A stretch of 64,000 nt of DNA. It comes from Candidatus Bathyarchaeia archaeon. Its GTDB lineage: Archaea > Thermoproteota > Bathyarchaeia > Bathyarchaeales > Bathycorpusculaceae. The notes beneath the pieces were generated by a model, which was not told where the DNA came from, made no database searches, and saw only the letters and a program-made list of their open reading frames with translations. The translations under genes and the position numbers were made by a program. The stretch covers positions 64,001 through 128,000 of the forward strand of contig JBBFKZ010000003.1 of NCBI GenBank assembly GCA_037481775.1, read 5' to 3'. Below, one piece after another: positions 1 to 64,000 of this stretch (position 1 is the stretch's first letter; each line of letters begins with the position of its first letter).

Positions 1-1005
1 TCCATAAGGTGCGTAGCCATACACCGCTGTATATGAAGTTACATCGTCAATCACATGTATATCAATTATGCCAAAATCATGGATTATTTCTTTTTGCTCT
101 AAAGTATAATCGTTTGCTTGGCTAAGAGACCATATTGGTTCAATATTCGTCACTTTGATTTCCCTATTTGCGCCTACGTAGACCGCGCTATGAACCATAG
201 GCTTAAGATATGAAGCGGTGGTGGGAACGAGCTTCATTCTTTTGGGGCTTTTCTTAGACCAATCAGAACAGAAAGGACAGAAATATATAACTTGAGTTTC
301 ATGCTTTGTTTTTGAACACACCCATCTCGATTGAGTGAGCTTTTTCCTCCTCAAATCGAGAAGCAAGTCTCCAGTACAACCATCATCTTCACATTTGAAT
401 ACGGGTCCATCTTTTTGAGGATCTGTAAATCGGGGTGTGATTTCATGTTGATATCCGCACTTATCGCAGAAAAAGATCAATGAGATCTGACGCAAGTTTC
501 CTTTCTTGCAGCTTGGGCACTGCAACGAGGTAAGCTTACTTAAATCCGTAGGTACCATGTAAAAATTACAGTTATCACATTTTAAACCTCTGGGATACAG
601 TGCAATCTTTGCTTCTCTTGGAGAAACAATTTTTATTTGATTTGGCAAAACGAAGTTTGGATACTTTTCGTTTTGCTCTGCTTCATCAATGCCGCGTACA
701 GCGTTCTCTAAGCCCCATTTCTCGGCAATTTTTCTTAATACATCGATGCTACCCTGTTCTTGTTCACGTGCAGATTTTGACGATTGCTGAAACGATGAAC
801 TTGCTGAGCTGGATAATTGCTTTGCCAATATCCGAGAGATTATAGCCGCCAAAGTTTCCTGAAGTTGTTCGTGTGGGAGGGTGTCTCCGTCAAAGTACAA
901 GACCCTCCAAGACTTTTGATTGGCGTCAAATGTTGAGAAAGGAAATCTCTTTGTTATTGCTTGCCAATCTGTCGCTATGTACTGCGAAGGATGTTCTTCG
1001 GTCAT
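1..1005 (-). CDS. DrmB-like (DUF1998/MrfA Zn-binding family) protein, 5' part; runs off the window
   Basis: Hand translation from ATG 1005 (MTEEHPSQY...) is open to base 1. It contains YPRGLKCDNC...CPSC...LRQISLIFFCDKCG and later AVYGY, the DrmB-like N-terminal Cys pattern. Starts 5 nt after the helicase stop. Absent from the ORF track because it is truncated. Confidence 0.7.
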   Translation of the reverse strand, partial: MTEEHPSQYIATDWQAITKRFPFSTFDANQKSWRVLYFDGDTLPHEQLQETLAAIISRILAKQLSSSASSSFQQSSKSAREQEQGSIDVLRKIAEKWGLENAVRGIDEAEQNEKYPNFVLPNQIKIVSPREAKIALYPRGLKCDNCNFYMVPTDLSKLTSLQCPSCKKGNLRQISLIFFCDKCGYQHEITPRFTDPQKDGPVFKCEDDGCTGDLLLDLRRKKLTQSRWVCSKTKHETQVIYFCPFCSDWSKKSPKRMKLVPTTASYLKPMVHSAVYVGANREIKVTNIEPIWSLSQANDYTLEQKEIIHDFGIIDIHVIDDVTSYTAVYGYAPYG

Positions 1006-1009
1006 TTCA

Positions 1010-4000
1010 TTATTCCTCCTCTTCTTGCATTTCCAAAGATTCTTCAAGCACTTCTTCGGCTATTCCGAGCTTGCTTGAAATAGGATAAACCATGATCTCT
1101 CTGTATCGTACTTGTTTTTTCTTTTCGCGTAGTGTTGGTGTCAATATTTGTTTCACTTCAAGATGTTTCGTGGTTTCCAGCCGCGAGTCTTTGAAGTCCA
1201 TAAGCAAATCTCTTACATTTCTAAGAATCAATTCGCGTATTTTGTGTTCCTCTGATTTTGGCATTGAACCTCTTAAATAAACTTTGACCATTTGCTCCAC
1301 TAATTTAACAAGTTCATTAGGCTTGTTGTTAAAATACCGGCTTACATACTGCGCAAAACGCATTTGATGGTCGTTTACTGCTCGAGCTAAGACAAGAGCA
1401 TTAAAGACGTTAGGGATGGAAAGAGAAATGGCATACCTATTTAGCACATTGATTGGAGTGGGCTCAAAAAGTTCTCCTTTATCCATATCCTGAATTGCTT
1501 GTCGAAAGTTTTGGTAAACCCATTGATCCCGTGGAATATTTGGTAATAAATGCAGTAAAACAAGCGAAGGCAATTCTTCGCGACCTGTTCTTCCTACCAC
1601 TTGAGCTAGTTCAATAAAAGTCTTGGGTGTACCAAAAAAGTGAAGTATATTCAGACCTGGAAAGTCTACTCCTTGACCATATATTTGTGTCACCACTAGA
1701 ACGTCAAGTTTATGTTCCCTTACAAGTTTATTTAGAATCGTTAGTTCTTGGCTGGATAAATCTCCGTAGCCAAATTTCACCCATGGTCGACCTAGTTTAA
1801 GCTCCTTTGCCAGGTCTGGTATCCATTTCTCAAGATCTCTTCCCTCATCTTTTCTCAACACGTAAATCGTTTGAGTTTTATAAGCTAAAGTTGCATCGTA
1901 TCCTAATTCCTTTAGTTCTTTGACTATACTTTTGTTCTCATTCAAGGTTTTTTGGAGATAGTCATGAAAAGACGTGGCAATCCAAGATACTGACCATCTG
2001 GTTGTTTTACCAAGTGGTTCCAATAGAATATACCGATGGCGAACCTCATTGACGTTTCTGAAGAAGTAGCCTTCACTTCCGTTAATGGACCAAAAAGATT
2101 TCTCGCTAGGAAAGACTTGCTGTTCAGTATTTGGATAGCCTGTCAAGTTGTAGACCAGTTCTTCTCGATTAACGATAGTGGCTGTTGCACCTAAATACCA
2201 ATATTTTTGTGGTCCCCCATAATGCTCGTTTAGCACCCTTAGTAAGGATAGAAATTGACCAAGTAGATTGCCTTGCGTGCCTACAAGGGTATGAACCTCA
2301 TCAAAAATAACAAGGCAGGGTGTGGATTTGGTCAGATTTTCTGGTCCCATCGCGGAATTGCATACAGGGCAGTGATGAATTTGCTCATTTTGATCCTTTT
2401 TGCACAAGGCGTAATGTCTATGGCATGTTGGGCACTTTTTGCATGGGGCACCAAATATCGTATGCGAATAAACTGATGTCGTTAACGCATTTACAATCTT
2501 GTCGGGAGTGCCCACTATCACGTTGGGGCAAAACGCTTCTGTTTCCATATTGCTTAACATAACGAAGTCTAGCTTTTCCCCACATTTCTCACATACAGGA
2601 AGGATTCTGTAATTATCAGGCTTATGGGCAATAATTTTATCATGCCCACAGGAGGGGCATCTATCGATATTTGGTATTTCCATACCTTCATGAACGTCGG
2701 GAGGCCGAAGACTAGCGACAGCTGTCCAAATAGAGTCATCGAAATTTCTTCCTCCCATATATAGACCCAGAGTTGCTTTGGCTCCGAGTTTGTTCAACTG
2801 GTAAAAGAATCCAACCATTTCACTAAATTGAAGAGAGTTTAATGCACGCGTTGGAAATGTTATAAAAGTTGTTGTGCCACTCATCCCTTCCGTGAGTAAA
2901 AACATTAGGACAGCACAAACATAAAACACTAAAGACTTGCCAGTTGCAGTGGGAGCCACTATTATGAGTGGTCTCGAGTCTTGGCTTAACAGCTTCTTAA
3001 TGAAAACTTGAATTGCGTCCCATTGAAATTGGTACATATACTCAAGCTTTGGATTACTCTGATAAAGAGCCTTCAAAACAATAAAAAGCTTCGACACTTT
3101 ACCACTCGAAATCAAGGTCTCTTTCTCTTTGTTATTTAAGATATGCATGTTGCCAAGCATTGTTGCTTCATTTTTGATCAGATCCACGAATGGTATCTTC
3201 ATGCGAACAGGTTCAACTCTAGGATAATCATAAAGGATTATCGGAGAAGAGAACACCTTGGTCTTTTCATAGGTCGAAATTGTAGGAGAGGTGTTAACAT
3301 TTGCGCATTGCAATGGATCTATTGGCAAAAGTATGTTTCCATCATGTACGTTAATTAGTGAATAAACACCTATAAAAGATCTCTTTATAACCTCTTCCTC
3401 ACTGAAGCGGCGGACAAGCAAAGCACCACGGCTTTCCTTCATGGATTTAGTTGTATTAGAAAAACGTAATTTCACTTTGTAAGAACTTGATTGCCCTGAA
3501 ATTTTTTCGATTGAAAGGCAAATTTTACCTTCTATACTTATCGTTTCGCGAATAAATTGAGCCAGCTCCTTTCCTGTGCTATCCGCAATTGCTTGTAGTG
3601 GGTCTTGTTCGTGTTCAAACTTGAACTGTTGTTCAAATGGCTTAGCCAATAAAGTCTTGATTTTCACTTCTGGAATGTGGACAATTCTTTCAACTGGGTC
3701 ATCAAATCCTTTCTCATAGATTTTCCCTTCAATTTCATATCTGCTTAATGGTACATGTCTTATTTGTTCACCTTCAATCCGAATCTCGCGTAATCTTCTA
3801 ACCTTTGGCTGGAGGAAGTGTATGGTGACCTCGATTCCTGAATTCTCATCACCCTGAAATAAAAATTCAGTTTGATGGAAATATGGAGCTGTGGTATTTC
3901 TGAACATCATCCTTTCTGTATGCCTGGAATAATCTTCGGGATAGAGAATGTCAACAACTCCTATGCCCTTTATTCCCCCAGCGGGGTTGTAAATAGCATT

Positions 4001-4126
4001 TGCAATCAACTTTCCTGAAAGTTCGTCGAGAAGAGTTAAACGACTATCAGAAGTTTGACTCTTCTGATGAAGAATAATATTCCATGCAATTGATTCGGCC
4101 GGACTCTTGTATTTCGCCTCAGACAT
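1010..4126 (-). CDS. SF2 DEAH helicase with Zn-finger insertions, DrmA-like
   Basis: Q-motif YQFQ, Walker A APTATGKS, FPTRAL, CPSC/CEKC insertion, GTPDK, DEVH, ATAT, QGVDFPGL, QVVGRTGR; directly upstream of the drmB-like gene. Confidence 0.8.
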   Translation of the reverse strand: MSEAKYKSPAESIAWNIILHQKSQTSDSRLTLLDELSGKLIANAIYNPAGGIKGIGVVDILYPEDYSRHTERMMFRNTTAPYFHQTEFLFQGDENSGIEVTIHFLQPKVRRLREIRIEGEQIRHVPLSRYEIEGKIYEKGFDDPVERIVHIPEVKIKTLLAKPFEQQFKFEHEQDPLQAIADSTGKELAQFIRETISIEGKICLSIEKISGQSSSYKVKLRFSNTTKSMKESRGALLVRRFSEEEVIKRSFIGVYSLINVHDGNILLPIDPLQCANVNTSPTISTYEKTKVFSSPIILYDYPRVEPVRMKIPFVDLIKNEATMLGNMHILNNKEKETLISSGKVSKLFIVLKALYQSNPKLEYMYQFQWDAIQVFIKKLLSQDSRPLIIVAPTATGKSLVFYVCAVLMFLLTEGMSGTTTFITFPTRALNSLQFSEMVGFFYQLNKLGAKATLGLYMGGRNFDDSIWTAVASLRPPDVHEGMEIPNIDRCPSCGHDKIIAHKPDNYRILPVCEKCGEKLDFVMLSNMETEAFCPNVIVGTPDKIVNALTTSVYSHTIFGAPCKKCPTCHRHYALCKKDQNEQIHHCPVCNSAMGPENLTKSTPCLVIFDEVHTLVGTQGNLLGQFLSLLRVLNEHYGGPQKYWYLGATATIVNREELVYNLTGYPNTEQQVFPSEKSFWSINGSEGYFFRNVNEVRHRYILLEPLGKTTRWSVSWIATSFHDYLQKTLNENKSIVKELKELGYDATLAYKTQTIYVLRKDEGRDLEKWIPDLAKELKLGRPWVKFGYGDLSSQELTILNKLVREHKLDVLVVTQIYGQGVDFPGLNILHFFGTPKTFIELAQVVGRTGREELPSLVLLHLLPNIPRDQWVYQNFRQAIQDMDKGELFEPTPINVLNRYAISLSIPNVFNALVLARAVNDHQMRFAQYVSRYFNNKPNELVKLVEQMVKVYLRGSMPKSEEHKIRELILRNVRDLLMDFKDSRLETTKHLEVKQILTPTLREKKKQVRYREIMVYPISSKLGIAEEVLEESLEMQEEEE

Positions 4127-4127
4127 C

Positions 4128-4216
4128 CTTAAACCTCAAGTGAGTTATTGTGACCGATACCTATTTAAGCTTGAGGGTTTAAGTGAATTATTTAGTCATG
4201 ACTAAAAAAGTCACAA
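4128..4216. promoter_or_regulatory. Divergent promoter region with inverted repeats (putative operators)
   Basis: CTTAAACCTCAAG (4128-4140) is inverted at CTTGAGGGTTTAAG (4170-4183) with a 1-nt indel; perfect 16-bp palindrome TTTAGTCATGACTAAA at 4191-4206. Confidence 0.5.
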
Positions 4217-5185
4217 GTGACAAATCATATGATTCTAGTTTGGGATTCAGCCTCAACTAATGCGTTGAATTATTCTCTAGCAAACTTTCCTGATGAGAAC
4301 GAGGTACTGCTGGTTCATGAATTCCGAACATCATCATTGTTGGAGGCGAAGGAGTTGGGTGATTCAACGAAAAAAATAACAACAGAGACACCAGAAGAGC
4401 TTCTTCAATTTGCACTGCCCTCTTTATTCGAAAGTGAGCAATACCCAGTTGTTTCTATGCTGCATAAACTTTCGCAGACGAAGCTTAAACTTTTTGAAAC
4501 TCACTCCGATGTGTTGGCATATTACATGGGAGATGCGACAGATGCCTTTTTTGCCTCTAGCCAGAGTCACTGGATAAACGGATTCATAAATTGTTTGCAA
4601 AGTTGTATGATCAAGACTAGGGTAAACATTATAGCTCTGACGGGGCGTACATTTGACCCATTTTTATTTTACTTTCAGAACTTGTTGTTATGCTTAGGTG
4701 TCAAGCAAGTTTTCATTAGACTCGTTTATGAGAGAAAAATAGCTGGTTTAGAAAGGTTGACAGATAAGCTATTGCCTGCCTCTGGTGAACCCTTTTTCAG
4801 AGTGAATGACCACGATGCATTGATGCTGTTACTGGTGCATTTTGCAAGTCATCCAGCTATTCGCTCTGAGCAACCTCACAGACCATTGAATGTAGCGGCT
4901 ATCGCAACAAAACTCCTGTCGTCAGAATTGTACAAGCTTTTGCCTCCTAAAAGAGGCGATGACAGATCCTATGATGGCATCTACAAGGCGCTGAAAAAAT
5001 TGAGCGAAGCCATGGTTTATGGTGGTTTATTAGAAAACAGCGGAAGCGGCAGACGTGACTATTACCGACTTACACCACTTGGTCACGCTTATGCAAAGAT
5101 AGCTCTTATGACCAAAGAGTTCTTCGATGAAACATTGCGCAAAATACTTGACAACTTTGAATTAATGAAAAACCAGTATTGGTGA
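4217..5185 (+). CDS. Putative transcription regulator: Rossmann/CARF-like N-terminus plus C-terminal winged HTH
   Basis: C-terminal YKALKKL...GLLENSGSGRRDYYRLTPLG is a typical wHTH wing; the alpha/beta N-terminus with IIALTGRT resembles the CARF motif (Csa3/DUF6293-like architecture). Confidence 0.5.
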   Translation: MTNHMILVWDSASTNALNYSLANFPDENEVLLVHEFRTSSLLEAKELGDSTKKITTETPEELLQFALPSLFESEQYPVVSMLHKLSQTKLKLFETHSDVLAYYMGDATDAFFASSQSHWINGFINCLQSCMIKTRVNIIALTGRTFDPFLFYFQNLLLCLGVKQVFIRLVYERKIAGLERLTDKLLPASGEPFFRVNDHDALMLLLVHFASHPAIRSEQPHRPLNVAAIATKLLSSELYKLLPPKRGDDRSYDGIYKALKKLSEAMVYGGLLENSGSGRRDYYRLTPLGHAYAKIALMTKEFFDETLRKILDNFELMKNQYW

Positions 5186-5190
5186 AATGA

Positions 5191-6525
5191 TTGGACCTAC
5201 TGAGTTTTTGTAAGGGATGTTTTGGTGATGAAGCTCCAGACCTTTGTGAGTTGTATAGGCGTCATTTCATTCTTCTACATCATCTTCGTCCTTCTACATA
5301 TCGTTTGATAAAACAGGTAGTAGAACAAAATGGTAGTCACTTTCGTATTATGGCGGGAAACCGTTGGGGATTTCAAACAACAAAAGACAACCATCAGCAT
5401 ATCTTGAATATGTTGAATATCTGTTCAGTGTCGGTTCATACGCTTGAGGAACATGTCAAAAACCTGGAGTCTAGATACAATGCGGAACCGCTTAAGCTCG
5501 GAAAACAATGCTATGTAAACCAACTAAGCGGTGAAAACTGGCGCGTTTTAAACCCACAGACAAGATCATGGTGTATGCTGCACCCAGTTTATTCAGGCAT
5601 ATTGTTGCGTGAGGGAAGCATATATTGCTGTGAGTTACACGGAGAAAACAAATACTATTGGTTCAAGAATATAAGCGAAGACGGCACCCCTAAAATTATT
5701 GAAATTAAGAAACGGGCAGCATGGAACATTGCTGTAAGATACTTTGAGCCGAAGCTTGCATATTGGATTGAAGACAACGAGCTAGGTATAGGTGTAGTAA
5801 CAACGGACAGTCTTGGCGGTCTGCCAGATGATATATTTGCTACTTTAGTAAAATTCAGACCATTGGAAAAACATCTTCCTGGACTTTTAATTTTCGAAAA
5901 GGACGATTATGAGCTGGTCAAAAAGGTTCTAAGCTGCATTAATACAAAACTAATTAAATCTACAAACGTGACCATGCTTCCTGGAGACCCCGATAAACTA
6001 CATGGCACTCCAATAATCCCGATATCGGAAATGCCTCTGGATCGCGTTAATTCTATCAAAACTATTCTATCAAAAATTTCTGGCAGTGACGTTATTTCTT
6101 CTGATGATTGCATTAAGATAAAATCCGATAAAAAAGAAATGAAGATAATTTTCATAGGCAAGTCTAGAGGGTGTACAGTTAATGGGACATTCTATGTTCC
6201 AATGGGCGCTATTGAAGATGCGCATAGAATTTATGGATTATTTCAAGCGGTTAGTAAGTACTTCAAATCAAATATCGACATTGAAAAGTTTTTTGTTCTG
6301 AATTGGTGCGCAAGAAATGAAGCCGACTTGAGCTACATTCTTGATGCGTTTATCCGTTATCTTGATGACGCTGAATTTGTTGAGGCGTTCCTGAAAGTGC
6401 AAAAGAACTATGAAATAATTCATCAATGGTATGACAGCACTACAAAAGATTACTTAAACGTAAATGTACCGTTTGACATGTTAAAAAAAGTTGGGCGGTA
6501 TCTGACAAAAATGGCCAAAATTTAA
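5191..6525 (+). CDS. Hypothetical protein in defence operon
   Basis: 444-aa ORF with 5-nt gaps to the regulator and the MTase; no motif recognised. Confidence 0.7.
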   Translation: MDLLSFCKGCFGDEAPDLCELYRRHFILLHHLRPSTYRLIKQVVEQNGSHFRIMAGNRWGFQTTKDNHQHILNMLNICSVSVHTLEEHVKNLESRYNAEPLKLGKQCYVNQLSGENWRVLNPQTRSWCMLHPVYSGILLREGSIYCCELHGENKYYWFKNISEDGTPKIIEIKKRAAWNIAVRYFEPKLAYWIEDNELGIGVVTTDSLGGLPDDIFATLVKFRPLEKHLPGLLIFEKDDYELVKKVLSCINTKLIKSTNVTMLPGDPDKLHGTPIIPISEMPLDRVNSIKTILSKISGSDVISSDDCIKIKSDKKEMKIIFIGKSRGCTVNGTFYVPMGAIEDAHRIYGLFQAVSKYFKSNIDIEKFFVLNWCARNEADLSYILDAFIRYLDDAEFVEAFLKVQKNYEIIHQWYDSTTKDYLNVNVPFDMLKKVGRYLTKMAKI

Positions 6526-6530
6526 TATAT

Positions 6531-7550
6531 GTGAAAGAATTATTTTCTCGCATGAGTGGCTTTGGTAAATTGAAGGTGCTTTCTTTATTTAGTGGCGCTG
6601 GAGGCATGGACCTGGGGTTCATTAGGGCTGGGTACAAGATCATCTGGGCTAATGATGTTAACAAAGATGCGTGCGCAACTTATGCACGAAACCTCGGATT
6701 AACCCCTATCTGCAAAGACGTAAGAAAAATAACCCATTTCCCTTCGGCTGACATTGTAGTTGGATGCAACCCTTGCCAGGGCTTCAGCTTTATAGGATCA
6801 AGAAATCCTGATGACGAAAGGAACTACCTTTATGAAGAAATTATAAGAGTTCTCAAGCAAATAAAACCCAAATTCTTTGTTACTGAAAATGTTAAGGGAT
6901 TGAAATCTCTATATAGAGGGAGATTTTTCAAGCTTATGCTCGATGGCTTTGACGATACTGGGTATAATGTGACTTGGAGCCTTCTTAATGCTAAGGACTA
7001 TGGTGTTCCTCAAGATAGAGAAAGGATTTTTATTGTTGGAGTTAGGAAAGATTTAGACTTTGAATACCAGTTTCCAGAAAAAACTCACGGTTCCGGATAT
7101 CTGCCTTATATTACTCTCAAACAAGCTATAGGCGACCTGCCTCCTCCTCGAAAAGGGGAGTATTGGGATGACAATCGATTCTCGTTTTTTTATATGTCTC
7201 GAAACAGGAGACGAACATGGGATGAAGTCAGCTTTACAATTCAAGCAAGCGGTAGGCATGCGCCATTGCATCCATCGAGCCCACCAATGAAAAAAGTTGG
7301 CAAGGACAAATGGGTTTTCACCGAGGATATAAGGAAATATAGAAGACTTTCTGTTAGAGAATGCGCTCGAATTCAAACTTTTCCGGATAACTACATATTT
7401 ATCGGTGACCTCAAGTCGCAGTACGTTCAGGTGGGAAATGCCGTGCCGCCTTTATTGGCTTCAAAAATTGCATCAGGCTTCAAGCTATCTACTGCAAGCA
7501 AGGAAGCTATGATAGCTGCTTATAGTAAGCGAGCAAAAATAGTCAAATGA
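6531..7550 (+). CDS. dcm: DNA (cytosine-5) methyltransferase, HaeIII/BsuRI-like (probably GGCC)
   Basis: Motifs FSGAGG, PCQGFS, ENVKG, QDRERIF, GNAV; the target-recognition segment YMSRNRRRTWDEVSFTIQASGRHAPLHP closely resembles that of M.HaeIII/M.BsuRI. Confidence 0.95.
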   Translation: MKELFSRMSGFGKLKVLSLFSGAGGMDLGFIRAGYKIIWANDVNKDACATYARNLGLTPICKDVRKITHFPSADIVVGCNPCQGFSFIGSRNPDDERNYLYEEIIRVLKQIKPKFFVTENVKGLKSLYRGRFFKLMLDGFDDTGYNVTWSLLNAKDYGVPQDRERIFIVGVRKDLDFEYQFPEKTHGSGYLPYITLKQAIGDLPPPRKGEYWDDNRFSFFYMSRNRRRTWDEVSFTIQASGRHAPLHPSSPPMKKVGKDKWVFTEDIRKYRRLSVRECARIQTFPDNYIFIGDLKSQYVQVGNAVPPLLASKIASGFKLSTASKEAMIAAYSKRAKIVK

Positions 7551-7598
7551 AAGATTAATATTGCTTTTTCAACTTTTAATAACCCTTGGGAGTGAAGG

Positions 7599-8000
7599 AT
7601 GGATCGCGTCTCTCGAGAGAAACGTTCAAAAATCATGTCTGCCATACGTTCAGTAAATACAAAACCTGAAATTAGCTTAAGAAAAGCATTATGGGCAAAG
7701 GGGCTACGATTCAGAATACAATATGGCAAAGAAAAAATTGACATAGCCTTTCCGCATAAAAAGCTTGCCGTTTTTATTGATGGCTGCTTTTGGCATGGGT
7801 GCCCGATACACTCCCATATGCCAAAAAGCAACAAGGAATACTGGCTTCCAAAATTGAGGAAGAACATCGAACGAGACAAAGCAAAAAATGAGCGTCTAAG
7901 GAATGAAGGGTGGCGAATTATGCGTTTTTGGGAACATGAGTTAACAGATATCAGCGAGGTTATGGATAGAATCCTAAGCGAACTGAAACGAATAGGCTAA
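7599..8000 (+). CDS. vsr: Very short patch repair endonuclease
   Basis: RSKIMSAIRSVNTKPE, FIDGCFWHGCP, GWRIMRFWEHE; follows an m5C MTase. Confidence 0.95.
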   Translation: MDRVSREKRSKIMSAIRSVNTKPEISLRKALWAKGLRFRIQYGKEKIDIAFPHKKLAVFIDGCFWHGCPIHSHMPKSNKEYWLPKLRKNIERDKAKNERLRNEGWRIMRFWEHELTDISEVMDRILSELKRIG

Positions 8001-8081
8001 TTTCGTTCTTAGCAGCACCCTTCAGGGATTATCCAATCACTCCTTGGATTATGCGCCAATACAGTAACCAAAATAAGCCGT

Positions 8082-8525
8082 TCACCTTCTTCTGGGTTCT
8101 CTTTTTCCTCGCTCTGCCTTTTCTTCCAACTGCGTGTCGTATTCCTCGAATACTTCATCAATTTGTGAGTGGATAAAATCCAAAGCGCCGCGATATGGCG
8201 CTTTCATTTCTCTAACAGCGTTTTCAAGTTTTTCGTATTTGTCTCTTGGAATTTCTACATATTCAGAATTTTCTTTCAGAAACTTGAGTTTCCACCTTGT
8301 TGCGTCACGTACAAACTCCTCTCTTGTTGTAAAGCCCAAGCGCTTGTTCTCAGCAATAAACTTCTCAATCTCAGCAAGCAGCTCAGGAGGCAATATAACC
8401 GACTGGTTCAACATAGCTTCTATAGCATCCTGATACGTCTGCATCTTGCTTGTCTGCGCCATAAGCGTTCCAGGCGTGGCTGTCAGTTTTCTATGGCTGA
8501 CATCTGATATTCTGAGCGTTTTCAT
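8082..8525 (-). CDS. Ribbon-helix-helix-type DNA-binding protein
   Basis: VILPPELLAEIEKFI...GFTTREEFVRDA RHH pattern. Confidence 0.7.
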   Translation of the reverse strand: MKTLRISDVSHRKLTATPGTLMAQTSKMQTYQDAIEAMLNQSVILPPELLAEIEKFIAENKRLGFTTREEFVRDATRWKLKFLKENSEYVEIPRDKYEKLENAVREMKAPYRGALDFIHSQIDEVFEEYDTQLEEKAERGKREPRRR

Positions 8526-8527
8526 TT

Positions 8528-8941
8528 TTATGTCTCCTTGATTTTTTTGCTTATTGGCCAGCCTTTTTCAATTAGGATCTTCCGTACTTTCGGTATGTTT
8601 AGGGCGAATTCCACATGGCGGCAGTTGTCTGTGCCGCAGTATTCGCAGAGAACCCTGTCGGGTTTAAAGTAAACATCTATTATCCTTCCTTTTGATACGC
8701 CGTTGTCAAGGCTTCTGTCCAATATTCGCACGCCGTTTTCGCTTATGTTGAAGTGTTCAAGTTGTGGCAATTCCGACGCGGCGCCGAGAATTTTCAATTC
8801 TGAGCATTTTTCGCGGACAGCATCGGTTACGAAGTCCGCTAAGCTTTTGTAGCCCATTTCCGGATGAGCCTTGATGTATTCCTCGATGAGGTTTATGAGT
8901 TCTCTTTGGAGGCTTACGCCGCGGTACTTGTCCATGGGCAT
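8528..8941 (-). CDS. RHH (CopG-like) regulator with C-terminal SWIM-like Zn motif
   Basis: YRGVSLQRELINLIEEYI...GYKSLADFVTDAVR; CEYC...CRH. Confidence 0.75.
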   Translation of the reverse strand: MPMDKYRGVSLQRELINLIEEYIKAHPEMGYKSLADFVTDAVREKCSELKILGAASELPQLEHFNISENGVRILDRSLDNGVSKGRIIDVYFKPDRVLCEYCGTDNCRHVEFALNIPKVRKILIEKGWPISKKIKET

Positions 8942-9091
8942 TTTACCACACTCTTGCTTTACCTATACGTTAATCAAGTCTTAATAAATTTTCGGTTCTC
9001 CCCAGCGCAGTTTTTAGGCTGTTAAAGCGATAATCCTTAAATCCGCAGCCATACGCATACCACAGAAGTAAAGCCTAAGTGGGGTAAAAAC

Positions 9092-9283
9092 ATGCCTGGA
9101 GCAAACTACAAAAGCATATCCATCAACGACGAACTCATCGAACGAACCAGACAACTCATCAAAAAACTGGGAACATACCACAGCCTGTCAGAATTCATCT
9201 CAGAAGCCGTACGCCTCCGCATAGAAACCCTTGAAAAACAGCCAGAAGCCAAAGGAGAAACAAACCATGATCTTGTCCGCTGA
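9092..9283 (+). CDS. Small RHH (CopG-like) regulator
   Basis: YKSISINDELIER...YHSLSEFISEAVR; divergent paralogue of 8528-8941. Confidence 0.75.
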   Translation: MPGANYKSISINDELIERTRQLIKKLGTYHSLSEFISEAVRLRIETLEKQPEAKGETNHDLVR

Positions 9284-9446
9284 AGAACTCCAAAAAATAG
9301 TCAAACTCCTAAAAGAACTGAACGAAACGTCAGAAACCGCCATAAAAGAGCTTGTAGACCGCAAAATCGCCGAAGCCATAGACCAGCACCTGGAAGACTA
9401 CGAGCATAAGGAAAAACCCGCAACAGAAGAGGCGTACCTGCCATGA
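9267..9446 (+). CDS. Small hypothetical protein of the element
   Basis: ATG 9267 with upstream GGAG; overlaps both neighbours in the operon. Confidence 0.55.
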   Translation: MILSAEELQKIVKLLKELNETSETAIKELVDRKIAEAIDQHLEDYEHKEKPATEEAYLP

Positions 9447-9772
9447 CAGAGAAAGAAGACACAGCCGCAATAGCCCTCCTCGAGTTTCTAAACGCAGTTG
9501 AAGCAGGCGTCGCCAGCGCACGACAAATCATAAAAACCGCGAAAATAGGCTGGGACCCGGCGCAGATTAAATGGGCACAGGCTGAAGGCACAAGCGGACC
9601 ATACGAACGCAGCGAAGACACAGACAACCCGGAATTCAAAGCCATGCTTAAAGACCTGCAGGCGCACAACGGATGCCTAACCCGCGAAGGATGGTTCTAC
9701 TGGGCCTTCCAAAACGGCGCCACAGTCGGACGCAAAAAACGAAGCCAAACCCCCTCAGCCAAAACCCAATAG
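9443..9772 (+). CDS. Hypothetical protein of the element
   Basis: ATGA overlap with the previous ORF; 109 aa with the element's codon usage. Confidence 0.7.
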   Translation: MTEKEDTAAIALLEFLNAVEAGVASARQIIKTAKIGWDPAQIKWAQAEGTSGPYERSEDTDNPEFKAMLKDLQAHNGCLTREGWFYWAFQNGATVGRKKRSQTPSAKTQ

Positions 9773-9802
9773 CGCAAACGCTTAGTCAGCGAGCCGTCAG
9801 CA

Positions 9803-11575
9803 ATGAGCCTCTTCAACCTTGCAGAGCTAAAGAATCAAGGCGGCTTCAAAGCCGGAGACCCGCTCGCCGTAGACCCACACATATACAGCAAATTCCTCAG
9901 GCACCTGAGCCGAACAGTCCGCCGAGACGTCACCGCGAAAAACATGGTTTTCCTAACCGCGCTAAGCGCCTACACGCCTGAACCCATAAACCTGTTCCTG
10001 CGCGGCGAAAGCAGCATAGGCAAAAGCTACAACGTAGTCCAAGCGCTCAAGTACTTCCCGAAAGACGACGTGTGGCTCCTCGGCGGCTTAAGCCCAACCG
10101 CGCTCATCCACCAGCACGGCTTACTCGTGGACAAAAACGGCAACCTGATACTGCCCTCGCAGAAGCCGGACAAAGACGCGCCAGCCGAAGAGAAAGAAGC
10201 ATGGACACAGCGAATGCACGACGCACGCTACCTCGTCGAGCTGAACAACAGAATCATCGTCTTCCTCGAAGCACCACACTTTGAAACCTTCAACATGCTT
10301 AGACCCATATTAAGCCACGACGCCCACCAAATCAGCTACCGCTTCACCGACAAGTCAGGCAAGGGACAACTGCAGACGCAGCACGTAGTCATCCAAGGCT
10401 GGCCCGCAACAATATTCTGCAGCACACAGGAAAAATACGTGCAAGACCTCGCCACAAGAGGCTTCACCGTAACACCTGAAATGAACAGGAAAAAATACGC
10501 TGCCGCCAACATGCTAACCGCCAGGAAAGCCGCATACCCCTGGAGCTTCAAATCCGACTTCGACCACATGCTCCTCGCAGGCTACATAAGCTCGCTGAAA
10601 ACATCGCTGGAAAACCTCGCCGCAGTAGACCCATACGCCGTCAAATTCGCCCAGGTCTTCCCAAGCCTGTCACCGCGGTCCATGCGCGACTTCAAACACT
10701 TAACAAACCTCGTCAAAGTCTCCGCGCTCTTCCACTACGCCCAGCGCCCACTCGTCATAAGAACCGTCAAGCCAGAACCAGACGCGGCTGCTGAAGCAAA
10801 ACAGGAACGCTACATCATGGTGACACGCCGAGACTACGACTTCATAATGGCTTTGTGGAGCAACATTCAGGAAACCACAGAAACCTCCGCGCCAGGACAC
10901 ATCATAAGGTTTTACCACGAAGCCGTAGAGGAAACAGCCAAAGAAAAAGAGGAATTCACCGTCGAAGACCTGACGGAGAAATGGAACAGCCGCGCAGAAG
11001 AAAAGAAATCAAGCGACGCCATAAGACGCTGGACCGCTTTTCTCTGCAGCATAGGCTACTTGACAAGCACGCCAGACCCGAACGACAAGCGACGCCAACT
11101 CTACAGAACCATCCGCACAAGCGAAAAACCCCGCAACTGCACGAATCCGCAGTTTTCGTCTATTTTCACGCTTGAAACGCTTAACGCTTGGCTTGAAGAA
11201 GCAACAAAAATATTTGCACACAACAGCCTTTCACTCAGAGAAAACATAATCAGCGAACGCGAAGTCACCGTGGAAGAACTGTACGCTAAACACTTTCTAA
11301 GCGAAACAAACCCATGTGCAAATACCGCTTTACGCACAACAACCGCTTCTTCAACCGAAAACACTTCAAGAATAGACGAAAACGGCAAAATCAACAAATT
11401 GCGGAATTTTAAGGCGGTCTACTGGAGCGACGGCTTCTACGGCTGGCATCCATGCGCCGCCTGCGGCTACACCAAGCTGACAAGTTGGCAAGCTGAAACC
11501 TTCAAGAACGAAACCGCCTGGCTTTGCGAAGACTGCAAAGAAGCATGGATGCAACAGCAGGCAGGAGACGCTTAA
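9803..11575 (+). CDS. AAA+ ATPase / MCM-like replication helicase with wHTH and C-terminal Zn finger
   Basis: Walker A LRGESSIGKS, putative Arg finger LATRGF, RSMRD, wHTH-like segment, CAAC...CEDC; directly upstream of the integrase. Confidence 0.7.
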   Translation: MSLFNLAELKNQGGFKAGDPLAVDPHIYSKFLRHLSRTVRRDVTAKNMVFLTALSAYTPEPINLFLRGESSIGKSYNVVQALKYFPKDDVWLLGGLSPTALIHQHGLLVDKNGNLILPSQKPDKDAPAEEKEAWTQRMHDARYLVELNNRIIVFLEAPHFETFNMLRPILSHDAHQISYRFTDKSGKGQLQTQHVVIQGWPATIFCSTQEKYVQDLATRGFTVTPEMNRKKYAAANMLTARKAAYPWSFKSDFDHMLLAGYISSLKTSLENLAAVDPYAVKFAQVFPSLSPRSMRDFKHLTNLVKVSALFHYAQRPLVIRTVKPEPDAAAEAKQERYIMVTRRDYDFIMALWSNIQETTETSAPGHIIRFYHEAVEETAKEKEEFTVEDLTEKWNSRAEEKKSSDAIRRWTAFLCSIGYLTSTPDPNDKRRQLYRTIRTSEKPRNCTNPQFSSIFTLETLNAWLEEATKIFAHNSLSLRENIISEREVTVEELYAKHFLSETNPCANTALRTTTASSTENTSRIDENGKINKLRNFKAVYWSDGFYGWHPCAACGYTKLTSWQAETFKNETAWLCEDCKEAWMQQQAGDA

Positions 11576-11579
11576 CCCT

Positions 11580-12767
11580 GTGGCTTCCAGCGATCAACCG
11601 CTGGCATGCCCGCAATGCGGCGGCACCAGACTTTACAGAGACGGCTTACGCTACTTATCCAATGGAGCAGCAGCACAACGTTGGCTATGCAGAAACTGCG
11701 GCTACCGCTTCAGCGAAAGAAAAGCATTACAAAAAAATTTGAGGCAGTCAATAAATACCCGCTTCGCCATACTTTCTAGCTGCCAAGGGAGCTGTGAAGC
11801 GTCAAGCGGAGCACCCTCCGTCACAAAGGCGGCGAAAACCTTGGCCACAGTAGAAAACTCGATTAAAAGCGGGCTGGCGGGAGCCACAAAGCAGACAGCC
11901 GACGTCAAGGGAAAAATCGTGGAATACAGCTTCTGGCTGCTGAAACAAGGATACTCCAAATGCACCATTCAAGGACGAACCAAACTCCTAAAGCGCTTAG
12001 CCAAGCTCGGAGACCTTCTTAATCCAGAGTCGATAAAAGAAGTCATAGCAAAGCAAGAGTGGAGCACAGGCAGAAAAATCAACGCCGTCGACGCCTACAC
12101 AAGCTTCCTCCAAATGCAAAACGCAAGGTGGGATCCACCGCAGTACAGGCGAATTCGGAGACTGCCGTTTATCCCAACAGAAAACGAAGTCGACCAACTA
12201 ATAGGCGGATGCAACAAGCGAATGGCAGCCTTCCTACAACTGCTTAAGGAAACTGGCATACGCTGCGGCGAAGCCTGCAAACTAAAATGGACCGACATCG
12301 ACATGGAAAACCCATCAATAAACGTGACGCCTGAAAAAGGCAGCAACCCAAGGCTGCTTAAAATCTCCGCCAAACTGGCAAGCATGCTCAACGCACTGCC
12401 AAAAAACTCCCAAACCATCTTTCCGCCAAACGCTGACATAATGCGCAAAAGCTTCCAAAGACAACGCAGACAAATCGCCTTCAAACTTCAAAACCCACGA
12501 CTCATCCAAATCAGCTTCCACACACTTCGCCACTGGAAAGCCACAATGGAATACCACAAGACCAAAGACATTCTACACGTCATGCAGCTTCTCGACCACA
12601 GAAACATCAACAACACGCTGGTCTACACGCAGCTCGTCAACTTCAGAGAAGACGACTACATCGCGCGGGTAGCCCACTCTGAACAGGAAGTCTGCCAGCT
12701 AATTGAGGCAGGCTTCGAGTACGTCTGCGACTATAATGGTAACAAAATCTTCCGTAAACGCAAGTAG
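11580..12767 (+). CDS. Tyrosine integrase with N-terminal Zn ribbon
   Basis: ETGIRCGE (R), EKG (K), HTLRH, LDH, VY catalytic Tyr; N-terminal CPQC...CRNC. Confidence 0.93.
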   Translation: MASSDQPLACPQCGGTRLYRDGLRYLSNGAAAQRWLCRNCGYRFSERKALQKNLRQSINTRFAILSSCQGSCEASSGAPSVTKAAKTLATVENSIKSGLAGATKQTADVKGKIVEYSFWLLKQGYSKCTIQGRTKLLKRLAKLGDLLNPESIKEVIAKQEWSTGRKINAVDAYTSFLQMQNARWDPPQYRRIRRLPFIPTENEVDQLIGGCNKRMAAFLQLLKETGIRCGEACKLKWTDIDMENPSINVTPEKGSNPRLLKISAKLASMLNALPKNSQTIFPPNADIMRKSFQRQRRQIAFKLQNPRLIQISFHTLRHWKATMEYHKTKDILHVMQLLDHRNINNTLVYTQLVNFREDDYIARVAHSEQEVCQLIEAGFEYVCDYNGNKIFRKRK

Positions 12768-12810
12768 AACCCCTAAAAAGTATTTTTTAGCGGGCGGGGT
12801 TCAGCGTAAA

Positions 12811-12885
12811 CGGGCGGGGTGGGATTTGAACCCACGACCCCCACCTTAGGAGGGTGATGCTCTATCCGTCCTGAGCTACCCGCCC
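12811..12885 (-). tRNA. tRNA-Arg(CCT)
   Basis: Minus strand GGGCGGG TAGCTCAGGACGGATAGAGC A TCACC CT-CCT-AA GGTGG...GTGGG TTCAAAT CCCAC CCCGCCC G; full cloverleaf. Confidence 0.96.
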
Positions 12886-12991
12886 GCGTGCGGTGCTGGC
12901 AGCGAGAAATATTTGGTGGCTTCAGATTTTAACTTGCCGCTTGTGATGCAAAAAACTTAAACGTGTTGAACCGTGAAGTTTAGTGGCTGGT

Positions 12992-13111
12992 GCGGGGGTA
13001 CCCGAGCCAGGTCTAAATAGGCGGCCAGATCTTTGATGCCTAAGACAAGGGGGAGGACTTAAGATCCTCTGGCGCAGGCCTTCGTGGGTTCAAGTCCCAC
13101 CCCCCGCACCA
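12992..13111 (+). tRNA. tRNA-Leu(TAA) with a 32-nt D-loop intron (about 13017-13048) and encoded CCA
   Basis: Acceptor GCGGGGG/CCCCCGC, anticodon arm GAGGA CT-TAA-GA TCCTC, long variable arm; BHB-like GTCT-AAA...AGAC-AAG. Splicing restores GGTCTAAGGGG. Confidence 0.93.
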
Positions 13112-13418
13112 TCAGCGAGAACCTAATCTTACTCAATCGTGGATTTTGACGTGCCATGGTCAATTAGCGAAAATGTCTTTTTCAGCACGATATAACAATG
13201 CTCAGCCAGCATATTTGGCGGCTATTAGCCATTCATTGCAGAAACCTATAGAGGGGCTATCACGGCGGCAATAGTTCAGCTTATACAAAAAGGGGAAACC
13301 GCTCAGAAGTGAGCAAATGAAGAACTGCAGCGCGCAATAACCAAAGTAGCGTGCTGACCGTGTAATCCGTGCGATCCCATGCAATATTCTTTTAAACTGC
13401 CAATCCCTAGGCTGTTTT

Positions 13419-13817
13419 ATGCACGAGTGGGCTTTAGCTGAAGCAGTAATTATAGCTGCAGGAAAAATTGCCGAAAAGGAAAAACTGCGCGAAGTTAGAG
13501 AAGTAACCATTAAAGTCGGTGAACTTCAGCAGGTAGAAGAGGATATACTGCGTTTCGCGCTTTCACAGCTAAAGCCAGTCAACTTCAAAAACACGGAGTT
13601 CCATATTACTAAAGCGCGGACGACACTTAGATGCCGAGTTTGCGGAAACAACTGGCTTTTCAAGAGGAACAAACTGGATGAAAACACCGCGGAAGCCATA
13701 CATTTTGTCCCTGAAGTCGCGCATTCCTACATTAAATGCCCAAAATGCGGCAGCCCAGACTTTGAAATCATCGAAGGACGGGGAATATGGCTTGAAAATA
13801 TAAAGGGAGTACGCTAA
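13419..13817 (+). CDS. hypA: Hydrogenase nickel incorporation protein HypA
   Basis: MHE N-terminus, CRVC and CPKC. Confidence 0.95.
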   Translation: MHEWALAEAVIIAAGKIAEKEKLREVREVTIKVGELQQVEEDILRFALSQLKPVNFKNTEFHITKARTTLRCRVCGNNWLFKRNKLDENTAEAIHFVPEVAHSYIKCPKCGSPDFEIIEGRGIWLENIKGVR

Positions 13818-13819
13818 AG

Positions 13820-14551
13820 GTGATTGACCCGCGAGCAGAAATGATAAACGGAAGACTAAAGGAAATAGGCAGAATCATAGCGGTTTCAAGTGGGAAAGGC
13901 GGAGTCGGCAAAAGTCTCGTGGCAACTAACCTCGCGCTGGCGCTGTCTCAACAAGGCTGCAAAGTGGGACTCTTCGATTTGGACTTCACAAGCCCCTCAA
14001 CACACCTAATTCTAGGCGCCAAAGACGTCAAGCCGAAAGAGGAAAAGGGCATAGTGCCGCCAACCGTTAATGGCTTAGTTTACATGACAATAGTCTACTT
14101 CTCAGGCGACAAAGCAACGCCGCTAAGAGGAGAAGACGTGTCAAACGCACTAATCGAGCTGTTTTCAGTCACACAATGGGGCAAACTCGATTTTCTCATT
14201 ATAGACATGCCTCCCGGCATAAGCGACGCCGTGCTTGATCTAGTAAGGCTTGTTAAAGACATAGAATTCCTGATAGTGACTACTCCTTCGCTTTTGGCTT
14301 TTGAAACCGTAAAAAAGCAGATAAGCTTACTGCGCGACTTGAAGATTCCGATAATTGGTATCGTGGAAAACATGAAAATGAACGAGGCAAACACCATAGA
14401 GCATGAAACGGAAAAGCTCGGCGTAAAATTTCTGACGGGGATCCCCTTTGACCCTAAAGTGGAGGAAGCCATCGGAGACGCAGCAAAACTCGGTGATACC
14501 ATAATCGCCAAGAAGATTAGGCAGGTAGCAGAAACAGAAATTATACTGTGA
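13820..14551 (+). CDS. mrp: Mrp/NBP35 family ATP-binding protein
   Basis: SGKGGVGKS, DMPPG, ENM; the usual CxxC is not evident. Confidence 0.9.
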   Translation: MIDPRAEMINGRLKEIGRIIAVSSGKGGVGKSLVATNLALALSQQGCKVGLFDLDFTSPSTHLILGAKDVKPKEEKGIVPPTVNGLVYMTIVYFSGDKATPLRGEDVSNALIELFSVTQWGKLDFLIIDMPPGISDAVLDLVRLVKDIEFLIVTTPSLLAFETVKKQISLLRDLKIPIIGIVENMKMNEANTIEHETEKLGVKFLTGIPFDPKVEEAIGDAAKLGDTIIAKKIRQVAETEIIL

Positions 14552-14594
14552 AAAGGCTATTATCCATAAACAAGCAAGGTAAGAATGCGGATAA

Positions 14595-15344
14595 TTGCAG
14601 GAGCTGCGGAAGGTGGCGCATGCTAAAGCAGTATTAACCGATTATATTGGCACGTTAGTGAACGCCCGCTACTATAGCATGGACGCCTCACGGAGAACGC
14701 TGCACAGAGCTCTAAAAGACGCTGGATTAGAAACAGAATTTGAAAAGTTTCTGGAAGCCTACAAGCGAGCACATGAGAAATATCGCTTAATACGCTACGG
14801 GCAACTTGAAGTGACGAATGCGGTATGGGTCTGCGAGGCTCTCAACGACTTAGGATGCAGAACAAGCACCGAGGATCCACAAATCAAAGCGGCCCTAAAC
14901 GTTTTCTTTAAGGACTACGTTGATTCCCTCGAGCTTAGACCATGCGCCAAGAAATTGCTTAGAAGGATAAAGGAAAACTGCAAGCTTGGTTTAGTATCCA
15001 ACTTCACCTATGCGCCTGTAGTCTACGCTAGCTTGAGAAAACTAGGGATAAGCCAGTTTTTCGATGTAGTTGTGGTTTCAGAGGAAAACGGCTGGAGAAA
15101 ACCGCACACGCAGATCTTCCAATGCGCCTTGGAGAAGCTGCGGGTTAAGGCGGAAGAAGCAATCTTCATCGGCGATAGTCCCTTGGAAGACATTAAAGGC
15201 GCCAAAGAAATTGGAATGAAAACAGTTTTTGTCGCATCCCAGTTTTATTCACTGAAAGACTTGCAGGACAGCGGCGAAGAGCCGAACGTTATCGCTGAAG
15301 ATCTGCGACAAATTCATAAAGACTTTTTGAATATTATAAGCTAA
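14595..15344 (+). CDS. HAD-superfamily hydrolase
   Basis: DYIGTL, VSN, RKP, GDSPLED. Confidence 0.9.
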   Translation: MQELRKVAHAKAVLTDYIGTLVNARYYSMDASRRTLHRALKDAGLETEFEKFLEAYKRAHEKYRLIRYGQLEVTNAVWVCEALNDLGCRTSTEDPQIKAALNVFFKDYVDSLELRPCAKKLLRRIKENCKLGLVSNFTYAPVVYASLRKLGISQFFDVVVVSEENGWRKPHTQIFQCALEKLRVKAEEAIFIGDSPLEDIKGAKEIGMKTVFVASQFYSLKDLQDSGEEPNVIAEDLRQIHKDFLNIIS

Positions 15345-15375
15345 CTAATCAACCAATAGGCATGCGAAAGCGAGG

Positions 15376-15993
15376 CTATTTACCGAGTTTTTCAGCGAGA
15401 AGACGCTCAGCTATTTTCAGCTCTTGCACGGTGTTTATGTTCACCGCAACCTCCTTCAAATCCAGCAAGCAAATTGCTTGTTCTAACTCGCCCTCGTCAA
15501 TCCTGCGCCCGTCAATCAAGTTGATTCCTGCAGGAACTACACGCGTGCCTTCAAAGGTAAACGCATATTCTCCGCTAAACCCCAACCGCTCTTTCGTTTC
15601 AAACGGAACTACAACGCTCAATGCGGGCTTACCGCACCTTTCATAACACTTCACTATAGCGTCGATAACTTCCCCAGTAATCAATGGGAGATCAGCTCCA
15701 ATAGCTAGGACAGCATTCAATCCGAGGCTTTTAAGAGCGTATTGCATGTCAGAAACGTATTCTTTTCCAGGAGTTTTGATAACGGAAACTGGAAACCGCA
15801 GCATCAGCGCCGCCGTTTTAGGTGTATAGTCACTGACAGCAACCACGATGGAGTCAACTTTCTTGGCTGCTCTCAACGCCGTAATGATGTACTCGATAAT
15901 AGGTTTGCCGCCTATGCAGATAAGTGGCTTCTCCTCAGAAAGCGCCATGCGGGTGCCCTTCCCGCCGGCCATGACAAGCGCGGTTACGCCCAC
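15376..15993 (-). CDS. cobY: Adenosylcobinamide-phosphate guanylyltransferase CobY
   Basis: MAGGKGTRM..EKPL, ADLP, NINT; follows cobS. Confidence 0.85.
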   Translation of the reverse strand: MGVTALVMAGGKGTRMALSEEKPLICIGGKPIIEYIITALRAAKKVDSIVVAVSDYTPKTAALMLRFPVSVIKTPGKEYVSDMQYALKSLGLNAVLAIGADLPLITGEVIDAIVKCYERCGKPALSVVVPFETKERLGFSGEYAFTFEGTRVVPAGINLIDGRRIDEGELEQAICLLDLKEVAVNINTVQELKIAERLLAEKLGK

Positions 15994-16736
15994 CGCATCA
16001 CCGCCAACAAAGCGACCAGAGAAGTCATTCGGACAATCTCGTTTGTTGCACCCAGCACGTCGCCTGTTACACCCTTAAAGTGTCTATGGGCAATTTCTAC
16101 CATAATGAAGCTTGCCGCTATGGCCGCAAGCAAGGTCAAGGCGCCTGCCAACCGCAGCAGAGGTAAGATTATCGCGAAGGAAATAGCCACAGCCGCGAGT
16201 AGTCGTGTATTGCCGTTTTTGCCATGCATAGCCTCAAGAAAGGCAGAGCTCATTCCCTGATGAACTGCGTTGCCGGCCCAGGCACCGATGACCATGGCTA
16301 ATTTCGCTGCAACCTCAGCCACTATTATGCCCTGGATGATTATGCCTCTGTGCAGTTCAGCTATGGAGAACGCCGTGACTAAGAAGGTAATTATCCCAAG
16401 GGATAATCCGCCCGCGCCAGTTAACTGGTCATGCATGATTTCGATTTTTCTTTCCGCTGAGCCATGAGCCATAATTCCGTCGCCGAAATCCAACAAGCCA
16501 TCGGTGTGATGTAACCCTGTGATTAGCAACAGCACGCCGAGCACTAACGTGCCCACGACTAAGCTGGGGAGAAAATGGGCAGTAATCCAACCGAATAAAC
16601 CAGCCAAAAACCCGATGAACGCGCCTACCAGTGGAAAAAGGAACATAAACTTTGCAGAGTCGGTTAAACAATCTTTGTCCATACTTACTGGAATAATTGT
16701 AAGAAAAGAAAGGAGATTTTTAACTTCTTTAAGCAT
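15984..16736 (-). CDS. cobS: Cobalamin synthase CobS
   Basis: SFLTIIP, TGLHHTDGLLDFGDG, MHDQLTGAGG, GVTGDVLGATNE. Confidence 0.93.
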   Translation of the reverse strand: MLKEVKNLLSFLTIIPVSMDKDCLTDSAKFMFLFPLVGAFIGFLAGLFGWITAHFLPSLVVGTLVLGVLLLITGLHHTDGLLDFGDGIMAHGSAERKIEIMHDQLTGAGGLSLGIITFLVTAFSIAELHRGIIIQGIIVAEVAAKLAMVIGAWAGNAVHQGMSSAFLEAMHGKNGNTRLLAAVAISFAIILPLLRLAGALTLLAAIAASFIMVEIAHRHFKGVTGDVLGATNEIVRMTSLVALLAVMRWA

Positions 16737-16745
16737 TTAGCCGCA

Positions 16746-17861
16746 TCACCGTACGCCCATTAACAACTCATAGTTTCTCTCAATTTCCTTAAGCATCATA
16801 CCCCTTGTTATGGCGCCGCCCGTCTTAGCCATCGCCGCTATGGAAGCACCGCCAGCGCCTACACCTTCCTTTACAATGCCCTTCTCATAAGCCTTTAAAC
16901 CGTCAAATCGAGACGATGCAAAGTCCAGATCAGCTGCTAAAATGGGCACATCTGCAATCTGATCCACAATGCCCTTGATATCGGATGAGCAGTCGCTTAT
17001 AACCCAACGCGTGGTGCCGATAGCCACGTTGCACAAGATGCTTGGCTTCAACGCTTTGGCAACGGCTAATACAGCGGTCATCTGAGTGCCTCCGGCCATT
17101 AGCACTGGAACTTGAGCGGCAGCACCGATAACTAAGCCCGCGAAAGCAGGCATCATAGGGTCGCCTAGGCATGCGATTGCTTTAACGGGGTTTTTTGCCA
17201 AGCCGCCGAACCCTACGCTTGCAGAGGCTAATCCCACGCGGACGGCTTCACTTTTTAAGCTGTGCGGATTTTCTGGCATGCTACTGCTGACTTTCCCTTC
17301 AGCTTTTACGCCCATGGCTGACAGAACACCTAATGCGGTTGTTGTGCCGCCTGGTATGCTCTCGCCGATTACAAGGTAATCAGCCATCTTAGCCAGATGC
17401 TCGCCTGCCAAAGTAGCCCGCTGAATAACCGCCTCAACGTTATCCACTGCGTTTCCAGTTCTTATGTCTCTGCCTGGGCTTCCGCCTAAATCCAAAAACG
17501 GAATCTGCGGCTTCACCTTCAACCCGCCACATGCAACAATCACAGGTATATCCGCAAGCTTCAAAGCTGACAGAGTTATCAACGCCGGCGTTGGAATGCC
17601 ATCAGGAGTAACGGGCACACCTGCAATGCATTTACATTTGCCCAACAGCAGTAGCTCAGCATCCGCGGGTGGTGTGTAATCAGTGAATTCTGGAAATTTC
17701 CCAGCTGCTGATATACCAGGAATCTTGGCTGTTTCTGTTGTGGCTATGGTGCAGACGAAAAGCGGCTTCTTTCCATCCAGCTCTTCTAGGAAGGCTTCTG
17801 CCTTAGGCTCGTTTCGTGCTAATATCACATCAAAGGTTTTTTTCATTACCAAACCTACCAT
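16746..17861 (-). CDS. cobT: Archaeal CobT-type nicotinate-nucleotide phosphoribosyltransferase
   Basis: IPGISAAG, GESIPGGTTTA, AGGTQM, YEKGIVKEGVGAGG. Confidence 0.9.
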   Translation of the reverse strand: MVGLVMKKTFDVILARNEPKAEAFLEELDGKKPLFVCTIATTETAKIPGISAAGKFPEFTDYTPPADAELLLLGKCKCIAGVPVTPDGIPTPALITLSALKLADIPVIVACGGLKVKPQIPFLDLGGSPGRDIRTGNAVDNVEAVIQRATLAGEHLAKMADYLVIGESIPGGTTTALGVLSAMGVKAEGKVSSSMPENPHSLKSEAVRVGLASASVGFGGLAKNPVKAIACLGDPMMPAFAGLVIGAAAQVPVLMAGGTQMTAVLAVAKALKPSILCNVAIGTTRWVISDCSSDIKGIVDQIADVPILAADLDFASSRFDGLKAYEKGIVKEGVGAGGASIAAMAKTGGAITRGMMLKEIERNYELLMGVR

Positions 17862-18529
17862 TTCTTAGATTTGACTGTGAAACTTTTGATCATCAAGCGC
17901 CCATAACCATTAAGCCTTACCTTCTCGCTTTCAAGAATCTCAAGCCGCTTCCTGAAGATTGGCCCGTCTATTACAAGTGTGTGAAATTCACCATGCTCTC
18001 CACAGGGGTCAACGGTACCAAGCCGGCACAGGTCATCAAAGAACGCTTGGGTTATTTCTCTGCCAAGCCACTCTAGCCCCAGCAATTCGGTTTTTACCCT
18101 AACCAAGACAGCCTTGAAACCCGCGGCTATGAACTCCCGGAGAATCTGGGTGGTATCGCGATGCCACAGAGGCCTAACAGGCACTAAGCCCACTTCTTTG
18201 CAGATACGCTCTAACCAGCCAGCCTCATGCAGAGCCACGTCAAAAACATCCCCAGTCACAATACCTTCCACGCCCTCGGCTTTCAGCTTCAGTAATGCCT
18301 TCTTGAAATCTTGCTCGTAAGTCGCGGGGGTGGTTGTCCATTTTTCTATTGGAATACCGATGGCTTCTGATTGGGCATCAAGCAGGTCTGAGGGGATCAT
18401 GTGGAAATTTGATTTTTGCGGGTCAGACATCATAGTCAACAAATGCGACACAGCGTGCCCTTCCTGGATTGCTTTGTAGCATGCAAAGCAGCTGTCTTTG
18501 CCGCCGCTCCATGAAGCAACAAGTTTCAT
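17855..18529 (-). CDS. Dph6-like PP-loop ATP pyrophosphatase
   Basis: SWSGGKDS, PLW, DPCGEHGEFHT. Confidence 0.88.
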   Translation of the reverse strand: MKLVASWSGGKDSCFACYKAIQEGHAVSHLLTMMSDPQKSNFHMIPSDLLDAQSEAIGIPIEKWTTTPATYEQDFKKALLKLKAEGVEGIVTGDVFDVALHEAGWLERICKEVGLVPVRPLWHRDTTQILREFIAAGFKAVLVRVKTELLGLEWLGREITQAFFDDLCRLGTVDPCGEHGEFHTLVIDGPIFRKRLEILESEKVRLNGYGRLMIKSFTVKSKKW

Positions 18530-18546
18530 GCGTTTGATCGCCTCCC

Positions 18547-19884
18547 CTATTTCTCCTCATTTTTGTTATGAATTTCAGGTTTCAGATGGGCAAGGAATCG
18601 GGTTTTTTCTTCCTTAGCTACTTTCAGCTTTTCTGCGGACACATTAAGCAGTGAAAGAAGCTCGGTTTGGTCTTTAACAAAAACGGCGCCCTTATTTTTC
18701 AGCTCGGCAAGCAACGCTTTCGCCTTGCCTTTGGTGAAATCTCGGCTTTCAATGGGCACTTCATCAATGACAAATGTGGGAACCCCGCGCTCTAACGATG
18801 CGAGGGCAGCTTCCAAGTTCTGAAGGTTGCCGAAGCCAAAGGGGACAGAGGTTACCACGACAACGCTGGCTTTTTCAATCATTGCCAGGTTATCTTTATG
18901 AGTCTTTTCAGTGATAGGTGAGAACGGTGCTTCGGACGCCACTGGAATCTTCAGGAATTGGGCTGTTTCAAAATCGGTGTCCAGAACGTTAAGAACGCCT
19001 GCGGTTACACTGTAGCCCTCGTCCAGCAAAGCTTTCATGAGCGCAGTGCCAGTGCCAGCTCCGCATATAAGGTGTATTGCACACTTTCTGGAGGGCGGCG
19101 TCTTCTGCGGCGAAAGCGGAATGACGAAGAGAGAGTTGGTTACAAGATGTTTTTTCACTATGGCGTCAACATCGAAAACACTCTTGATGTTTTCACTTGT
19201 AAGAACCTCTTCCAAGCTTCCAGCAGCAAATATCTTGCCTTTCTTGAGCATAATGGCTGATGTGCAATAGCGCGCGGCCAAGTTCAAATCGTGAAAAACT
19301 GCTAAAACTATCAGCTTCTCATTGTCACAAAGCGACTTAACAAGATCCATGATCTCCAGCTGGTTAATAATATCCAAATGCGTCAGTGGCTCATCCAGCA
19401 GCAATATTTTAGGCTCCTGCGCCAATGCGCGCGCAATTATTACACGCTGCCGTTCACCACCACTGAGCTCATTAACGGGGCGCTCGGCAAACTGCCAAGT
19501 ATTAGTTAAGAGCATAGCCTTCTTCGCGATTGCCATGTCTTTGCTGCTTTCCATCTGAAAGCGGGACATGTGCGGATTTCTTCCCATCAGCACGATGTCG
19601 AGTGCAGCGAAGTTGAAGCCTATGCTGCTATCCTGCGGCACAACGGCTAATTGCCTTGCAACATCCACGCTTTTGAGAGAATAAATATCGGCCTCATTGA
19701 GCAGAATAGTTCCCCTGTAAGGTTTGAGTGTCCGGCTTATGCTCTTGAGCAACGTGGTTTTTCCAGAACCGTTAGGGCCGAGTATCCCAACGAAGTCGCC
19801 TTCTTTTACTGTGAAGCTTACGTTCTCCAAGACTTTAACAGAGCCGTAGCGGCATTCAATTCCGTCAACGTTTAACACAACCAT
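18547..19884 (-). CDS. btuD: Corrinoid ABC transporter ATPase with C-terminal extension
   Basis: GPNGSGKT, LSGGERQR, LLDEP. Confidence 0.88.
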   Translation of the reverse strand: MVVLNVDGIECRYGSVKVLENVSFTVKEGDFVGILGPNGSGKTTLLKSISRTLKPYRGTILLNEADIYSLKSVDVARQLAVVPQDSSIGFNFAALDIVLMGRNPHMSRFQMESSKDMAIAKKAMLLTNTWQFAERPVNELSGGERQRVIIARALAQEPKILLLDEPLTHLDIINQLEIMDLVKSLCDNEKLIVLAVFHDLNLAARYCTSAIMLKKGKIFAAGSLEEVLTSENIKSVFDVDAIVKKHLVTNSLFVIPLSPQKTPPSRKCAIHLICGAGTGTALMKALLDEGYSVTAGVLNVLDTDFETAQFLKIPVASEAPFSPITEKTHKDNLAMIEKASVVVVTSVPFGFGNLQNLEAALASLERGVPTFVIDEVPIESRDFTKGKAKALLAELKNKGAVFVKDQTELLSLLNVSAEKLKVAKEEKTRFLAHLKPEIHNKNEEK

Positions 19885-19896
19885 GGCTCATCAGCC

Positions 19897-20994
19897 TCAT
19901 AACGCGTAGCTTTGCTTCTTTTTTCTAAACAGAATAATGAAGAAGGGCGCACCCGCCAGCATTGTGATTATGCCCACTGGCAACTCGAGAGTTGAAGCAA
20001 ACGGCGTCGCGATGACTCGTGCTATAGCATCGCAGACAACGAGGAATATGGCGCCAACTATTGTGGATGCGGGGAACAGAATGCGGTGGTCAGGCCCAAT
20101 AACTAACCGTGTTATGTGCGGAACCATTAAGCCGACAAAACCGACGAGCCCGCTTAGCGAAACAGCAGCAGCAGTCACCATCGAAGCAAACACGAGCAGA
20201 ATCTGCTTTACGCGCTCTATATTCACGCCCAAGTGCTGAGCAGTTTCTTCACCTAAAGCAAGCAAATTCAAGTCGCGAGCGTAGAAGTAAACGACTACAA
20301 CGCCAACGATTATGAACGGTAGCACTGCCCAAATGTCCGACCAGAGAACGTTGGAGAAGCCGCCGATTAACCAGAACACTATTGCATGAAGCTCATCGCC
20401 GGCTATGACCTCTAAAAGAGCAACAACAGCGTAGAGAAAGAAGTTAACAGCTATACCACAGAGCAATAACGTTGTTACCGGGACTCTTGAGCCTACACGG
20501 GATATATTATAAACAAGAAACATGGCAAATAAAGCGCCGAGAAAAGCCGCTATCTGCACAAGCCTTAAGCCGAAGAGGAGAGTGCCTGAGCCAAAAAGCA
20601 GCGAGAATGATGCGCCAGTAGCCGCGCCAGCGGAGACACCTAAAATGTAGGAGTCTGCCATCGGATTTCTGAATACGCCTTGATATACCACGCCTGAAGC
20701 CGCGAGGGCAGCGCCCACCACCACGCCGGCTATTATTCGTGGCAAGCGTATTTGAAGAATAATAGCAGATTCTCTAGGTAAAACCAGAGAAGAATCTATG
20801 TAGCCATTTAGAAATGGGATCTGTTTACCTAGTGTGGCCAGAATATTTGTAAATGGGATTTGAGCATAACCTACATTTAGCGAAATTAAAACTGTTACAA
20901 ACAAAGCCACCAATAACAAAATTACAATTAGCTTCCATCGGGTAGCACGCCGAAAATATGTCCCTTCAACTTCGCTGGTGCTCATGGCGTTCAC
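19897..20994 (-). CDS. btuC: Corrinoid ABC transporter permease (FecCD family)
   Basis: IRLPR, FRNPMAD, LGEETAQHLG, GFVGLMVPH. Confidence 0.9.
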   Translation of the reverse strand: MNAMSTSEVEGTYFRRATRWKLIVILLLVALFVTVLISLNVGYAQIPFTNILATLGKQIPFLNGYIDSSLVLPRESAIILQIRLPRIIAGVVVGAALAASGVVYQGVFRNPMADSYILGVSAGAATGASFSLLFGSGTLLFGLRLVQIAAFLGALFAMFLVYNISRVGSRVPVTTLLLCGIAVNFFLYAVVALLEVIAGDELHAIVFWLIGGFSNVLWSDIWAVLPFIIVGVVVVYFYARDLNLLALGEETAQHLGVNIERVKQILLVFASMVTAAAVSLSGLVGFVGLMVPHITRLVIGPDHRILFPASTIVGAIFLVVCDAIARVIATPFASTLELPVGIITMLAGAPFFIILFRKKKQSYAL

Positions 20995-21014
20995 ACAGAA
21001 AAAGTGAGAGGAAC

Positions 21015-21980
21015 TTAAAAGAGTTCTGGATGGAATGCCTTAGCTAACTCCTCTATGGCATCTGCAACTCGTGGCCCAGCTCTTGAGATAGTGTTAGAAT
21101 CTACTGTATATATCCTGTTGTTTTGTACAGCGCTTATTGAACTCCAACCAGGCCGCGCCTTAACAGCATCTATACTGACCCAGAAAGGTTCCCCTTTTCC
21201 CATACCTTCTTCGGGCAGAATTATCACGTCAGGATTCCTTTGAATAACCGCTTCAGAACTTGACTGGAAGTATGCTAAATCCTGATCAGCAAATATGTTG
21301 ACGCCGCCAGCTTTTTCTATAAGCTCATTTTGCCATGCTTCCGCACCTGCAGTCCATAAAGACGTGGGATCATACCAGACTTCATAGTACACTGTCGGTT
21401 TGAACGCTGAAACAGCCACCTTATTAACCACAGCGTCGATTCGGCTCTGGACATTATTGATAAGTTCAAGAGCTTCGGTACGTTTACCAGTTGCATTACC
21501 AACTAGCTCAATGTCTCGCAAGACACCAGCGATGTCTGGAGGATCTAACACTAAAACTTTGTAGCCCAAGTTTCGCAATGTAGTCACAGTTTCTCCCTGA
21601 ACTCCCGCAGTAGCCAAGATCAGGTCAGGCTCAAGCGAAGCGATTACCTCCAAATTTGGATTTTTGAAGTCTCCAATACTGGTCATGTTACCCGCGGCAA
21701 TCCATGCTGAAAAGTTGTATGGATAATCGCAGTATTCACTGACACCTACAACCTTATCGTCTAGACCCAAAGCAAACACGATTTCAGTTGTGCTCGGCGC
21801 AAGTGAAACAATCTTATTAGGTAAAGCGTCCATACTTGTAACATAGCCTGTATCGTCCACCAAGTTACGCAATGCCTCAAGTTGCTCGGCACTTGTGCCG
21901 GTCTGATAAACATAAATAAAGGCAGCAACGGCAATTAACGCGACAATTGCTACCACGGCAACAACGATTTTCATGTTCAT
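21015..21980 (-). CDS. btuF: Corrinoid-binding protein
   Basis: N-terminal anchor, IVSLAPSTTEIVFALG, CDYP, RAGPR; cob gene context. Confidence 0.88.
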   Translation of the reverse strand: MNMKIVVAVVAIVALIAVAAFIYVYQTGTSAEQLEALRNLVDDTGYVTSMDALPNKIVSLAPSTTEIVFALGLDDKVVGVSEYCDYPYNFSAWIAAGNMTSIGDFKNPNLEVIASLEPDLILATAGVQGETVTTLRNLGYKVLVLDPPDIAGVLRDIELVGNATGKRTEALELINNVQSRIDAVVNKVAVSAFKPTVYYEVWYDPTSLWTAGAEAWQNELIEKAGGVNIFADQDLAYFQSSSEAVIQRNPDVIILPEEGMGKGEPFWVSIDAVKARPGWSSISAVQNNRIYTVDSNTISRAGPRVADAIEELAKAFHPELF

Positions 21981-22112
21981 TTTATTACCTCTTTGGATGG
22001 TTTATCCATGCGTGCTTATAAAACTTTATGGAAATAAGCAAACAATGGAAAGCGAAAAACTTCAAGAAGGCACGCAACACTTAAAATAAACCCCGCAATA
22101 AGACAGAGGCTG

Positions 22113-22592
22113 ATGAACATGAACGCTGAAAATCCGCCATTACTAGATTATCTCGAAAAAAAAGGCATAAAACTGGAAGACCTTATATCTGCAGCGCTTG
22201 AGCTTTTTGTTCCACACCCAGGTATAGAAACAGAAAAGGAGGCGGCGGAACTTCTTCGAGAAGAATTTTACGAAGTTTTGTCCGATGTCAATGTGTCCTG
22301 CCTTATAGTCGCCTGCTTCAGAGCACAAGAAGATGCTGAAAACGGGTTAATCCCAGGCTTATCAAAAGAAAGATTCATGGGGCGCCCTGGACTCGTAGCC
22401 GACGAGTTATTGGGACTTGCAATAGCCAATTACATTGCAGGCGTAAAGGGCGTGTTTGAATTCACAAGATTTGATCAGGCAAAACCAGGAATCTTGAAAA
22501 AGCTCGGTCCACTCACAAACGATGCTATAGGGGGATTAGTTGCTGGCGTATCATCAAACATGTACACACAAGCCTTTAGGCGCATCAAATGA
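22113..22592 (+). CDS. cobZ: Alpha-ribazole phosphatase CobZ (PgpA-like)
   Basis: DVNV, LVADELLG, FTRFDQAKPGIL, DAIGGLVAG. Confidence 0.8.
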   Translation: MNMNAENPPLLDYLEKKGIKLEDLISAALELFVPHPGIETEKEAAELLREEFYEVLSDVNVSCLIVACFRAQEDAENGLIPGLSKERFMGRPGLVADELLGLAIANYIAGVKGVFEFTRFDQAKPGILKKLGPLTNDAIGGLVAGVSSNMYTQAFRRIK

Positions 22593-22607
22593 TTTCATCT
22601 GCGCAGA

Positions 22608-23255
22608 CTATATGCGTTTTTGAAATGCGTCTAAAACTCCGTGGCAGTCGCAGGTTGTGGCTACAACGAATTTCTCCCGTTGCCTTGCCCAATTGAAGAA
22701 GTCTAGAAGTTCACTGCCTTTAAGCGCCCCCATGCCCGGCGCCATCGAATGACTGATCAGAATAAACGCGTCTGGACTAGCGAACCTTATCAGCTCGGTC
22801 ATGGTGCATGGCTTTCTCATGTGCGTAGAGGGGCAGATGGGGGGCATTGAACATTTTTCTACACAGCTTTTGTCTCTGTTGAAGCTTGTAACAAGCTTTC
22901 CCTTCCCAGCAGCCAGCACAACAACTTCAGGCAGTTTGGGCAGTATGGCGTTTATGGCTTCAGTCCATGGATCAAGGGCAAACTTGATTTTCGCCAAGTC
23001 GGCAGCTATGTGCACGGGTGCTGTGGGAAATACATACTCGGGTTTAAGCTTTTCAATCAGCTCTAAAACCGTTGAAAGATCACCTTGAACAAAGTGCTCT
23101 CCATTAGACAGAGATTGCCTCGAAGCCGCGAGCCCAAATCTCCTTACGGCAAGACAGTTTGGATAAGTATCAACTACCACAAAGCCTTTGCCTTTCTGCC
23201 TTAGATGCTCAACTGCGTAGCACCCGTATTTCCCGCCGCCAATAATAATATTCAT
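22608..23255 (-). CDS. NAD(P)-binding Rossmann protein with Cys-rich C-terminus
   Basis: IIGGGKYG...VVVD; CVEKC...CP...PC and TCDCHG. Confidence 0.7.
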   Translation of the reverse strand: MNIIIGGGKYGCYAVEHLRQKGKGFVVVDTYPNCLAVRRFGLAASRQSLSNGEHFVQGDLSTVLELIEKLKPEYVFPTAPVHIAADLAKIKFALDPWTEAINAILPKLPEVVVLAAGKGKLVTSFNRDKSCVEKCSMPPICPSTHMRKPCTMTELIRFASPDAFILISHSMAPGMGALKGSELLDFFNWARQREKFVVATTCDCHGVLDAFQKRI

Positions 23256-23437
23256 CTTTTATTCACTTTAGTCTGCTAAAGGCGAATGGCTATTCCAAAG
23301 GTATGTTATAAAACTTTAAGCTAAAAAAGGTTCTCGGACCATAAAACGCCAGAAACTGGAAGCTTATTGGCCGCGTTTTAGCTGCATTTTTCCAGAAATT
23401 ACCATAAGACTATAATATTTTGCTTGCTCAGTGAGAT

Positions 23438-24616
23438 GTGCGCAGCGGAAGCATTATGGGCCAAACAAAGCTATGCGTTGTCACCCATACCTTTCTGCCT
23501 CACGTAGGCGGGATAGAGAAGGTTGTTTATGAGCAGTGTAAACGTTTGATGCGGAAGCAGTTTGAGCCTACGGTGGTGACACATAGAAATTACACGGCTA
23601 AAAATTATGTTGTTGATGGAATAGGTGTCAAATGCTACGATGCGGTTAACATCGGATTTAGGCTCGGAATCCCCTACGCTATTCCGCAGATTAGCAGCTT
23701 CAGAACTTTTTTGGAAGCAGTAAAAGCCAGCGACCTCATACATGCACATGGTCATCCATATCCATCTTCTCTTATCGCTGCGAAAATCGCAAAGAAATAT
23801 GGGAAACCGGTGGTGCTCACGCAGCACAACACGTTCATAGAGTATGAAAACAGCCTCTGGGATCATGTGGAATGGCTAAATGACTGCGCCATTGGAAGAG
23901 AAGCCTTGAAAGCTTCTGACAGAATAGTTGTCGTCAGCAATGCAACGCGAAATTACGTTTTGAGTTTAGGAGCAGATCCTAAAAAGGTATGTGTGCTCCA
24001 CAACGGCGTCGACGTAGACCGCTTCAAACCCTTAGCGGGTGTAAGAGATGAAATGAGAAAGAAACTGGGAATCCCTGAAGCATCACGCGTCGTTTTAACA
24101 GTTAGGCGAATAGTTTACAAGAATGGTGTTGACACGCTAATAGATAGCGCAGAAAAGTCGATTCGGAAGAACCCGCGCTTAGTTTTTCTTGTAGTGGGCA
24201 AAGGACCTGACTTTGAGAAGGTAAAAGAAAAAATAGTCCAGCTGGGAATACAGGAAAATTTCAGGCTCACAGGTTTTGTTTCCGACGATGACTTGCCATT
24301 TTATTATAATGCCGCAGACTTCTTTGTCTTGCCCTCAAAGTCTGGAGAAGGCTTGCCACTAGTGGCGCTTGAAGCCATGGCTTGCGGATTGCCAGTTATT
24401 GCGACAAATGTTGGAGGAATCTCTGAAATTATGAAAGAGGAATGCGGGAAGCTCGTGCCGCCTAATTCACCTGACGTTCTCGCAGAGGCAATATTAGAGT
24501 TTTCTAGAAGAGAGTTGGCTTCTCTCAGAAGAGACTTACGCGTAATGGTTGAGCAGGAACATAGTTGGGACAGGAACGTGGAGAAATTAATCGAAATATA
24601 CGAAGAGCTTATTTAA
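23438..24616 (+). CDS. GT4 family glycosyltransferase
   Basis: GGIE, HNGVD, EGLPLVALEAMACG. Confidence 0.93.
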   Translation: MRSGSIMGQTKLCVVTHTFLPHVGGIEKVVYEQCKRLMRKQFEPTVVTHRNYTAKNYVVDGIGVKCYDAVNIGFRLGIPYAIPQISSFRTFLEAVKASDLIHAHGHPYPSSLIAAKIAKKYGKPVVLTQHNTFIEYENSLWDHVEWLNDCAIGREALKASDRIVVVSNATRNYVLSLGADPKKVCVLHNGVDVDRFKPLAGVRDEMRKKLGIPEASRVVLTVRRIVYKNGVDTLIDSAEKSIRKNPRLVFLVVGKGPDFEKVKEKIVQLGIQENFRLTGFVSDDDLPFYYNAADFFVLPSKSGEGLPLVALEAMACGLPVIATNVGGISEIMKEECGKLVPPNSPDVLAEAILEFSRRELASLRRDLRVMVEQEHSWDRNVEKLIEIYEELI

Positions 24617-24665
24617 CCAGATTACGGAAACTATATAAAATTTCAGCGCTGGAAGTTGCAAGGCA

Positions 24666-25346
24666 ATGACATTGAAGGTAGACATGATTTCAGTAGTGAT
24701 TCCCACACTCAACGAAGCTGGGAACATCCTTGAGGAATTGACAACAATTGAGAAAGAAGTGAAATACCCGAAAGAGATTATAATTGTAGATGGAGACTCC
24801 ACCGACGGGACTAAGGAGATAGTGAAAAAAGCAAATTGCAAACTAATTGTTGAGCCCAGACGCGGCTATGGACTTGCATTGAGAACAGGCTTTAAGCATG
24901 CAAAAGGCGATGTCATAGTTATGGTTGACGGGGATGGCACTTATGAAGTAAGGCACATCAACCTTCTGGTTGACGCATTGATAAAAAACAATGCTGAATT
25001 ATGCCTTGCAACGCGAATGTACGATCCGAATAAAGCGATGGGGTTTATGAATTTTGTTGGAAACAAAATAATAACGTTCTTTTTCGACTTTTTTTACAGA
25101 CAGTTTATCAGCGATTCACAGTCTGGTTTCCGTGCTATATCACGTGCGGCAATTGAAAAGGTTGATTTAGAACAGACGGATATGGCATTCGCTACGGAGA
25201 TGCTGATACAATTCGCTAAAAAAGGCTTTAAGATGATTGAAGTGCCTTCGACTTATAAGGCAAGGAAATATGGGAAAACTAAGCTGAGAAGGATTAAGTC
25301 TGGAATAGAGATTTTCACCACCATGGTCAGAGGCTTAATAAGGTGA
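24666..25346 (+). CDS. GT2 family (DPM1-like) glycosyltransferase
   Basis: VIPTLNE, VDGDSTDGT, DGDG, DSQSGFR. Confidence 0.93.
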   Translation: MTLKVDMISVVIPTLNEAGNILEELTTIEKEVKYPKEIIIVDGDSTDGTKEIVKKANCKLIVEPRRGYGLALRTGFKHAKGDVIVMVDGDGTYEVRHINLLVDALIKNNAELCLATRMYDPNKAMGFMNFVGNKIITFFFDFFYRQFISDSQSGFRAISRAAIEKVDLEQTDMAFATEMLIQFAKKGFKMIEVPSTYKARKYGKTKLRRIKSGIEIFTTMVRGLIR

Positions 25347-25885
25347 AGACACTTTCGGAACTAAAGAAAAATATTGCCGAAAGCTTAGGCTATAACGACA
25401 GCAAAGGCCACAAAATTGCAGTGGTGCTTGCGCTGATATTTGTTTCTAGTCTTCTTTTAGGCTATTATTTTGTTTCAAGATCTCCGCCGGAAGGGTATAA
25501 CACAATTTATTTGTTGGATTATCAGCATAGAAAAGCTATAGACTATCCTGAACTTTTAGTAATCGCTGGCAACGAAGAAAACAGCACGGTTAGTGTTTGG
25601 GTTGTGGTTGAAAATCACATGGGCAGCAATCAATCTTATCAATTGTTGCAAAAAGTGGTGAGAGGTTCAATTCTTTCCTTTCCAGTTGAAGCTGAAGCAG
25701 AGCAAAGTTACATGAAGACGTTAGGGGATGGCGAAAAATGGGAGATTTTAGCGACTGTTTCCTTAAATGAACCTGGAAGTTACTCGGTGGTTTTTGAGCT
25801 TTGGGTTTATGACGCGGGTACAGAAGCTTTTGTGTTCTCTTACAATTATTGCGTTTTGAACATCGATGCTATAGAACGAACCTAA
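25343..25885 (+). CDS. Membrane-anchored DUF1616-like protein
   Basis: One TM helix, then YNTIYLL...DYP...VVVENH; 4-nt overlap with the GT2 gene. Confidence 0.6.
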   Translation: MKTLSELKKNIAESLGYNDSKGHKIAVVLALIFVSSLLLGYYFVSRSPPEGYNTIYLLDYQHRKAIDYPELLVIAGNEENSTVSVWVVVENHMGSNQSYQLLQKVVRGSILSFPVEAEAEQSYMKTLGDGEKWEILATVSLNEPGSYSVVFELWVYDAGTEAFVFSYNYCVLNIDAIERT

Positions 25886-25888
25886 AAC

Positions 25889-27355
25889 TCATTGTGTAGC
25901 ATCGTGCTGTGCACAATATTCCTCTTCAGTGGGTATTCTATGAACATTGTTGTATGCGCAGAAGGGTACAATTTTCAAGTCTGGTGTGACATAGTGAACA
26001 ACGCATCTTCTGACGCGGTTTATGTCGAATGTGTATGGGTCCATGAAAGCCATGCAGCCTAGGAGGAAGATTCTTCGCCGCAAATTGGCAAGCGACTGAT
26101 AAGATGGAGAAATATGCATTTTAAGAATGGTCTTTGTAAGGGTGAATATGCCAATTTCTTTGGTAACCAAGAGCCAGTTTAGAGATTGCATAGACGCCAA
26201 AAACAGTGCCGAGAGTATAGAGAAGCGCCCTTTGGTCTTCACCGATTTCGCCGTTTTCTGCAGGACGCGGAAGAAACGCTCAAAATTAACAAAGTGATTA
26301 ATGGGGATAATTTTTCCTTTTTTTGATACGTACATCCAGTTTACGAGGCCGCACTGTGGACTGCAGGAAAACAGGGGCCAGGGCTTTTTCATGAATTTGC
26401 TCATGACTATTATAGGTGAAGTCATAATGGAAAGGGGAAAGAGATCGGTGGTTTTAATTTCGCCGTTGGTTTGCGTTTCAACTTCTTCGGCGAAGCTTGT
26501 ATCTCGCCATTCTTCTCGTAATGGATTATCAACCGCTCGACCAGTAAACGCGATAGGCTGGAAGATTATTCCCCGTATAATGTAGGAGTTCTGCGCCGCG
26601 AATCGTATAATGGCGCCAACTTCAGCGTCATTTACTCCACGCACCAGAGTAGTGACCAGTATTACTTCTATGTCATATTTACGGCAGTTTTCTATGGCTT
26701 TCATCTTGGTTTGCAGTAGCTTCTTACCGCGCAGTTTCTCGTAAATTTCATCGTGAAAACTGTCAAACTGCAAATAAACTATGTTCAAACCTTTTTCCTT
26801 GAGCTTTTTAACAAGCTCTTCGGAACGCGCCAATTTAACACCATTAGTTGCCAAGATAGTCATGAACCGCAGTTTATGCGCAGCAGCAATTATCTCCGGC
26901 ATGTCCTCGCGTTCCAGCGGTTCACCGCCTGAAAACAAGATTGCCGGCGGCTTAGGATTACGGTTGCTTAAGAACTCCAGCATATTCACTATTTTTTCTT
27001 TGCTAGGTTCGTAGTCAACTTCATGTCCGGAAAAAGTGGCAAAGCAAACAGGGCATCTTAAATCGCAGCGTTTTGTAACGTCAATTACGCCGATCACTGT
27101 GCTGGAGGCATGCTTATCACAAAAGCACGTGTAGGGGCAACCATCAGGATTCTTAGGAAAGCTTGCGTCTCCGAAATATTTGAAATAATCATATTCCTCG
27201 GCAAACTTGAAGACACAAGGACTTTCCCAATGCGCAGCGGAAAATGTTCCGTGCTCTTTACAGGTTTTGGTAAGTAAAATTTTACCGTTCACTTCAGTTA
27301 ATTCAGCATCTATTTTTTTATGGCATACTGGGCAGATGCTTTTTGTTTTCCTCAC
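25889..27355 (-). CDS. tes: Radical SAM tetraether lipid synthase (Tes/GDGT-MAS family)
   Basis: N-terminal CPVC...CKEHG, GCPYTCFC, SAM motif CDLRCPVC, C-terminal CMAFMDPYTFD..R...CVVHY.TPD...PFCAYN. Confidence 0.85.
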   Translation of the reverse strand: MRKTKSICPVCHKKIDAELTEVNGKILLTKTCKEHGTFSAAHWESPCVFKFAEEYDYFKYFGDASFPKNPDGCPYTCFCDKHASSTVIGVIDVTKRCDLRCPVCFATFSGHEVDYEPSKEKIVNMLEFLSNRNPKPPAILFSGGEPLEREDMPEIIAAAHKLRFMTILATNGVKLARSEELVKKLKEKGLNIVYLQFDSFHDEIYEKLRGKKLLQTKMKAIENCRKYDIEVILVTTLVRGVNDAEVGAIIRFAAQNSYIIRGIIFQPIAFTGRAVDNPLREEWRDTSFAEEVETQTNGEIKTTDLFPLSIMTSPIIVMSKFMKKPWPLFSCSPQCGLVNWMYVSKKGKIIPINHFVNFERFFRVLQKTAKSVKTKGRFSILSALFLASMQSLNWLLVTKEIGIFTLTKTILKMHISPSYQSLANLRRRIFLLGCMAFMDPYTFDINRVRRCVVHYVTPDLKIVPFCAYNNVHRIPTEEEYCAQHDATQ

Positions 27356-28248
27356 AGGAATCCTCCAATCACTGGCAATAGCGCCTCGATTATCAGCGAA
27401 AGCGGAAGCAACATCATGGACATCGTTATCAGCCGCTCGTATTTTCGCACATTCTCAACTATTGATGCGGAAATCACAAGGCGAATTGAAGAGTAAAGAA
27501 GAAGAACACTCCAGAGCAGCATAAGCGGCAAGTAATACAGGGTGAATTGATTTAGAAGGTAAGGCAGCGGCGTAGACAAACTTGTTACAATAAAGAAGAC
27601 AGCCGCGACCCTTACAGCGTTGGCACTGCCGATTTTCTGAGGAAGCGTTGGATACCTCACCTTGGCGTCGCCCTCTATGCTTAAAACATCCCGGAGGACA
27701 TTGCCGCCTATTGTGCCAAACGCGATGGGATACAAACTTAAAGAGGCAAAAGTTAAAGCACCCGGGCTTATCACATCAGCACCCAAGGTAACGGCTTCAC
27801 CATATAGGAAGGCGGTTCCAGTTAATAGACCAACAAGAATGTTAGCGGCGAAACCTGATTTCCGCTTGATAAATGCAGAGTATATCACAAGCAATATGGA
27901 GTCAACTATGAGAATTATGAGGCAGAGCTTGTTTATTAAAGCGGCAAGGCTGAGACCGAGGACGAAAAAGAGAACCGCAATGGTCACAACTTGCTTAAGC
28001 GACAACGCGCCGGACGGAATAGGGCGTTTTGGTTTAATAACCGCGTCGCTTTCTCTGTCAAAATAGTCATTCAGCGCAAAGCCCGCAGAAGTGATAAACG
28101 CCATAGAGAAGAATGTTAACAGCGCAACTTCTGGGTTAAGAAAGCTTTTGGTTATGGCAAAGGCAGTTAGAAGCGCTAAACCGCCTGTCATCATCCAGTA
28201 GGGAATGCGCAAAAGAGCGAAAACACCTTTAACAGCAGATGTGGTCAT
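27352..28248 (-). CDS. UbiA-family prenyltransferase (DGGGP synthase-like, divergent)
   Basis: NDYFDRESD..KPKRPIPSG; second acidic motif reads RDVLSIEGD; multiple TM helices. Confidence 0.88.
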   Translation of the reverse strand: MTTSAVKGVFALLRIPYWMMTGGLALLTAFAITKSFLNPEVALLTFFSMAFITSAGFALNDYFDRESDAVIKPKRPIPSGALSLKQVVTIAVLFFVLGLSLAALINKLCLIILIVDSILLVIYSAFIKRKSGFAANILVGLLTGTAFLYGEAVTLGADVISPGALTFASLSLYPIAFGTIGGNVLRDVLSIEGDAKVRYPTLPQKIGSANAVRVAAVFFIVTSLSTPLPYLLNQFTLYYLPLMLLWSVLLLYSSIRLVISASIVENVRKYERLITMSMMLLPLSLIIEALLPVIGGFL

Positions 28249-29189
28249 GCGAACATTCTCCTTTCCAAGATGAGCTCTCTCAAATTATCTTCAAGGCTTA
28301 TTTTCGGCTGCCAGCCTAAGACCTTCTTCACCTTGCCTATGTCAAACCAGATAGTGTTTATGTCGCCTTTCCAAGGAACATTAGTAGTAGTTATAACCGT
28401 TTTATTAGATAAACCGAGAATTTTCAGGATCATCTTAGCAAGGTCTATTATCTTTATTGTTCTACCATAACCAATGTTGAAGGTTTCTCCTATTGCCGCG
28501 TCGCTTGTAGCCGCAAGAAACAGCGCGTCCACCACATCGAAGACATGGACAAAATCGCGGGACTGCAGACCGCTACCAATTATTTCCAGTTTCTCCGGGT
28601 TTCTGCTAATTTTATTCAAAAAGTCCTCTATGACACCATGGCATCTTGGACCATAAACATTAGCTAAACGTAGAATAGTGATGTCTAGGCCATACTGCTT
28701 TGAATACATATTACAGTACTGCTCACCAACCACTTTAGACAAGCCATAACAGGAGGCTGGGCTGTAACCGTAGCTTTCAGGCGTCGGCAACACAGGAGTA
28801 TTACCGTAAACTGCCGCGCTTGAAGTGAAAACTACTCTTGCATCGTCTTTCCGCGCTTTTTCCAGCACATTTAACGTGCCCCGCGCGTTTGTTTCAAAAT
28901 CTTCTATGGGGTTCTCCATTGAGTAAGGAACAACAACTTGAGCGGCTAAATGGAAAATTACATCAGCTTTCTCTTGAGATTGAAGCTTCTTTAAATCGCG
29001 TATATCCGCCTTCACAAAGCGCACCTGCGGAACATGCTTGACGTTCTCCACTTTCCCGCTTGACAAGTTATCGTAAATTGTTAGGCTGCTGGTTAATTCG
29101 GATAATTTCTTGCAGAGGTGAAAACCTATAAAACCGGCGCCGCCGGTTACAAGTATTCTCGCTTCATTCAGTTTACCCATGAAATTCAC
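28245..29189 (-). CDS. NAD-dependent nucleotide-sugar epimerase/dehydratase
   Basis: TGGAGFIG, SSAAVYG, YGLSK, NVYGP; ATG 29180 is an alternative start. Confidence 0.93.
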   Translation of the reverse strand: MNFMGKLNEARILVTGGAGFIGFHLCKKLSELTSSLTIYDNLSSGKVENVKHVPQVRFVKADIRDLKKLQSQEKADVIFHLAAQVVVPYSMENPIEDFETNARGTLNVLEKARKDDARVVFTSSAAVYGNTPVLPTPESYGYSPASCYGLSKVVGEQYCNMYSKQYGLDITILRLANVYGPRCHGVIEDFLNKISRNPEKLEIIGSGLQSRDFVHVFDVVDALFLAATSDAAIGETFNIGYGRTIKIIDLAKMILKILGLSNKTVITTTNVPWKGDINTIWFDIGKVKKVLGWQPKISLEDNLRELILERRMFA

Positions 29190-29228
29190 GACAAAGTCTA
29201 TATCTTTATTTGGCTCCGTGTAGGCTAT

Positions 29229-30032
29229 ATGTCGAAGATGAAAGCTATAAAAACTTTTAGGGATTTACTTGCTTTCCTAACAATAATTCCATTAGGCAAA
29301 ACTGACGATTTTGTGGTAACCTCCGCTGAAGCCATGTTCCTATTCCCCGTAATAGGCGGATTTATAGGCCTGCTGGCTGCTGCCTACTTTACCGGCTGCA
29401 GCTTCCTAATCACGCATATCTTCTCGTTTATCAGCTCACTCAGCCAATTTCCCACGGAACTCCTGACTCAGATTCTTCCCGCTGTTATGACGCTGGCGCT
29501 TATTCTTGTTTTAACCGGGCTTCAACATTTCGATGGGCTAGTAGACTTGGGCAACGCGGTAGGCGTCGGCGGCATAAAAGAGAGAAGAGCCGCGGCGCAC
29601 GTGTGGACTGTAACGTATAAAGGTGCCTTATTAGCGATTTTTGTTGAGTTTTTGGCTGTCTTAGGACTGTTTTTAATGAAGGCAGAATCCGCGTTTGGCG
29701 TGATAATTGCAGCTGAGGTGGCAGCCAAGCTAGGTATGGTCACAATTGCTTGCCTAGGAAAATCGACACATAGCGGTTTAGGCGCCCTTTTTGTTGAAGC
29801 AGCAAAGCGTAAGCGTAACTTGGCGGCTTACTTTCTCGCAATCTTGATTGTTTATCCACTTTTAGGTTGGCTGGGCTTTTTGGCGATTTTTGTAAGTGTT
29901 CTTTTAGGCGCCTTCATGTGCGGCGTAGCCCATAACGTTTTCGGCGGCGTTTCCGGCGACGCCATAGGAGCAACAAACGAGATCACTAGAGCAACGGTTT
30001 TATTGCTTATAGCATGGGTGCTGATGTCATGA
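29229..30032 (+). CDS. CobS-family membrane phosphotransferase, second divergent copy
   Basis: AFLTIIP, TGLQHFDGLVD, GGVSGDAIGATNE; start moved to ATG 29229 to avoid overlapping the epimerase. Confidence 0.85.
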   Translation: MSKMKAIKTFRDLLAFLTIIPLGKTDDFVVTSAEAMFLFPVIGGFIGLLAAAYFTGCSFLITHIFSFISSLSQFPTELLTQILPAVMTLALILVLTGLQHFDGLVDLGNAVGVGGIKERRAAAHVWTVTYKGALLAIFVEFLAVLGLFLMKAESAFGVIIAAEVAAKLGMVTIACLGKSTHSGLGALFVEAAKRKRNLAAYFLAILIVYPLLGWLGFLAIFVSVLLGAFMCGVAHNVFGGVSGDAIGATNEITRATVLLLIAWVLMS

Positions 30033-30649
30033 AGATTCCTGCGTTGATAATGGCTGGTGGTAAAGGCAAAAGAATGGGATCGAAAGTTGAGAAGCCAATG
30101 TTGCCTTTCTTCGGCAAACCACTAATCGATTGGGTCGCAGAAGCAGTGGCGTCGGCGGCGAAAGTTTCAGAATTTTACGTGGTCACGAGCACCAATACGC
30201 CGGAAACAGAAAGGCACTGTAAAACCAAGGGCTGGCGTGTTCTGCGAACCGACGCTATGGGTTATCATGAAGATTTGAAGCAGGCTGTTCGCGCTGCCGG
30301 CCTAGAGGGAGCGGTGCTTACTCTGCCCGCGGATCTGCCAGCGTTAACTGGAAAGTTTCTGGACAAGGTTATAAGTGAATTTGAGACATGTGGCAAAGAT
30401 TTTTTGGCGGTTTTTGTACCCATAGAAACGCGTGAATCACTGGGGCTTTCAGTTTCATCCATAGACGAACATAAGGGTGTTTGGTACGCTGTTGCCGGCG
30501 TCAACATTGTGAACGGCTCGAAGATTCAGGGAGAAGGAAAAATTGAGACAAGCGCCATAATAACCGAGGAAGTTGAGGTTCTCTTAAACATTAACACGCT
30601 GAATGATCTGGAAATCGCGGAAAAAATCATACAAAACATGAAGAGATAA
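30029..30649 (+). CDS. CobY-like nucleotidyltransferase, second copy
   Basis: MAGGKGKRM..EKP, ADLP, NINT; ATGA overlap with the upstream gene. Confidence 0.85.
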   Translation: MKIPALIMAGGKGKRMGSKVEKPMLPFFGKPLIDWVAEAVASAAKVSEFYVVTSTNTPETERHCKTKGWRVLRTDAMGYHEDLKQAVRAAGLEGAVLTLPADLPALTGKFLDKVISEFETCGKDFLAVFVPIETRESLGLSVSSIDEHKGVWYAVAGVNIVNGSKIQGEGKIETSAIITEEVEVLLNINTLNDLEIAEKIIQNMKR

Positions 30650-30808
30650 GCGATAACGCGGCAGTGCAAAATTAAGCGAGAAATGGTTTTCGCGTGGAGC
30701 AGCGCTGTGGCGTGCTGACTGCAGTTTTCCATTAGAAACATGCATTAGCCTTGGAAGGTTTTATATAAGGCAACCGTCCGAGCAATGGAGAAAAGGAGTT
30801 GGAGCAAA

Positions 30809-30922
30809 ATGGTTAGTGCATCAATGTTGGTTTTGCTTGGTGCAGGTTCATCTTCGCTGCTTGTAGCATTTATTGAGTACGCTTATCAGCGTAGAAAGAG
30901 AAAGCAGGCTGGGCTGGCTTAG
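30809..30922 (+). CDS. Small single-TM peptide (37 aa)
   Basis: MVSASMLVLLGAGSSSLLVAFIEYAYQRRKRKQAGLA: hydrophobic helix plus basic tail; TATA-like TTTTATATA about 45 bp upstream and GGAG. Confidence 0.45.
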   Translation: MVSASMLVLLGAGSSSLLVAFIEYAYQRRKRKQAGLA

Positions 30923-30930
30923 GCAAGCTT

Positions 30931-32372
30931 TCAGGCTGGCGGTTTTCTCCAGAATAGGTAGATTTTGGTTTGGGCTGTGAAGCTTAGGCGCTTAAGCGTT
31001 AGCGCTAGGTCGTCTATGCTCATGGTGGAGATTTTCGCTAGGAATTCTTCGTGCTTTGGGTAGACGCTTTTTAGTTTGGCTAGGCGTCTGCGTATGGTGG
31101 CGTCGCGTTGGGATAGCGTTTCAAGCACTGTAAGAATCTTGTTACAGCCTATTTGGTTGATTTTTTGTTTGCAGTATTCGGTGTTGGTGAGCAGCGGAGT
31201 GTCGAAGCCGAGTTTTTGCAGTTGTGTTAGCGCGTTTGTTATGTGAGGGCGGGGTTTGCTTTCGGCTATGCGTTGCATGCCGGCTTTTTCGAAGAATGGG
31301 TTGTAGCGTGCCATTACGGCGACTGTTTCTACGCAGGGTGTTCCTGCTTGTGTGAGGGTTTCGGCGACGAGTTTGGCGCCTAGGCCTATGCTGCGGTATT
31401 TTGGGTGTATTATTACTCGGCTGATGGTGCTGATTTCCCGTTGTAACTGTGTGAGTGTGCCTTTCCATGCTTTGCTGCGTCCGAAGCATGTTGGCGGCGG
31501 GTAGCTGTAGACGATTACGCCGATTGTTTCGTTTTTTCGTTTGAGAAGATTTTTAGGTGTGGTGGCAGGTGTGCGGTGCGGTAGTGGAATTGGCTGAGTG
31601 CTTTGTAGTCGTCTATTGTGCCCTGTGTGATGCGTGTTTGTCTTGTTAGGCTGCAGCTTTGGGCTTTTGCGTGTGGGTTGTAGCTTATGTGGATTTCTTT
31701 TCCGTAGCGTTTATGGATGTGTACGTTTGGTGCTAAGTCAGTTTTGATGTCGATGTGTGTGGTTGCTGCGATTACAGCTTTGCCGAGTGTGCGTGCGAGT
31801 TTTTGGAGGTTGTAGGCGATGATTTTGGCGGTGTCGCGGTCCAGTGTGCTGGTGAATTCGTCTATTATCCACCATTGTGCTGGTGTTTCTGCGAGGCGTG
31901 CGATTTGGTAGCGGTGTTTTTGGCCGTCGCTAAGTTGCGTGTATGTGCGGAGGAAGAGGAAGGCGTCGTTTAGGCCGACTTTGCTGAGGAGTTCTAGGGC
32001 TTCTTGTGTGTTTGCACCTATGGTGTCGATTATGGGTGTGTTTTTGTCGAATTGGAGGTCGCGTGTGTCCTGTGCTGCTGTGCCGAGGTCGGTTTTGATG
32101 GCTTGGAGTAGGGCGCTTTTGCCGCTGCCGCTGTCGCCTGTGATGAGGACGATGTCGGTTGGGCGTATGCGTATGCGGGTGTTGTCGTATATTGTGAAGT
32201 GCTGTGTGTTGTCGGCGCCGAGTCCGAAGGCTTCTGCGACGGCGCATGTGCGTTGTGTTTGTGTGGCGGGTGCGGTTTCGTAGGTGATGGTGTAGGTGAA
32301 TGTGTTGGTTTTGCGGTTGTAGGTTCGTTTGAGTGCTTGGATGCGGAAGTGCTCTGGTTTGCGCCGTGTCAT
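30931..32372 (-). pseudogene. ABC-type ATPase-GNAT acetyltransferase fusion, frameshifted near 31545
   Basis: GDSGSGKS, LSDGQK, IIDEF, then HYR. The alternate frame continues LKRKNETIGVIVYSYPPP...ISRVIIHPKYRSIGLG (GNAT motif A) into ORF 30931-31314. Confidence 0.8.
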
Positions 32373-33804
32373 CTGGTTGTGCCTTCTGTTTTGTGGCGGT
32401 TTAGTCTTTGTCGTAGCTTGTTGAGGCTTGTTTTGCCCTTGCTTGTTTTGGAGATTACCCAAAGTTGCGGTTGTGGCGGGGTGCGTGCGGCGTAGACGGC
32501 GAGTGCGAGAGCCCAGAAGCGGTCGTCGTGTGTGCCTGGTGGGTGTGAGAGTAGGATTTTGCCGTCTTTGGTGAGCGTGTAGCGTTCAGTGTTTAGTTCG
32601 GCGATTAGGTTGCTGTCGTATGGTATGCGTAGGCGTTTTTCGGTCATTGTTTGCCGGAGCCATTGGGCCATTTCCTGTTTTGTTTGTTGGGTGAATTTTG
32701 CGGCTTCTGTGTTTGTTAGGCCTGTGTTGGTCATGTCTTCAGTTATGTAGTCGCCTACGCCGCTGCTGTCGGTGAGGATTTTGTGGATTTTTTGCCATCG
32801 GTCGTTTATGGTTTTGACGTAGCCGATGACGCTTGCGTATGGTGTGTTTAGTGGGAAGCGATGCATGTGTGTTAGTTTTAGTGTGTTGTTTTCTGTTTTT
32901 ATTATGGCGAGGACGCTGTGGTCTTGGTGTTTGCCGAGGTCTAGTCCGGCGTAGAAGTCGCCTGTTTGTGTTTCTTCGAATTGGGCGTACTCCAGTGTGG
33001 AGTCGATGCATTGGGTGATTAGTGCTTGGGGGAGCCAGACGTTTTCGTTTTCTGCCCATTGGGCTTCCATTTCGCGTTGCCAGCGGGCGGGGTCGCCTTC
33101 GAGTTGGCGTTTTATGCGGGTGAGTATTTGCGGTTTTAGTGGTCCGGCGGGTTCTAGTGCTTGTTGCCATGTTACGTGTGTTTTGGCGTAGTCGGCGTAT
33201 GTGGGGTCGTGGAAGATTTTGTAGAAAATATGCTGTTTGTGTGCCATGGTGTGCTGGTGCAGATGAATTTGCCGTTTGTTGTGCCGAGCGTGAAGAGCAT
33301 GGCGTCGTAGAGTTCTTCGCCGTTTGGGATGAAGTTGAATTCGTCGGCGTAGACGATGTGGAGTTTGGGTCCGCGTATGGTTTCGGGGTTGTTTGGGTAT
33401 GCTTCGATGGTGCTGCCGTTGTTGAGTGCGACGGTGGTTTTCTGTGGTTTTTTGTAGGCGTTTCGTGGGAGCTTGGTGAGGAAGCTGTTGATGTGTTTGA
33501 TGATGAGTTTGGTTTGTCTCCAGCTTGGTCCGACTATGCCGATGTTTACGTTTGGGTTTGTAAGCGCGTAGTGGAGGAGTAGGGCGCTTATGATGTGGCT
33601 TTTTCCTGTTTGTCTTGCCCAGCGGGCGGCTATGAATTGGCTGTTTTGGAATTGGCGTATGAGTTCGGCTTGGTAGGTGGTGGGTGTGAAGCCGAGGGTT
33701 TCGGTGCAGAACTGAAGTGGGTCTGCGGGGACGGCGAATTTTTTCATTTGGGCGGTTTTCTGTTTGAGCTGCCGGAGTTCTCTTTCCAGCGTTGTGAGGG
33801 TCAT
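32369..33804 (-). pseudogene. Terminase large subunit, frameshifted near 33226
   Basis: ATPase half ARQTGKS, IRG, YADE, STP; nuclease half GLDLGKHQD...HDDRFWALALA. The halves join as SIF-YKIF if 2 T are removed from ATATTTTCTAC (minus strand). Confidence 0.85.
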
Positions 33805-34130
33805 TGTTTTTCGAGTTCTCCTATGGTTTTGCGGAGTTGTTCGAGTTCGGTTTTGATTTGGGTGATGTCGTAGGTTTTGCTGATGCTGTTGATGACTTGG
33901 CTGATGTAGGCGGATAGGCGCACCCAGTTTTGGCGTTCTGCTGGTTTTTTGCCTCCTGTTTCGAGAGCTTGTTCTGTTGCTATTTCGAGGAGGCTTCGGA
34001 GTTCTTGAATGAGTTGGCTGCGAATTCGTTGGGTGTCGCCGTCGAATTTTTCGGTGAGGTCGGTTATTCTTTTCTGTAAAAAGCGTTTATGACGGGGAGA
34101 TTCTCCTCTCCCTCTATAGGTTTTCTGCAT
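33801..34130 (-). CDS. Helical hypothetical protein (terminase small-subunit position)
   Basis: ATG 34130 (MQKTY...); 4-nt overlap with terL; coiled-coil C-terminus. Confidence 0.6.
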   Translation of the reverse strand: MQKTYRGRGESPRHKRFLQKRITDLTEKFDGDTQRIRSQLIQELRSLLEIATEQALETGGKKPAERQNWVRLSAYISQVINSISKTYDITQIKTELEQLRKTIGELEKQ

Positions 34131-34168
34131 AGATTGGCTATTAGGCTCCAAATATGTTCGCCTCCGGG

Positions 34169-34420
34169 CTATGTTTTCTGCGCGATTAGTATGCCTGTGA
34201 TTGTGCCTGCCAAGCCTGTGATGGCCGCGAAGACTTCGCTGTTCCATGCGCCTAAGAGCGCGAGGTGCGCGATTTCTATGGCTGTTAGGCTGAAGGTTAG
34301 GGCGATGGCGAATTTTACGCTGAGCACTAGGCGCTCGCTGGGCTCCGCTTCCGCTGCTGCTTGCGTGGCTGTCTTGTCGGTGGTTTTCCGCGTCAAAGCC
34401 CGCTTAATCCAGTCAGTCAT
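34169..34420 (-). CDS. Small two-TM membrane protein
   Basis: Two hydrophobic segments; overlaps the upstream ORF. Confidence 0.65.
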   Translation of the reverse strand: MTDWIKRALTRKTTDKTATQAAAEAEPSERLVLSVKFAIALTFSLTAIEIAHLALLGAWNSEVFAAITGLAGTITGILIAQKT

Positions 34421-34814
34421 GGTTTCTCACCCTCTGCTGCCGCAGGCAGCGGCCTAAGCTGGGCTTTTTGTTTTTGGCTTTCTCGTTGATTAGGAAGCTG
34501 TTCAGCAGCTGCTTCGCCTCCTCGGCTGCAACATGCGCCTTGGCTAAGACGGTGACGCCTGTGGCCCACGGCACCGGCACCGCCGTGTAGTCAATGTCAT
34601 ATAAGCCATCGCTGTAGCGAAAGCAATTCTGCGCTAATATTATGTGCTTGCGCTTCTGCCCCAGCACGCCGACGAAGACGCCCCAGCTCTTGACGGGCAC
34701 GTCTATGCCGCTGACGCCATTGCTTAAGCTCTTGCCGATGCTGGCGTCATGCCACTCTAACATGACAAGGTCGCCAGCGCTTAAGCCCTTAATCTGGTTG
34801 AGGACTTCCTTCAT
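34413..34814 (-). CDS. Hypothetical beta-rich protein, first gene of the terminase operon
   Basis: GDLVMLEWHDAS...SWGVFVG; minus-strand TATA (TTTATAT) about 35 bp upstream. Confidence 0.7.
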   Translation of the reverse strand: MKEVLNQIKGLSAGDLVMLEWHDASIGKSLSNGVSGIDVPVKSWGVFVGVLGQKRKHIILAQNCFRYSDGLYDIDYTAVPVPWATGVTVLAKAHVAAEEAKQLLNSFLINEKAKNKKPSLGRCLRQQRVRNHD

Positions 34815-34865
34815 GTGTTATTATCAAAAGAAAACGCGATCAATCGCAAATATAAAGACTCGCTA

Positions 34866-34885
34866 AATTTACCAATTGGTAAATT
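34866..34885. promoter_or_regulatory. Perfect 20-bp palindrome, putative protein-binding site
   Basis: AATTTACCAATTGGTAAATT, just upstream of the TATA box of the terminase operon. Confidence 0.55.
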
Positions 34886-35034
34886 CACACATTTACAAAA
34901 GGCAAATGAGTAGTTTGAGCAAAATCAGCATCTCTATGTAGCAAATATGAGATTTGAAATTTGAATAAAATAAAGTTTAAACGAAATACCAAAGTATATA
35001 TTGCTATTTGATGAAATTAATAAATTGACAGAAC

Positions 35035-35385
35035 ATGACGTTATTTGAAGTGATGGCTGCCTTATCCGCAACATTTGCCTTAGGTATTCCGACATTTATG
35101 GAAAAAGTCATGCGTCCCAAATACGAAGAACGCTTTTCGGAGTTCAGAGAGGCGAGAAGAGATTCATTCATAGATGAATTTGAAAAAGCATTACCTCAAT
35201 TGAAACAGGCCAAACAAGAACTAACCCCTGAGATAATAGAGACGATGGAATCATTGTTTAATGAATGGGAAGAAGTTAAGTCGGATGAAAACAAACTTAC
35301 GGTTTTACTCAATTGTAGAAAGTTTTTCTTTATCTTTTGGTTAGTGTCTTGTGCCACGTCATTATTTGCGATTCAATATTCGAAC
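35035..35385 (+). pseudogene. AT-rich membrane protein gene, apparently truncated by a junction near 35385
   Basis: Protein-like through FAIQYSN; the rest of ORF 35035-35553 is the antisense of a convergent gene fragment with different composition. Confidence 0.45.
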
Positions 35386-35547
35386 CGCAGCGGACGCGTC
35401 AACATACGTCTCATCAGGACCAGAAACCACACTCAAAACCAAACGCATCTTATCTTTCAATTCGGAATGCAGAAAAACAAGGTGCTCCCACCGCTCTTCA
35501 TTCAGAGTCACCTCAGTGTCATCGAAAACCACAACCAGCATCAGCAA
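35362..35547 (-). pseudogene. Truncated RelE/PBECR-like toxin fragment
   Basis: VTLNEERWEHLVFLHSEL...VVSGPD matches the N-terminal pattern of these nucleases; the C-terminal half is absent. Confidence 0.45.
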
Positions 35548-35753
35548 CCTTAAACATTAGACCCCTCAATCAACCTATAAAACTAACTCAAAATATGCCT
35601 GACACCTCTTCAAAACTCCCCCAAGCCACACACCCAATAACTTTTCACCGATGCCAACAGCGATGACGCCTAGACCAATCCAGCCATTCCCGCAGCTTCG
35701 CCAAAAACTTATATCCCCTCTGTGCTCATACCAATGGCTAAGGAAATGAGAAA

Positions 35754-36074
35754 ATGAAAGGAGCCATAGTTTTTCTAGCAGTCTTCGCCATAGCAGTCAT
35801 AATAACCATTGGAAACACGGCAATACCCCCGGGAAAAGCAATCTACGACGCCCTCTTACCAAACACTGAAGCAGCCTCAGGCTACCTCGTCGGCGGCCAA
35901 GTAGACGCTATAACACTGATAATCGCAGTTTTTAACGGCGTAATATACGGCTTCATCGCCTGGCTAATATTCACCATAATAAACGCAGTATTCAAAAAAG
36001 ACAAAAAACAAACCGTCCAGCAAGTAGTAAACGTCAACATCAGCGACAAAGACAAAAATGCCACCGTAAAATAG
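35754..36074 (+). CDS. Membrane protein
   Basis: Two hydrophobic helices; TATA-like CTTATAT upstream. Confidence 0.75.
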   Translation: MKGAIVFLAVFAIAVIITIGNTAIPPGKAIYDALLPNTEAASGYLVGGQVDAITLIIAVFNGVIYGFIAWLIFTIINAVFKKDKKQTVQQVVNVNISDKDKNATVK

Positions 36075-36278
36075 CGCACACCACACACAAAACGCATACA
36101 AAATACCTATGCTCTACATTTTTTCACTTAAACCCTTAACAAGCTACACGCCAACAGCACCCTACACAAGCAAAAGCAGTTTTCACTCATCAAACCTCCA
36201 GCACAAGACCCGTTAAAACTTGAAAACGGGAATGTTTTTATGGCTTCACGCAACTAACAAGCATGGTGAAAACAAAAA

Positions 36279-36509
36279 ATGAACACACCACTTGAAAAGA
36301 AAGTACAAGCAGCCCTCGCCGAAATAAAACCGCAAATCCAAGCAGACGGCGGAGACATCGACCTCGTCGCCGTGGAAAACGACACCGTAAAAGTCCGCCT
36401 ACGAGGCGCATGCGCAGGCTGCCCCATGTCTATGCTAACGCTCAAACAAGGCGTGGAACGCATAATCAAACAGAAAGTTCCCGAAATAAAACGCGTCGAA
36501 GCAGTCTAA
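36279..36509 (+). CDS. NifU/Nfu C-terminal domain protein
   Basis: IQADGGDIDLV, GACAGCPMS. Confidence 0.93.
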   Translation: MNTPLEKKVQAALAEIKPQIQADGGDIDLVAVENDTVKVRLRGACAGCPMSMLTLKQGVERIIKQKVPEIKRVEAV

Positions 36510-36580
36510 CCGCCAAACAGCCCTGCCAAACAGAACCAAGTTTTCTCCTTTTAACGGCGTCCGAAGCCGAAGGCATCAAG

Positions 36581-37243
36581 CTAAGGCTTAGCCTTCCGCC
36601 TTTTCCGCTTAGACCGCAAACGCTTCTCCCAGCAGGAAGGACAATAAACAGGCTTACCACCCCCAAACTGAAAAGGCACAGCACACGAGCCGCCGCATAC
36701 ACTACACACTGCACCGCTAGCCCCGCCCTGCTGGAACTGCCGGAAAAGCCTGTAGCGCTTCAGCCGCGGCAACGCCGTCTTCGCATACCGCAGCATCCTA
36801 GGATTAGCCTTCAACCACCCGAGCATGTGAAAGAAGCTCTTCGCCCGCTTCTCCTCGCGGTCAGCAAGCGGCTCATAACCCAAATTCCGCAGCTCGTCCA
36901 AATAGGCGATTTCCACAAGCCGCTGCGCCTCGCCCGCAACCCGCACCCGCTTAACCCGCGCCTCACCGTAAACCCGCTGCAGCTCAGCCGCCGCCACATC
37001 AAAAACATAACCCTGACACACATGAATCTCCTCGTCAAACCCAGGCCTCAAAGCAGCCACAAGCCGCAACGTTAAACGCGCAGCCTCCTGCAAATAGGCT
37101 TTCGCAGCAAAAAGCGCCGGGTCCTGATAAAACCTGACGTCAACCAAGTCGTATTTGAACTCGCCAGTTTCCTCGCGGTAAACGCCCACAACCACGCCGA
37201 AAAGCAAGTCGCCGCTACCCGCGTCATCCACAACAAGCGTCAT
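36581..37243 (-). CDS. RNase H-like fold protein with C-terminal CxxC-x17-CxxC Zn ribbon
   Basis: VDDAGSG start resembles the RNase HII DEAGRG motif; CSVCG...VPF....KPVYCPSC. Confidence 0.65.
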   Translation of the reverse strand: MTLVVDDAGSGDLLFGVVVGVYREETGEFKYDLVDVRFYQDPALFAAKAYLQEAARLTLRLVAALRPGFDEEIHVCQGYVFDVAAAELQRVYGEARVKRVRVAGEAQRLVEIAYLDELRNLGYEPLADREEKRAKSFFHMLGWLKANPRMLRYAKTALPRLKRYRLFRQFQQGGASGAVCSVCGGSCAVPFQFGGGKPVYCPSCWEKRLRSKRKRRKAKP

Positions 37244-37331
37244 AGAAACTGCTAAGCCTCTTTCCCCAAGCATAACCCAAACACGTATAAAAACAGTATT
37301 CTAAAAACCCAGAGAAAACCGCGCAACGCAA

Positions 37332-39161
37332 CTAAGGCCGCCGCAGCCGCCTTCGCCTAACATAAACCGCACCCGCGAAAGCCACAGCCAAAACAATGGC
37401 CACATCAAAATAAGGCGCTAACAACTCACCGTAATCAGCCGCCTCCACGTAGCCTCCAGCGCCTTCGGCGCCCTGAAGCAGCTGCCCAGAGCCGTTAAGC
37501 GGTTCAATCTTTAGGTTCTTGAATGCCACAGCCCTCTCCGTGTTATTCGCTATAAGCATCACCAGCCCTCCGGCATCTGCCACTTCCCGCGGCGCCTCCA
37601 AAGTCTCCAGAAACGTCCCATTCGCATCTTGCAACTGCGCAGTCACCTCATCCTCAGTTATCTTCGCAGCCACCCTATACCACACGCCTTCTTCTATACG
37701 CTCCGACATATTCATGAAAGCAACTTCGCTGAGCGCACTTACCTGATTGATATCATGATAGTCTAAGCCCTTAACATTCACCGTGTAATTGCCGACGCCG
37801 CTGTTCTGCAAGATAAGCGCAAACTGACTATGCATCGTCTCCGCCAAGTCCTCAGGCAACCTCAACGGCTGAAAACCCTGCGGTATCTCAATTTCCTCAA
37901 GAACCTCCAGCGCCTCTTCTTCCGCAGAAACCGTAATCAGCCGCCCGCTTCTCAGCACAATAAACTCGCCAGTAAGCAGGACGCCGGCGCCGGACAGCTG
38001 AGCATCAAGGAAATCTTCAACTCCCTGCCATAAGCTGAGCTCGTAATGGGCAACGTAAGTGCGGCCGTAAGTGTAATAGTAGCCGACGCTCTCGAACTGA
38101 ACAAGCGACGCGGGAAACCCGATGAAAACCGTCAGCGCTTCGCTGTCTGCGCCTGCAACCTCCGCGTTGCCACCCCAGCTTGCCCGCACATAATAGGTGC
38201 CTGACGAAGTGACATTCCAGCTGAAAGAGTAGCAGCCGCAAGAATCCGTCTCCGTTCGGTACGCATCATACGCGATGCCATTATGGCTGACATACAGCAC
38301 GACGGTTTCGTTTTCCCGTGCAGGCGTAAGCACGCCGGAAACTATCAGCTGCCGCTTCTCAAGGCTTACCTCTGCTGCAGCAGAGAGAGTAATTGTTAGA
38401 GACGCCGAAGGCAACGGGCTGCCCCAGCCTGCCGCGATTTGCGCTGGCAATGCAGGCTCGCTGTTTTCAAGCGTAATAATCCACGGTTGCTCCTCCGCCA
38501 AAACAGGCGGCACATCACCTACTTTCCACTCCATTGCAGCGGTACACTCGGCTATCCAGTATTTCCTGCCGCTCGACTCGTAGCCGGTGGCAGGCAGCCA
38601 CCACCATGTGCCGCGCGGCGTGCAGGGCAAGTAGACGCCAACGTTAATGTGATGCGCCTCTTTGAAGTAGAGCAGGACAACGTCTAAGCCGCCGGCCTTC
38701 ATGATTGACGCGGCGAGAAGCGACAGCGTATCACATTTCCCAGCGTTCTCCACTAGCGTCTCAACTGGATACTTGACGTCGCCGCTGGCGTAGGGAATCT
38801 GGTGAACCAGCATCAGCACGGCGTTAGCGAAATCTTCGTCACTGCGCTCGCCGTTGTCGGTGATGCTGCGGAGGCGCTCTGCAACCTGCTTAAACGCGTC
38901 AGGCGTAACAAGCGCAGCGTAGTCGCTGTCCCGAGTAATCCGTGGAGTTTTGGCATCGTAATACTCATAAAGCGAGGATGGCACGGCAACATACAGTTTC
39001 TGGCTGACGAGACCGAATTGAAAATGGAAACTGAAAGTTCGCTCGTAATTGCCAGCAAAAGAGGCAGGAGTAAAAAACACCAGCAACAGAAGGGCAACAA
39101 GCAAAATGCCGAGGTTTCGATGCCGAAAACGCATGTGTTCTCTATGATAATATATTGTCAC
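37332..39161 (-). CDS. Surface transglutaminase-like protein with Ig-like domain and C-terminal anchor
   Basis: Signal peptide, KYPVETL..GKCDT, HINVG, AECT triad pattern, C-terminal TM plus RRRR. Confidence 0.75.
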   Translation of the reverse strand: MTIYYHREHMRFRHRNLGILLVALLLLVFFTPASFAGNYERTFSFHFQFGLVSQKLYVAVPSSLYEYYDAKTPRITRDSDYAALVTPDAFKQVAERLRSITDNGERSDEDFANAVLMLVHQIPYASGDVKYPVETLVENAGKCDTLSLLAASIMKAGGLDVVLLYFKEAHHINVGVYLPCTPRGTWWWLPATGYESSGRKYWIAECTAAMEWKVGDVPPVLAEEQPWIITLENSEPALPAQIAAGWGSPLPSASLTITLSAAAEVSLEKRQLIVSGVLTPARENETVVLYVSHNGIAYDAYRTETDSCGCYSFSWNVTSSGTYYVRASWGGNAEVAGADSEALTVFIGFPASLVQFESVGYYYTYGRTYVAHYELSLWQGVEDFLDAQLSGAGVLLTGEFIVLRSGRLITVSAEEEALEVLEEIEIPQGFQPLRLPEDLAETMHSQFALILQNSGVGNYTVNVKGLDYHDINQVSALSEVAFMNMSERIEEGVWYRVAAKITEDEVTAQLQDANGTFLETLEAPREVADAGGLVMLIANNTERAVAFKNLKIEPLNGSGQLLQGAEGAGGYVEAADYGELLAPYFDVAIVLAVAFAGAVYVRRRRLRRP

Positions 39162-39286
39162 ATCTAAGACTTAAACGTTAGTTAGGGCGCGTCCATATTT
39201 GAAAGATAAAGCTTGAATTCTTATCGAAGCACAGTGCCCGCCGATTTCACTGTCCACTGAAAACGCCAAAAAAAGAGGCGGAGAGG

Positions 39287-40186
39287 TTAGAGCAGCAGGT
39301 CATTGGCGAATGAGTCACTTAATACTGGCGTCTGGTATTTGCAGTTAGCCTTCGCATAGTCAAAAGCTTCCTCGACAGTAACATCCGCCTGTCCAGAAAT
39401 GTGGTCGATTACGTCGGCATATTCATGGAGCATCCCTTGATCCGCGAAGTAGTATGTGAACTGGCCGTTTTGGACGCTTTCAAACTCGTAGGATAGGCTG
39501 GACTCAGCACAAGCCATAACCACGATTCGACCCGCAGCGGCAAGATCTGTCATCCCCCCAGCATAGCATGAGTCGAAAATGAAAATTATCCGTGAAGCCG
39601 CAACCTCAGAAAACAGGGCTGCAAGCTGCCCATCCCAGATCAGCGATTCAGCTGTGCACTCATAAGGAACTATGGCTTCATCAATAGCTTCCTTATCGCC
39701 GTCGTTGGCTTTGCCTCTTGCGCCGTGACCGCTATAGAAGAAGATAACTTCATCACCAGCGCTTACCCTTCCTTTTAACGACTTGATAGCTTCCACTATA
39801 TTGTCGCGAGTTGCAGCGTCATTAGTGAGTAGTATAATATTAGTCTCTGAATACCCGTAAACTGTGATTAGAGCAGTCTTCATGTCCGAGGCATCGTCGT
39901 CCGCATATTCCAGATCGTTCGCGTTGCCAGCATAGTCGGAAATGCCTATAACGATAGCCCATTTACTTGCTCCCTGACCGAGCTCATCGCCTAGTGTGCC
40001 TGTTGCAGCTTGCCTCGGCGGTTTCGCGGGCTTGCCCATGGCCGCTGGCCCCTTAACGGTGATTTTCGGCGTTATCTCAACATCTGATGCATGCGGTGAA
40101 GCAGCGTAAGCCATCACCGGCAAGAGCAGGCTTAACAACAAAATAGCTATTGCTCCAAACAAAATTGCCCGTTTCATAATAACCAT
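39287..40186 (-). CDS. Secreted caspase-family (C14) peptidase
   Basis: AIVIGISDY, FYSGHG, FDSCYAG; N-terminal signal peptide. Confidence 0.9.
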   Translation of the reverse strand: MVIMKRAILFGAIAILLLSLLLPVMAYAASPHASDVEITPKITVKGPAAMGKPAKPPRQAATGTLGDELGQGASKWAIVIGISDYAGNANDLEYADDDASDMKTALITVYGYSETNIILLTNDAATRDNIVEAIKSLKGRVSAGDEVIFFYSGHGARGKANDGDKEAIDEAIVPYECTAESLIWDGQLAALFSEVAASRIIFIFDSCYAGGMTDLAAAGRIVVMACAESSLSYEFESVQNGQFTYYFADQGMLHEYADVIDHISGQADVTVEEAFDYAKANCKYQTPVLSDSFANDLLL

Positions 40187-40337
40187 CCAAATTTAATTTA
40201 AGCATTAGAATTGCTTAAAAGACTTGTTCCCGCTCTGAAAACAGGCAGCGCTTCTGGCTGTAAGAGATTTTTCGCAACCTTTCCCACATTTATCTCGGTA
40301 CCAAAGTGTATTCTTGCCATGAAAAGAGCGCGTTGTT

Positions 40338-40505
40338 CTAGGTGTGCTGGCGCCAAGTGTCTAGTTTCAGCCGTTTAATGAGGGCTTTGACTTTTTCCTT
40401 GTCTGCTAGAGCTTCCTCGATGACGGCTTTTGCAAGCTCGTATATGCGCAGGTCATTCAGCAGAGCCAGCTGCTTAATTCGCTGATGCAAGTCAGCGGTT
40501 ATGGA
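40338..40505 (-). pseudogene. RHH-like regulator remnant lacking a start
   Basis: Hand translation SITADLHQRIKQLALLNDLRIYELAKAVIEEAL..., preceded in frame by TAA. Confidence 0.45.
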
Positions 40506-40721
40506 TTATGCGAAAGAGTTAAGTTTGATGAAGGAAAGTATACATCGTGGCAAAAATCAGAGCTTAAATTTCTAGTGTACACTTATTTTTTTCATTATCT
40601 GGTTCCGATTCGGTGTCTACAAATAAAGCCAAATTTAAATTAACTTTAAATGTATAAGCGCTATATTATATGCACAAGCCCTCAGATCAAGGCGGCTACA
40701 AGAAAGTGAGGTGCGCAAAGA

Positions 40722-41069
40722 TTGGCAAAAAACCCAGCAGAGTTTGATAGAGTGTTATTAAGCGCTATTGATGAGGCTTTAAGTTCTCTTGGCGAGGCAG
40801 TGAGACATTCAATTTACTTCCACATAGAAAGCAAATTCAATGTGCCAAGAAACAGAATCCCAGAAAACCTCGAAGAGTTCCAAGAAGCCCTTGAAAAAAT
40901 CTTCGGCACTGGCGCGAGATTTATAGAGATTTTGATCATGAAAAACTTGTACTCAAAAGTTGGGCTTCCGCTCAAAATAGAAGATAAACAGCTGGAATTT
41001 GTTAAGTATGTTGACGCTGTGAGGGAAGGCTTCCTGAAAAAACGCGTACAAGCGAACTATAATTTTTAA
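40722..41069 (+). CDS. NitrOD5/DUF3227-like small protein
   Basis: AIDEALSSLGE....IYFHI...IPENLEEF..ALEKIFGTGA pattern. Confidence 0.65.
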   Translation: MAKNPAEFDRVLLSAIDEALSSLGEAVRHSIYFHIESKFNVPRNRIPENLEEFQEALEKIFGTGARFIEILIMKNLYSKVGLPLKIEDKQLEFVKYVDAVREGFLKKRVQANYNF

Positions 41070-41152
41070 GCCAATTAATGCAAATTCATATCGAAAGTTC
41101 ATAAAGGCTTTATCAATGCTTTAATCCTTTAGCTAACTTAAGTGAAGGAAGT

Positions 41153-41623
41153 ATGGGCGAAGCTGCGAGAATCCTGGTTATTGATGATGACGAAAACATA
41201 AGAAAAGTGTTGAAGACTATCCTTGAAGACGAAGGATACATCGTTGACACGGCAGAGACAGCCAAAGAAAGCATAGAGAAAAGTGAGAATTCATTCTATA
41301 ATCTGGCGCTCATTGACGTTCGCCTGCCAGATATGGAGGGCATTGAGCTCTTGTCAAAACTGCGCGATACCAAGCCGAAGATGCGAAAGATAATAGTTAC
41401 AGGATATCCAACGCTTCAAAACGCCATCGCCGCGGTGAATAAAGGCGCGGACGCTTACATAGTTAAGCCCTTTGAGGTAGATAAAATCCTTGAAATCATT
41501 CGGGAGCAGTTGAAGAAGCAAGAGGAAGAAAGCCACTACAGCGAAGAAAAAGTCGTTGAATTCATTGAAACACGCATCAAAGCATTAGAAGCAACAGGCA
41601 AAAAAGCCACAAAAAAGGCTTAG
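41153..41623 (+). CDS. Response regulator receiver protein
   Basis: ILVIDDD, D-VRLPDMEG, TG, KP. Confidence 0.93.
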   Translation: MGEAARILVIDDDENIRKVLKTILEDEGYIVDTAETAKESIEKSENSFYNLALIDVRLPDMEGIELLSKLRDTKPKMRKIIVTGYPTLQNAIAAVNKGADAYIVKPFEVDKILEIIREQLKKQEEESHYSEEKVVEFIETRIKALEATGKKATKKA

Positions 41624-41973
41624 GCCCTTTTTTCTTTAGAAAGTGCCTCATGCATTAATTGGTGTCATCTTTCTAAAAGCGTCTGTTTACGATGTTAAAC
41701 GCAAAGACATTAATGAAATAGGTGCTTATGCAAGTTGCTTGCTTATAATTTTTTTCCGCTGTTTCGTGAGTAAACGCGGCATTCTTTTCGGTATTTCAAA
41801 AAACAGACGTTAAAAAAGTTTTTCTGAGCTTATATAACAATATCGGATCGTTAACGGTCAAAGCTGCGTGAGGGGCTTTGACTTAACTTTAGCATACTCA
41901 ACTTAGTTATGTATATTTTCGATGATGAGGTACCAGTTTATTTCATTTTCAATGTAAACAATAACTAAATAAT

Positions 41974-41989
41974 ACACTACTATTAGTGT
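41974..41989. promoter_or_regulatory. Putative NrdR box
   Basis: ACACTA-CTAT-TAGTGT palindrome resembling the NrdR consensus, about 45 bp upstream of nrdR. Confidence 0.55.
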
Positions 41990-42032
41990 GGGTTGTTTGC
42001 TACTATCCACTATCAGCCATGTGTGATCATCT

Positions 42033-42479
42033 GTGAAATGTCCGTATTGCGGGTCTGATGAATTCAAGACTTTGGAAACACGTGATTCGCCAGACAACAC
42101 TACGCGGCGCAGGAAAGAATGCGTAAACTGCGGGAAGCGCTTCACAACTTATGAGTATGTGGAAACGGTGGAGCTTATGGTGCGGAAGAAAGACGGCAAA
42201 CTTGAACGCTTCGACGCGAACAAGATAATCCGCGGCTTGCAGAAAGCTTGCGAAAAACGGCCCGTAACCATGGAGCAGATCAATGAGTTAGCAAGCCAAG
42301 TACGCCAAGACCTCATGCTGAAAGGCAAAGAAGAGGTTACTTCCCGAGAAATCGGCGACTTAGTAATGAAATACTTGAAAACACTCGACCGCATCGCGTA
42401 CATCCGCTTCGCTAGCGTATACAAGCAGTTTGAAGAGCCTGAAGACTTCAGGCGAGTACTCCTTGAGGTGAAAAAATGA
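42033..42479 (+). CDS. nrdR: Transcriptional repressor NrdR
   Basis: MKCPYC, RRRKEC..CGKRFTTYE, ATP cone, YIRFASVY. Confidence 0.97.
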   Translation: MKCPYCGSDEFKTLETRDSPDNTTRRRKECVNCGKRFTTYEYVETVELMVRKKDGKLERFDANKIIRGLQKACEKRPVTMEQINELASQVRQDLMLKGKEEVTSREIGDLVMKYLKTLDRIAYIRFASVYKQFEEPEDFRRVLLEVKK

Positions 42480-44602
42480 AGTTTGTAAGAAAACGTGATG
42501 GAAAATTAGAACCATTTGATCAAGAACGTATAACAAACGCCATTTGGAAAGCCGCCAAAGCTGTGGGCGGCAAAGATCGCGAGCAAGCGAAGCGCATAAG
42601 CGACCAAGTGGTCGCTGAGCTGAACAGGCGCTTCGGCGAAGACGGCTGCCCCACAGTGGAGGAAATTCAGGATATAGTTGAAAAAATGCTTATCGAAAAC
42701 GGCCACGCGCGAACGGCTAAGGCATACATTCTCTATAGGAAGCAGCATCAAGACATGCGAGAGCTCGCGGCGCTTTTAAGCTCCGCGGACATGGTTGACC
42801 AGTACCTGGAGATTGAGGATTGGCGGGTTAAAGAGAACTCGAACATGAGCTATTCGCTGCAGGGCTTGAACAATTACCTTTCATCCACCGTCATCGCCAA
42901 GTACTGGATATCAAGGATTTACCCGTCGGAAATTGCTGAAGCACACTTTTCCGGCGACATCCACATTCACGACCTAGGCGTTTTAGGCCCCTACTGCGTC
43001 GGCTGGAACATCAGCGATTTGCTGCTTTCAGGGTTCGGCGGCGTCCCCGGCAAGATCGAGAGCAAGCCAGCGAAGCATTTCAGAACAGCGCTAGGTCAAG
43101 TGGTTAACTTCTTCTATACGCTTCAGGGCGAGGCGGCAGGCGCACAAGCGTTCAGCAACTTTGACACTTACTTGGCGCCATTCATACGCTACGACCGCTT
43201 GAACCAGAAAGAGGTGGAGCAGGCGCTGCAGGAGTTCTTTTTCAACATGAACGTGCCGACCCGCGTGGGCTTCCAGACGCCTTTCACCAACGTAACTCTG
43301 GACTTGACGGTGCCGGATTTCATGAAGGACGAGGCTGTGCTCTATAATGGAAGACTCACTGAGGATACTTACGGTGACATGGCTGCAGAGATGGAGATGT
43401 TCAACATAGCCTTCGCCAAAGTTTTAAGCCAAGGCGATGCGAGAGGAAGAGTTTTCACTTTCCCAATACCGACGTACAACATAACCAAGGATTTCCCATG
43501 GGACTCCCCCGTTACCGAGGCGATTTTTGAGGTAACAGCCAAGTATGGAGTGCCCTACTTCTCAAACTTCGTTAACAGCGACTTGCACCCTGAAGATGTA
43601 CGTAGTATGTGCTGCCGCCTTCGCATTGACAACCGTGAACTACGCAAACGAGGAGGAGGCTTCTTCGGCGCTAACCCCTTGACCGGCTCCATCGGCGTGG
43701 TTACCATTAACATGCCGCGGATCGGCTACTTATCCAAGGACGAAGCAGAGTTCTTCCAGCGTTTAGAATCGATTATGGAGATAGCCAAAACCAGCTTAGA
43801 GATCAAACGCAAAGTGCTCGAAGCGTTTACTGAGAAGGGATTGTATCCATATTCGCGTCGGTATTTACGTAACATCAAAGAGGGCTATGGAAAGTACTGG
43901 AAGAATCACTTTTCAACCATAGGCTTAGTCGGCATTAATGAGGCCATCTTGAATCTCCTAGGCGTGAACATAGCAACGAAAGAGGGAAAGGACTTCGCCA
44001 TCAAAATACTCAAATTCATGCGCGAGCGGCTGGCGGACTTCCAAGAGGAAACCGGAAACATTTACAATCTAGAAGCAACGCCCGCAGAGGGCACTTCTTA
44101 CAGGCTTGCTCGCATTGACAAACGCAGATACCCACAGATCATAGTAGCAAACGAACGCTACGTGACGGATAAACGCGCCGAGCCCTTCTACACAAACTCC
44201 TCGCAGCTGCCTGTGGACTATGAAGGCGACTTGTTCGAGGCGCTGGAGCATCAGGAAGGCTTGCAGACGCTTTACACTGGCGGCACAGTTTTCCATATTT
44301 TCCTCGGCGAACGCCTGCACTCGTGGAAGTCTGCAGCGGAGCTTATCAGGAAGGTAACTTGGAACTCGCGCCTACCCTATTTCACGCTGACACCCACCTT
44401 CAGCATATGCCCCACGCACGGCTACATTAGCGGCGAGCACAAGCAGTGCCCAATATGCAGTGCCAGCTGCGAAGTCTACTCGCGTGTTGTCGGCTATCTG
44501 CGGCCAGTAGACCAGTGGAACGATGGGAAACAAGCGGAGTTTGCAATTAGAAGAACCTTTGACAAGTCTGCCATGATGGTAACTGTGCCTGTTTCCGCTT
44601 AA
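42476..44602 (+). CDS. nrdD: Anaerobic (class III) ribonucleotide reductase
   Basis: ATP cone, SMCCRL, EATPAE, glycyl loop YSRVVGYLRP. Confidence 0.97.
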   Translation: MKFVRKRDGKLEPFDQERITNAIWKAAKAVGGKDREQAKRISDQVVAELNRRFGEDGCPTVEEIQDIVEKMLIENGHARTAKAYILYRKQHQDMRELAALLSSADMVDQYLEIEDWRVKENSNMSYSLQGLNNYLSSTVIAKYWISRIYPSEIAEAHFSGDIHIHDLGVLGPYCVGWNISDLLLSGFGGVPGKIESKPAKHFRTALGQVVNFFYTLQGEAAGAQAFSNFDTYLAPFIRYDRLNQKEVEQALQEFFFNMNVPTRVGFQTPFTNVTLDLTVPDFMKDEAVLYNGRLTEDTYGDMAAEMEMFNIAFAKVLSQGDARGRVFTFPIPTYNITKDFPWDSPVTEAIFEVTAKYGVPYFSNFVNSDLHPEDVRSMCCRLRIDNRELRKRGGGFFGANPLTGSIGVVTINMPRIGYLSKDEAEFFQRLESIMEIAKTSLEIKRKVLEAFTEKGLYPYSRRYLRNIKEGYGKYWKNHFSTIGLVGINEAILNLLGVNIATKEGKDFAIKILKFMRERLADFQEETGNIYNLEATPAEGTSYRLARIDKRRYPQIIVANERYVTDKRAEPFYTNSSQLPVDYEGDLFEALEHQEGLQTLYTGGTVFHIFLGERLHSWKSAAELIRKVTWNSRLPYFTLTPTFSICPTHGYISGEHKQCPICSASCEVYSRVVGYLRPVDQWNDGKQAEFAIRRTFDKSAMMVTVPVSA

Positions 44603-44615
44603 GAGTGAAAGAGGC

Positions 44616-45293
44616 ATGAAGTTCAGCGGCTTACAGAAAATCAGCCTCATCGATTATCCGAACAAGATAGCGTCAGTGCTCTTCACGCCAGGCTGCAATC
44701 TACGCTGCCCCTTCTGCCACAACTGGCGCATAGTTGTCGACCCGAAGCCGCCGTTTCTGCAGGAAGCCGTAGCGCTGGAGCTGCTGGAAAGACGCAAGAA
44801 ATACGTGGACGCCGTCGTGGTGACCGGCGGCGAGCCGACAATGCACAGCGAGCTGCCCAAGTTTCTGGAGAAGCTGAAAGAGCGCGGGTTCGAGGTAAAG
44901 CTAGACACAAACGGCTTCTATCCGGAAGCACTAGAAGAATGCCTGCCCTACCTGGATTATGTGGCTTTAGACGTGAAAACCTCGCTGGAGAAGTACAAGC
45001 AGCTAGGCGCCGAGGATGCTACTGGATTAATGCGCACCATCGAAATCTTAAAGACAGGAAAAGTGCCTTACGAGTTCAGGACCACAGTGGTGCCAGAGCT
45101 GGTTACAGCTGAAGACGTAGAGCGCATAGGCGAAATGGTGAAAGGCGCTAAAACATACGCGTTACAGCAGTTCGTGCCACAGGATACGTTGGACAAGCGG
45201 TTTGAAACGTTCAGACCATACACGCCGGAAGCAATCTCCAACTTCGCAGAATTAATACGCAAATACGCTGAAAATGTTATTCTGCGCATATAG
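44616..45293 (+). CDS. nrdG: NrdD activating enzyme
   Basis: GCNLRCPFCHN, TGGEP. Confidence 0.95.
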   Translation: MKFSGLQKISLIDYPNKIASVLFTPGCNLRCPFCHNWRIVVDPKPPFLQEAVALELLERRKKYVDAVVVTGGEPTMHSELPKFLEKLKERGFEVKLDTNGFYPEALEECLPYLDYVALDVKTSLEKYKQLGAEDATGLMRTIEILKTGKVPYEFRTTVVPELVTAEDVERIGEMVKGAKTYALQQFVPQDTLDKRFETFRPYTPEAISNFAELIRKYAENVILRI

Positions 45294-45385
45294 CTGCGCC
45301 CAGCTTTTTTTGTTCGTAAAGAGGCTATTCGACGGTGACCTAGCTTAGGCCCGCGTGTCAAACCTGAGTAAATGTTTTTCGTTTC

Positions 45386-46747
45386 TTAGAGATTTAAGCA
45401 GAAGCCAAAAATGCTTAGTTCAATCCATAAAACCAGCGATGCCGCTGACACTTCAACTATGGATAAGATGGAACCCACCTTCAAGTAGTCTCTTAGGCCT
45501 ATTCCAACGCCTTTGCGCCTCATTGTCTCCAGCCACATAAGAATAGCCAAAGAGCCCAACGGGAAAAAGTGTGGGCCAAGATTGTTCCCGATGATGTTGG
45601 AGAAAATCAGTCCAGTTAACGCTTGCCCGCTTAAGCCAGCAGTCGCCATTGCTTGGCGTATAGCCATTAACCCGAGAATTGTCATCGGCCAGTTGTTCAT
45701 GAAGCTTGCGCCAACCGTCACCACCAAACTTGGGGCCAACACACTTAACAAGGATGGGAATGCACTGGTGGCTACGAGCGTGGAAGATAGAAGCTCAATA
45801 ATGTATGCATTTCGTAAGCCTTGAACGACGATGAAAATGCTGAGCATGAAGAGCACGATGTCCCAGTTGATTTCTTTCGCCAATGCCAGAATGCCTTTTC
45901 GTTCACCCTTGAAAGAGGATATCCCGCGTAGAGACATCCAATAAACAGTCAGAAGGAACAATGCGCCTGAGCAGATTACTATGGAAACGGGAACTCTGTT
46001 CCATGAGGCCAAAACGTAGCCAACATCAATAGCAATTAACGTGGCAATACTTATTTTCAACAGGTTAGGCGTAATGGGCTGTGTGCCATTAGACAAGATA
46101 TTCGCAAGTTCCCTGTCATATTTCTTCGGAATTTTCTTTCTAAAGAAAACATAAACCAGTAACAGGCTGCTTGCGATAGTTACCACGGCAACTGGAGCCA
46201 TGAAAACTAAATGGTCAACAAAACTGTACTTGAAGAAATCTGCGCTCACAATGTTAATCGGATTACTCGTGATAAGCGGCATTGCCGCAGTGTCCGCAAT
46301 CAGCCCCGCAGAAAAGAGATACGCCAACCGCCCGTCTGAGTCAATCTTTAACTGGCTGATAATCTCAAGAACGATGGGTGTGAGAATTAGCACGGCGCTG
46401 TCGTTGGCAAACAGTATGCTCACTGCAGCCGTTAACAGCGACACATAGAAGTAGAGCCGCACTCCGCTTCCACGTGCCAGTTTCACCACCTGCAACGCAG
46501 CCCACTTGAAAAAGCCCATCGCGTCTAACACCACTGAAAAGGCGACTATTCCGATAAACGCTAAAGCCGCGTCCCAAATCTCCATAAACGCCTGCGCCGC
46601 CTCGCTCAGAGATACCGTGCCGAGCAGCAGCGATGCAGCAGCGCCGACGCCGGCGGCATAGCCCAGTTTTAAACCGCGTGGGCGCTTAATCATCAAAAAG
46701 AGCGTAACCACGAAGACGCCGAGCGCCGCCACACCCAAGTGATCCAT
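45386..46747 (-). CDS. arsB: ArsB/NhaD-family membrane transporter
   Basis: FANDSAVLILTP, ITSNPINIV, MNNWP, LGSLAILMW. Confidence 0.8.
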   Translation of the reverse strand: MDHLGVAALGVFVVTLFLMIKRPRGLKLGYAAGVGAAASLLLGTVSLSEAAQAFMEIWDAALAFIGIVAFSVVLDAMGFFKWAALQVVKLARGSGVRLYFYVSLLTAAVSILFANDSAVLILTPIVLEIISQLKIDSDGRLAYLFSAGLIADTAAMPLITSNPINIVSADFFKYSFVDHLVFMAPVAVVTIASSLLLVYVFFRKKIPKKYDRELANILSNGTQPITPNLLKISIATLIAIDVGYVLASWNRVPVSIVICSGALFLLTVYWMSLRGISSFKGERKGILALAKEINWDIVLFMLSIFIVVQGLRNAYIIELLSSTLVATSAFPSLLSVLAPSLVVTVGASFMNNWPMTILGLMAIRQAMATAGLSGQALTGLIFSNIIGNNLGPHFFPLGSLAILMWLETMRRKGVGIGLRDYLKVGSILSIVEVSAASLVLWIELSIFGFCLNL

Positions 46748-47113
46748 GAATTAGGTCCCATACCCCGTTTTATTTGGAAAGAAGCGCTTTCATCAGATAT
46801 AAAAGAATAACGTGGAGAACAGCGGAAACAATAATGAAGACTGCTTTTGGTGCTTCAACGTAAGCCCTAATCAGCGACAGCACCATGTTGCTGCCAGCAA
46901 TTTTAGAACGGCAAAGTTCCTGTAGCACACAGCAAGCTTCATCAGCCGAAAAAGAATGAAGTTTTGAGGCGGCGCAAAATGATAGCATTTTTCGGCGCTA
47001 GAAAAGTTTAACTGTCAAGCAAGCATTTGCTAATTCGGAAAAATTATCAGCAGAAGATTTGGAAAAACAAAGCTGACAAGAAGGCATGAAGCGAAGCGAG
47101 GTGAACAATAAGC

Positions 47114-47389
47114 ATGGTGGACGTGATAGTTGATGTGTCTGAACTTAAAGATGAAGGAAAAGAAGTGATTCAAGCGCTTGTCTCATTCATGAAGGAGAAA
47201 ACAGCAGCAGAGGTCACTAATGAAGCAAACAAGATTACAGTCAAAACCCAAGCGGTTTCCAAAAAGCACTTGCGAGTGCTTGTGAAAAGATTCTTGCACA
47301 AGCAAGGACTGAATGACTACTTCAGAGTCATAAGTAGCAAAGAAAACACGTTGAAGATTAAAGAAAGAAAACTCGGAGAAGAAGACTAA
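47114..47389 (+). CDS. rpl22e: Ribosomal protein eL22 (L22e)
   Basis: SKKHLRVLVKRFLHKQGLNDYFRVIS matches the eL22 signature SKRYLKYLTKKYL...LRDWLRVV. Confidence 0.75.
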   Translation: MVDVIVDVSELKDEGKEVIQALVSFMKEKTAAEVTNEANKITVKTQAVSKKHLRVLVKRFLHKQGLNDYFRVISSKENTLKIKERKLGEED

Positions 47390-47676
47390 AACACATCTGC
47401 AAGACAAGCGCATCCCCTTTTCCATTTAGAAAACGGTCATGTTTTTGAGTAGCTTCAGTTGACTGAGCATATAAACCTCAACGTAACGGCTCAACGCAGC
47501 GTGCACACCCTTTACTTTTTTTAAAAGGCAAGTAGCAGTTGATTTTCTGCTGCCGTGATAGACCCTCTATAGATTTCTGCACAGAATTGCTATACCTCTA
47601 TTCGCATGCAGAAACTAGTAGAAGGATAAAAAAAAAGGCAAATTCTGCCAAGCAGTGGAAACGGAAAAACAAGTAG

Positions 47677-48012
47677 CTAACCTTTTAGTTTGTTGTGGAA
47701 GCAGGTTTCGTTTCCCGTGTGGCATGCGGGTCCTTTCTGCTCTACAACAAAGAGCAATGTGTCGTAGTCGCAGTCTACGAGGATGTCTTTGATTTTCTGC
47801 GTGTGCCCCGAGGTTTCGCCCTTCATCCACAGCTGGTTTCGCGAGCGGCTCCAGTAATGCGCGTAGCCCGTGCTCAGTGTTTTCTCAAGCGCTTCGCTGT
47901 TGGTGTATGCCAGCATAAGCACAGCTTTTGACGTGGCGTCTTGCACAACCACGGGGATGAGTCCGCCGCCCTTTGCAAAATCCAGCTTTTTAAGCAATTC
48001 TTCATTTACCAC
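47677..48012 (-). CDS. hisI: Phosphoribosyl-AMP cyclohydrolase
   Basis: [27 protein letters not shown]. Confidence 0.96.
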
Positions 48013-48812
48013 GGTCTCACATTCACCCCCTGCCTACGCAGATAGCCCTTTACAACTGGAACAGGATACTTGTTATAATGGAAGACAGAGGCAGCCAACG
48101 CTGCATCAGCCTTCCCATCCGTGAAAACTTGAAGGAAATGCTCCGGTTTTCCTGCGCCTCCGCTTGCGATGACTGGAACATTAACTTTCTCCGAAATCGT
48201 GCGTGTTAACTCTATGTCGTAGCCGTCTTCTGTGCCATCCCTGTCCATCGAGGTTACGAGAAACTCGCCTGCGCCTAGCTGCTCAGCCTGCAGCGCCCAC
48301 TCGACGGCGTCTATCCCTGTGGGTCTTCGTCCTCCATAGGTGTAAACCTCAAACCAGACGGGCCCCTCGCTTGTTTCGACCGTTACCCTATCCGCCTGCC
48401 GCCCGCTTCTACGTTTGGCGTCGATGGCTACCACAACGCACTGTTGCCCAAACACTTCAGCCAGCTCAGTTATTAACCGCGGGTTTTCGACAGCAGCCGT
48501 GTTCACCGAGACCTTGTCTGCGCCGCTGCAGAGAATCAGCCGAGCGTCGGCGACGCTACGGATTCCGCCGCCGACGGTGAAGGGAATGTTTATCGCTTTC
48601 GCCACGCCCTCCACGACGCCACGCAAGATGTCTCTTTTTTCCGCGGATGCAGTGATGTCAAGGAAAACCAGCTCGTCAGCGCCCTCGTCTGAGTAGCGCT
48701 TCGCCAACTCCACTGGGTCGCCTGCCTTCTTCAGGTTTACGAAGTTGATTCCCTTAACCACTTTGCCATGGTCAACATCCAAGCATGGAATTATCCGCTT
48801 CGCCAACGTCAT
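48006..48812 (-). CDS. hisF: Imidazole glycerol phosphate synthase cyclase subunit
   Basis: [24 protein letters not shown]. Confidence 0.97.
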
Positions 48813-48818
48813 AGCTTC

Positions 48819-49544
48819 TCAAGCTTCTCCTATGCTGTTTAATGCCTCTTTCAAAGTGAAGCTGCCCTCGTAAAGAGCCTTACCAATAACCACGCCCGCC
48901 ACGCCTATACGTTTCAGCGCTATTAAATCATTTAAGCTGCCTATTCCGCCAGCAGCGATTATCTCCACATCCGACTGTGCGCATGCTTCCTGTAGCGTTT
49001 CAAGGTCTGGACCTGAAAGGGTGCCATCCCGAGTTATGGAAGTTATGAGGAATACGCGAACGCCTAACGCGGTGAACTTTTCCATTGTTTCCTGCAGGCA
49101 CGTCGCTGCCTCTGTTTGCCAGCCCGCCACCATTATTTTTCCATCTCTATTATCCAAGGCTACAATCACGGCTTCTGCGCCGAATTCCCGCTGAATCTGC
49201 GTTATCGCCGATGGATCGGTGAATGCCAACGCGCCGAGGATCACTTGTTTTATTCCCAGCTTTAGCAGCCTTCGTGCAGTTTCGAGGCTGCGGATTCCGC
49301 CGCCAACCTGGATAGGCAAATTCACACTTTTCGCGATTTCCGCGATAACAGCCAAGTTGTCTCCAAAGCCGAAAGCCGCGTCTAAATCTATAATATGCAG
49401 CTTCCCAGCGCCTTCTGCACTCCATTTCTTCGCAGTTTCCACAGGCCCGCCGAACTGATCGTACACCTTCGCTGTTTTCGGATCGCCCCGTGTCAACCTA
49501 ACAATTTTGCCGTTCATCAAGTCAATAGCTGGAATCAACTGCAA
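48819..49544 (-). CDS. hisA: ProFAR isomerase
   Basis: IPAIDL, QVGGGIR, RDGTLSG. Confidence 0.96.
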   Translation of the reverse strand: MQLIPAIDLMNGKIVRLTRGDPKTAKVYDQFGGPVETAKKWSAEGAGKLHIIDLDAAFGFGDNLAVIAEIAKSVNLPIQVGGGIRSLETARRLLKLGIKQVILGALAFTDPSAITQIQREFGAEAVIVALDNRDGKIMVAGWQTEAATCLQETMEKFTALGVRVFLITSITRDGTLSGPDLETLQEACAQSDVEIIAAGGIGSLNDLIALKRIGVAGVVIGKALYEGSFTLKEALNSIGEA

Positions 49545-49552
49545 CTACCGCA

Positions 49553-50161
49553 TCACCTTTTCACTAACTTAGCAAAGTTCTCAAGAATCTTCAAGCCCAC
49601 GCTACCTGATTTTTCAGGGTGAAACTGCGTACCGTACACATTTTTGCTTGCGACCGCGGAAGCGAACGCAGCGCCGTAGTCTGTTTCAGCCGCGACAATG
49701 GCCTTGTCAGCGGGAACAGGATAAAGCGAGTGCACAAAATACACGTAAACTCCGTCGGCAACCCCATCAAATAGCTCGTTAGGCTTGACTATGTGCAGTG
49801 TATTCCAGCCCATGTGCGGCACCTTCACTTGACCACGTAACCGGACGGTTTTTCCCTTGAAAAGCGCCAAGCCCCTTCCAGGGCCCTCCTCGCTTTCCTC
49901 GAAGAAAAGCTGCAGCCCCAAGCATATTCCAAGAACGGGTTTGCCGCGTTCCACCGCGGCCAGCAACGTCTCTTTTACAGCCTCAAGTTTGGCGACAGCA
50001 GCAGAAAAGTTTCCAACACCGGGTAACGCGACGGCATCTGCATCGCGTAAATCAAGCGCTGACTCAGTGATTTTCGCTTTTAATCCTACCTTTTCCAAAG
50101 CGCACTTTAGGCTTAGAAGGTTTCCAACACCATAATCAAATATCGCTACTTGAGCCATCAA
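49553..50161 (-). CDS. hisH: IGP synthase glutaminase subunit
   Basis: DYGVGN, GICLGLQ, QFHPEKS. Confidence 0.96.
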   Translation of the reverse strand: MMAQVAIFDYGVGNLLSLKCALEKVGLKAKITESALDLRDADAVALPGVGNFSAAVAKLEAVKETLLAAVERGKPVLGICLGLQLFFEESEEGPGRGLALFKGKTVRLRGQVKVPHMGWNTLHIVKPNELFDGVADGVYVYFVHSLYPVPADKAIVAAETDYGAAFASAVASKNVYGTQFHPEKSGSVGLKILENFAKLVKR

Positions 50162-50733
50162 ATTACTCCCTTGGAGCTTGGCACACCCTTACGTCTGGGG
50201 TCAACAGCCACTGCTTGCCTCAGCGCCAGCGCCAACGCTTTAACCGCCGCCTCAGCCTTGTGGTGATCGTTGCTGCCGTACTGAACGAATACGTGAACGT
50301 TCGCGCAGAGCGAAGTAGCCAACGACTCGAAAAAGTGGTTAATGTCTTCTGTGGGCATGTCCTCGATTTTCTTGCCGCGAAGTTTCAAGTCAACCTTGAA
50401 GTAGGGGCGCTTCACGAGGTCAACGGCGGCGAAAGCTAAAGAGCAGTCCATGGGCGCTGCTGCGTAGCCGAAGCGCACTATGCCTTCGCGTGTGCCTAAC
50501 GCCTTGTTCAGCGCGTCGCCTAGGCCGATGGCGAGGTCTTCAACCGAGTGGTGCCGCAAGTCGCCTTTAACCTTGGCGGTTATGTCTATCAGGCTGTGCG
50601 TTGCCAACGAAGTAAGCAGGTGGTCGAGAAATGCCACGCCAGTATCAACAGCGGCTTTTCCTTCGCCGTCAAGATTTACGCTTACTTGAACTTCGGTTTC
50701 CTTAGTTTTTCTATAAACTTCCTCTCTCCTCAT
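50158..50733 (-). CDS. hisB: Imidazoleglycerol-phosphate dehydratase
   Basis: RKTKET, HHSVED, NDHHKAE. Confidence 0.96.
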   Translation of the reverse strand: MRREEVYRKTKETEVQVSVNLDGEGKAAVDTGVAFLDHLLTSLATHSLIDITAKVKGDLRHHSVEDLAIGLGDALNKALGTREGIVRFGYAAAPMDCSLAFAAVDLVKRPYFKVDLKLRGKKIEDMPTEDINHFFESLATSLCANVHVFVQYGSNDHHKAEAAVKALALALRQAVAVDPRRKGVPSSKGVI

Positions 50734-51851
50734 ACACTTTCACCCAAGCACTCTTTTAACGCGTTAAGGAGTTTAACGTTCATTTCAGGCAAGCCTACTG
50801 TGGCTCTGAGACAGTTCTCGTACGTCAATAGGCGCCCAAGTTTCTTGACTATTATGCCTCTCCTCAGCAGATCAACGTAAACATCCCCGTATGGCTTGCT
50901 TGTGTTGAGGAGCACAAAGTTTGCCTGCGAATCGAACGCCTCCACACCTCTTATCTCGTTCAGCCTGCTTATCAGTTTTCTCCGCTCATCCTTCAACGCG
51001 GCAACAGCCTCCTGTACTGTGCCAATGTTCTCCAGCAGTTTGCGGCCCATAGTCAACGATACAATGTTTATTGCGTAAGGCGCAGGAATCTTGTTAATAG
51101 CTTTCGCCAGCGCCGGGTTAGCCACTGCATAGCCGAGTCGAAGCCCAGCCAAGCCGAAAGCCTTCGAGAACGTGCGCAGAACCACAAGGTTCTCGTACTT
51201 TTCTATAAGTGGAATAACCGAGTAATCCGCGTATTCTCCATAAGCTTCATCAATCATTACTAAACCCGGAAAATCCTCAATTAAAGCCTCAATCTCTTCA
51301 AGGGCAAACTGGTTTCCAGTAGGGTTGTTCGGCGAGCACAAGTATAGCATTCTTGTTTCAGTGGTGAAGGCAGCGCGTAATCCGTCAACATCAAGCGCGA
51401 AGTCTTTCCGAAGCGGCACAGCCGCATATTCAGCGCCGTTGTATTTCACGCAGTAACGGAACACGCTGAAAGTTGGCGTAAAAGTCACAGCAACAGCGCC
51501 TTTCTCCAAGAATAGCCGCGTAACTCGGTCCATTACCTCGTCGCTGGAGTTGCCTACGGCAATGCACTCGGGTTGCAATTGGAGGTACTTGGCTATGGCT
51601 TCGCGTAGCTGCTCTTCCTCCTCCTGCGGATAAAGCCTTAAATCGCATTCGTCTGCCACCTCCTTCAAAAGCTCGGCAATTTTTTCCCTGGGGATGTATA
51701 GGTTTTCATTGAAATTCAGCTTGATGATGTCGGCAGGCGAAAGCGCATACTCCTTTGCCACGCTTTCTATGGTTTTTTCAGGAGCGTAGCTTTCTAAGGC
51801 TTCTATTTTCGCCAGCTTGCTTTCCAGCCACTTCCTACCTTTCGCGTTCAT
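50730..51851 (-). CDS. hisC: Histidinol-phosphate aminotransferase
   Basis: SPNNPTG, DEAY, RTFSKAFGLAGLRLG. Confidence 0.95.
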   Translation of the reverse strand: MNAKGRKWLESKLAKIEALESYAPEKTIESVAKEYALSPADIIKLNFNENLYIPREKIAELLKEVADECDLRLYPQEEEEQLREAIAKYLQLQPECIAVGNSSDEVMDRVTRLFLEKGAVAVTFTPTFSVFRYCVKYNGAEYAAVPLRKDFALDVDGLRAAFTTETRMLYLCSPNNPTGNQFALEEIEALIEDFPGLVMIDEAYGEYADYSVIPLIEKYENLVVLRTFSKAFGLAGLRLGYAVANPALAKAINKIPAPYAINIVSLTMGRKLLENIGTVQEAVAALKDERRKLISRLNEIRGVEAFDSQANFVLLNTSKPYGDVYVDLLRRGIIVKKLGRLLTYENCLRATVGLPEMNVKLLNALKECLGESV

Positions 51852-53152
51852 TTTTCCAGTCTCGCTTCGAGAGCTTTATAGTGATTGGGAAGGTTTTCTG
51901 CTTCAGTTATGACCTTCACAAGCGCTTGCGCACGTTGCAGTCCTTCCCTTGAGCATTCAACAATGTTTACTCTTCTTACGAAATCAAGCGCTGACAAACC
52001 TGAAAAGGCGCTTCCGAAGCCGCCTGTGGGTAAAACATGATTTGTTCCGCTTGCATAATCGCTTAAGGCAACAGGGCTATAAGGGCCAATAAGGATTAAT
52101 CCGGCTGACGTTATTCGCTCTGCTATTTTCTCAGGTTCGCGGGTCATTATCTCTATGTGCTCGGGAGCAAAAACATTTGCCAGCTCAACGGCTTCAGCCA
52201 TGTCTTTACAGGTTATTATGAAGCCAAAATTCTCCAGCGCTTTAGTAACTACTTCGCGGCGTTCCGCTGCGGCAACTGATTTCTCCAGCCAAAACTGCAC
52301 TTCCTTTGCAAGCCGCTCAGAAGTGGTTATCATCCCAGCAACGCTGTCCACGCCGTGTTCCGCCTGCGAAATCATGTCAAGAGCAATAAGCCGCGGGTTC
52401 GCCGTCTCATCAGCCAAAACGAGAACCTCGCTGGGTCCTGCAGGCATGTCAACTGCAACATCCTTTGAAACCAAAATCTTCGCCGCTGTCACATACCTAT
52501 TTCCTGGACCTACAATTTTCTTAACCGGCTTAATTGTTTCTGTTCCATACGCCAAAGCAGCAATCGCTTGGGCGCCTCCAACCTTGTAGACTTCATTGAC
52601 GCCGCAGATGTCCGCGGCAACAAGCACCAGCGGGTTCACTTCATCCTTAGCGTTAGGCGGCGAACAAACCACTATCCTCGGCACACCAGCCACTTTTGCG
52701 GGCACTGCGGTCATGATCAGCGTGCTTGGATAAGCCGCTAGGCCGCCTGGGACATAGCAGCCTACGCTTTCGATTGGGCGCAGAACGCTTTGGATGATGA
52801 TGCCGTCTTTGGAGGTTTTCAGGGGCACTTGCTTCAGCTTTAGGCTTTCGAATGCGCTAATTTTATCTTTCATCAGCTTAAGCGCGGAAACCTGTTCTTG
52901 GCTCACTGATTTATAGGCAGCTTCAACTTCTGCTGGCTTGACGCTTAAGTCTTCGGCGTCTAAGCGAACTTTATCAAATTTTTCTGTTAACTCGACAAGC
53001 GCAGCGTCGCCTTCTTTTGTGACTTGGCTGATTATGGCTTTAACGGCGCTTTCAAGCTGCTCGTTTGCTGTATCATTCGGCACTTGCCTGCTGAACCAGC
53101 CCGCTGGAAGCGCAGTAGATTTCCAGAGTTTCACTGGCGCTCGGCTTCGCAC
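51848..53152 (-). CDS. hisD: Histidinol dehydrogenase
   Basis: GCYVPGG, AGPSE, SQAEH, APEH, GTNHVLPT. Confidence 0.97.
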   Translation of the reverse strand: MRSRAPVKLWKSTALPAGWFSRQVPNDTANEQLESAVKAIISQVTKEGDAALVELTEKFDKVRLDAEDLSVKPAEVEAAYKSVSQEQVSALKLMKDKISAFESLKLKQVPLKTSKDGIIIQSVLRPIESVGCYVPGGLAAYPSTLIMTAVPAKVAGVPRIVVCSPPNAKDEVNPLVLVAADICGVNEVYKVGGAQAIAALAYGTETIKPVKKIVGPGNRYVTAAKILVSKDVAVDMPAGPSEVLVLADETANPRLIALDMISQAEHGVDSVAGMITTSERLAKEVQFWLEKSVAAAERREVVTKALENFGFIITCKDMAEAVELANVFAPEHIEIMTREPEKIAERITSAGLILIGPYSPVALSDYASGTNHVLPTGGFGSAFSGLSALDFVRRVNIVECSREGLQRAQALVKVITEAENLPNHYKALEARLEK

Positions 53153-54129
53153 CTGTTTTCTTCTCTCCTGCTTATCTCATCCAAAGCCAGCACTTGCCGT
53201 GGTTCATAAACAACAAGTCCCTGCGCAAGCTTGCGAATTTTAGGCAAGAGATCTATGAGGCAGTCTTTTTCGATTATCGTGTTAACGGAGCACCAGTTTT
53301 CATCCGCCAACGGCGCAATCGTGGGGTTCTTCAACGCGGGCAGCTCTGCGATTAGCTTCTTCAGGTTCTTTTTTTCCACGTTTACGAATATGTGAATGCG
53401 TTTGGCGCCGTCCACTACTCCCTTTAGTAGGGTTAGGATATCGTAGATTTTTTCTTTCTTCTGCACATCAGTTAGCGCTTTCTTGTTCGCTATGAGCACA
53501 GCTGAAGATTGCATTACCGTCTCGATTATCTTCAAGTTGTTTGCGTCCAAGGTTGAACCAGTTTCGGTGACGTCGATTATGCAGTCAGCGTTTTCTGGAG
53601 GTTTGGCTTCTGTAGCGCCGAAAGACAAGAATATTTTTGCCCGTGGGTTTTCACCTTTTCTCCACCATGGCGTTACTATAAGCGGCTCCGCGTCGCCGAA
53701 ACGCTTCTTATAGGCAGGGTTATTTTTCACGTATGCCGCGGCAATGTTCAAGTATTCAGTGGATACCCGAAAGTTTTTTCCGCTGCTCCAAACATTCTCC
53801 ATGAGCTCCGACAACGTGTTTGCATTCGAACTCTTGGGTATAGCTACTACCAGCCGTATTTTTCCGTACTCCAAGTTCTGGAGCACTTCAACGTCCGCGC
53901 ATGTTTCTTTAATCCAGTCTTGACCAGTGATGCCTACATCTTGCAAGCCTTCGCCGACGAAGACGGGAATCTCCTGCGGTCGAATGATTTTCAATTCGAT
54001 TTTGGGATCATTGATTGTCGGGCGGTAAGTGCGGTCTTGACCAGAGATTTTGTATCCAGAGCGCTGCAGGATTTCAAAGGTTGCTTTGGCTAAAGAGCCG
54101 GCGGGTATGGCAAATCTTACTTTTTCCAT
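53131..54129 (-). CDS. hisG: ATP phosphoribosyltransferase (long form)
   Basis: RPQEIP, GITGQD, GATE, DVTETGSTL, C-terminal regulatory domain. Confidence 0.95.
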   Translation of the reverse strand: MEKVRFAIPAGSLAKATFEILQRSGYKISGQDRTYRPTINDPKIELKIIRPQEIPVFVGEGLQDVGITGQDWIKETCADVEVLQNLEYGKIRLVVAIPKSSNANTLSELMENVWSSGKNFRVSTEYLNIAAAYVKNNPAYKKRFGDAEPLIVTPWWRKGENPRAKIFLSFGATEAKPPENADCIIDVTETGSTLDANNLKIIETVMQSSAVLIANKKALTDVQKKEKIYDILTLLKGVVDGAKRIHIFVNVEKKNLKKLIAELPALKNPTIAPLADENWCSVNTIIEKDCLIDLLPKIRKLAQGLVVYEPRQVLALDEISRREENRCEAERQ

Positions 54130-54395
54130 TTTTTAATCACCTTCAATTTTTTGTTACAGTTATTACTCCTAAACGAAATTAGGAGGCTTCTTGAAAAAAC
54201 TATTCTTTTGAGGGATGCGCATAGTATAGGGTACTTGCTTGTTTTTAGGCTAAAGATTTTTGGGCTGCTTCTGCTGCTAATGAATGCAACCGCCTTGTAT
54301 GAACGCAATCCCTCAACTTTATCACTAAAGCGCACCATAAGCTAGTCAGTTCCTAATAAACCTATCCATCTGAAACGCAGCGAGCATTCTCGATG

Positions 54396-54989
54396 TTACT
54401 GAAGGGGTGGCGCTTTTTGCGGTTTTATTTCGAAAACTAGCGGAGGCACAGTGGTTTTAATGTCCAGCTTCACGTCGAATAGACCTTCCAGGATGCCTTG
54501 CCAAATTTCCACGTGGCTTATGAAAGGCATTTTTATGAGCAGATACTTGTCTTTTAGATAGAAGTCGCCGAACCCCTGAACTCTTAAGCGTTTGAAGATG
54601 CTTTCCCAATTTTCACGTTGCATCGCTTGAAGACCCAGGGTTGTTTCCATTGAGACTTTCAAGGCTTCACCCATTTTTACCCCGAGTTCACGCCACTTCT
54701 CTCTTGGAATATGCTGAAGTAAAATATTAAGTAACTCCACGTTAACGAAAGCGATGCGGCTTATGCCGCAGTAATATTCGCCGGGAAAGCGCCAATCATA
54801 AACCATCATGCTTCGGTAAACGTCAAGCATTTTGGATATGAGAGGTTTGATGCCTGGTTCTTTTCCCTCTTTTATAAGCGAGTCTACGAATTCTCTTTCT
54901 TCCTTATCTAGTATGATCGTTGTTCTTTTTGTCGGTTCCTCATCTTTTCCAACAATTTCCTCTAGTCGTTTTCTTTTATCATTCTGCAT
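54396..54989 (-). CDS. RHH plus V4R-like putative regulator
   Basis: RTTIILD...LISKML RHH-like N-terminus; ELGVKMG...QGFG...GILEG V4R-like C-terminus. Confidence 0.55.
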   Translation of the reverse strand: MQNDKRKRLEEIVGKDEEPTKRTTIILDKEEREFVDSLIKEGKEPGIKPLISKMLDVYRSMMVYDWRFPGEYYCGISRIAFVNVELLNILLQHIPREKWRELGVKMGEALKVSMETTLGLQAMQRENWESIFKRLRVQGFGDFYLKDKYLLIKMPFISHVEIWQGILEGLFDVKLDIKTTVPPLVFEIKPQKAPPLQ

Positions 54990-55084
54990 ACTAATTATTC
55001 CTTCGTGAATATTTTATATGCTTTTCCAACTGTGCAAGAAAACCGAAGAAAATTTAATAGCTGCGGCTGCGGCTTTCTAGAAAA

Positions 55085-55142
55085 TGCCGATGAAGAATCC
55101 AAAATGCTGACTGTGATGATGCACCCTGGGGTATCTGAGGCA
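55085..55142 (+). ncRNA. Box C/D methylation guide sRNA
   Basis: TGCC stem, box C ATGAAGA (55090), D' CTGA (55107), C' GTGATGA (55113), D CTGA (55135), GGCA; intergenic with canonical spacing. Confidence 0.8.
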
Positions 55143-55146
55143 AAAC

Positions 55147-55389
55147 TTAGAATTCGACAATCTTCTTTTTGACAAGAAAGAGCAGCAGCAATAAGCCTGC
55201 TATGAATAAGATGAAGCCTGAAACCACTGAGGCAACATAGTTCACGTTTAAAACGTCTGCGAGCATGTAGGAAACATATGTGGGACCTGCGAAAATAAGG
55301 AAAGTAGCAAAAATTATCAGAAAAATTCTCATGAATTTTGAATTGACAACAGTGCCCTCCATGTTATTGCTTTCATCTTTCTCAATCAT
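55147..55389 (-). CDS. Small two-TM membrane protein
   Basis: Two hydrophobic helices and a basic tail. Confidence 0.7.
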   Translation of the reverse strand: MIEKDESNNMEGTVVNSKFMRIFLIIFATFLIFAGPTYVSYMLADVLNVNYVASVVSGFILFIAGLLLLLFLVKKKIVEF

Positions 55390-55431
55390 TCTGAACCCTA
55401 CTTTGCAAGTGTTTAGATTTAATGCTTTTTC

Positions 55432-56076
55432 TTATAACCCCTCTTTTATCTCTTTTCCTAAAATCTTCATTAAAAACTTGAAAACCATAAAGCCAGCGCC
55501 ACGATCAGCCTTAAATCCAGGCGTACTGCCAAGTAAGCATATGCCGTCTATGTTGTGTTCTTTTGCAAGAGCCAGCGTAAGCCCAGTTCCCCCCACTATT
55601 CGGCCTTTACTGTATAGTACGGCGCCTTTTTCCATGAACTCAGCAGCTAACCGTGGTGAAGTTGCGGCCACATACACTTGAGGCTTATCTTCTAGCATGG
55701 GCACTCCGCCGAGTGTTATTGCAAAATGGCAGCCCATCTTCTCGATGAAATCTACTATTTCAGCACAAACGTGATAATGTGCCACAACATCATCAAACGA
55801 AGGCTGCATTTCTCCCGTCATAATAACAAGATTGTTCTTCTCCATCGGCGCGAAGTAAAACTCGTATTTTGGCAATAAGCATATTCCCTTTGAACTCACA
55901 GATACATAGTCTGGAAAATAAGGTGAATAAAATTCTGCAAAGAGTTTCGCTCCGCAAAATTTTATCAAAAGATGCGCGGCTATTCTTCCGACATTGCCGA
56001 AGCCCGGGAGCCCTTGGACAAAAACTGGATTTTCAAATGCTGGCTTGAATATTTCACGCAGGTACGGTTTATCCAT
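55432..56076 (-). CDS. PAC2-family proteasome assembly chaperone-like protein
   Basis: GLPGFGNVGRIAA, GEMQP, TLGG. Confidence 0.88.
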   Translation of the reverse strand: MDKPYLREIFKPAFENPVFVQGLPGFGNVGRIAAHLLIKFCGAKLFAEFYSPYFPDYVSVSSKGICLLPKYEFYFAPMEKNNLVIMTGEMQPSFDDVVAHYHVCAEIVDFIEKMGCHFAITLGGVPMLEDKPQVYVAATSPRLAAEFMEKGAVLYSKGRIVGGTGLTLALAKEHNIDGICLLGSTPGFKADRGAGFMVFKFLMKILGKEIKEGL

Positions 56077-56207
56077 TCACTATGCACCATTGCTAAAGAG
56101 GTATAATCGCAACTAAAATGCTTTCGCCAAAAGTAAAAAAGAAACTATTAATATTTGGCAAGTTAGTAGTTACTAAACGGATTTGAAAGAGCAGCTTGCA
56201 TAAACGA

Positions 56208-56286
56208 AGCGGGGTGGGGTAGCCAGGATTAACCCGCTGGGCTCATAACCCAGAGATCAGTAGTTCAAATCTACTCCCCGCTACCA
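56208..56286 (+). tRNA. Initiator tRNA-Met(CAT) with encoded CCA
   Basis: A1-U72 acceptor AGCGGGG/CCCCGCT; anticodon arm CTGGG CT-CAT-AA CCCAG with three G-C pairs. Confidence 0.96.
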
Positions 56287-56350
56287 AAATTTATGCTTAC
56301 TTTGGAATATAGAACGGAAAAAGCGTTATGCCAGAAATTAATGGTTTGAG

Positions 56351-56587
56351 TTAGAGGCTTGACAGTTCGCCTGTTGTTAATCCATTTAGGTTGCCGTTTC
56401 CAAAATCAATTGTATAACCATTTATTGTTAATTTCTCAACTTCCAAGAGAGATTGCCAAAATTCTGCCTCCAGCCGCTGCAGCTTCAGGCTTTCTTTAAC
56501 TTTTTGGAGAACACAGACTTTTTTTGCGGTAGACAAAGTAAGTAAGTTAATTTTTTTAGGTTTATGGTTTTTCTTTCTTGTACTCAT
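56351..56587 (-). CDS. Hypothetical protein
   Basis: 78-aa ORF filling the gap; no motif recognised. Confidence 0.35.
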   Translation of the reverse strand: MSTRKKNHKPKKINLLTLSTAKKVCVLQKVKESLKLQRLEAEFWQSLLEVEKLTINGYTIDFGNGNLNGLTTGELSSL

Positions 56588-56768
56588 CTGCTTTACCCGC
56601 TACGAAGATATCGCATGTATTAATAAATCCGTTCTTTCTTGCTGCAGCACATGTCAAAATTAGACATATTTCCAATTTTCAATGGAGCCAAAGAAGATTT
56701 AGGAAGATCAACGAAAAAATGATATAAGAAAAAAGGTCGGGTATTGCTGCGATAAAATATTTCGGCTT

Positions 56769-56966
56769 TCAGGCTTTCCCTTTTTCTTCCTTGCCGAAAT
56801 ACGTTGTCCATTTGAGCTTGCGCGCGTCTCTTCTAAACTCTAGCGAGCTTTTTTTGCATTTGCTTGAACAGAACCATAAAATGGAGCCATCGTTTCTCAC
56901 GTACATCATACCAGTGCCAGCTGGGAAATCATTACCGCAAAACGAACATTTTCGTGGTTTAGGCAT
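56769..56966 (-). CDS. rpl24e: Ribosomal protein eL24
   Basis: [22 protein letters not shown]; start at MPKPRK. Confidence 0.96.
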
Positions 56967-57002
56967 TGGCAACTCCTCTTTGACTGTCTGACCCCGCATT
57001 TT

Positions 57003-57236
57003 TTATCGGGTAATTTTCTTTGCTTCCCTTTCTGTTTCTCTCAGCATTAAGATGTCTTGAACCCGCACTGGACCCTTAACATTGCGCGTTATGATGCGCC
57101 CTTTGTCTTTTCCTTCCAAAATGCGCACTCGCACTTGAGTAATTTCTCCAGTAACTCCTGTGCGCCCTATTATTTGGATTACTTCTGAGGGAGTAAGTTC
57201 CTCTTCAGCTGCTGCTTTTTCTGCTTTGCTCATCAC
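57003..57236 (-). CDS. rps28e: Ribosomal protein eS28
   Basis: [26 protein letters not shown]. Confidence 0.97.
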
Positions 57237-57613
57237 TGAGCTCCTCTTTTAATCTGCTCAATTCGTGTGATGATTTCTTTGATTAATCCTGTAGCTTCTC
57301 CTTCCTTTATGATGCATGCGGAAGCAGCAGGAACCTCTATGCCCACTGCATTGCCCAACTTGTCCTTATTTGGGACGAACACGAAGGGAATTTTTCTTTC
57401 TTCACAAAGGAGCGGCAAATGAGCGACAACTTCCGGCGGGTCAACATCTTCAGCTATAACCACAAGCTTCGCTTGAGCTCGTTCAACAGCTTTGGTTGCC
57501 TCGTTTGTTCCTTTTCTGACTACGCCTGTTTTTGAAGCTATCTGCAGGGCTTCATAGGCTGCGTCTACTAACTCTTTCGGTGTTTCATATTTTACATAGA
57601 ATGGTTTGGACAT
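57233..57613 (-). CDS. rpl7ae: Ribosomal protein L7Ae
   Basis: [27 protein letters not shown]. Confidence 0.97.
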
Positions 57614-57887
57614 ATAGCCTCACCCTTTTAAGGCACAGTCTATTCAACACTTCTTATTTATGAAGCTTTCTGCTAAAAAAGTAAGTATCGAGTTGAAAAG
57701 TTCAGCGCAGAAGCGGCTTTCGTATTGTGCTGCCTTGAAAACGCCTGATAACGATGCTGGAGACAAATGAGCAAACTGATCAGCTGCCACTAATGCCACA
57801 TAAACAAGCGCCTTCAGAAAAAAGGGCAGGGGATGCAGCTTTATTCTGCTTTATGAAAAAGTGGGCTGTGACTACCAGGCTTAACGG

Positions 57888-58796
57888 TTATGCTTTACGT
57901 GCTTTCTCAATTTGGCAAAGTATTTCGAATATCACTCTGGCGGCAGCAACTGCTGAAATTCCTTGATCATAAACGGGCGCGATCTCGACAACATCAAACC
58001 CGACGACGCGCTTATCGCATAATGCGCACAAGATGTCCAGCAGAGTATGTGTTTCAAGCCCTTCTGGCTCGGGATTTTGCACCGCAGGCGCGAAAGCAGG
58101 ATCAAGAACATCCATGTCAACCGTCAAGTAAATGCGCTTATACGGTGAAAGCGTGTCTTTAAGATGACTTATGATTTGCGCTGCGCCCTCCTTCCGCACT
58201 TGGTGCGACGTGTAAAACTTTATTCCCGCTTTTTCAGCATAATCTAACTCATCTCGGCAAACAGCTCTTGTGCCCACTTCAACAATCTTCGCTGGCTTCG
58301 CTTCCTCGTTTATCAGCTGCATGAAAGTTGTATGCGAAAGCGTTAAACCCATAAACTCTCGGCGCAAATCCAAGTGTGCATCAAAGCTCACCACAGCAGT
58401 TTCTTTAGCTTTGCCACCGAAGCCCTTCATAATGCCCAAGGTTATTGTGTGCTCGCCGCCAATCGCTATGGGAATTTTGCCAGCCGCCAAAATATCATCA
58501 ACCACCAGCCGCAAAGTATCCACAGTCTTCTCTGGACTCGTAGAAACATGCAAGTCGCCCACGTCATGCAAAGGCAAATCCTCAACATCCACGCCAGTGC
58601 GAAAGCTGTAGGTTTCAATATTCAAAGACGCCTGGCGAATGGCGGTGGGACCAAAACGCGCGCCAGTACGGTACGTGCTTGTAACATCAAAAGGAACGCC
58701 GAAAACCACATACCTCGCCTTTTCAAACGGCTTCTGAAAACCGCTGAAAACGTTTGATTGCGAAACGAACAGTTCCCAATTACTCATTAGGCTCAT
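57888..58796 (-). CDS. speB: Agmatinase
   Basis: GGEH, DAHLD, DMDVLDP. Confidence 0.92.
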   Translation of the reverse strand: MSLMSNWELFVSQSNVFSGFQKPFEKARYVVFGVPFDVTSTYRTGARFGPTAIRQASLNIETYSFRTGVDVEDLPLHDVGDLHVSTSPEKTVDTLRLVVDDILAAGKIPIAIGGEHTITLGIMKGFGGKAKETAVVSFDAHLDLRREFMGLTLSHTTFMQLINEEAKPAKIVEVGTRAVCRDELDYAEKAGIKFYTSHQVRKEGAAQIISHLKDTLSPYKRIYLTVDMDVLDPAFAPAVQNPEPEGLETHTLLDILCALCDKRVVGFDVVEIAPVYDQGISAVAAARVIFEILCQIEKARKA

Positions 58797-59029
58797 CCGC
58801 CAAACTGCTTACTGTGAGGGTTGCTCTAAACTTTTTCGCCCCTTATCTCAGTGTTGCCACGCACGATTTCCAATAAAAATCTCGCGGGGCTCCAGATTTA
58901 TGTAAAATAGCGTCTCGGCGTACGTTGAACTCGCCAATTTTATGCGGCACATCTATTGCCGTGATGCTTCAAGTTTGATTACGCTTATTCGGCGTTGCGC
59001 TTGTAGATACTCTTTTAAATTGTCATTAC

Positions 59030-60412
59030 GTGTTGATTTTGGGTCTAAGCGTGTTTGTTAGGCTGTCCTATGCTAGGGGTACCATCCTAATCGAGGGCGA
59101 TGTTTCCACGCCTTTCGGTCAGTGGGATCCGCGTGTTCGCGCCTACAGGGCGCCAGCATGCCACTACAGCGACATACTACGCTACTTAAGAAGTAGCCGC
59201 GTAAGCTTTGAGGATCATGTTTTGAAGCCGCCGCCAGCGCCTGCTACAGTAAATGGGCACGTGGCGCTTTACCCTTACCAGCAGGAAGCTTTCCAGCGCT
59301 GGATTGAAAACGGCGGCCGTGGCATAATATGCATAGCGACGGCAGGCGGCAAAACCTTCATCGGCCTCAAAGCCGTCGAAAACCTGAGGCAGGCCACGCT
59401 TGTTCTGGTGCCAACCCTCGCGCTGGTTGACCAGTGGACGCAGCGTTTCAAAGAGGCGCTCGGCGTTGACGCTGGAGTCTACGGCGGCGGCAAACGTGAA
59501 TTAAGCTGGGTCACCGTGAGCACTTATGATTCCGCCTACATCCACGCAGAAGAGTTAGGCGACAAATTTGGACTGCTCATCGCTGATGAGGTACATCACC
59601 TGTTCGCACCAGGCTATAGCCAAGCGGCTGAGATGCTCGTTGCTCCCTACAGGCTTGGGTTAACCAGCACGCTGCATCGTGCGGACATGCGGCATCTGGA
59701 CGCGCCAAGGCTTATTGGCGCCGTGGTCTACGAGGCAGGCCACGAGGAGCTTGCAGGCGAGTACATCGCGCCATACAAGCATGAGAAAGTTTTTGTGGAG
59801 TTGGCACCGCAGGAGAAGGAGGAGTATGATCGGCACTGGAGGGTGTACACGGCTTATCTGGCGACGCGAGGCTTGGAAATGAAGAGCGAACTGGATTTTC
59901 AAAGGCTCATTAAGCTTTCAGCCTTCGATCCAAAGGCGCGGGAAGCCGTTTTAGCCCGTAACAAAGCGTTGAAGATCGCTTTGAATTCGGAGGCGAAGAT
60001 GCGGTTCCTCGCAGAGCAGCTGCAGGTGTCAAGCGAGAAAACGCTTATTTTCACGCAGTTTAACAGCCTCGTTTATGCCATTAGCCGGCGGTTCCTGATT
60101 CCTGCGATAACGCATAAGACGTCGGAAGCAGAAAGGCGGCTTATACTATCTCGCTTTAAAAGCGGCGAGTACACAGCCATCGTTACCAGCCAAGTGCTTG
60201 ACGAAGGCTTAGATGTGCCTGACGCAAGCCGCGGCATTGTGCTCAGCGGAACTGGCAGCCAACGACAGCACATCCAGCGCTTGGGTCGGCTATTGCGGAA
60301 GCACGACGGTAAGGTAGCTGTGCTTTATGAGGTTATATCGAAGGAGACAAAGGAGATGGAGCTTGCAAGACGCAGAAGGAGGAAGCATGCTGACAGCTTG
60401 GCCGAAGAGTAA
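59030..60412 (+). CDS. xpb: XPB/Rad25-like SF2 helicase
   Basis: YPYQ, ATAGGKT, DEVHH, DEGLDVP, QRLGRLLR; adjacent to a Bax1 gene. Confidence 0.88.
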   Translation: MLILGLSVFVRLSYARGTILIEGDVSTPFGQWDPRVRAYRAPACHYSDILRYLRSSRVSFEDHVLKPPPAPATVNGHVALYPYQQEAFQRWIENGGRGIICIATAGGKTFIGLKAVENLRQATLVLVPTLALVDQWTQRFKEALGVDAGVYGGGKRELSWVTVSTYDSAYIHAEELGDKFGLLIADEVHHLFAPGYSQAAEMLVAPYRLGLTSTLHRADMRHLDAPRLIGAVVYEAGHEELAGEYIAPYKHEKVFVELAPQEKEEYDRHWRVYTAYLATRGLEMKSELDFQRLIKLSAFDPKAREAVLARNKALKIALNSEAKMRFLAEQLQVSSEKTLIFTQFNSLVYAISRRFLIPAITHKTSEAERRLILSRFKSGEYTAIVTSQVLDEGLDVPDASRGIVLSGTGSQRQHIQRLGRLLRKHDGKVAVLYEVISKETKEMELARRRRRKHADSLAEE

Positions 60413-60445
60413 GCCGCACGCATATGCCCGTGGTGGTGACATGGT

Positions 60446-61984
60446 GTGCTACCTTCTGAACTGTTAAGGGCCAGCTACTGGCGCGGGAACATCAGACCGA
60501 AGTACTCAGGCTTCAGCGCTGCGGACTTGCAAGCAGCGAAGGCGGTTATAAGAGCATACGCGGAGAATGTAGGGCGAAAACGCGCTTGGATTCGCGAGCG
60601 CATACTAGAGCTTGAGGACCTTTACGGCTTCAAGTTTGTGCGGGGCCTAGCGTTGCTTGTAGAGCGCAAATGCGTTTTCGCCTCCCAGGCCCGGATTAAC
60701 CCCGTGGAAGCGCGGCATGCTGTTTTCGCTGAAGCAGCGAAAAACGGTTTACCCGCGACTTGGATGGCGCGAAGGCGCATGCTTGAGGCGGCTGCGGAAA
60801 GGCTTGGGGTTTCGGCTGAGCAGCTTGATGAATGGTTGTATGCCGATCTAGACGCAGAGGCTACGCTGGAGCTTGCGGCTGAAGTTAAGCCTCTGGAGCT
60901 GTTGAAGTTATACAATCTGAGCTTGACGCAGACACTTCTTTTCATGGCAACTGAGCTGTCGTTTAATGCGGCAGGGAACTGGCAGCGGATCTTCCGCGCC
61001 GTAAAGCACTACGGACTGATGTACTCGGTTACGCGGCAGCATAGCCACTTCAGCGTGAAGGTTGAAGGCCCCACTTCCCTTTTCAAGTTGACACGGAGAT
61101 ACGGCACATGCCTAGCTAAGGTTCTGCCCGAGATCATGCACGCCCCAGCATGGAGCATAGAAGCGAAGATACTGCGTAACAATCGCCTATTCGCCTTCAG
61201 CTTGGACAACGGCAAACATGGCTGGCTCTTCCCCGCAGCCGTTTCAAGCGAAGGCTTTGACAGCAAAGTCGAAGAAGAGTTCGCAGCCAAATTCAGAAGC
61301 CTAGGCTCGGCTTGGACTGTGCAGCGCGAGCCCGAGCCGCTTCAAGCCGGCGTCTCGGTGCTAATTCCAGATTTCGTATTCACGCTTGGCAGCGCACGCG
61401 TGTATATGGAGATTGTCGGCTTCTGGACACGCGAGTATCTCAGGCGCAAGCTCGAAAAGCTTGCTGAGGTAAGGGATACACATTTGATTGTTGCTATAGA
61501 CGAGGTGCTTGCATGTGACAAGCTTACCGAATTAAAATCCACTAACCCACACTTGCACTTAATCCGCTACAAGGGTAGTATCCCGCTGCGCGCGGTTCTG
61601 CAAGTATTAGCGGGCTATGCCGAAGAAACGGTGCAAACGCAAGCAGCTCAATTAAAACTTGAGCTGACAAAGCATATTGTGCCGCTTAAGGAACTGGCAG
61701 CAGAACACGGCGTGACTATTGAAGCCGCGCGCCGGGCTGCATCCTCCGTGGACACGCATGTGCTGATAGGCGAAGCGTTAGTGGCGAAGACACTTATGGA
61801 GACGGCGAAGCAGCAGCTCCAAAGTATCGTGAAAGACGAAACGCCGCTGCCCACAGTGCTAAAGCTTTTACAGCCCTATCAGTTTCCAGAACCATTAGCG
61901 ATCATAGCGCATTGCGGGTTCCAGGTTATGTGGCGCGGCCTAATGCCCGCAGATGCAACTGTAACCCGCAGCTCCCGCGCATAG
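60446..61984 (+). CDS. bax1: DUF790 / Bax1 nuclease
   Basis: YNLSLTQTLL, GPTSLF...RYG, PDF...EIVGFWT.EYL..KL. Confidence 0.9.
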   Translation: MLPSELLRASYWRGNIRPKYSGFSAADLQAAKAVIRAYAENVGRKRAWIRERILELEDLYGFKFVRGLALLVERKCVFASQARINPVEARHAVFAEAAKNGLPATWMARRRMLEAAAERLGVSAEQLDEWLYADLDAEATLELAAEVKPLELLKLYNLSLTQTLLFMATELSFNAAGNWQRIFRAVKHYGLMYSVTRQHSHFSVKVEGPTSLFKLTRRYGTCLAKVLPEIMHAPAWSIEAKILRNNRLFAFSLDNGKHGWLFPAAVSSEGFDSKVEEEFAAKFRSLGSAWTVQREPEPLQAGVSVLIPDFVFTLGSARVYMEIVGFWTREYLRRKLEKLAEVRDTHLIVAIDEVLACDKLTELKSTNPHLHLIRYKGSIPLRAVLQVLAGYAEETVQTQAAQLKLELTKHIVPLKELAAEHGVTIEAARRAASSVDTHVLIGEALVAKTLMETAKQQLQSIVKDETPLPTVLKLLQPYQFPEPLAIIAHCGFQVMWRGLMPADATVTRSSRA

Positions 61985-62143
61985 ATTTGACTTCGACATT
62001 TCCTAACTGCTTATTCAACAAAAAGCAATATAATATTCATTTTTTGGAAAATGTTCATTACTGAACCATATTATTTTTAAGGATTGAACCTACAATATAA
62101 TTAAATATTCGGTTCAAAATTAAATAAGCCGCGGGTTTCAAAC

Positions 62144-63832
62144 ATGCTTGCTTACGAGCTCTTTCTGAAAAATAAAGATTGGAACGAAGAATTTGTTAAC
62201 CCCACAAATGTCAAAAAAGTTTACGTTAAAGCTACCGCCCCTGCATCATCCATTACCATTAATTTCGACGATAAAACACTACAAGAATACGGAGATAACA
62301 AAGATTCTAAAGAATTACTAAAGAACCTGCTTCAAATGCCAAGAAACACGCTAAAAGCTGTGGGCTTGCCCTTTAGAGGGACAGGTGCTAACTCCCCACG
62401 TGCCTACGTTGAATTTTACGGAGTTCTCAAGAAAAATACTCTCGCAATTTCCGTTAGCGGTAGACATGGAACTGGCAAGATTGTTTGGAAATTCACCTTC
62501 GACTTCGAAAAAGAATCTGAAAACTACAGCGTTGATTCAGACCTAATAAAACTACGTTTAGACAAAGAAAACTACTTTGTTCAGAACAATGCCCTTTTCG
62601 ACTGTTATATTCAAGATGGAATAATAAACAAAAATTGTGAGCTCCAAAAAAGAATTTTTCTTGAAGTGTGCCGCAAATTTGTTAGTCTATGCAAGACTAA
62701 AAATCTCAAAGATAAACTTGCCGACTACAAAGGAAACGAACGTTTCCGATTGGTAATTTTGCCATACTCGGCAATGATCACTCCTTTCGTTGAGTATCAC
62801 GAGACAACAGAAAATGATCCAACAAATAACTTCATAGATGCTTTTGGAATGACTTCCTCCGCATATCCGTCTAAGAGCACACAAACAGCAAAATTTCTCT
62901 CCTATGATGATCCAGCTTTTTCAATAAATTGTACACGCAATCAAGAGTTTTATATGAATCTGGGCATAGGGTGTGCTTCATTTGAAAAAATAAATATGCC
63001 TCCAGAGGGTGCAATTGAAATTTCAGGTTTAAGCTGGTACTTTTTCGACATTAACGATCCAACATCGACACTTGAGAAAAAAGCAAGCGGCTTCTACGAT
63101 AATCTGCTGAGCGGGTTCAATTCATTACAGAAGAATTATGCATCAACACAGACTATTGCAATGCTAAAAATACTATGCGTTAAGAAAAGTCAAGCCAAAC
63201 TTGAAGTCTTGATTGATGAAAACCTAACTTTCACGCAACTTAAAAAGATACTCAGCCGCGGCGATTTTATATATTGCCCAATGGTTTTTGAGTCATTAAT
63301 CAAAAAGAAAAATCAGGAAGTAATATGGAGCGATTATGTTAATGCTATACGCTTTTACATTAAAGGTTTATTTTTTGAGCGCAACATGCTTGTTAAACGT
63401 ATTGTTCAAGAGATTCGTGAAAATCTATTTGATTGGCTTCACGAACCCAAACTCAGAGATTCTTCCTTATTTTCAAAGTCAAGTTTTCTCCTTAAAATAT
63501 TAACTAAAGAAGGTGAGAAAATGGACCTGAATGAGGAATACGCCTATAAAATAGGAAAAATAGCTGGAAAATACGTAAACCTAAAGAAAGCCGCAGGCGA
63601 AGCAGGCAGTTCAATCAATGAGATCTTAACCTATACAAAGTATGACCGCGAAAGACTACGGCATGCCTATAAACGTGTATGCTTGGGCGCTGCCCTAATT
63701 AAAGACATGGAAAAGGCAGACGAATTAAATCAGTTCATCAAAGCTAACACGCCGCCCACAGAAATTGATGACACAAAAGCCGGCGAAGACTATTCCTACT
63801 GGTTCTACAAGGGTGTCTTTGAAACACTTTAA
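62144..63832 (+). CDS. Putative type I-B Cascade large subunit (Cas8b-like)
   Basis: 562-aa AT-rich ORF immediately upstream of cas7, with a helical C-terminus (AYKIGKIAG...FYKG); called mainly from position. Confidence 0.65.
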   Translation: MLAYELFLKNKDWNEEFVNPTNVKKVYVKATAPASSITINFDDKTLQEYGDNKDSKELLKNLLQMPRNTLKAVGLPFRGTGANSPRAYVEFYGVLKKNTLAISVSGRHGTGKIVWKFTFDFEKESENYSVDSDLIKLRLDKENYFVQNNALFDCYIQDGIINKNCELQKRIFLEVCRKFVSLCKTKNLKDKLADYKGNERFRLVILPYSAMITPFVEYHETTENDPTNNFIDAFGMTSSAYPSKSTQTAKFLSYDDPAFSINCTRNQEFYMNLGIGCASFEKINMPPEGAIEISGLSWYFFDINDPTSTLEKKASGFYDNLLSGFNSLQKNYASTQTIAMLKILCVKKSQAKLEVLIDENLTFTQLKKILSRGDFIYCPMVFESLIKKKNQEVIWSDYVNAIRFYIKGLFFERNMLVKRIVQEIRENLFDWLHEPKLRDSSLFSKSSFLLKILTKEGEKMDLNEEYAYKIGKIAGKYVNLKKAAGEAGSSINEILTYTKYDRERLRHAYKRVCLGAALIKDMEKADELNQFIKANTPPTEIDDTKAGEDYSYWFYKGVFETL

Positions 63833-63845
63833 GGGAGGTGAAAGC

Positions 63846-64000
63846 GTGGAGTTAAAAGACATTCGAAAAGAACTATTATTCTATTATGAGTCGCGCGCCA
63901 ACCCTAACGGCGATCCTGGCTTTGAAAACCAGCCTCGACTAATGCCTGATGGTACAATAATAGTAACCGACGTGAGAATAAAAAGAACCATACGCGATTA
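63846..64000 (+). CDS. cas7: Cas7 (Csh2/Csd2 family), 5' part
   Basis: Hand translation MELKDIRKELLFYYESRANPNGDPGFENQPRLMPDGTIIVTDVRIKRTIRD contains NPNGDP..N.PR and TDV.IKR.IRD; SD GGAGGTG upstream. Confidence 0.92.
   Translation, partial: MELKDIRKELLFYYESRANPNGDPGFENQPRLMPDGTIIVTDVRIKRTIRD

Follow-up and report, generated by a model that had tools for sequence, protein, structure and literature searches.

The locus lies within a window of 64,000 nucleotides from a Bathyarchaeia genome, the whole stretch of DNA that was analysed. It holds eight genes at the positions given by an earlier note on this DNA, their open reading frames confirmed and their families assigned by profile scores (Table 1). 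A GT4-GT2-DUF1616 gene set converges on SDR-UbiA2-Tes2, and the latter is divergent from CobS2-CobY2. The epimerase gene overlaps that of UbiA2 by 4 bp, as UbiA2 does Tes2, and the SDR is translationally coupled to both. The convergent stops of DUF1616 and Tes2 are 3 bp apart. A divergent gap of 48 bp separates the start codons of the epimerase (29180) and CobS2 (29229), within the 40-50 bp or so noted before. The canonical cobS and cobY claimed at 15.4-16.7 kb are also present; they are set in a cobamide salvage cluster (CobT, Dph6-like, BtuD/C/F, CobZ) that extends to 22592.

Table 1. Genes and other features of the locus and its surroundings (window coordinates).
Feature	Position	Strand	Support
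Canonical CobY1 and CobS1 (context)	15376..16736	-	CobY1 15376-15993; CobS1 15984-16736
AF_1314-family protein, Rossmann-like N-terminus, Cys-rich C-terminus	22608..23255	-	ESM Atlas clusters with PF27252
GT4 glycosyltransferase	23438..24616	+	PF00534 151 bits; PF13439 97 bits
GT2 glycosyltransferase, polyprenyl-phosphate hexose transferase type (AglJ-like)	24666..25346	+	PF00535 95 bits
Short DUF1616 membrane protein	25343..25885	+	PF07760 34.5 bits (cut-off 31.6)
Tes2, divergent radical SAM paralogue of tetraether lipid synthase	25889..27355	-	NF045702 461.8 (cut-off 450)
UbiA2, DGGGPS-like prenyltransferase paralogue	27352..28248	-	PF01040 118 bits
Extended SDR (NAD-dependent epimerase/dehydratase)	28245..29180/29189	-	PF01370 197 bits
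Divergent intergenic region, 48 bp, with BRE/TATA-like box	29181..29228	.	Sequence and conservation
CobS2, divergent CobS-family membrane phosphotransferase	29229..30032	+	PF02654 93.5 bits
CobY2, CobY-family nucleotidyltransferase, overlapping the CobS2 end	30014..30649	+	PF12804 79.9 bits

The genes are a conserved, co-inherited unit. Among 301 sampled Bathyarchaeia genomes, CobS2-type and Tes2-type matches occur in the same 37, and neither type is found alone in any genome. CobS2-type matches scored at least 155 bits, with one contig-edge fragment added (next best 125), and Tes2-type matches at least 509 bits (next best 385). All carriers fall within two families (f1 and f5) of one order, a small set of uncultured sediment and hot-spring archaea, and 18 f1 and five f5 genomes are without either gene. 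Because the genomes are related, this co-occurrence amounts to about nine genera and not to 37 independent cases. Conservation of the eight-gene linkage across Bathyarchaeia, which the earlier note had left to be checked, was judged in the 26 loci long enough, and in all of them UbiA2-Tes2 lies no more than 5.5 kb from CobS2. The linkage holds in six f5 loci with a rearranged order and identities of only 40-50%, having survived inversion of SDR-UbiA2-Tes2 and insertions of 2-5 kb, and like the co-occurrence it exceeds chance. The 48-bp divergent region is common to the CobS2-CobY2 and SDR-UbiA2-Tes2 operons. Within it a conserved BRE/TATA-like box, ACAAAGnCTATAT, precedes the CobS2 ATG by about 30 nt, and we infer that it works as a promoter; CTATA is found in 20/20 f1 loci and CTATAT in 19.

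Tes2 aligns end to end with the M. jannaschii tetraether synthase GDGT-MAS (7TOL, 398.7 bits) and by this alignment has the same four-domain layout; it scores slightly above the family cut-off of NF045702. The radical SAM CxxxCxxC, rubredoxin-like CxxC...CxxH and N-terminal C..C..C..H motifs are common to both and are retained in 27/27 Tes2 sequences; in the C-terminal 'CM' segment the Cys is substituted in five of the 27. Unlike the known enzyme, Tes2 is a second copy whose linkage to UbiA2 and CobS2 is constant. It shares 38% identity with Tes1 of the same genome (contig C9, 677 bits) and has a clade of its own with a long branch (100 SH-aLRT).

For UbiA2 the best-matching characterised family is DGGGPS, and length and topology are similar to those of the M. 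jannaschii enzyme (6M31, 102.6 bits). It falls below every DGGGPS equivalog cut-off (169.4 and 167.9 against 296 and 269) and is only 29% identical to UbiA1 (contig C4), the better DGGGPS-like copy, which scores 246.9 bits on PRK12884. The earlier claim that both acidic motifs are altered is correct for the second, where DxxSxxxD replaces DxxDxxxD in 26/27 sequences. The first motif, NDxxDxxxD (here NDYFDRESD), is intact in all 27. DAVIK, proposed as its altered form, was rejected as merely the sequence that follows. The same second-motif pattern is present in a chlorophyll synthase of solved structure, 9SAU (NDFKSVEGD), and UbiA2 is, as judged from its motifs, not crippled. The SDR scores below the cut-offs of GalE (175.7), LegB (169.9) and RmlB (152.5). 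Its GxxGxxG and YxxxK motifs occur in 25/25 orthologues. Of the 26 loci, L061 lacks the gene, and in the other 25 it is adjacent.

GT4, collinear in most loci, reaches no NCBIfam equivalog cut-off, and GT2 is well below those of AglJ (TIGR04182, 156.6 for a cut-off of 325) and dolichyl-phosphate hexose transferase (101 for a cut-off of 375). The DUF1616 match to PF07760 spans the C-terminal part of the model; the gene follows GT2 in f1 and in five of six f5 loci (undetected in L057).

CobS2 and CobY2 belong to the two families of archaeal nucleotide-loop assembly, with adjacent, overlapping genes, and the chemistry expected by analogy is the same, a GDP-activated phosphate being transferred to an alcohol in the membrane. 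CobS2 scores 102.9 on TIGR00317, under the cut-off of 110, compared with 176 bits for CobS1. The losses of conserved residues reported in the earlier note are real and clade-wide, occurring in 29/29 loci sequences and six further representatives: HxDGLxDxGN stands in place of HxDGLxDFGD, and AH(A/V)W..V(T/S) in place of M(H/K/R)D...G. Without exception HxDxxxDxxD shows the D-to-N change, which puts Asn at the equivalent of Salmonella CobS D89, and the MxD block is always missing. The Salmonella study (PMC8092220) reports that D89A abolishes function, so that a residue essential there for cobamide synthesis is changed here. The equivalents of H80, D82, D86 and the loop-6 Asp (D229) are retained. 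GxxGDxxG is complete in 25/29 sequences (first Gly changed to Glu in one, residue 4 to Pro in three, the columns empty in one), and its Asp is kept in 28/28 sequences with residues there. In trees CobS2 is, like Tes2, distinct; its clade (99 SH-aLRT) is apart from ordinary CobS, and only 16 representatives among 1.84 billion are related at E<=1e-30. It never substitutes for ordinary CobS, which is also present in all 37 genomes, and it is set among lipid and glycosyltransferase genes. CobY2 is more conventional, with 125.5 on TIGR00454 (CobY1 133.6) and 68.8 bits against M. jannaschii CobY 2MZB (CobY1 73.1).

At other positions the genome encodes a housekeeping counterpart of each of Tes, UbiA, CobS and CobY, the answer to another point raised earlier. 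The housekeeping lipid set comprises Tes1, UbiA1 beside a lipid-type membrane gene, one GGGPS, one CarS and two CDP-alcohol transferases. To these the island adds another DGGGPS-like enzyme and another Tes but not another CarS, which leaves room for a different route of head-group attachment. The eight genes form the core of a more extensive island; in other genomes it includes a Gms-like rSAM-SPASM enzyme along with three B12-radical SAM enzymes, three further glycosyltransferases and a second CobD and CbiB. In the source genome the Gms-like and B12-radical SAM genes are outside the window, on contigs C13 and C2. The Gms-like protein is AhbD-like and extended at its N-terminus by about 115 residues, and its position beside B12-radical SAM enzymes resembles the gms-gmm-grs clusters of PMC11214058. 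Sections of that paper describe such enzymes as cross-linking and methylating tetraethers, with genes that cluster together and Gmm homologues in many Bathyarchaeota; the same sections mention no Tes, UbiA or CobS paralogue. By this analogy the flanking enzymes strengthen the case for a lipid role.

The tightly linked second set of lipid and B12 genes probably builds an undescribed membrane-spanning lipid. No description of the eight-gene module was found in the literature searched, and PMC11868695 states that Bathyarchaeia membrane lipids have never been assessed directly. Our favoured but tentative reading is an accessory pathway for a tetraether glycolipid, to which CobY2 and CobS2 would attach a phospho group activated with GDP. 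The analysis shows gene content, paralogy, clade separation, motif changes, linkage and co-occurrence; all substrates and the order of steps we infer. The island would operate beside the complete housekeeping pathway, the SDR-UbiA2-Tes2 trio yielding a second kind of core lipid. UbiA2 would O-prenylate an acceptor unlike the housekeeping one, perhaps provided or modified by the SDR, and radical C-C coupling by Tes2 would link isoprenoid tails at their ends, the reaction that Tes performs on archaetidylglycerol. GT2, GT4 and DUF1616 would attach sugars. CobY2 may use GTP to activate a phosphorylated small molecule, from which CobS2 would move the phospho-group onto a lipid or sugar hydroxyl with release of GMP. 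The head group, not the lipid, would then be the activated partner, as in the Kennedy pathway. In Kennedy-type synthesis (CDP-choline or CDP-ethanolamine with a lipid alcohol) and in di-myo-inositol phosphate synthesis by IPCT/DIPPS, a soluble nucleotidyltransferase and a membrane phosphotransferase together make a phosphodiester. The pairing of CobY2 and CobS2 may follow the same logic, although those phosphotransferases are of an unrelated family (CDP-alcohol phosphotransferases) and the likeness would be in mechanism only. The earlier proposal of a non-standard backbone or head group made by repurposed paralogues gains from the conserved unit, the housekeeping copies, the separation of CobS2 from ordinary CobS and the lipid-type neighbours; it loses in that UbiA2 is apparently not crippled and that a second cobamide arm is a serious rival.

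That rival, the main one and somewhat less likely in our estimation, has CobD2, the second CbiB, CobY2 and CobS2 assembling a parallel nucleotide loop, perhaps with a different linker as in norcobamides. The cobamide would serve the three B12-radical SAM enzymes of the island, and Tes2, UbiA2 and the glycosyltransferases would be merely co-located lipid genes. Among the cobamide enzymes of the source genome, CobD, CbiB, CbiZ, CobY and CobS are present twice, CobT and CobZ once. The duplicated ones are precisely the enzymes that act on the aminopropanol-phosphate arm. This agrees with a second cobamide route and counts against the glycolipid reading, as does the fact that CobY2 scores close to CobY1 on the CobY models and structure. 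CobD2 and the second CbiB are found 1-13 kb downstream of CobY2 in three loci (L071, L072, L074), interleaved with B12-radical SAM genes. The second CbiB occurs in 30/37 module genomes and 1/264 others, whereas 34 other CbiB-bearing genomes have a single copy. It scores above the CbiB equivalog cut-offs, and in five module genomes no CbiB besides it was found. CobY2 and CobD2 likewise score as ordinary family members, and in f1 the module abuts the salvage cluster. CobS2 is the outlier, with its low score, changed Asp and replaced block. Known CobS enzymes accept many lower bases, and a second CobS is therefore not expected for a new base. Nor do B12 enzymes alone demand one: Gmm homologues occur in many Bathyarchaeota (PMC11214058), yet of the 91 genomes that have a CobS match, 54 carry ordinary CobS only. 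CobS2 follows Tes2 exactly (37/37) and not the B12-radical SAM or Gms-like genes, which are far commoner (a Gms-like match in 166/301 genomes), and CobS2-CobY2 has no nearer or more stable neighbour than the SDR-UbiA2-Tes2 operon.

It is improbable that the island serves the cell envelope by making either a lipid-linked oligosaccharide or a phosphodiester polymer resembling teichoic acid, with UbiA2 and Tes2 supplying the carrier or anchor and CobY2/CobS2 placing a phospho-alditol or phospho-sugar on the glycan instead of the lipid. The extended island has five glycosyltransferases, two of the dolichyl-phosphate hexose transferase type, along with a sugar-nucleotide-type SDR and DUF1616. The module proteins also diverge fast, as is usual for envelope structures; between the source genome and another carrier (G086), Tes2 is 48% identical and Tes1 69%. 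Against this, the loci examined showed no oligosaccharyltransferase, flippase or polymerase, and the sole role of Tes-family enzymes is, to our knowledge, tail-to-tail coupling of membrane lipids. The scheme overlaps the accessory glycolipid, the acceptor being the sole difference. That the paralogues act in unrelated pathways and are neighbours by inherited order in a narrow lineage is very improbable. All carriers are indeed from two families of one order, and close relatives retain gene order by descent; the linkage has nevertheless persisted through the inversion, the insertions and the sequence divergence noted above, the presence/absence match is exact even among f1 and f5 genomes that lack both genes, and the divergent promoter box is conserved.

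On the other side of GT4, the AF_1314-family protein has no Pfam match above cut-off and no NCBIfam match. It neighbours the module in f1 only, where it adjoins GT4 in 13 loci; in the six f5 loci none was detected. Its nearest ESM Atlas clusters carry PF27252 (AF_1314_C).

A compact set of genes in the 1.82-Mb Bathyarchaeia genome from which the window comes (C3:64001-128000; genome 96.7% complete) comprises a glycosyltransferase operon (GT4-GT2-DUF1616), the unit SDR-UbiA2-Tes2 and the pair CobS2-CobY2, together termed the module. These genes and the other features discussed are listed in the table; those of the window were taken from an ORF listing and family scans. The minus-strand neighbours SDR, UbiA2 and Tes2 overlap by 4 bp each, the end of the plus-strand glycosyltransferase operon is 3 bp from the Tes2 stop, and a divergent gap of 48 bp separates SDR from CobS2. 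The genome contains exactly two CobS and two CobY genes, along with one GGGPS, one CarS and two CDP-alcohol transferases. Canonical tes and DGGGPS-type genes, which the earlier note suggested looking for elsewhere, are indeed present: Tes1 on contig C9 is far more typical (677 bits on NF045702), and UbiA1 on contig C4, followed by a membrane gene, scores 246.9 bits on a DGGGPS-type model. Identities within the pairs are 38% for Tes, 29% for UbiA, 36% for CobS and 38% for CobY. Judged by sequence, the module Tes, UbiA, CobS and CobY are paralogues of housekeeping genes.

Coordinates of the module and of other features discussed (C, contigs of the same genome; G, other sampled genomes; L, loci examined)
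Feature	Location	Strand	Basis
GT4 glycosyltransferase	window 23438-24616	+	family scan
GT2, AglJ-like	window 24666-25346	+	family scan
DUF1616 protein, short	window 25343-25885	+	family scan
Tes2, Tes-family radical SAM enzyme	window 25889-27355	-	NF045702 461.8 bits, cut-off 450
UbiA2, DGGGPS-like	window 27352-28248	-	169.4 bits, cut-off 296
Extended SDR epimerase/dehydratase	window 28245-29180	-	family scan
CobS2, CobS family	window 29229-30032	+	TIGR00317 102.9 bits, cut-off 110
CobY2, CobY family	window 30014-30649	+	CobY family
Dph6-like ATP pyrophosphatase	window 17855-18529		TIGR03679 164 bits, cut-off 197
AF_1314-family protein	window 22608-23255
Provirus-like remnant	window 30900-36100
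Remnant: terminase large subunit, split in two ORFs	window 33172-33804, 32369-33247
Remnant: ABC/SMC-like ATPase	window 31515-32462
Caspase-like C14 peptidase	window 39287-40186		PF00656, 75 bits
CobD/CbiB/CbiZ copies	C8:62830-64829, C13:13577-14632, C2:60699-61565, C8:26150-26749, C2:32285-32872
Scattered B12-binding radical SAM genes (loci L075, L076)	C13:9366-12373, C2:59003-60451
Ordinary CobS of family f5 (genome G086)	L098:7045-7776
Gms-like gene, L057 region	G196:C2:155447-156322

The module recurs in two families of one Bathyarchaeia order, f1 and f5. In twelve GTDB Bathyarchaeia loci with CobS2 at 65-82% identity, all the module genes that the contigs could hold were found in unchanged order. 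UbiA2, Tes2, CobS2 and CobY2 were found in all of sixteen more loci around weaker CobS2 matches, six of them from f5 at 40-50% identity. In f5 the SDR-UbiA2-Tes2 unit is inverted, and 2-5 kb with an oxidoreductase gene lies between it and CobS2-CobY2. Over both sets, UbiA2-Tes2 lies no more than 5.5 kb from CobS2 in 26/26 assessable loci, so in these two families the linkage, whose synteny the earlier note proposed to test, is conserved. SDR is adjacent in 25 of the 26 (it is missing in L061). GT4-GT2-DUF1616 is less constant, with none upstream in L062 and an incomplete set in three f5 loci. In the intergenic region of f1 a box, ACAAAGnCTATAT, is conserved some 30 nt ahead of the CobS2 start (19/20 loci have CTATAT); we infer it to be a BRE/TATA element.

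Co-occurrence was examined in a fixed set of 301 genomes of the class. CobS2-class matches of at least 155 bits occurred in 36 genomes, with a contig-edge fragment in a 37th, while ordinary CobS scored no more than 125 bits; Tes2 matches split likewise (at least 509 vs at most 385 bits). The two upper classes occupy the same 37 genomes, 30 from f1 (eight genera) and 7 from f5 (one genus), and neither CobS2 nor Tes2 was found in any of the remaining 264. Because the genomes are kin, this co-occurrence represents about nine genera, not 37 independent events. Ordinary CobS is also present in 37/37 module genomes. No RNA sequencing runs covering the stretch were found; 20 DNA runs (sediment, hot-spring, groundwater and bioreactor metagenomes) contain part of it.

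Tes2 as a whole protein exceeds the curated NF045702 cut-off, and its alignment with the GDGT-MAS structure of M. jannaschii (7TOL) spans the full length. Among the metal-site features listed for the enzyme in the available text of PMC13459092, three motifs of four, the radical SAM CxxxCxxC, the rubredoxin-like 3Cys+His and the N-terminal cluster 3Cys+His, are kept in 27/27 Tes2 orthologues and align with those of 7TOL. The fourth feature listed is a C-terminal [4Fe-4S] cluster with 3Cys+Met ligands. The 'CM...C...C' segment that may supply them is kept in 21/27; its first Cys is replaced by Ser or Gly in five, and one sequence is truncated. In a tree with 20 Bathyarchaeia Tes1 sequences, Tes2 forms a separate clade, a point that the earlier note wished to see checked, and the branch between the two measures roughly 1.9 changes per site.

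UbiA2 falls below the NCBIfam DGGGPS equivalog cut-offs (169.4 vs 296, 167.9 vs 269). Both of its acidic motifs had been described as altered, but the first, NDxxDxxxD, is intact in 27/27 orthologues; the second alone is changed, to RDxxSxxGD in 26/27, with Ser in place of the middle Asp. Unlike the DxxDxxxD of the DGGGPS 6M31 (KDFEDMEGD), this pattern is the same as that in the solved chlorophyll synthase 9SAU. Tetrapyrrole chemistry, considered for the ChlG-like motif and the AhbD/NirJ-like rSAM enzyme of the extended island, was put aside, since UbiA1 matches ChlG models equally well and Gms, which acts on lipids, is homologous to AhbD (PMC11214058, available text). Methanopterin biosynthesis was considered as well (pterin methylase is a former annotation of Tes relatives, as in the Pfam name Zn_ribbon_HMPTM) and rejected, the module being confined to 37/301 genomes.

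CobS2 is below the TIGR00317 cut-off, where CobS1 scores 176 bits, and passes Pfam PF02654 (93.5 vs 23.2). According to the available text of a study of Salmonella CobS (PMC8092220, mBio), the loop-2 motif HxDxxxDxxD occurs in all CobS homologues, the changes D82A, D86A and D89A abolish function, and a second motif, GxxGDxxG, has an essential Asp. CobS2 keeps the His and the first two Asp of HxDxxxDxxD. The third is Asn in 29/29 sequences and 6 representatives, and Asp in 7/7 CobS1 sequences and the canonical representatives shown. The next block, M(H/K/R)D, is replaced by AH(A/V)W. The loop-6 GxxGDxxG is exact in 25/29 (first Gly replaced by Glu in one, Pro at residue 4 in three), and its essential Asp is kept in 28/28 CobS2 with residues there, one sequence having none at these columns. 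In a tree of 92 CobS-family sequences, CobS2 groups with five representatives in a single clade (SH-aLRT 99, stem 0.47), distinct from that of Bathyarchaeia CobS1, so the predicted separation from ordinary CobS holds. The clade is small, since HMMER run over all 1.84 billion representatives gave only 16 at E<=1e-30. Bacterial MAG labels on two members of a cluster other than that of the outlying clade representative P0133, from short contigs, were read as binning noise. No solved CobS structure was found in the PDB. CobY2 scores 68.8 bits to M. jannaschii CobY (2MZB) and 125.5 on TIGR00454; the presumed genuine CobY1 (73.1 and 133.6) is also under the TIGR00454 cut-off of 174.7. The ordinary CobS of f5, 37% identical to CobS1, keeps the canonical HxDGLLDFSD and MHD and adjoins homologues of MtrH-like and 785-aa membrane proteins.

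The module belongs to a larger island. Downstream of CobY2, many genomes carry an AhbD/NirJ-like rSAM-SPASM enzyme whose N-terminus is extended by some 115 residues, DUF362, three glycosyltransferases (one GT4, two GT2), a small membrane protein and a CobD-like PLP enzyme, CobD2 (TIGR01140 279-295 bits, cut-off 290.55); a second CbiB and as many as three B12-binding radical SAM enzymes occur there too. The extended-island genes of the present genome are on C13 and C2, outside the window. Its Gms-like protein (C13) matches AhbD from residue 118 (301.7 bits), with SPASM present and the first ~115 residues lacking a Pfam match. As described in the available text of PMC11214058, Gms (GMGT synthase) is an N-terminally extended homologue of AhbD and clusters with B12-radical SAM methylases. 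The criteria there are an AhbD-like rSAM-SPASM, an N-terminal COG4001 extension and E<=1e-80 to T. guaymasensis Gms, and many such homologues are noted in Bathyarchaeota. Because of these features, we read the rSAM part of the island as putative tail-modifying lipid genes, likened to Gms by its published description. The island Gms-like gene forms a distinct tier, at least 623 bits in 36/37 module genomes and no more than 503 bits elsewhere. In G196, the remaining module genome, this gene has three in-frame TGA and is broken or recoded; those of G136 and G086 have one TAA each. The three B12-binding radical SAM genes are BchE/HpnJ-like, all under every curated cut-off. In G136 (L071) they adjoin the island without a break; in the present genome they are scattered, and an MtrH-like methyltransferase is near the C2 copy.

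Tentatively, these genes can be taken as one pathway with predicted substrates: the SDR-UbiA2-Tes2 trio would make a second membrane-spanning ether lipid, the glycosyltransferases would decorate it, and CobY2/CobS2 would add a GDP-activated phospho-group. DGGGPS-like and Tes enzymes, but not CarS, have second copies in the island, which fits activation of the head group rather than of the lipid. Since Tes substrates are lipids already bearing a head group (PMC13459092, available text), it is reasonable that a lipid with a different head group would have a Tes of its own. Glycosyltransferases could also belong to a surface glycan or polymer, an unlikely function for the module, and for genes so regularly linked the absence of any common function is hardly credible. 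The main rival, a second cobamide-arm pathway that would feed the island B12 enzymes, is only somewhat less likely than the lipid pathway, and a small share of the probability goes to none of these readings. In its favour, CobD, CbiB and CbiZ occur in two copies each in the genome (CobT and CobZ in one). The duplicated set matches exactly the enzymes that handle the aminopropanol-phosphate arm of cobamides; of these, CobD2 and the second CbiB lie inside the island. Against this route stands the strong divergence of CobS2, which moreover tracks Tes2 and neither the far more widespread Gms-like genes (166/301 genomes) nor B12-dependent lipid genes in general; its most constant linkage is to SDR-UbiA2-Tes2. 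A second CbiB, typed by copy number and position, is present in 30/37 module genomes vs 1/264 others, and 34 other CbiB-bearing genomes have a single copy. Five module genomes have the island-type CbiB only, which suggests that it still serves cobamide synthesis. Typing by score alone was abandoned, as a lone CbiB scoring 257.6 bits occurs in a genome that lacks the module. CbiZ was dropped as an island member, neither copy being in any island locus examined, and evolutionary rate could not sort island genes into lipid-like and cobamide-like, the identities with G086 overlapping (40-66%). One CobD-CbiB pair is on C8, with hem and early cob genes.

It is a long shot that the whole toolkit for the cobamide arm was copied and turned to membrane chemistry, with a carboxylate-bearing partner joined to a tetraether glycolipid. 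CobD2 would make an amino-alcohol phosphate, to which the second CbiB would form an amide bond; activation by CobY2 with GTP and transfer by CobS2 would then place an aminopropanol-phosphate bridge on a hydroxyl of the tetraether glycolipid that UbiA2, Tes2 and the glycosyltransferases would produce. In the boldest form the partner would still be a corrinoid, and the membrane-tethered, base-off cobamide would serve the island's three membrane-acting B12-radical SAM enzymes. The milder form would yield a new amide-linked phospho-amino-alcohol head group.

Bathyarchaeia are among the most abundant archaea in sediments, and tetraether lipids are in wide use as environmental proxies; to our knowledge, Bathyarchaeia lipids have never been measured in culture. 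A Tes2 restricted to one lineage and accompanied by a dedicated prenyltransferase, glycosyltransferases and putative tail-modifying enzymes predicts a tetraether lipid class of its own, from a narrow biological source. Among cultured archaea, Methanomassiliicoccales produce butanetriol tetraethers. According to the available text of PMC11868695, Bathyarchaeia membrane lipids have never been directly assessed, and butanetriol tetraethers appear limited to certain subgroups. Connecting the patchy island with such subgroup-confined lipids is conjecture. Either outcome for CobS2/CobY2 would be new. If the lipid role is true, they would be the first cobamide loop-joining enzymes working outside cobamide synthesis, and if the second cobamide route is true, this would be the first archaeon known with two parallel loop-assembly lines. 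In the main texts of largely open-access literature on Tes/CobS/CobY paralogues, CobS-like proteins and BDGT biosynthesis, no description of the Tes or CobS paralogue clade or of the module was found. The supplementary homologue lists of PMC11214058 and bioRxiv 10.1101/2025.10.20.683597 may include island rSAM genes.

Upstream of the module is a cobamide salvage cluster with CobY1, CobS1, CobT, a Dph6-like protein, BtuD/C/F and CobZ. The Dph6-like ATP pyrophosphatase, between CobT and BtuD, may be an unrecognised cobamide-related enzyme; the order Dph6-like, CobT, CobS1, CobY1 recurs in L023, L063, L064, L067 and L069. The AF_1314-family protein combines a Rossmann-like N-terminus with a Cys-rich C-terminus; its position beside GT4 is conserved in f1 only. 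Directly downstream of CobY2, where other genera have the Gms-like/GT/CobD2 block, is a provirus-like remnant whose strand skew is extreme (GC skew reaching +0.38, AT skew -0.51). Nucleotide identity of about 82% to two congeneric genomes (L013, L016) marks the element as old. Farther on, the caspase-like C14 peptidase gene has as its neighbour a 609-aa protein with a weak Ig-like domain match.

Follow-up and report, generated by a model that had tools for sequence, protein, structure and literature searches.

A sharp G+T to A+C switch of strand skew in a Bathyarchaeia genome is the junction of two independent skew tracts

The window, which is the whole 64,000-nucleotide stretch analysed here from contig JBBFKZ010000003.1 of a Candidatus Bathyarchaeia archaeon, carries a minus-strand terminase cassette and, beyond an AT-rich divergent intergenic region, a group of genes on both strands. 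Two tracts of opposite strand skew lie at this locus, and a further tract lies to the left of it. Keto skew is given throughout as (G+T-A-C)/n on the + strand, in windows of 1 kb unless stated otherwise. The genes are longest-ORF calls, and skewed DNA carries spurious ORFs. The features are as follows.

9100..12700: second tract of the window, + strand A+C-rich (keto skew -0.18 to -0.29), an integrated element
11580-12764, plus strand: tyrosine integrase of this element, beside a tRNA gene
12811-12885, minus strand: the tRNA gene adjoining the integrase
30800..34200: left skew tract, + strand G+T-rich (keto skew +0.36 to +0.52 per 200-bp window)
30931..31314, minus strand: C-terminal fragment of an ATPase-acetyltransferase gene, by-eye alignment to the C-terminus of the intact gene in relative G013
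31515..32462, minus strand: stretch of that gene encoding an ABC/SMC-type P-loop ATPase (Pfam ABC_tran, 1.4e-11), third positions 90% A/C
32369..33247, minus strand: nuclease (RNaseH-like) half of a terminase large subunit (phrog_5909, 2.3e-17; Terminase_6C, 1.2e-3, below the Pfam cut-off)
33172..33804, minus strand: ATPase half of the terminase large subunit (Terminase_6N, 5.5e-14; phrog_2, 2.9e-29)
33801..34247, minus strand: 148-aa protein, no family matches, at the inner end of the left tract
34110..34156, plus strand: decayed copy of a dispersed 48-bp repeat with 55 blastn matches across the genome, for which no link to tract edges was found
34413..34814, minus strand: first cassette gene, 133 aa, unknown family, unskewed (k3 -0.16)
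34815..35034: AT-rich divergent intergenic region (GC 0.29-0.37)
35035..35400, plus strand: unskewed gene
35400..38200: right skew tract, + strand A+C-rich (-0.16 to -0.47 as far as 37.4 kb), sharp left edge
35754..36074, plus strand: small membrane protein, weak DUF996 match, third positions 86% A/C
36279..36509, plus strand: NifU-like protein (Pfam NifU, 3.4e-29), third positions 84% A/C
36581..37273, minus strand: zinc-finger protein (zf_Tbcl_2, 1.7e-9), convergent with the two plus-strand genes
37332..39161, minus strand: 609-aa surface-type protein, of which the 3' part alone, to about 38.2 kb, lies inside the right tract

The left tract is coextensive with the cassette, which is a decaying mobile or accessory element broken in this strain. 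Its ATPase-acetyltransferase gene, intact at 490-534 aa in G013, is here in pieces, and the ATPase part also matches phrog_293 (7.5e-36) and phrog_11143 (1e-32); PADLOC, applied to the G013 orthologue, returned P-loop-level matches only. The terminase gene is frameshifted, since its ATPase half overlaps the nuclease half in another frame. Runs X3, X4 and X7 lack 2 bases at 33225 relative to the window, which by frame arithmetic would rejoin the terminase into one frame, and in run X3 GTGT is inserted after 31544. A single 11,238-base contig of run X3, from a different study, spans 30929-42164 with 110 differences and 8 gaps; the arrangement is therefore not an assembly artefact, and it is independently present in other metagenomes. 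The first cassette gene is likewise unskewed in G013 (k3 -0.08). On the other side of the intergenic region, the frame beginning at 35035 stays open as far as 35553 because it runs into A+C-rich DNA without stop codons.

The first-pass annotation had placed a palindrome and a terminase nuclease gene close to the switch. A perfect 20-bp palindrome is indeed present at 34866-34885, with one copy in the genome, but it stands in the unskewed divergent promoter region, where it is probably an operator, and the nuclease gene is broken. A search for inverted repeats with arms of at least 12 gave one weak 15-nt inverted repeat only.

The sharp flip from G+T to A+C is real. The + strand is 70-73% G+T across 30.8-34.2 kb, about neutral at 34.4-35.4 kb and 60-73% A+C across 35.4-37.4 kb, fading out by 38.2 kb; hand counts of 45/60 G+T at 32041 and of 45/60 A+C at 36061 and at 36961 proved exact. 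The 1-kb keto skews are +0.40, +0.46 and +0.43 over 31-34 kb, +0.07 at 34-35 kb, -0.16, -0.30 and -0.26 over 35-38 kb, and -0.05 at 38-39 kb. Against the 3,562 1-kb windows of the 1.82-Mb assembly (mean -0.001, SD 0.080; 0.1-99.9 percentiles -0.317 to +0.416), the left tract reaches the genome maximum, 0.458 or 5.7 SD. The 200-bp profile rises from -0.01 through +0.26 to +0.36 at the onset of the left tract at 30.8 kb, holds a plateau of +0.39 to +0.52 until 34.0 kb and reaches zero by 34.6 kb; it then drops abruptly from +0.03 to -0.37 at 35.4 kb and weakens between 37.4 and 38.2 kb. Hence the left tract is gradual on its promoter side and sharp at its 3' end, and the right tract is the reverse. 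Mean |GC skew| and |TA skew|, measured in the GRINS style, are 0.36 and 0.49 in the left tract and 0.30 and 0.30 in the right tract, and G+C is 0.50-0.56 in the tracts vs 0.42-0.47 in the flanks.

At third codon positions, two-letter use reaches 84-91% in genes of both strands. The minus-strand genes within 30931-33804 have 87-91% A/C at sense third positions, with 82% in 30931-31314 and 76% in 33801-34247, and the translations of the left-side genes are visibly rich in Thr, His, Gln and Asn, as had been noticed. In the right tract, the minus-strand gene at 36581-37273 is 77% G/T at sense third positions, so that the + strand there is A/C-rich regardless of gene direction.

Substitutions were read on the + strand from congener consensus to the genome under study (G000), so these matrices are unpolarised. 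In the left tract, 82 C>T changes (of 514 C) stand against 24 G>A (of 967 G); in the right tract, 56 G>A (of 305 G) against 29 C>T (of 470 C). Keto-lowering changes outnumber keto-raising ones by 86 to 32 at 37346-38200, and the two flank controls are symmetric (304 vs 327 and 168 vs 156). The + strand G>A excess at third positions of the right tract is found in the plus-strand genes (8 vs 4) as well as in the minus-strand gene (12 vs 2). By this comparison the tract changes are strand-asymmetric and mainly transitions, with C>T leading and A>G weaker on the G+T-rich strand and with symmetric flanks, in agreement with the earlier expectation. The left tract also holds more C>G than G>C (16 vs 5 at all sites, 9 vs 2 at third positions), which selection for G/T letters would predict too.

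The housekeeping gene cysS, inside another tract, has k3 of -0.58 in G000, -0.04 to -0.09 in three congeners and -0.38 to +0.25 in 21 other relatives, so the bias is evolutionarily labile. Its third positions differ by 53 G>A vs 0 A>G, 25 T>C vs 9 C>T, and K/M transversions of 6 vs 4; polarised with outgroups, these changes split about evenly between the two branches. At the locus itself, polarised singletons in G001, G002, G004 and G005 run toward skew loss (left tract 57 vs 17, right tract 39 vs 21).

Comparison across genomes separates the two arms. Congener G005 lacks window positions 31290-35676, most of the cassette, yet retains the right tract (orthologues with keto skew -0.13 to -0.34), and G007, from another genus, keeps it at -0.14 to -0.41 with one bin at -0.06, its cassette copies sitting on other contigs. 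The right tract is chromosomal; it is conserved in G001, G002, G005 and G007 and syntenic across the genus and G007. The first-pass annotation had listed the same bias in orthologues at other loci as evidence against its own reading, and for the left arm this is what was found: 7 of the 13 cassette loci in relatives have sense k3 of -0.45 or lower, 3 in congeners (G002 and G001 at the same locus) and 4 in other genera. The terminase half in G013 (k3 -0.84) has flanking genes unlike those of the window and thus occupies a different locus, as checked in that genome. Within the G013 ATPase gene, the skew flips from -0.6 to +0.6. Moreover, a second terminase copy in the genome under study, on contig C42, is G+T-rich in sense, while that of the window is A+C-rich. 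No duplicated partner of the tracts was found in the genome, the best other match being 64.8% over 766 bp. The switch marks the place where two independent tracts meet and is not one structure.

Such tracts are common in this archaeon and its relatives. A hidden Markov model (HMM) delimited 201 of them, covering 151.6 kb of 1,821 kb (8.3% of the genome) and including the housekeeping genes cysS, lplA, DNA ligase and EF-1alpha; in relatives, silent-site skew reaches +/-0.9. Tract-oriented keto skew in tracts of at least 1 kb is 0.46 at third positions, 0.25 in intergenic DNA and 0.12-0.15 at first and second positions. Since the skew survives in intergenic DNA and in opposite-strand genes, it is a property of the DNA strand and not a pure coding-strand effect. 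The earlier claim that it is independent of gene direction stands to that extent only, because the sense strand is A+C-rich for 58,127 of 82,002 coding bases (71%) in the 70 tracts of at least 800 bp. With this preference, divergent genes yield the observed +/- order, and abutting +/- pairs in the tract list lie, by inspection, mostly at divergently transcribed gene pairs. In 13 of the 70 tracts only G+T-rich-sense genes occur, some of them not beside A+C-sense genes, e.g., at 84.7-88.5 kb of contig C5 and on contig C42. The skew is flat over gene bodies, extends just about 50 nt upstream of starts, and persists more downstream (-0.11 for about 1 kb) than upstream (-0.03); neighbours lying downstream of, and convergent with, strongly skewed genes average a sense k3 of +0.11 vs -0.057 for all genes. 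Genes for ribosomal proteins show no skew (k3 -0.07 to +0.09) although their transcription is presumably high, so transcription level alone cannot drive the skew.

We suggest, with about even confidence, that the locus joins two independent GRINS-like single-copy tracts, each the footprint of strand-specific substitution, delimited by transcription units and linked in cause to transcription. On the strand turning G+T-rich, C>T, more weakly A>G and some C>G would exceed their complements, piling up at silent and intergenic sites and altering amino-acid composition. Transcription units would roughly set the tract limits, and the G+T-rich strand would be the template strand of the resident genes in most tracts, so that two units transcribed apart give + then -. 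The right tract starts abruptly near 35.4 kb, in front of the plus-strand pair encoding the membrane protein and NifU, and continues over the convergent minus-strand genes. The cause may lie in damage or repair that transcription makes unequal between the strands; the template strand might be exposed repeatedly, e.g., in head-on encounters with replication forks, or undergo error-prone resynthesis. Tracts with G+T-rich sense only, the in-gene flip in G013, the reversed edges of the left tract, the unskewed ribosomal-protein genes, the drift of congener singletons toward skew loss, and a sign opposite to that of transcription-associated asymmetry in E. coli and mammals count against such a cause.

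The first-pass annotation had instead proposed a recurrent break with resection, or a zone of fork convergence. In this model a double-strand break at 34.5-35.4 kb, which the terminase nuclease might make at the palindrome, or forks converging there, would leave exposed strands on both sides (3'-ended strands or lagging-strand templates) to deaminate at C and A. The + then - polarity is that expected from resection of a central break or from converging forks and is opposite, as had been stated for a classic origin, to the origin-like flip beside orc1/cdc6 on contig C1; most of the substitution asymmetry consists of C>T changes on the G+T-rich strand, a unique palindrome lies at the centre, and the right arm weakens with distance. 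We nevertheless regard this proposal as highly improbable, because the right arm is kept without an adjacent cassette in G005 and G007, and cassettes of other genera, including the one at a different locus in G013, show a skew just as strong. With 201 tracts of this kind in the genome and abutting pairs mostly at divergent genes, no special site need be invoked. Moreover, 1.2 kb around the proposed site is unskewed, although resection damage should peak beside the break; the left arm stops abruptly at the cassette stop codon without fading, the terminase gene is frameshifted in this strain, and contig-scale skew does not change at 34.5-35.4 kb. It is distinctly unlikely that selection favours two-letter strands, either because transcripts and single strands made of A/C or of G/U alone can neither fold nor self-pair or because palindromic restriction sites are lost. 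Some G013 genes do have 90-98% two-letter third positions with first and second positions near normal, intergenic DNA of G160 contains runs of 40-140 nt composed of A/C or G/T alone, words with GGCC or GCGC are under-represented on G+T-rich strands, and the C>G excess of the left tract fits. However, the asymmetry in cysS is confined to transitions (78 vs 9); within this housekeeping gene, congeners have gained and lost the bias; G+T-sense genes and tracts over both strands give opposite RNA compositions; and by our own estimate 72-75% two-letter content removes just about half of palindromic 4-6-mers.

Two further accounts bear on the origin of the tracts. They might be pieces of mobile elements (viruses, plasmids or integrated elements) skewed by their own asymmetric replication and slowly losing the skew after integration. 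This would suit the terminase cassette, the integrase element by the tRNA gene at 9.1-12.7 kb, the higher G+C of the tracts, the decay of skew in congener lineages, the most extreme tracts of G013 lying inside a 32-kb accessory island, and the frequent overlap of GRINS with transposases, integrases and phages as described by Nivina et al. (2021, PMC8256042). Such an import is unlikely, since core genes of vertical descent also carry the skew, the right tract keeps its syntenic position throughout the genus and in G007, and polarity alternates with gene direction in one island, which a single replication mode does not predict; G000 cysS differs from its congeners at 150 of about 1,420 sites, mostly directionally, so the bias arose in place. 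Alternatively, a GRINS-type process unrelated to transcription, in which an error-prone polymerase or recombination and gene conversion resynthesises one strand in patches of about 1-4 kb, would let the repair event fix the polarity, as in the tautomer-mispairing idea of Nivina et al. The phenotype reported there matches, with correlated GC and TA skews peaking at third positions, abrupt sign changes, mobile-gene links and the same amino-acid shifts (Gly/Val/Cys/Trp vs Pro/Thr/His/Gln) (PMC8256042); some tracts disregard gene direction, one flips within a gene, and the terminase exists in both flavours in one genome. But the 71% orientation preference, the tracking of gene starts by tract edges and the lack of a duplicated partner make this process unlikely.

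Among known systems, replication strand asymmetry, with its G+T-rich leading strand and flips at origin and terminus, shares the two correlated skews and the presumed chemistry, and an ordinary origin-like flip occurs beside orc1/cdc6 on C1. Unlike it, the tracts are of kilobase scale, alternate in polarity over a few kilobases, with no orc1/cdc6 gene on the window's contig, and are 6-10x stronger (0.3-0.46 vs about 0.05 per 10 kb). Strand displacement in vertebrate mtDNA leaves a similar footprint, with C>T and A>G on one strand whichever way the genes run and a peak at silent sites, but as one replicon-wide gradient, weaker in whole-strand skew (about -0.25 in human mtDNA), where here many short tracts have either polarity. 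Transcription-associated mutational asymmetry resembles the tracts in its transcription-unit limits and its tie to the sense or template strand; its sign is opposite, the sense strand being G+T-rich in E. coli and mammals and mostly A+C-rich here. According to Chen et al. (2016, PMC4844684), U and C are preferred at fourfold sites across 1,550 prokaryotes through nucleotide-cost selection, whereas the tracts use A and C; their amplitude is far above either bias and varies gene by gene. The closest known kind is GRINS, which, as described by Nivina et al. (2021, PMC8256042), resemble the tracts in several respects: their GC and TA skews are intense and agree in sign (G+T vs C+A), third codon positions are the most skewed, Gly/Val/Cys/Trp or Pro/Thr/His/Gln are enriched, the sign switches abruptly within 1 kb, and overlap with integrases, phages and transposases is frequent. 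GRINS are by definition duplicated, with >80% identity to a paralogous region that the tracts here lack, although the authors also mention skewed regions in single copy; their description covers bacteria as well as amoeba and choanoflagellate PKS genes, and the word "archaea" was not found in the main text (PMC8256042). The tracts reported here are, by comparison, single-copy and archaeal, 1-4 kb long, covering whole transcription units together with intergenic DNA, and arranged as a genome-wide mosaic.

Keto skew, calculated as (G+T-A-C)/n on the plus strand, reverses within the window between a G+T-rich left tract (30.8-34.2 kb) and an A+C-rich right tract (35.4-38.2 kb). In 1-kb windows it reaches +0.40, +0.46 and +0.43 from 31 to 34 kb, drops to +0.07 at 34-35 kb, stands at -0.16, -0.30 and -0.26 from 35 to 38 kb and is back to -0.05 at 38-39 kb. 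On recount, the 60-nt hand counts with which the first-pass annotation had described the flip, three in number, proved exact. The window is contig C3, positions 64001-128000, of the studied genome, G000. Across its 1.82-Mb assembly (54 contigs; 3,562 windows of 1 kb), the mean is -0.001 with an SD of 0.080, and the left tract holds the genome-wide maximum, 0.458. At 200-bp resolution, the left tract sets in at 30.8 kb within about 400 bp, keeps a plateau of +0.39 to +0.52 until 34.0 kb and reaches 0 by 34.6 kb, while the right tract starts abruptly at 35.4 kb (from +0.03 to -0.37) and fades out between 37.4 and 38.2 kb. Run X3, which belongs to a different study, has an 11,238-base contig that spans 30929-42164 with 110 differences and eight gaps, so the arrangement is not an assembly artefact.

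The features at the locus, together with an integrated element that carries a second tract in the window, are as follows.

9.1-12.7 kb (element to 12885), integrated element with the second tract, its tyrosine integrase adjoining a tRNA gene
30931-31314, minus strand, fragment, by eye the C-terminus of an intact 490-534-aa ATPase-GNAT gene of the relative G013
31515-32462, minus strand, ABC/SMC-type ATPase
32369-33247, minus strand, terminase large subunit, nuclease half
33172-33804, minus strand, terminase large subunit, ATPase half, its frame overlapping the nuclease half
left tract, minus strand, 148-aa protein
left tract, minus strand, small membrane protein listed with the cassette
34413-34814, minus strand, unskewed 133-aa gene
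between the cassette and the plus-strand gene, AT-rich divergent intergenic region with a palindrome
from 35035, plus strand, unskewed gene to the right of the palindrome region
35754-36074, plus strand, small membrane protein in the right tract
36279-36509, plus strand, NifU-like protein (3.4e-29) in the right tract
36581-37273, minus strand, convergent zinc-finger protein in the right tract
minus strand, 609-aa surface-type protein, only its 3' part within the right tract

Third codon positions supply the bulk of the signal in both tracts. In the minus-strand genes of 30931-33804, 82-91% of third positions are A or C in sense. The plus-strand genes at 35754-36074 and 36279-36509 have 86% and 84% A/C at these positions, and the minus-strand gene at 36581-37273 has 77% G/T in sense; right-tract genes of both directions thus give an A/C-rich plus strand, irrespective of gene direction. 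The intergenic stretch at 36.0-36.2 kb has a keto skew of -0.47.

The cassette, as we call the minus-strand terminase and ATPase-acetyltransferase genes that fill the left tract, is decaying in this strain, judging from its split terminase frames, the gene fragment and the differences between sequencing runs. Two bases at 33225 are absent from runs X3, X4 and X7, a strain polymorphism, and by frame arithmetic rather than translation their absence probably restores a single terminase frame; in run X3, GTGT is also inserted after 31544, close to where the ATPase-acetyltransferase gene is broken. Among the ten ORFs of 30.9-39.2 kb, searched against Pfam and PHROGs, only the terminase (in two pieces) and the ATPase matched virus families, and none was a portal, major capsid protein or protease, so the locus does not qualify as a tailed-virus (Caudoviricetes-type) provirus. 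A known defence system was rejected as well, as PADLOC yielded P-loop-level matches only. The divergent promoter region contains a perfect 20-bp palindrome at 34866-34885, which is unique in the genome even with three mismatches allowed and is probably the operator of a dimeric regulator. The integrated element (9100-12885) encodes a Phage_integrase protein (5.3e-22) and a 590-aa protein of no known family, and its plus strand is A+C-rich throughout. Two tRNAs are the only Rfam matches in the window.

The first-pass annotation had proposed a recurrent break with resection, or a fork-convergence zone, at 34.5-35.4 kb. Comparison with relatives shows that the two arms are separable tracts. The congeners G001, G002, G004 and G005 share about 79-87% nucleotide identity with G000 and 92-95% among themselves. 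Both tracts are present in synteny in G002, and the right one in G001. G005 lacks window positions 31290-35676, its cassette being reduced to the last 360 bp or so, and its right-tract orthologues still have keto skews of -0.13 to -0.34. In G007, from another genus, the right-tract orthologues range from -0.14 to -0.41 with one bin at -0.06, and cassette copies lie on other contigs. The ATPase gene occurs in 24 of the 41 genomes searched, G000 included; among 13 loci of relatives, its k3 (the same skew at third codon positions of the sense strand) is -0.45 or lower in seven and about neutral in five. The strongly skewed loci belong to three congeners, with G002 and G001 at the same locus as G000, and to G008, G014, G017 and G031 of other genera. 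For the left arm, the bias is found in a cassette orthologue at another locus, an outcome that the first-pass annotation had itself named as counting against its proposal: in G013 the cassette is skewed among different neighbours, with a k3 of -0.84 in its terminase half, and there the skew flips from -0.6 to +0.6 within the ATPase gene, at about 371.4 kb.

A break from which both arms arise together, with the damage greatest next to it, does not agree with arms that are separate in G005 and G007 and with a central 1.2 kb that is unskewed. Nor does fork convergence agree with contig C3, along which opposite skew over tens of kilobases is absent: in 10-kb bins keto skew stays within +/-0.06, except in the tract-bearing bins (-0.107, +0.133, -0.090, and +0.087 at 40-50 kb), and is about 0 again on both sides of them. 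The orc1/cdc6 genes lie on C1 and C10 and none on C3; an origin-like flip from minus to plus, about -0.05 to +0.045 per 10 kb, adjoins the C1 gene (C1:104915-105187) in the region C1:100000-105200. A break would predict C>T (and C>G) on the strand ending 3' at it, and the asymmetry has this sign in both arms, but in an unpolarised comparison and with the same signature in tracts elsewhere. The local break explanation of the flip does not hold, and a break or fork convergence at this site is in our view highly improbable.

The counts of differences from the congeners are listed below, followed by those for cysS, a housekeeping gene inside another tract.

Differences read from congener consensus to G000 on the plus strand; the matrices are unpolarised and single-gene counts are small
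Left tract: C>T 82 (of 514 C) vs G>A 24 (of 967 G)
Left tract: A>G 24 (of 371 A) vs T>C 34 (of 935 T); C>G 16 vs G>C 5
Right tract, 35676-37307: G>A 56 (of 305 G) vs C>T 29 (of 470 C)
Right tract, 35676-37307: T>C 22 (of 261 T) vs A>G 17 (of 429 A)
37346-38200: 86 away from G+T vs 32 towards G+T
Flank controls, one direction vs the other: 304 vs 327 (26.0-30.8 kb); 168 vs 156 (40.5-43.7 kb)

The excess of third-position G>A on the plus strand is seen in plus-strand genes (8 vs 4) as well as in the minus-strand gene (12 vs 2), and the skew is shown to be an asymmetry at the level of the DNA strand, made up mainly of transitions and not present in the flanks. Singletons in each congener, once polarised with the remaining three genomes, favour loss of skew in the left (57 vs 17) and the right tract (39 vs 21). 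For cysS, G000 has a k3 of -0.58, whereas three congeners lie between -0.04 and -0.09 and 21 other relatives between -0.38 and +0.25; its third-position differences comprise 53 G>A with no A>G, 25 T>C against 9 C>T, and K/M transversions at 6 vs 4. Polarised by outgroups, its first and second positions show 19 changes to A/C against 3 the other way on the branch leading to G000, and on the stem of the congeners 11 to G/T against 2, while at third positions, where this polarisation is ambiguous, 46 changes fall on the G000 branch and 42 on the congener stem. The skew is therefore evolutionarily labile, and the cysS and tract counts indicate a bias that arises and disappears in place over genus-level time, mostly through transitions.

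Such tracts are found throughout the genome and in the lineage at large. In 100-bp bins, a three-state HMM with parameters of our choice delimited 201 tracts covering 151.6 kb, or 8.3% of G000; genes were longest-ORF calls, which include spurious ORFs in skewed DNA. Besides cysS with the opposite-strand lplA, genes for DNA ligase, PurB and EF-1alpha lie inside tracts. In tracts of at least 1 kb (77 kb), tract-oriented keto skew is 0.46 at third, 0.15 at first and 0.12 at second positions, and 0.25 outside ORFs of at least 100 aa. In G013, the SD of 1-kb keto skew over the first 400 kb is 0.146, and a 32-kb accessory island (G013:C1:347000-379000) with pilin-like proteins, PIN toxins and the terminase cassette alternates + - + - + - tracts with k3 from -0.90 to +0.97. 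Runs of 30 letters of G/T were found in 120 of the 301 genomes from the class, in 42 of the 48 from the family and in 79 of 251 sampled from the phylum, a crude proxy that was not used as a tract measure because many runs in genome G160 are short intergenic tracts and some others are simple repeats. G160 itself has 5,942 overlapping 30-letter matches genome-wide and non-repetitive G/T-only or A/C-only runs of 40-104 bases between genes (C3:1995-2242, 19349-19403 and 34989-35125; C6:14094-14288), the adjacent runs of the last spanning about 195 bases with one short break. A 2.6-kb tract of G000 outside the window (C3:134401-137000; -0.19) has no ORF of at least 100 aa and may be an RNA operon or array. 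On the 3.2-kb contig C42, a second terminase large-subunit gene is G+T-rich in sense (k3 +0.53), the opposite flavour to the window copy, and is followed by a convergent glycosyltransferase gene that is likewise G+T-rich in sense.

The skew is statistically tied to transcription units. Across 70 tracts of at least 800 bp, the sense strand is A+C-rich for 58,127 of 82,002 coding bases (71%); 39 tracts hold A+C-sense genes only, 13 the opposite kind only, and 17 are mixed. By inspection of the block list, abutting tract pairs are nearly all plus then minus, and in the examples compared with the ORF list the two genes are divergent and A+C-rich in sense. Along a gene the skew is flat, and ahead of the start it extends for only about 50 nt; it persists more downstream (-0.11, about 1 kb) than upstream (about -0.03). 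As well, convergent downstream neighbours of strongly skewed genes have a mean sense k3 of +0.11, vs -0.057 for all 1,682 ORF-genes. Ribosomal-protein genes carry no skew, and translational selection or expression level was rejected as the cause on this ground.

Several other candidates were rejected. A dispersed 48-bp repeat (55 blastn matches across G000; a copy at 13210-13255 on the minus strand and a degenerate one at 34110-34156 on the plus strand) is neither tract boundary nor promoter, as it is not enriched at tract edges (3 observed vs 2.06 expected, P 0.33) and the first 250 bp downstream of the copies average only +0.15. The repeat is non-coding (frames of median about 22 aa, with TTG for ATG in roughly half of the copies), has no Rfam match, and shows a semi-conserved 12-nt extension upstream and a short terminal hairpin whose stem, by eye, appears to have paired changes between copies; a small RNA and a MITE-like element are possibilities. 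A search for Chi- or KOPS-like strand-specific motifs on the G+T-rich strands returned nothing but one CRISPR-like repeat. Several overlapping 8-mers with 34-40 occurrences each on these strands resemble the repeat unit of a CRISPR-type array that was included in the tract set. Reverse transcription with a deaminated first-strand cDNA was rejected for want of any RVT_1 match in the 96.7%-complete G000, and missing deamination repair because UDG, endonuclease V and NucS are all present.

A mutational origin of the tracts is likely: the substitutions counted favour a process that is strand-asymmetric and mostly of transitions over selection on codons. Selection for two-letter strands, which could account for the near two-letter third positions, is for the same reason quite unlikely. 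A bias imported with mobile elements would suit the cassette and the integrated element, and has to be set beside the housekeeping genes within tracts and the changes in place in cysS; we regard it as improbable. A repair process of the type proposed for GRINS, the intense skew regions of Nivina et al., acting independently of transcription, would share their abrupt sign changes and is set against the tie to transcription units; it is a possible but unlikely account.

The reading we prefer is that G+T accumulates on the template strand through an asymmetry in damage or repair that is linked to transcription; exposure of that strand at head-on fork encounters and its error-prone resynthesis are candidate steps. 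The flip would then mark two divergently transcribed units, the right tract continuing over convergent genes. Against the transcription-linked reading stand the unskewed ribosomal-protein genes, the 13 tracts with G+T-sense genes only, the flip inside a single gene of G013, and the opposite sign of the asymmetry in E. coli and mammals. More broadly, and as a tentative proposal that may well prove wrong, Bathyarchaeia and by extension carriers of GRINS-like regions would possess an active local strand-specific mutator that rewrites silent sites of chosen units within congener divergence, to 90-98% two-letter use, with a polarity set by transcription or fork-transcription encounters. If this is true, tracts would be heritable records of past transcription or conflict, and the mutator a source of rapid protein recoding in accessory genes.

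Sign changes take only a few hundred bases, and tracts come and go among the species of a single genus. The encoded proteins are recoded towards either Thr/His/Gln/Asn/Pro/Lys or Val/Gly/Leu/Phe. Predictions of codon usage, horizontal transfer and origins are distorted by such DNA, which also gives rise to long spurious ORFs and can lead to wrong trees for the genes concerned. The present locus provides an archaeal form that is single-copy and evidence that a mirror flip can have independent arms, along with counts of substitutions that point to a strand-asymmetric process, and a statistical tie to transcription units.

Strand skews are normally weak, chromosome-wide marks of replication, and even the skew of mitochondrial DNA is weaker than in these kilobase tracts. 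In the literature searched on strand asymmetry in Bathyarchaeia or archaea, we found no description of such tracts, and the GRINS literature found was all on PKS or megasynthase systems. According to the main text of the GRINS paper, these regions exceed 500 bp, have mean absolute GC and TA skews above 0.15 (150-nt windows, step 30) that are correlated, and are defined by duplication, the same cluster or genome holding a paralogous region that is more than 80% identical in DNA (PMC8256042). GRINS, the one counterpart described so far, are known there from bacteria and some eukaryotic PKS genes, with the mechanism unexplained, and the word 'archaea' is absent from that main text (PMC8256042). 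The left tract (about 3.4 kb) and the right tract (about 2-2.8 kb) both exceed this length, and their mean absolute GC/TA skews, 0.36/0.49 and 0.30/0.30, exceed this intensity, vs 0.13/0.13 and 0.11/0.15 in controls. The two skews are correlated over 30.9-38.2 kb (Pearson r 0.85; controls -0.19 and -0.33; genome-wide -0.07), with r about 0 inside a single tract because both are on a plateau there. A duplicated partner of more than 80% identity is absent from G000 for 30800-38300, the best non-self match being 64.8% over 766 bp to an ATPase paralogue (C3:40350-41098) and the others matches to a 47-bp repeat. As far as the GRINS paper describes them, GRINS and the present tracts have in common GC and TA skews that correlate and peak at third positions, amino-acid shifts of the same kind, sudden changes of sign and an association with mobile genes; unlike GRINS, the tracts here are archaeal and single-copy. 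We file the feature as a new, archaeal and single-copy variant of GRINS-like intense skew regions.
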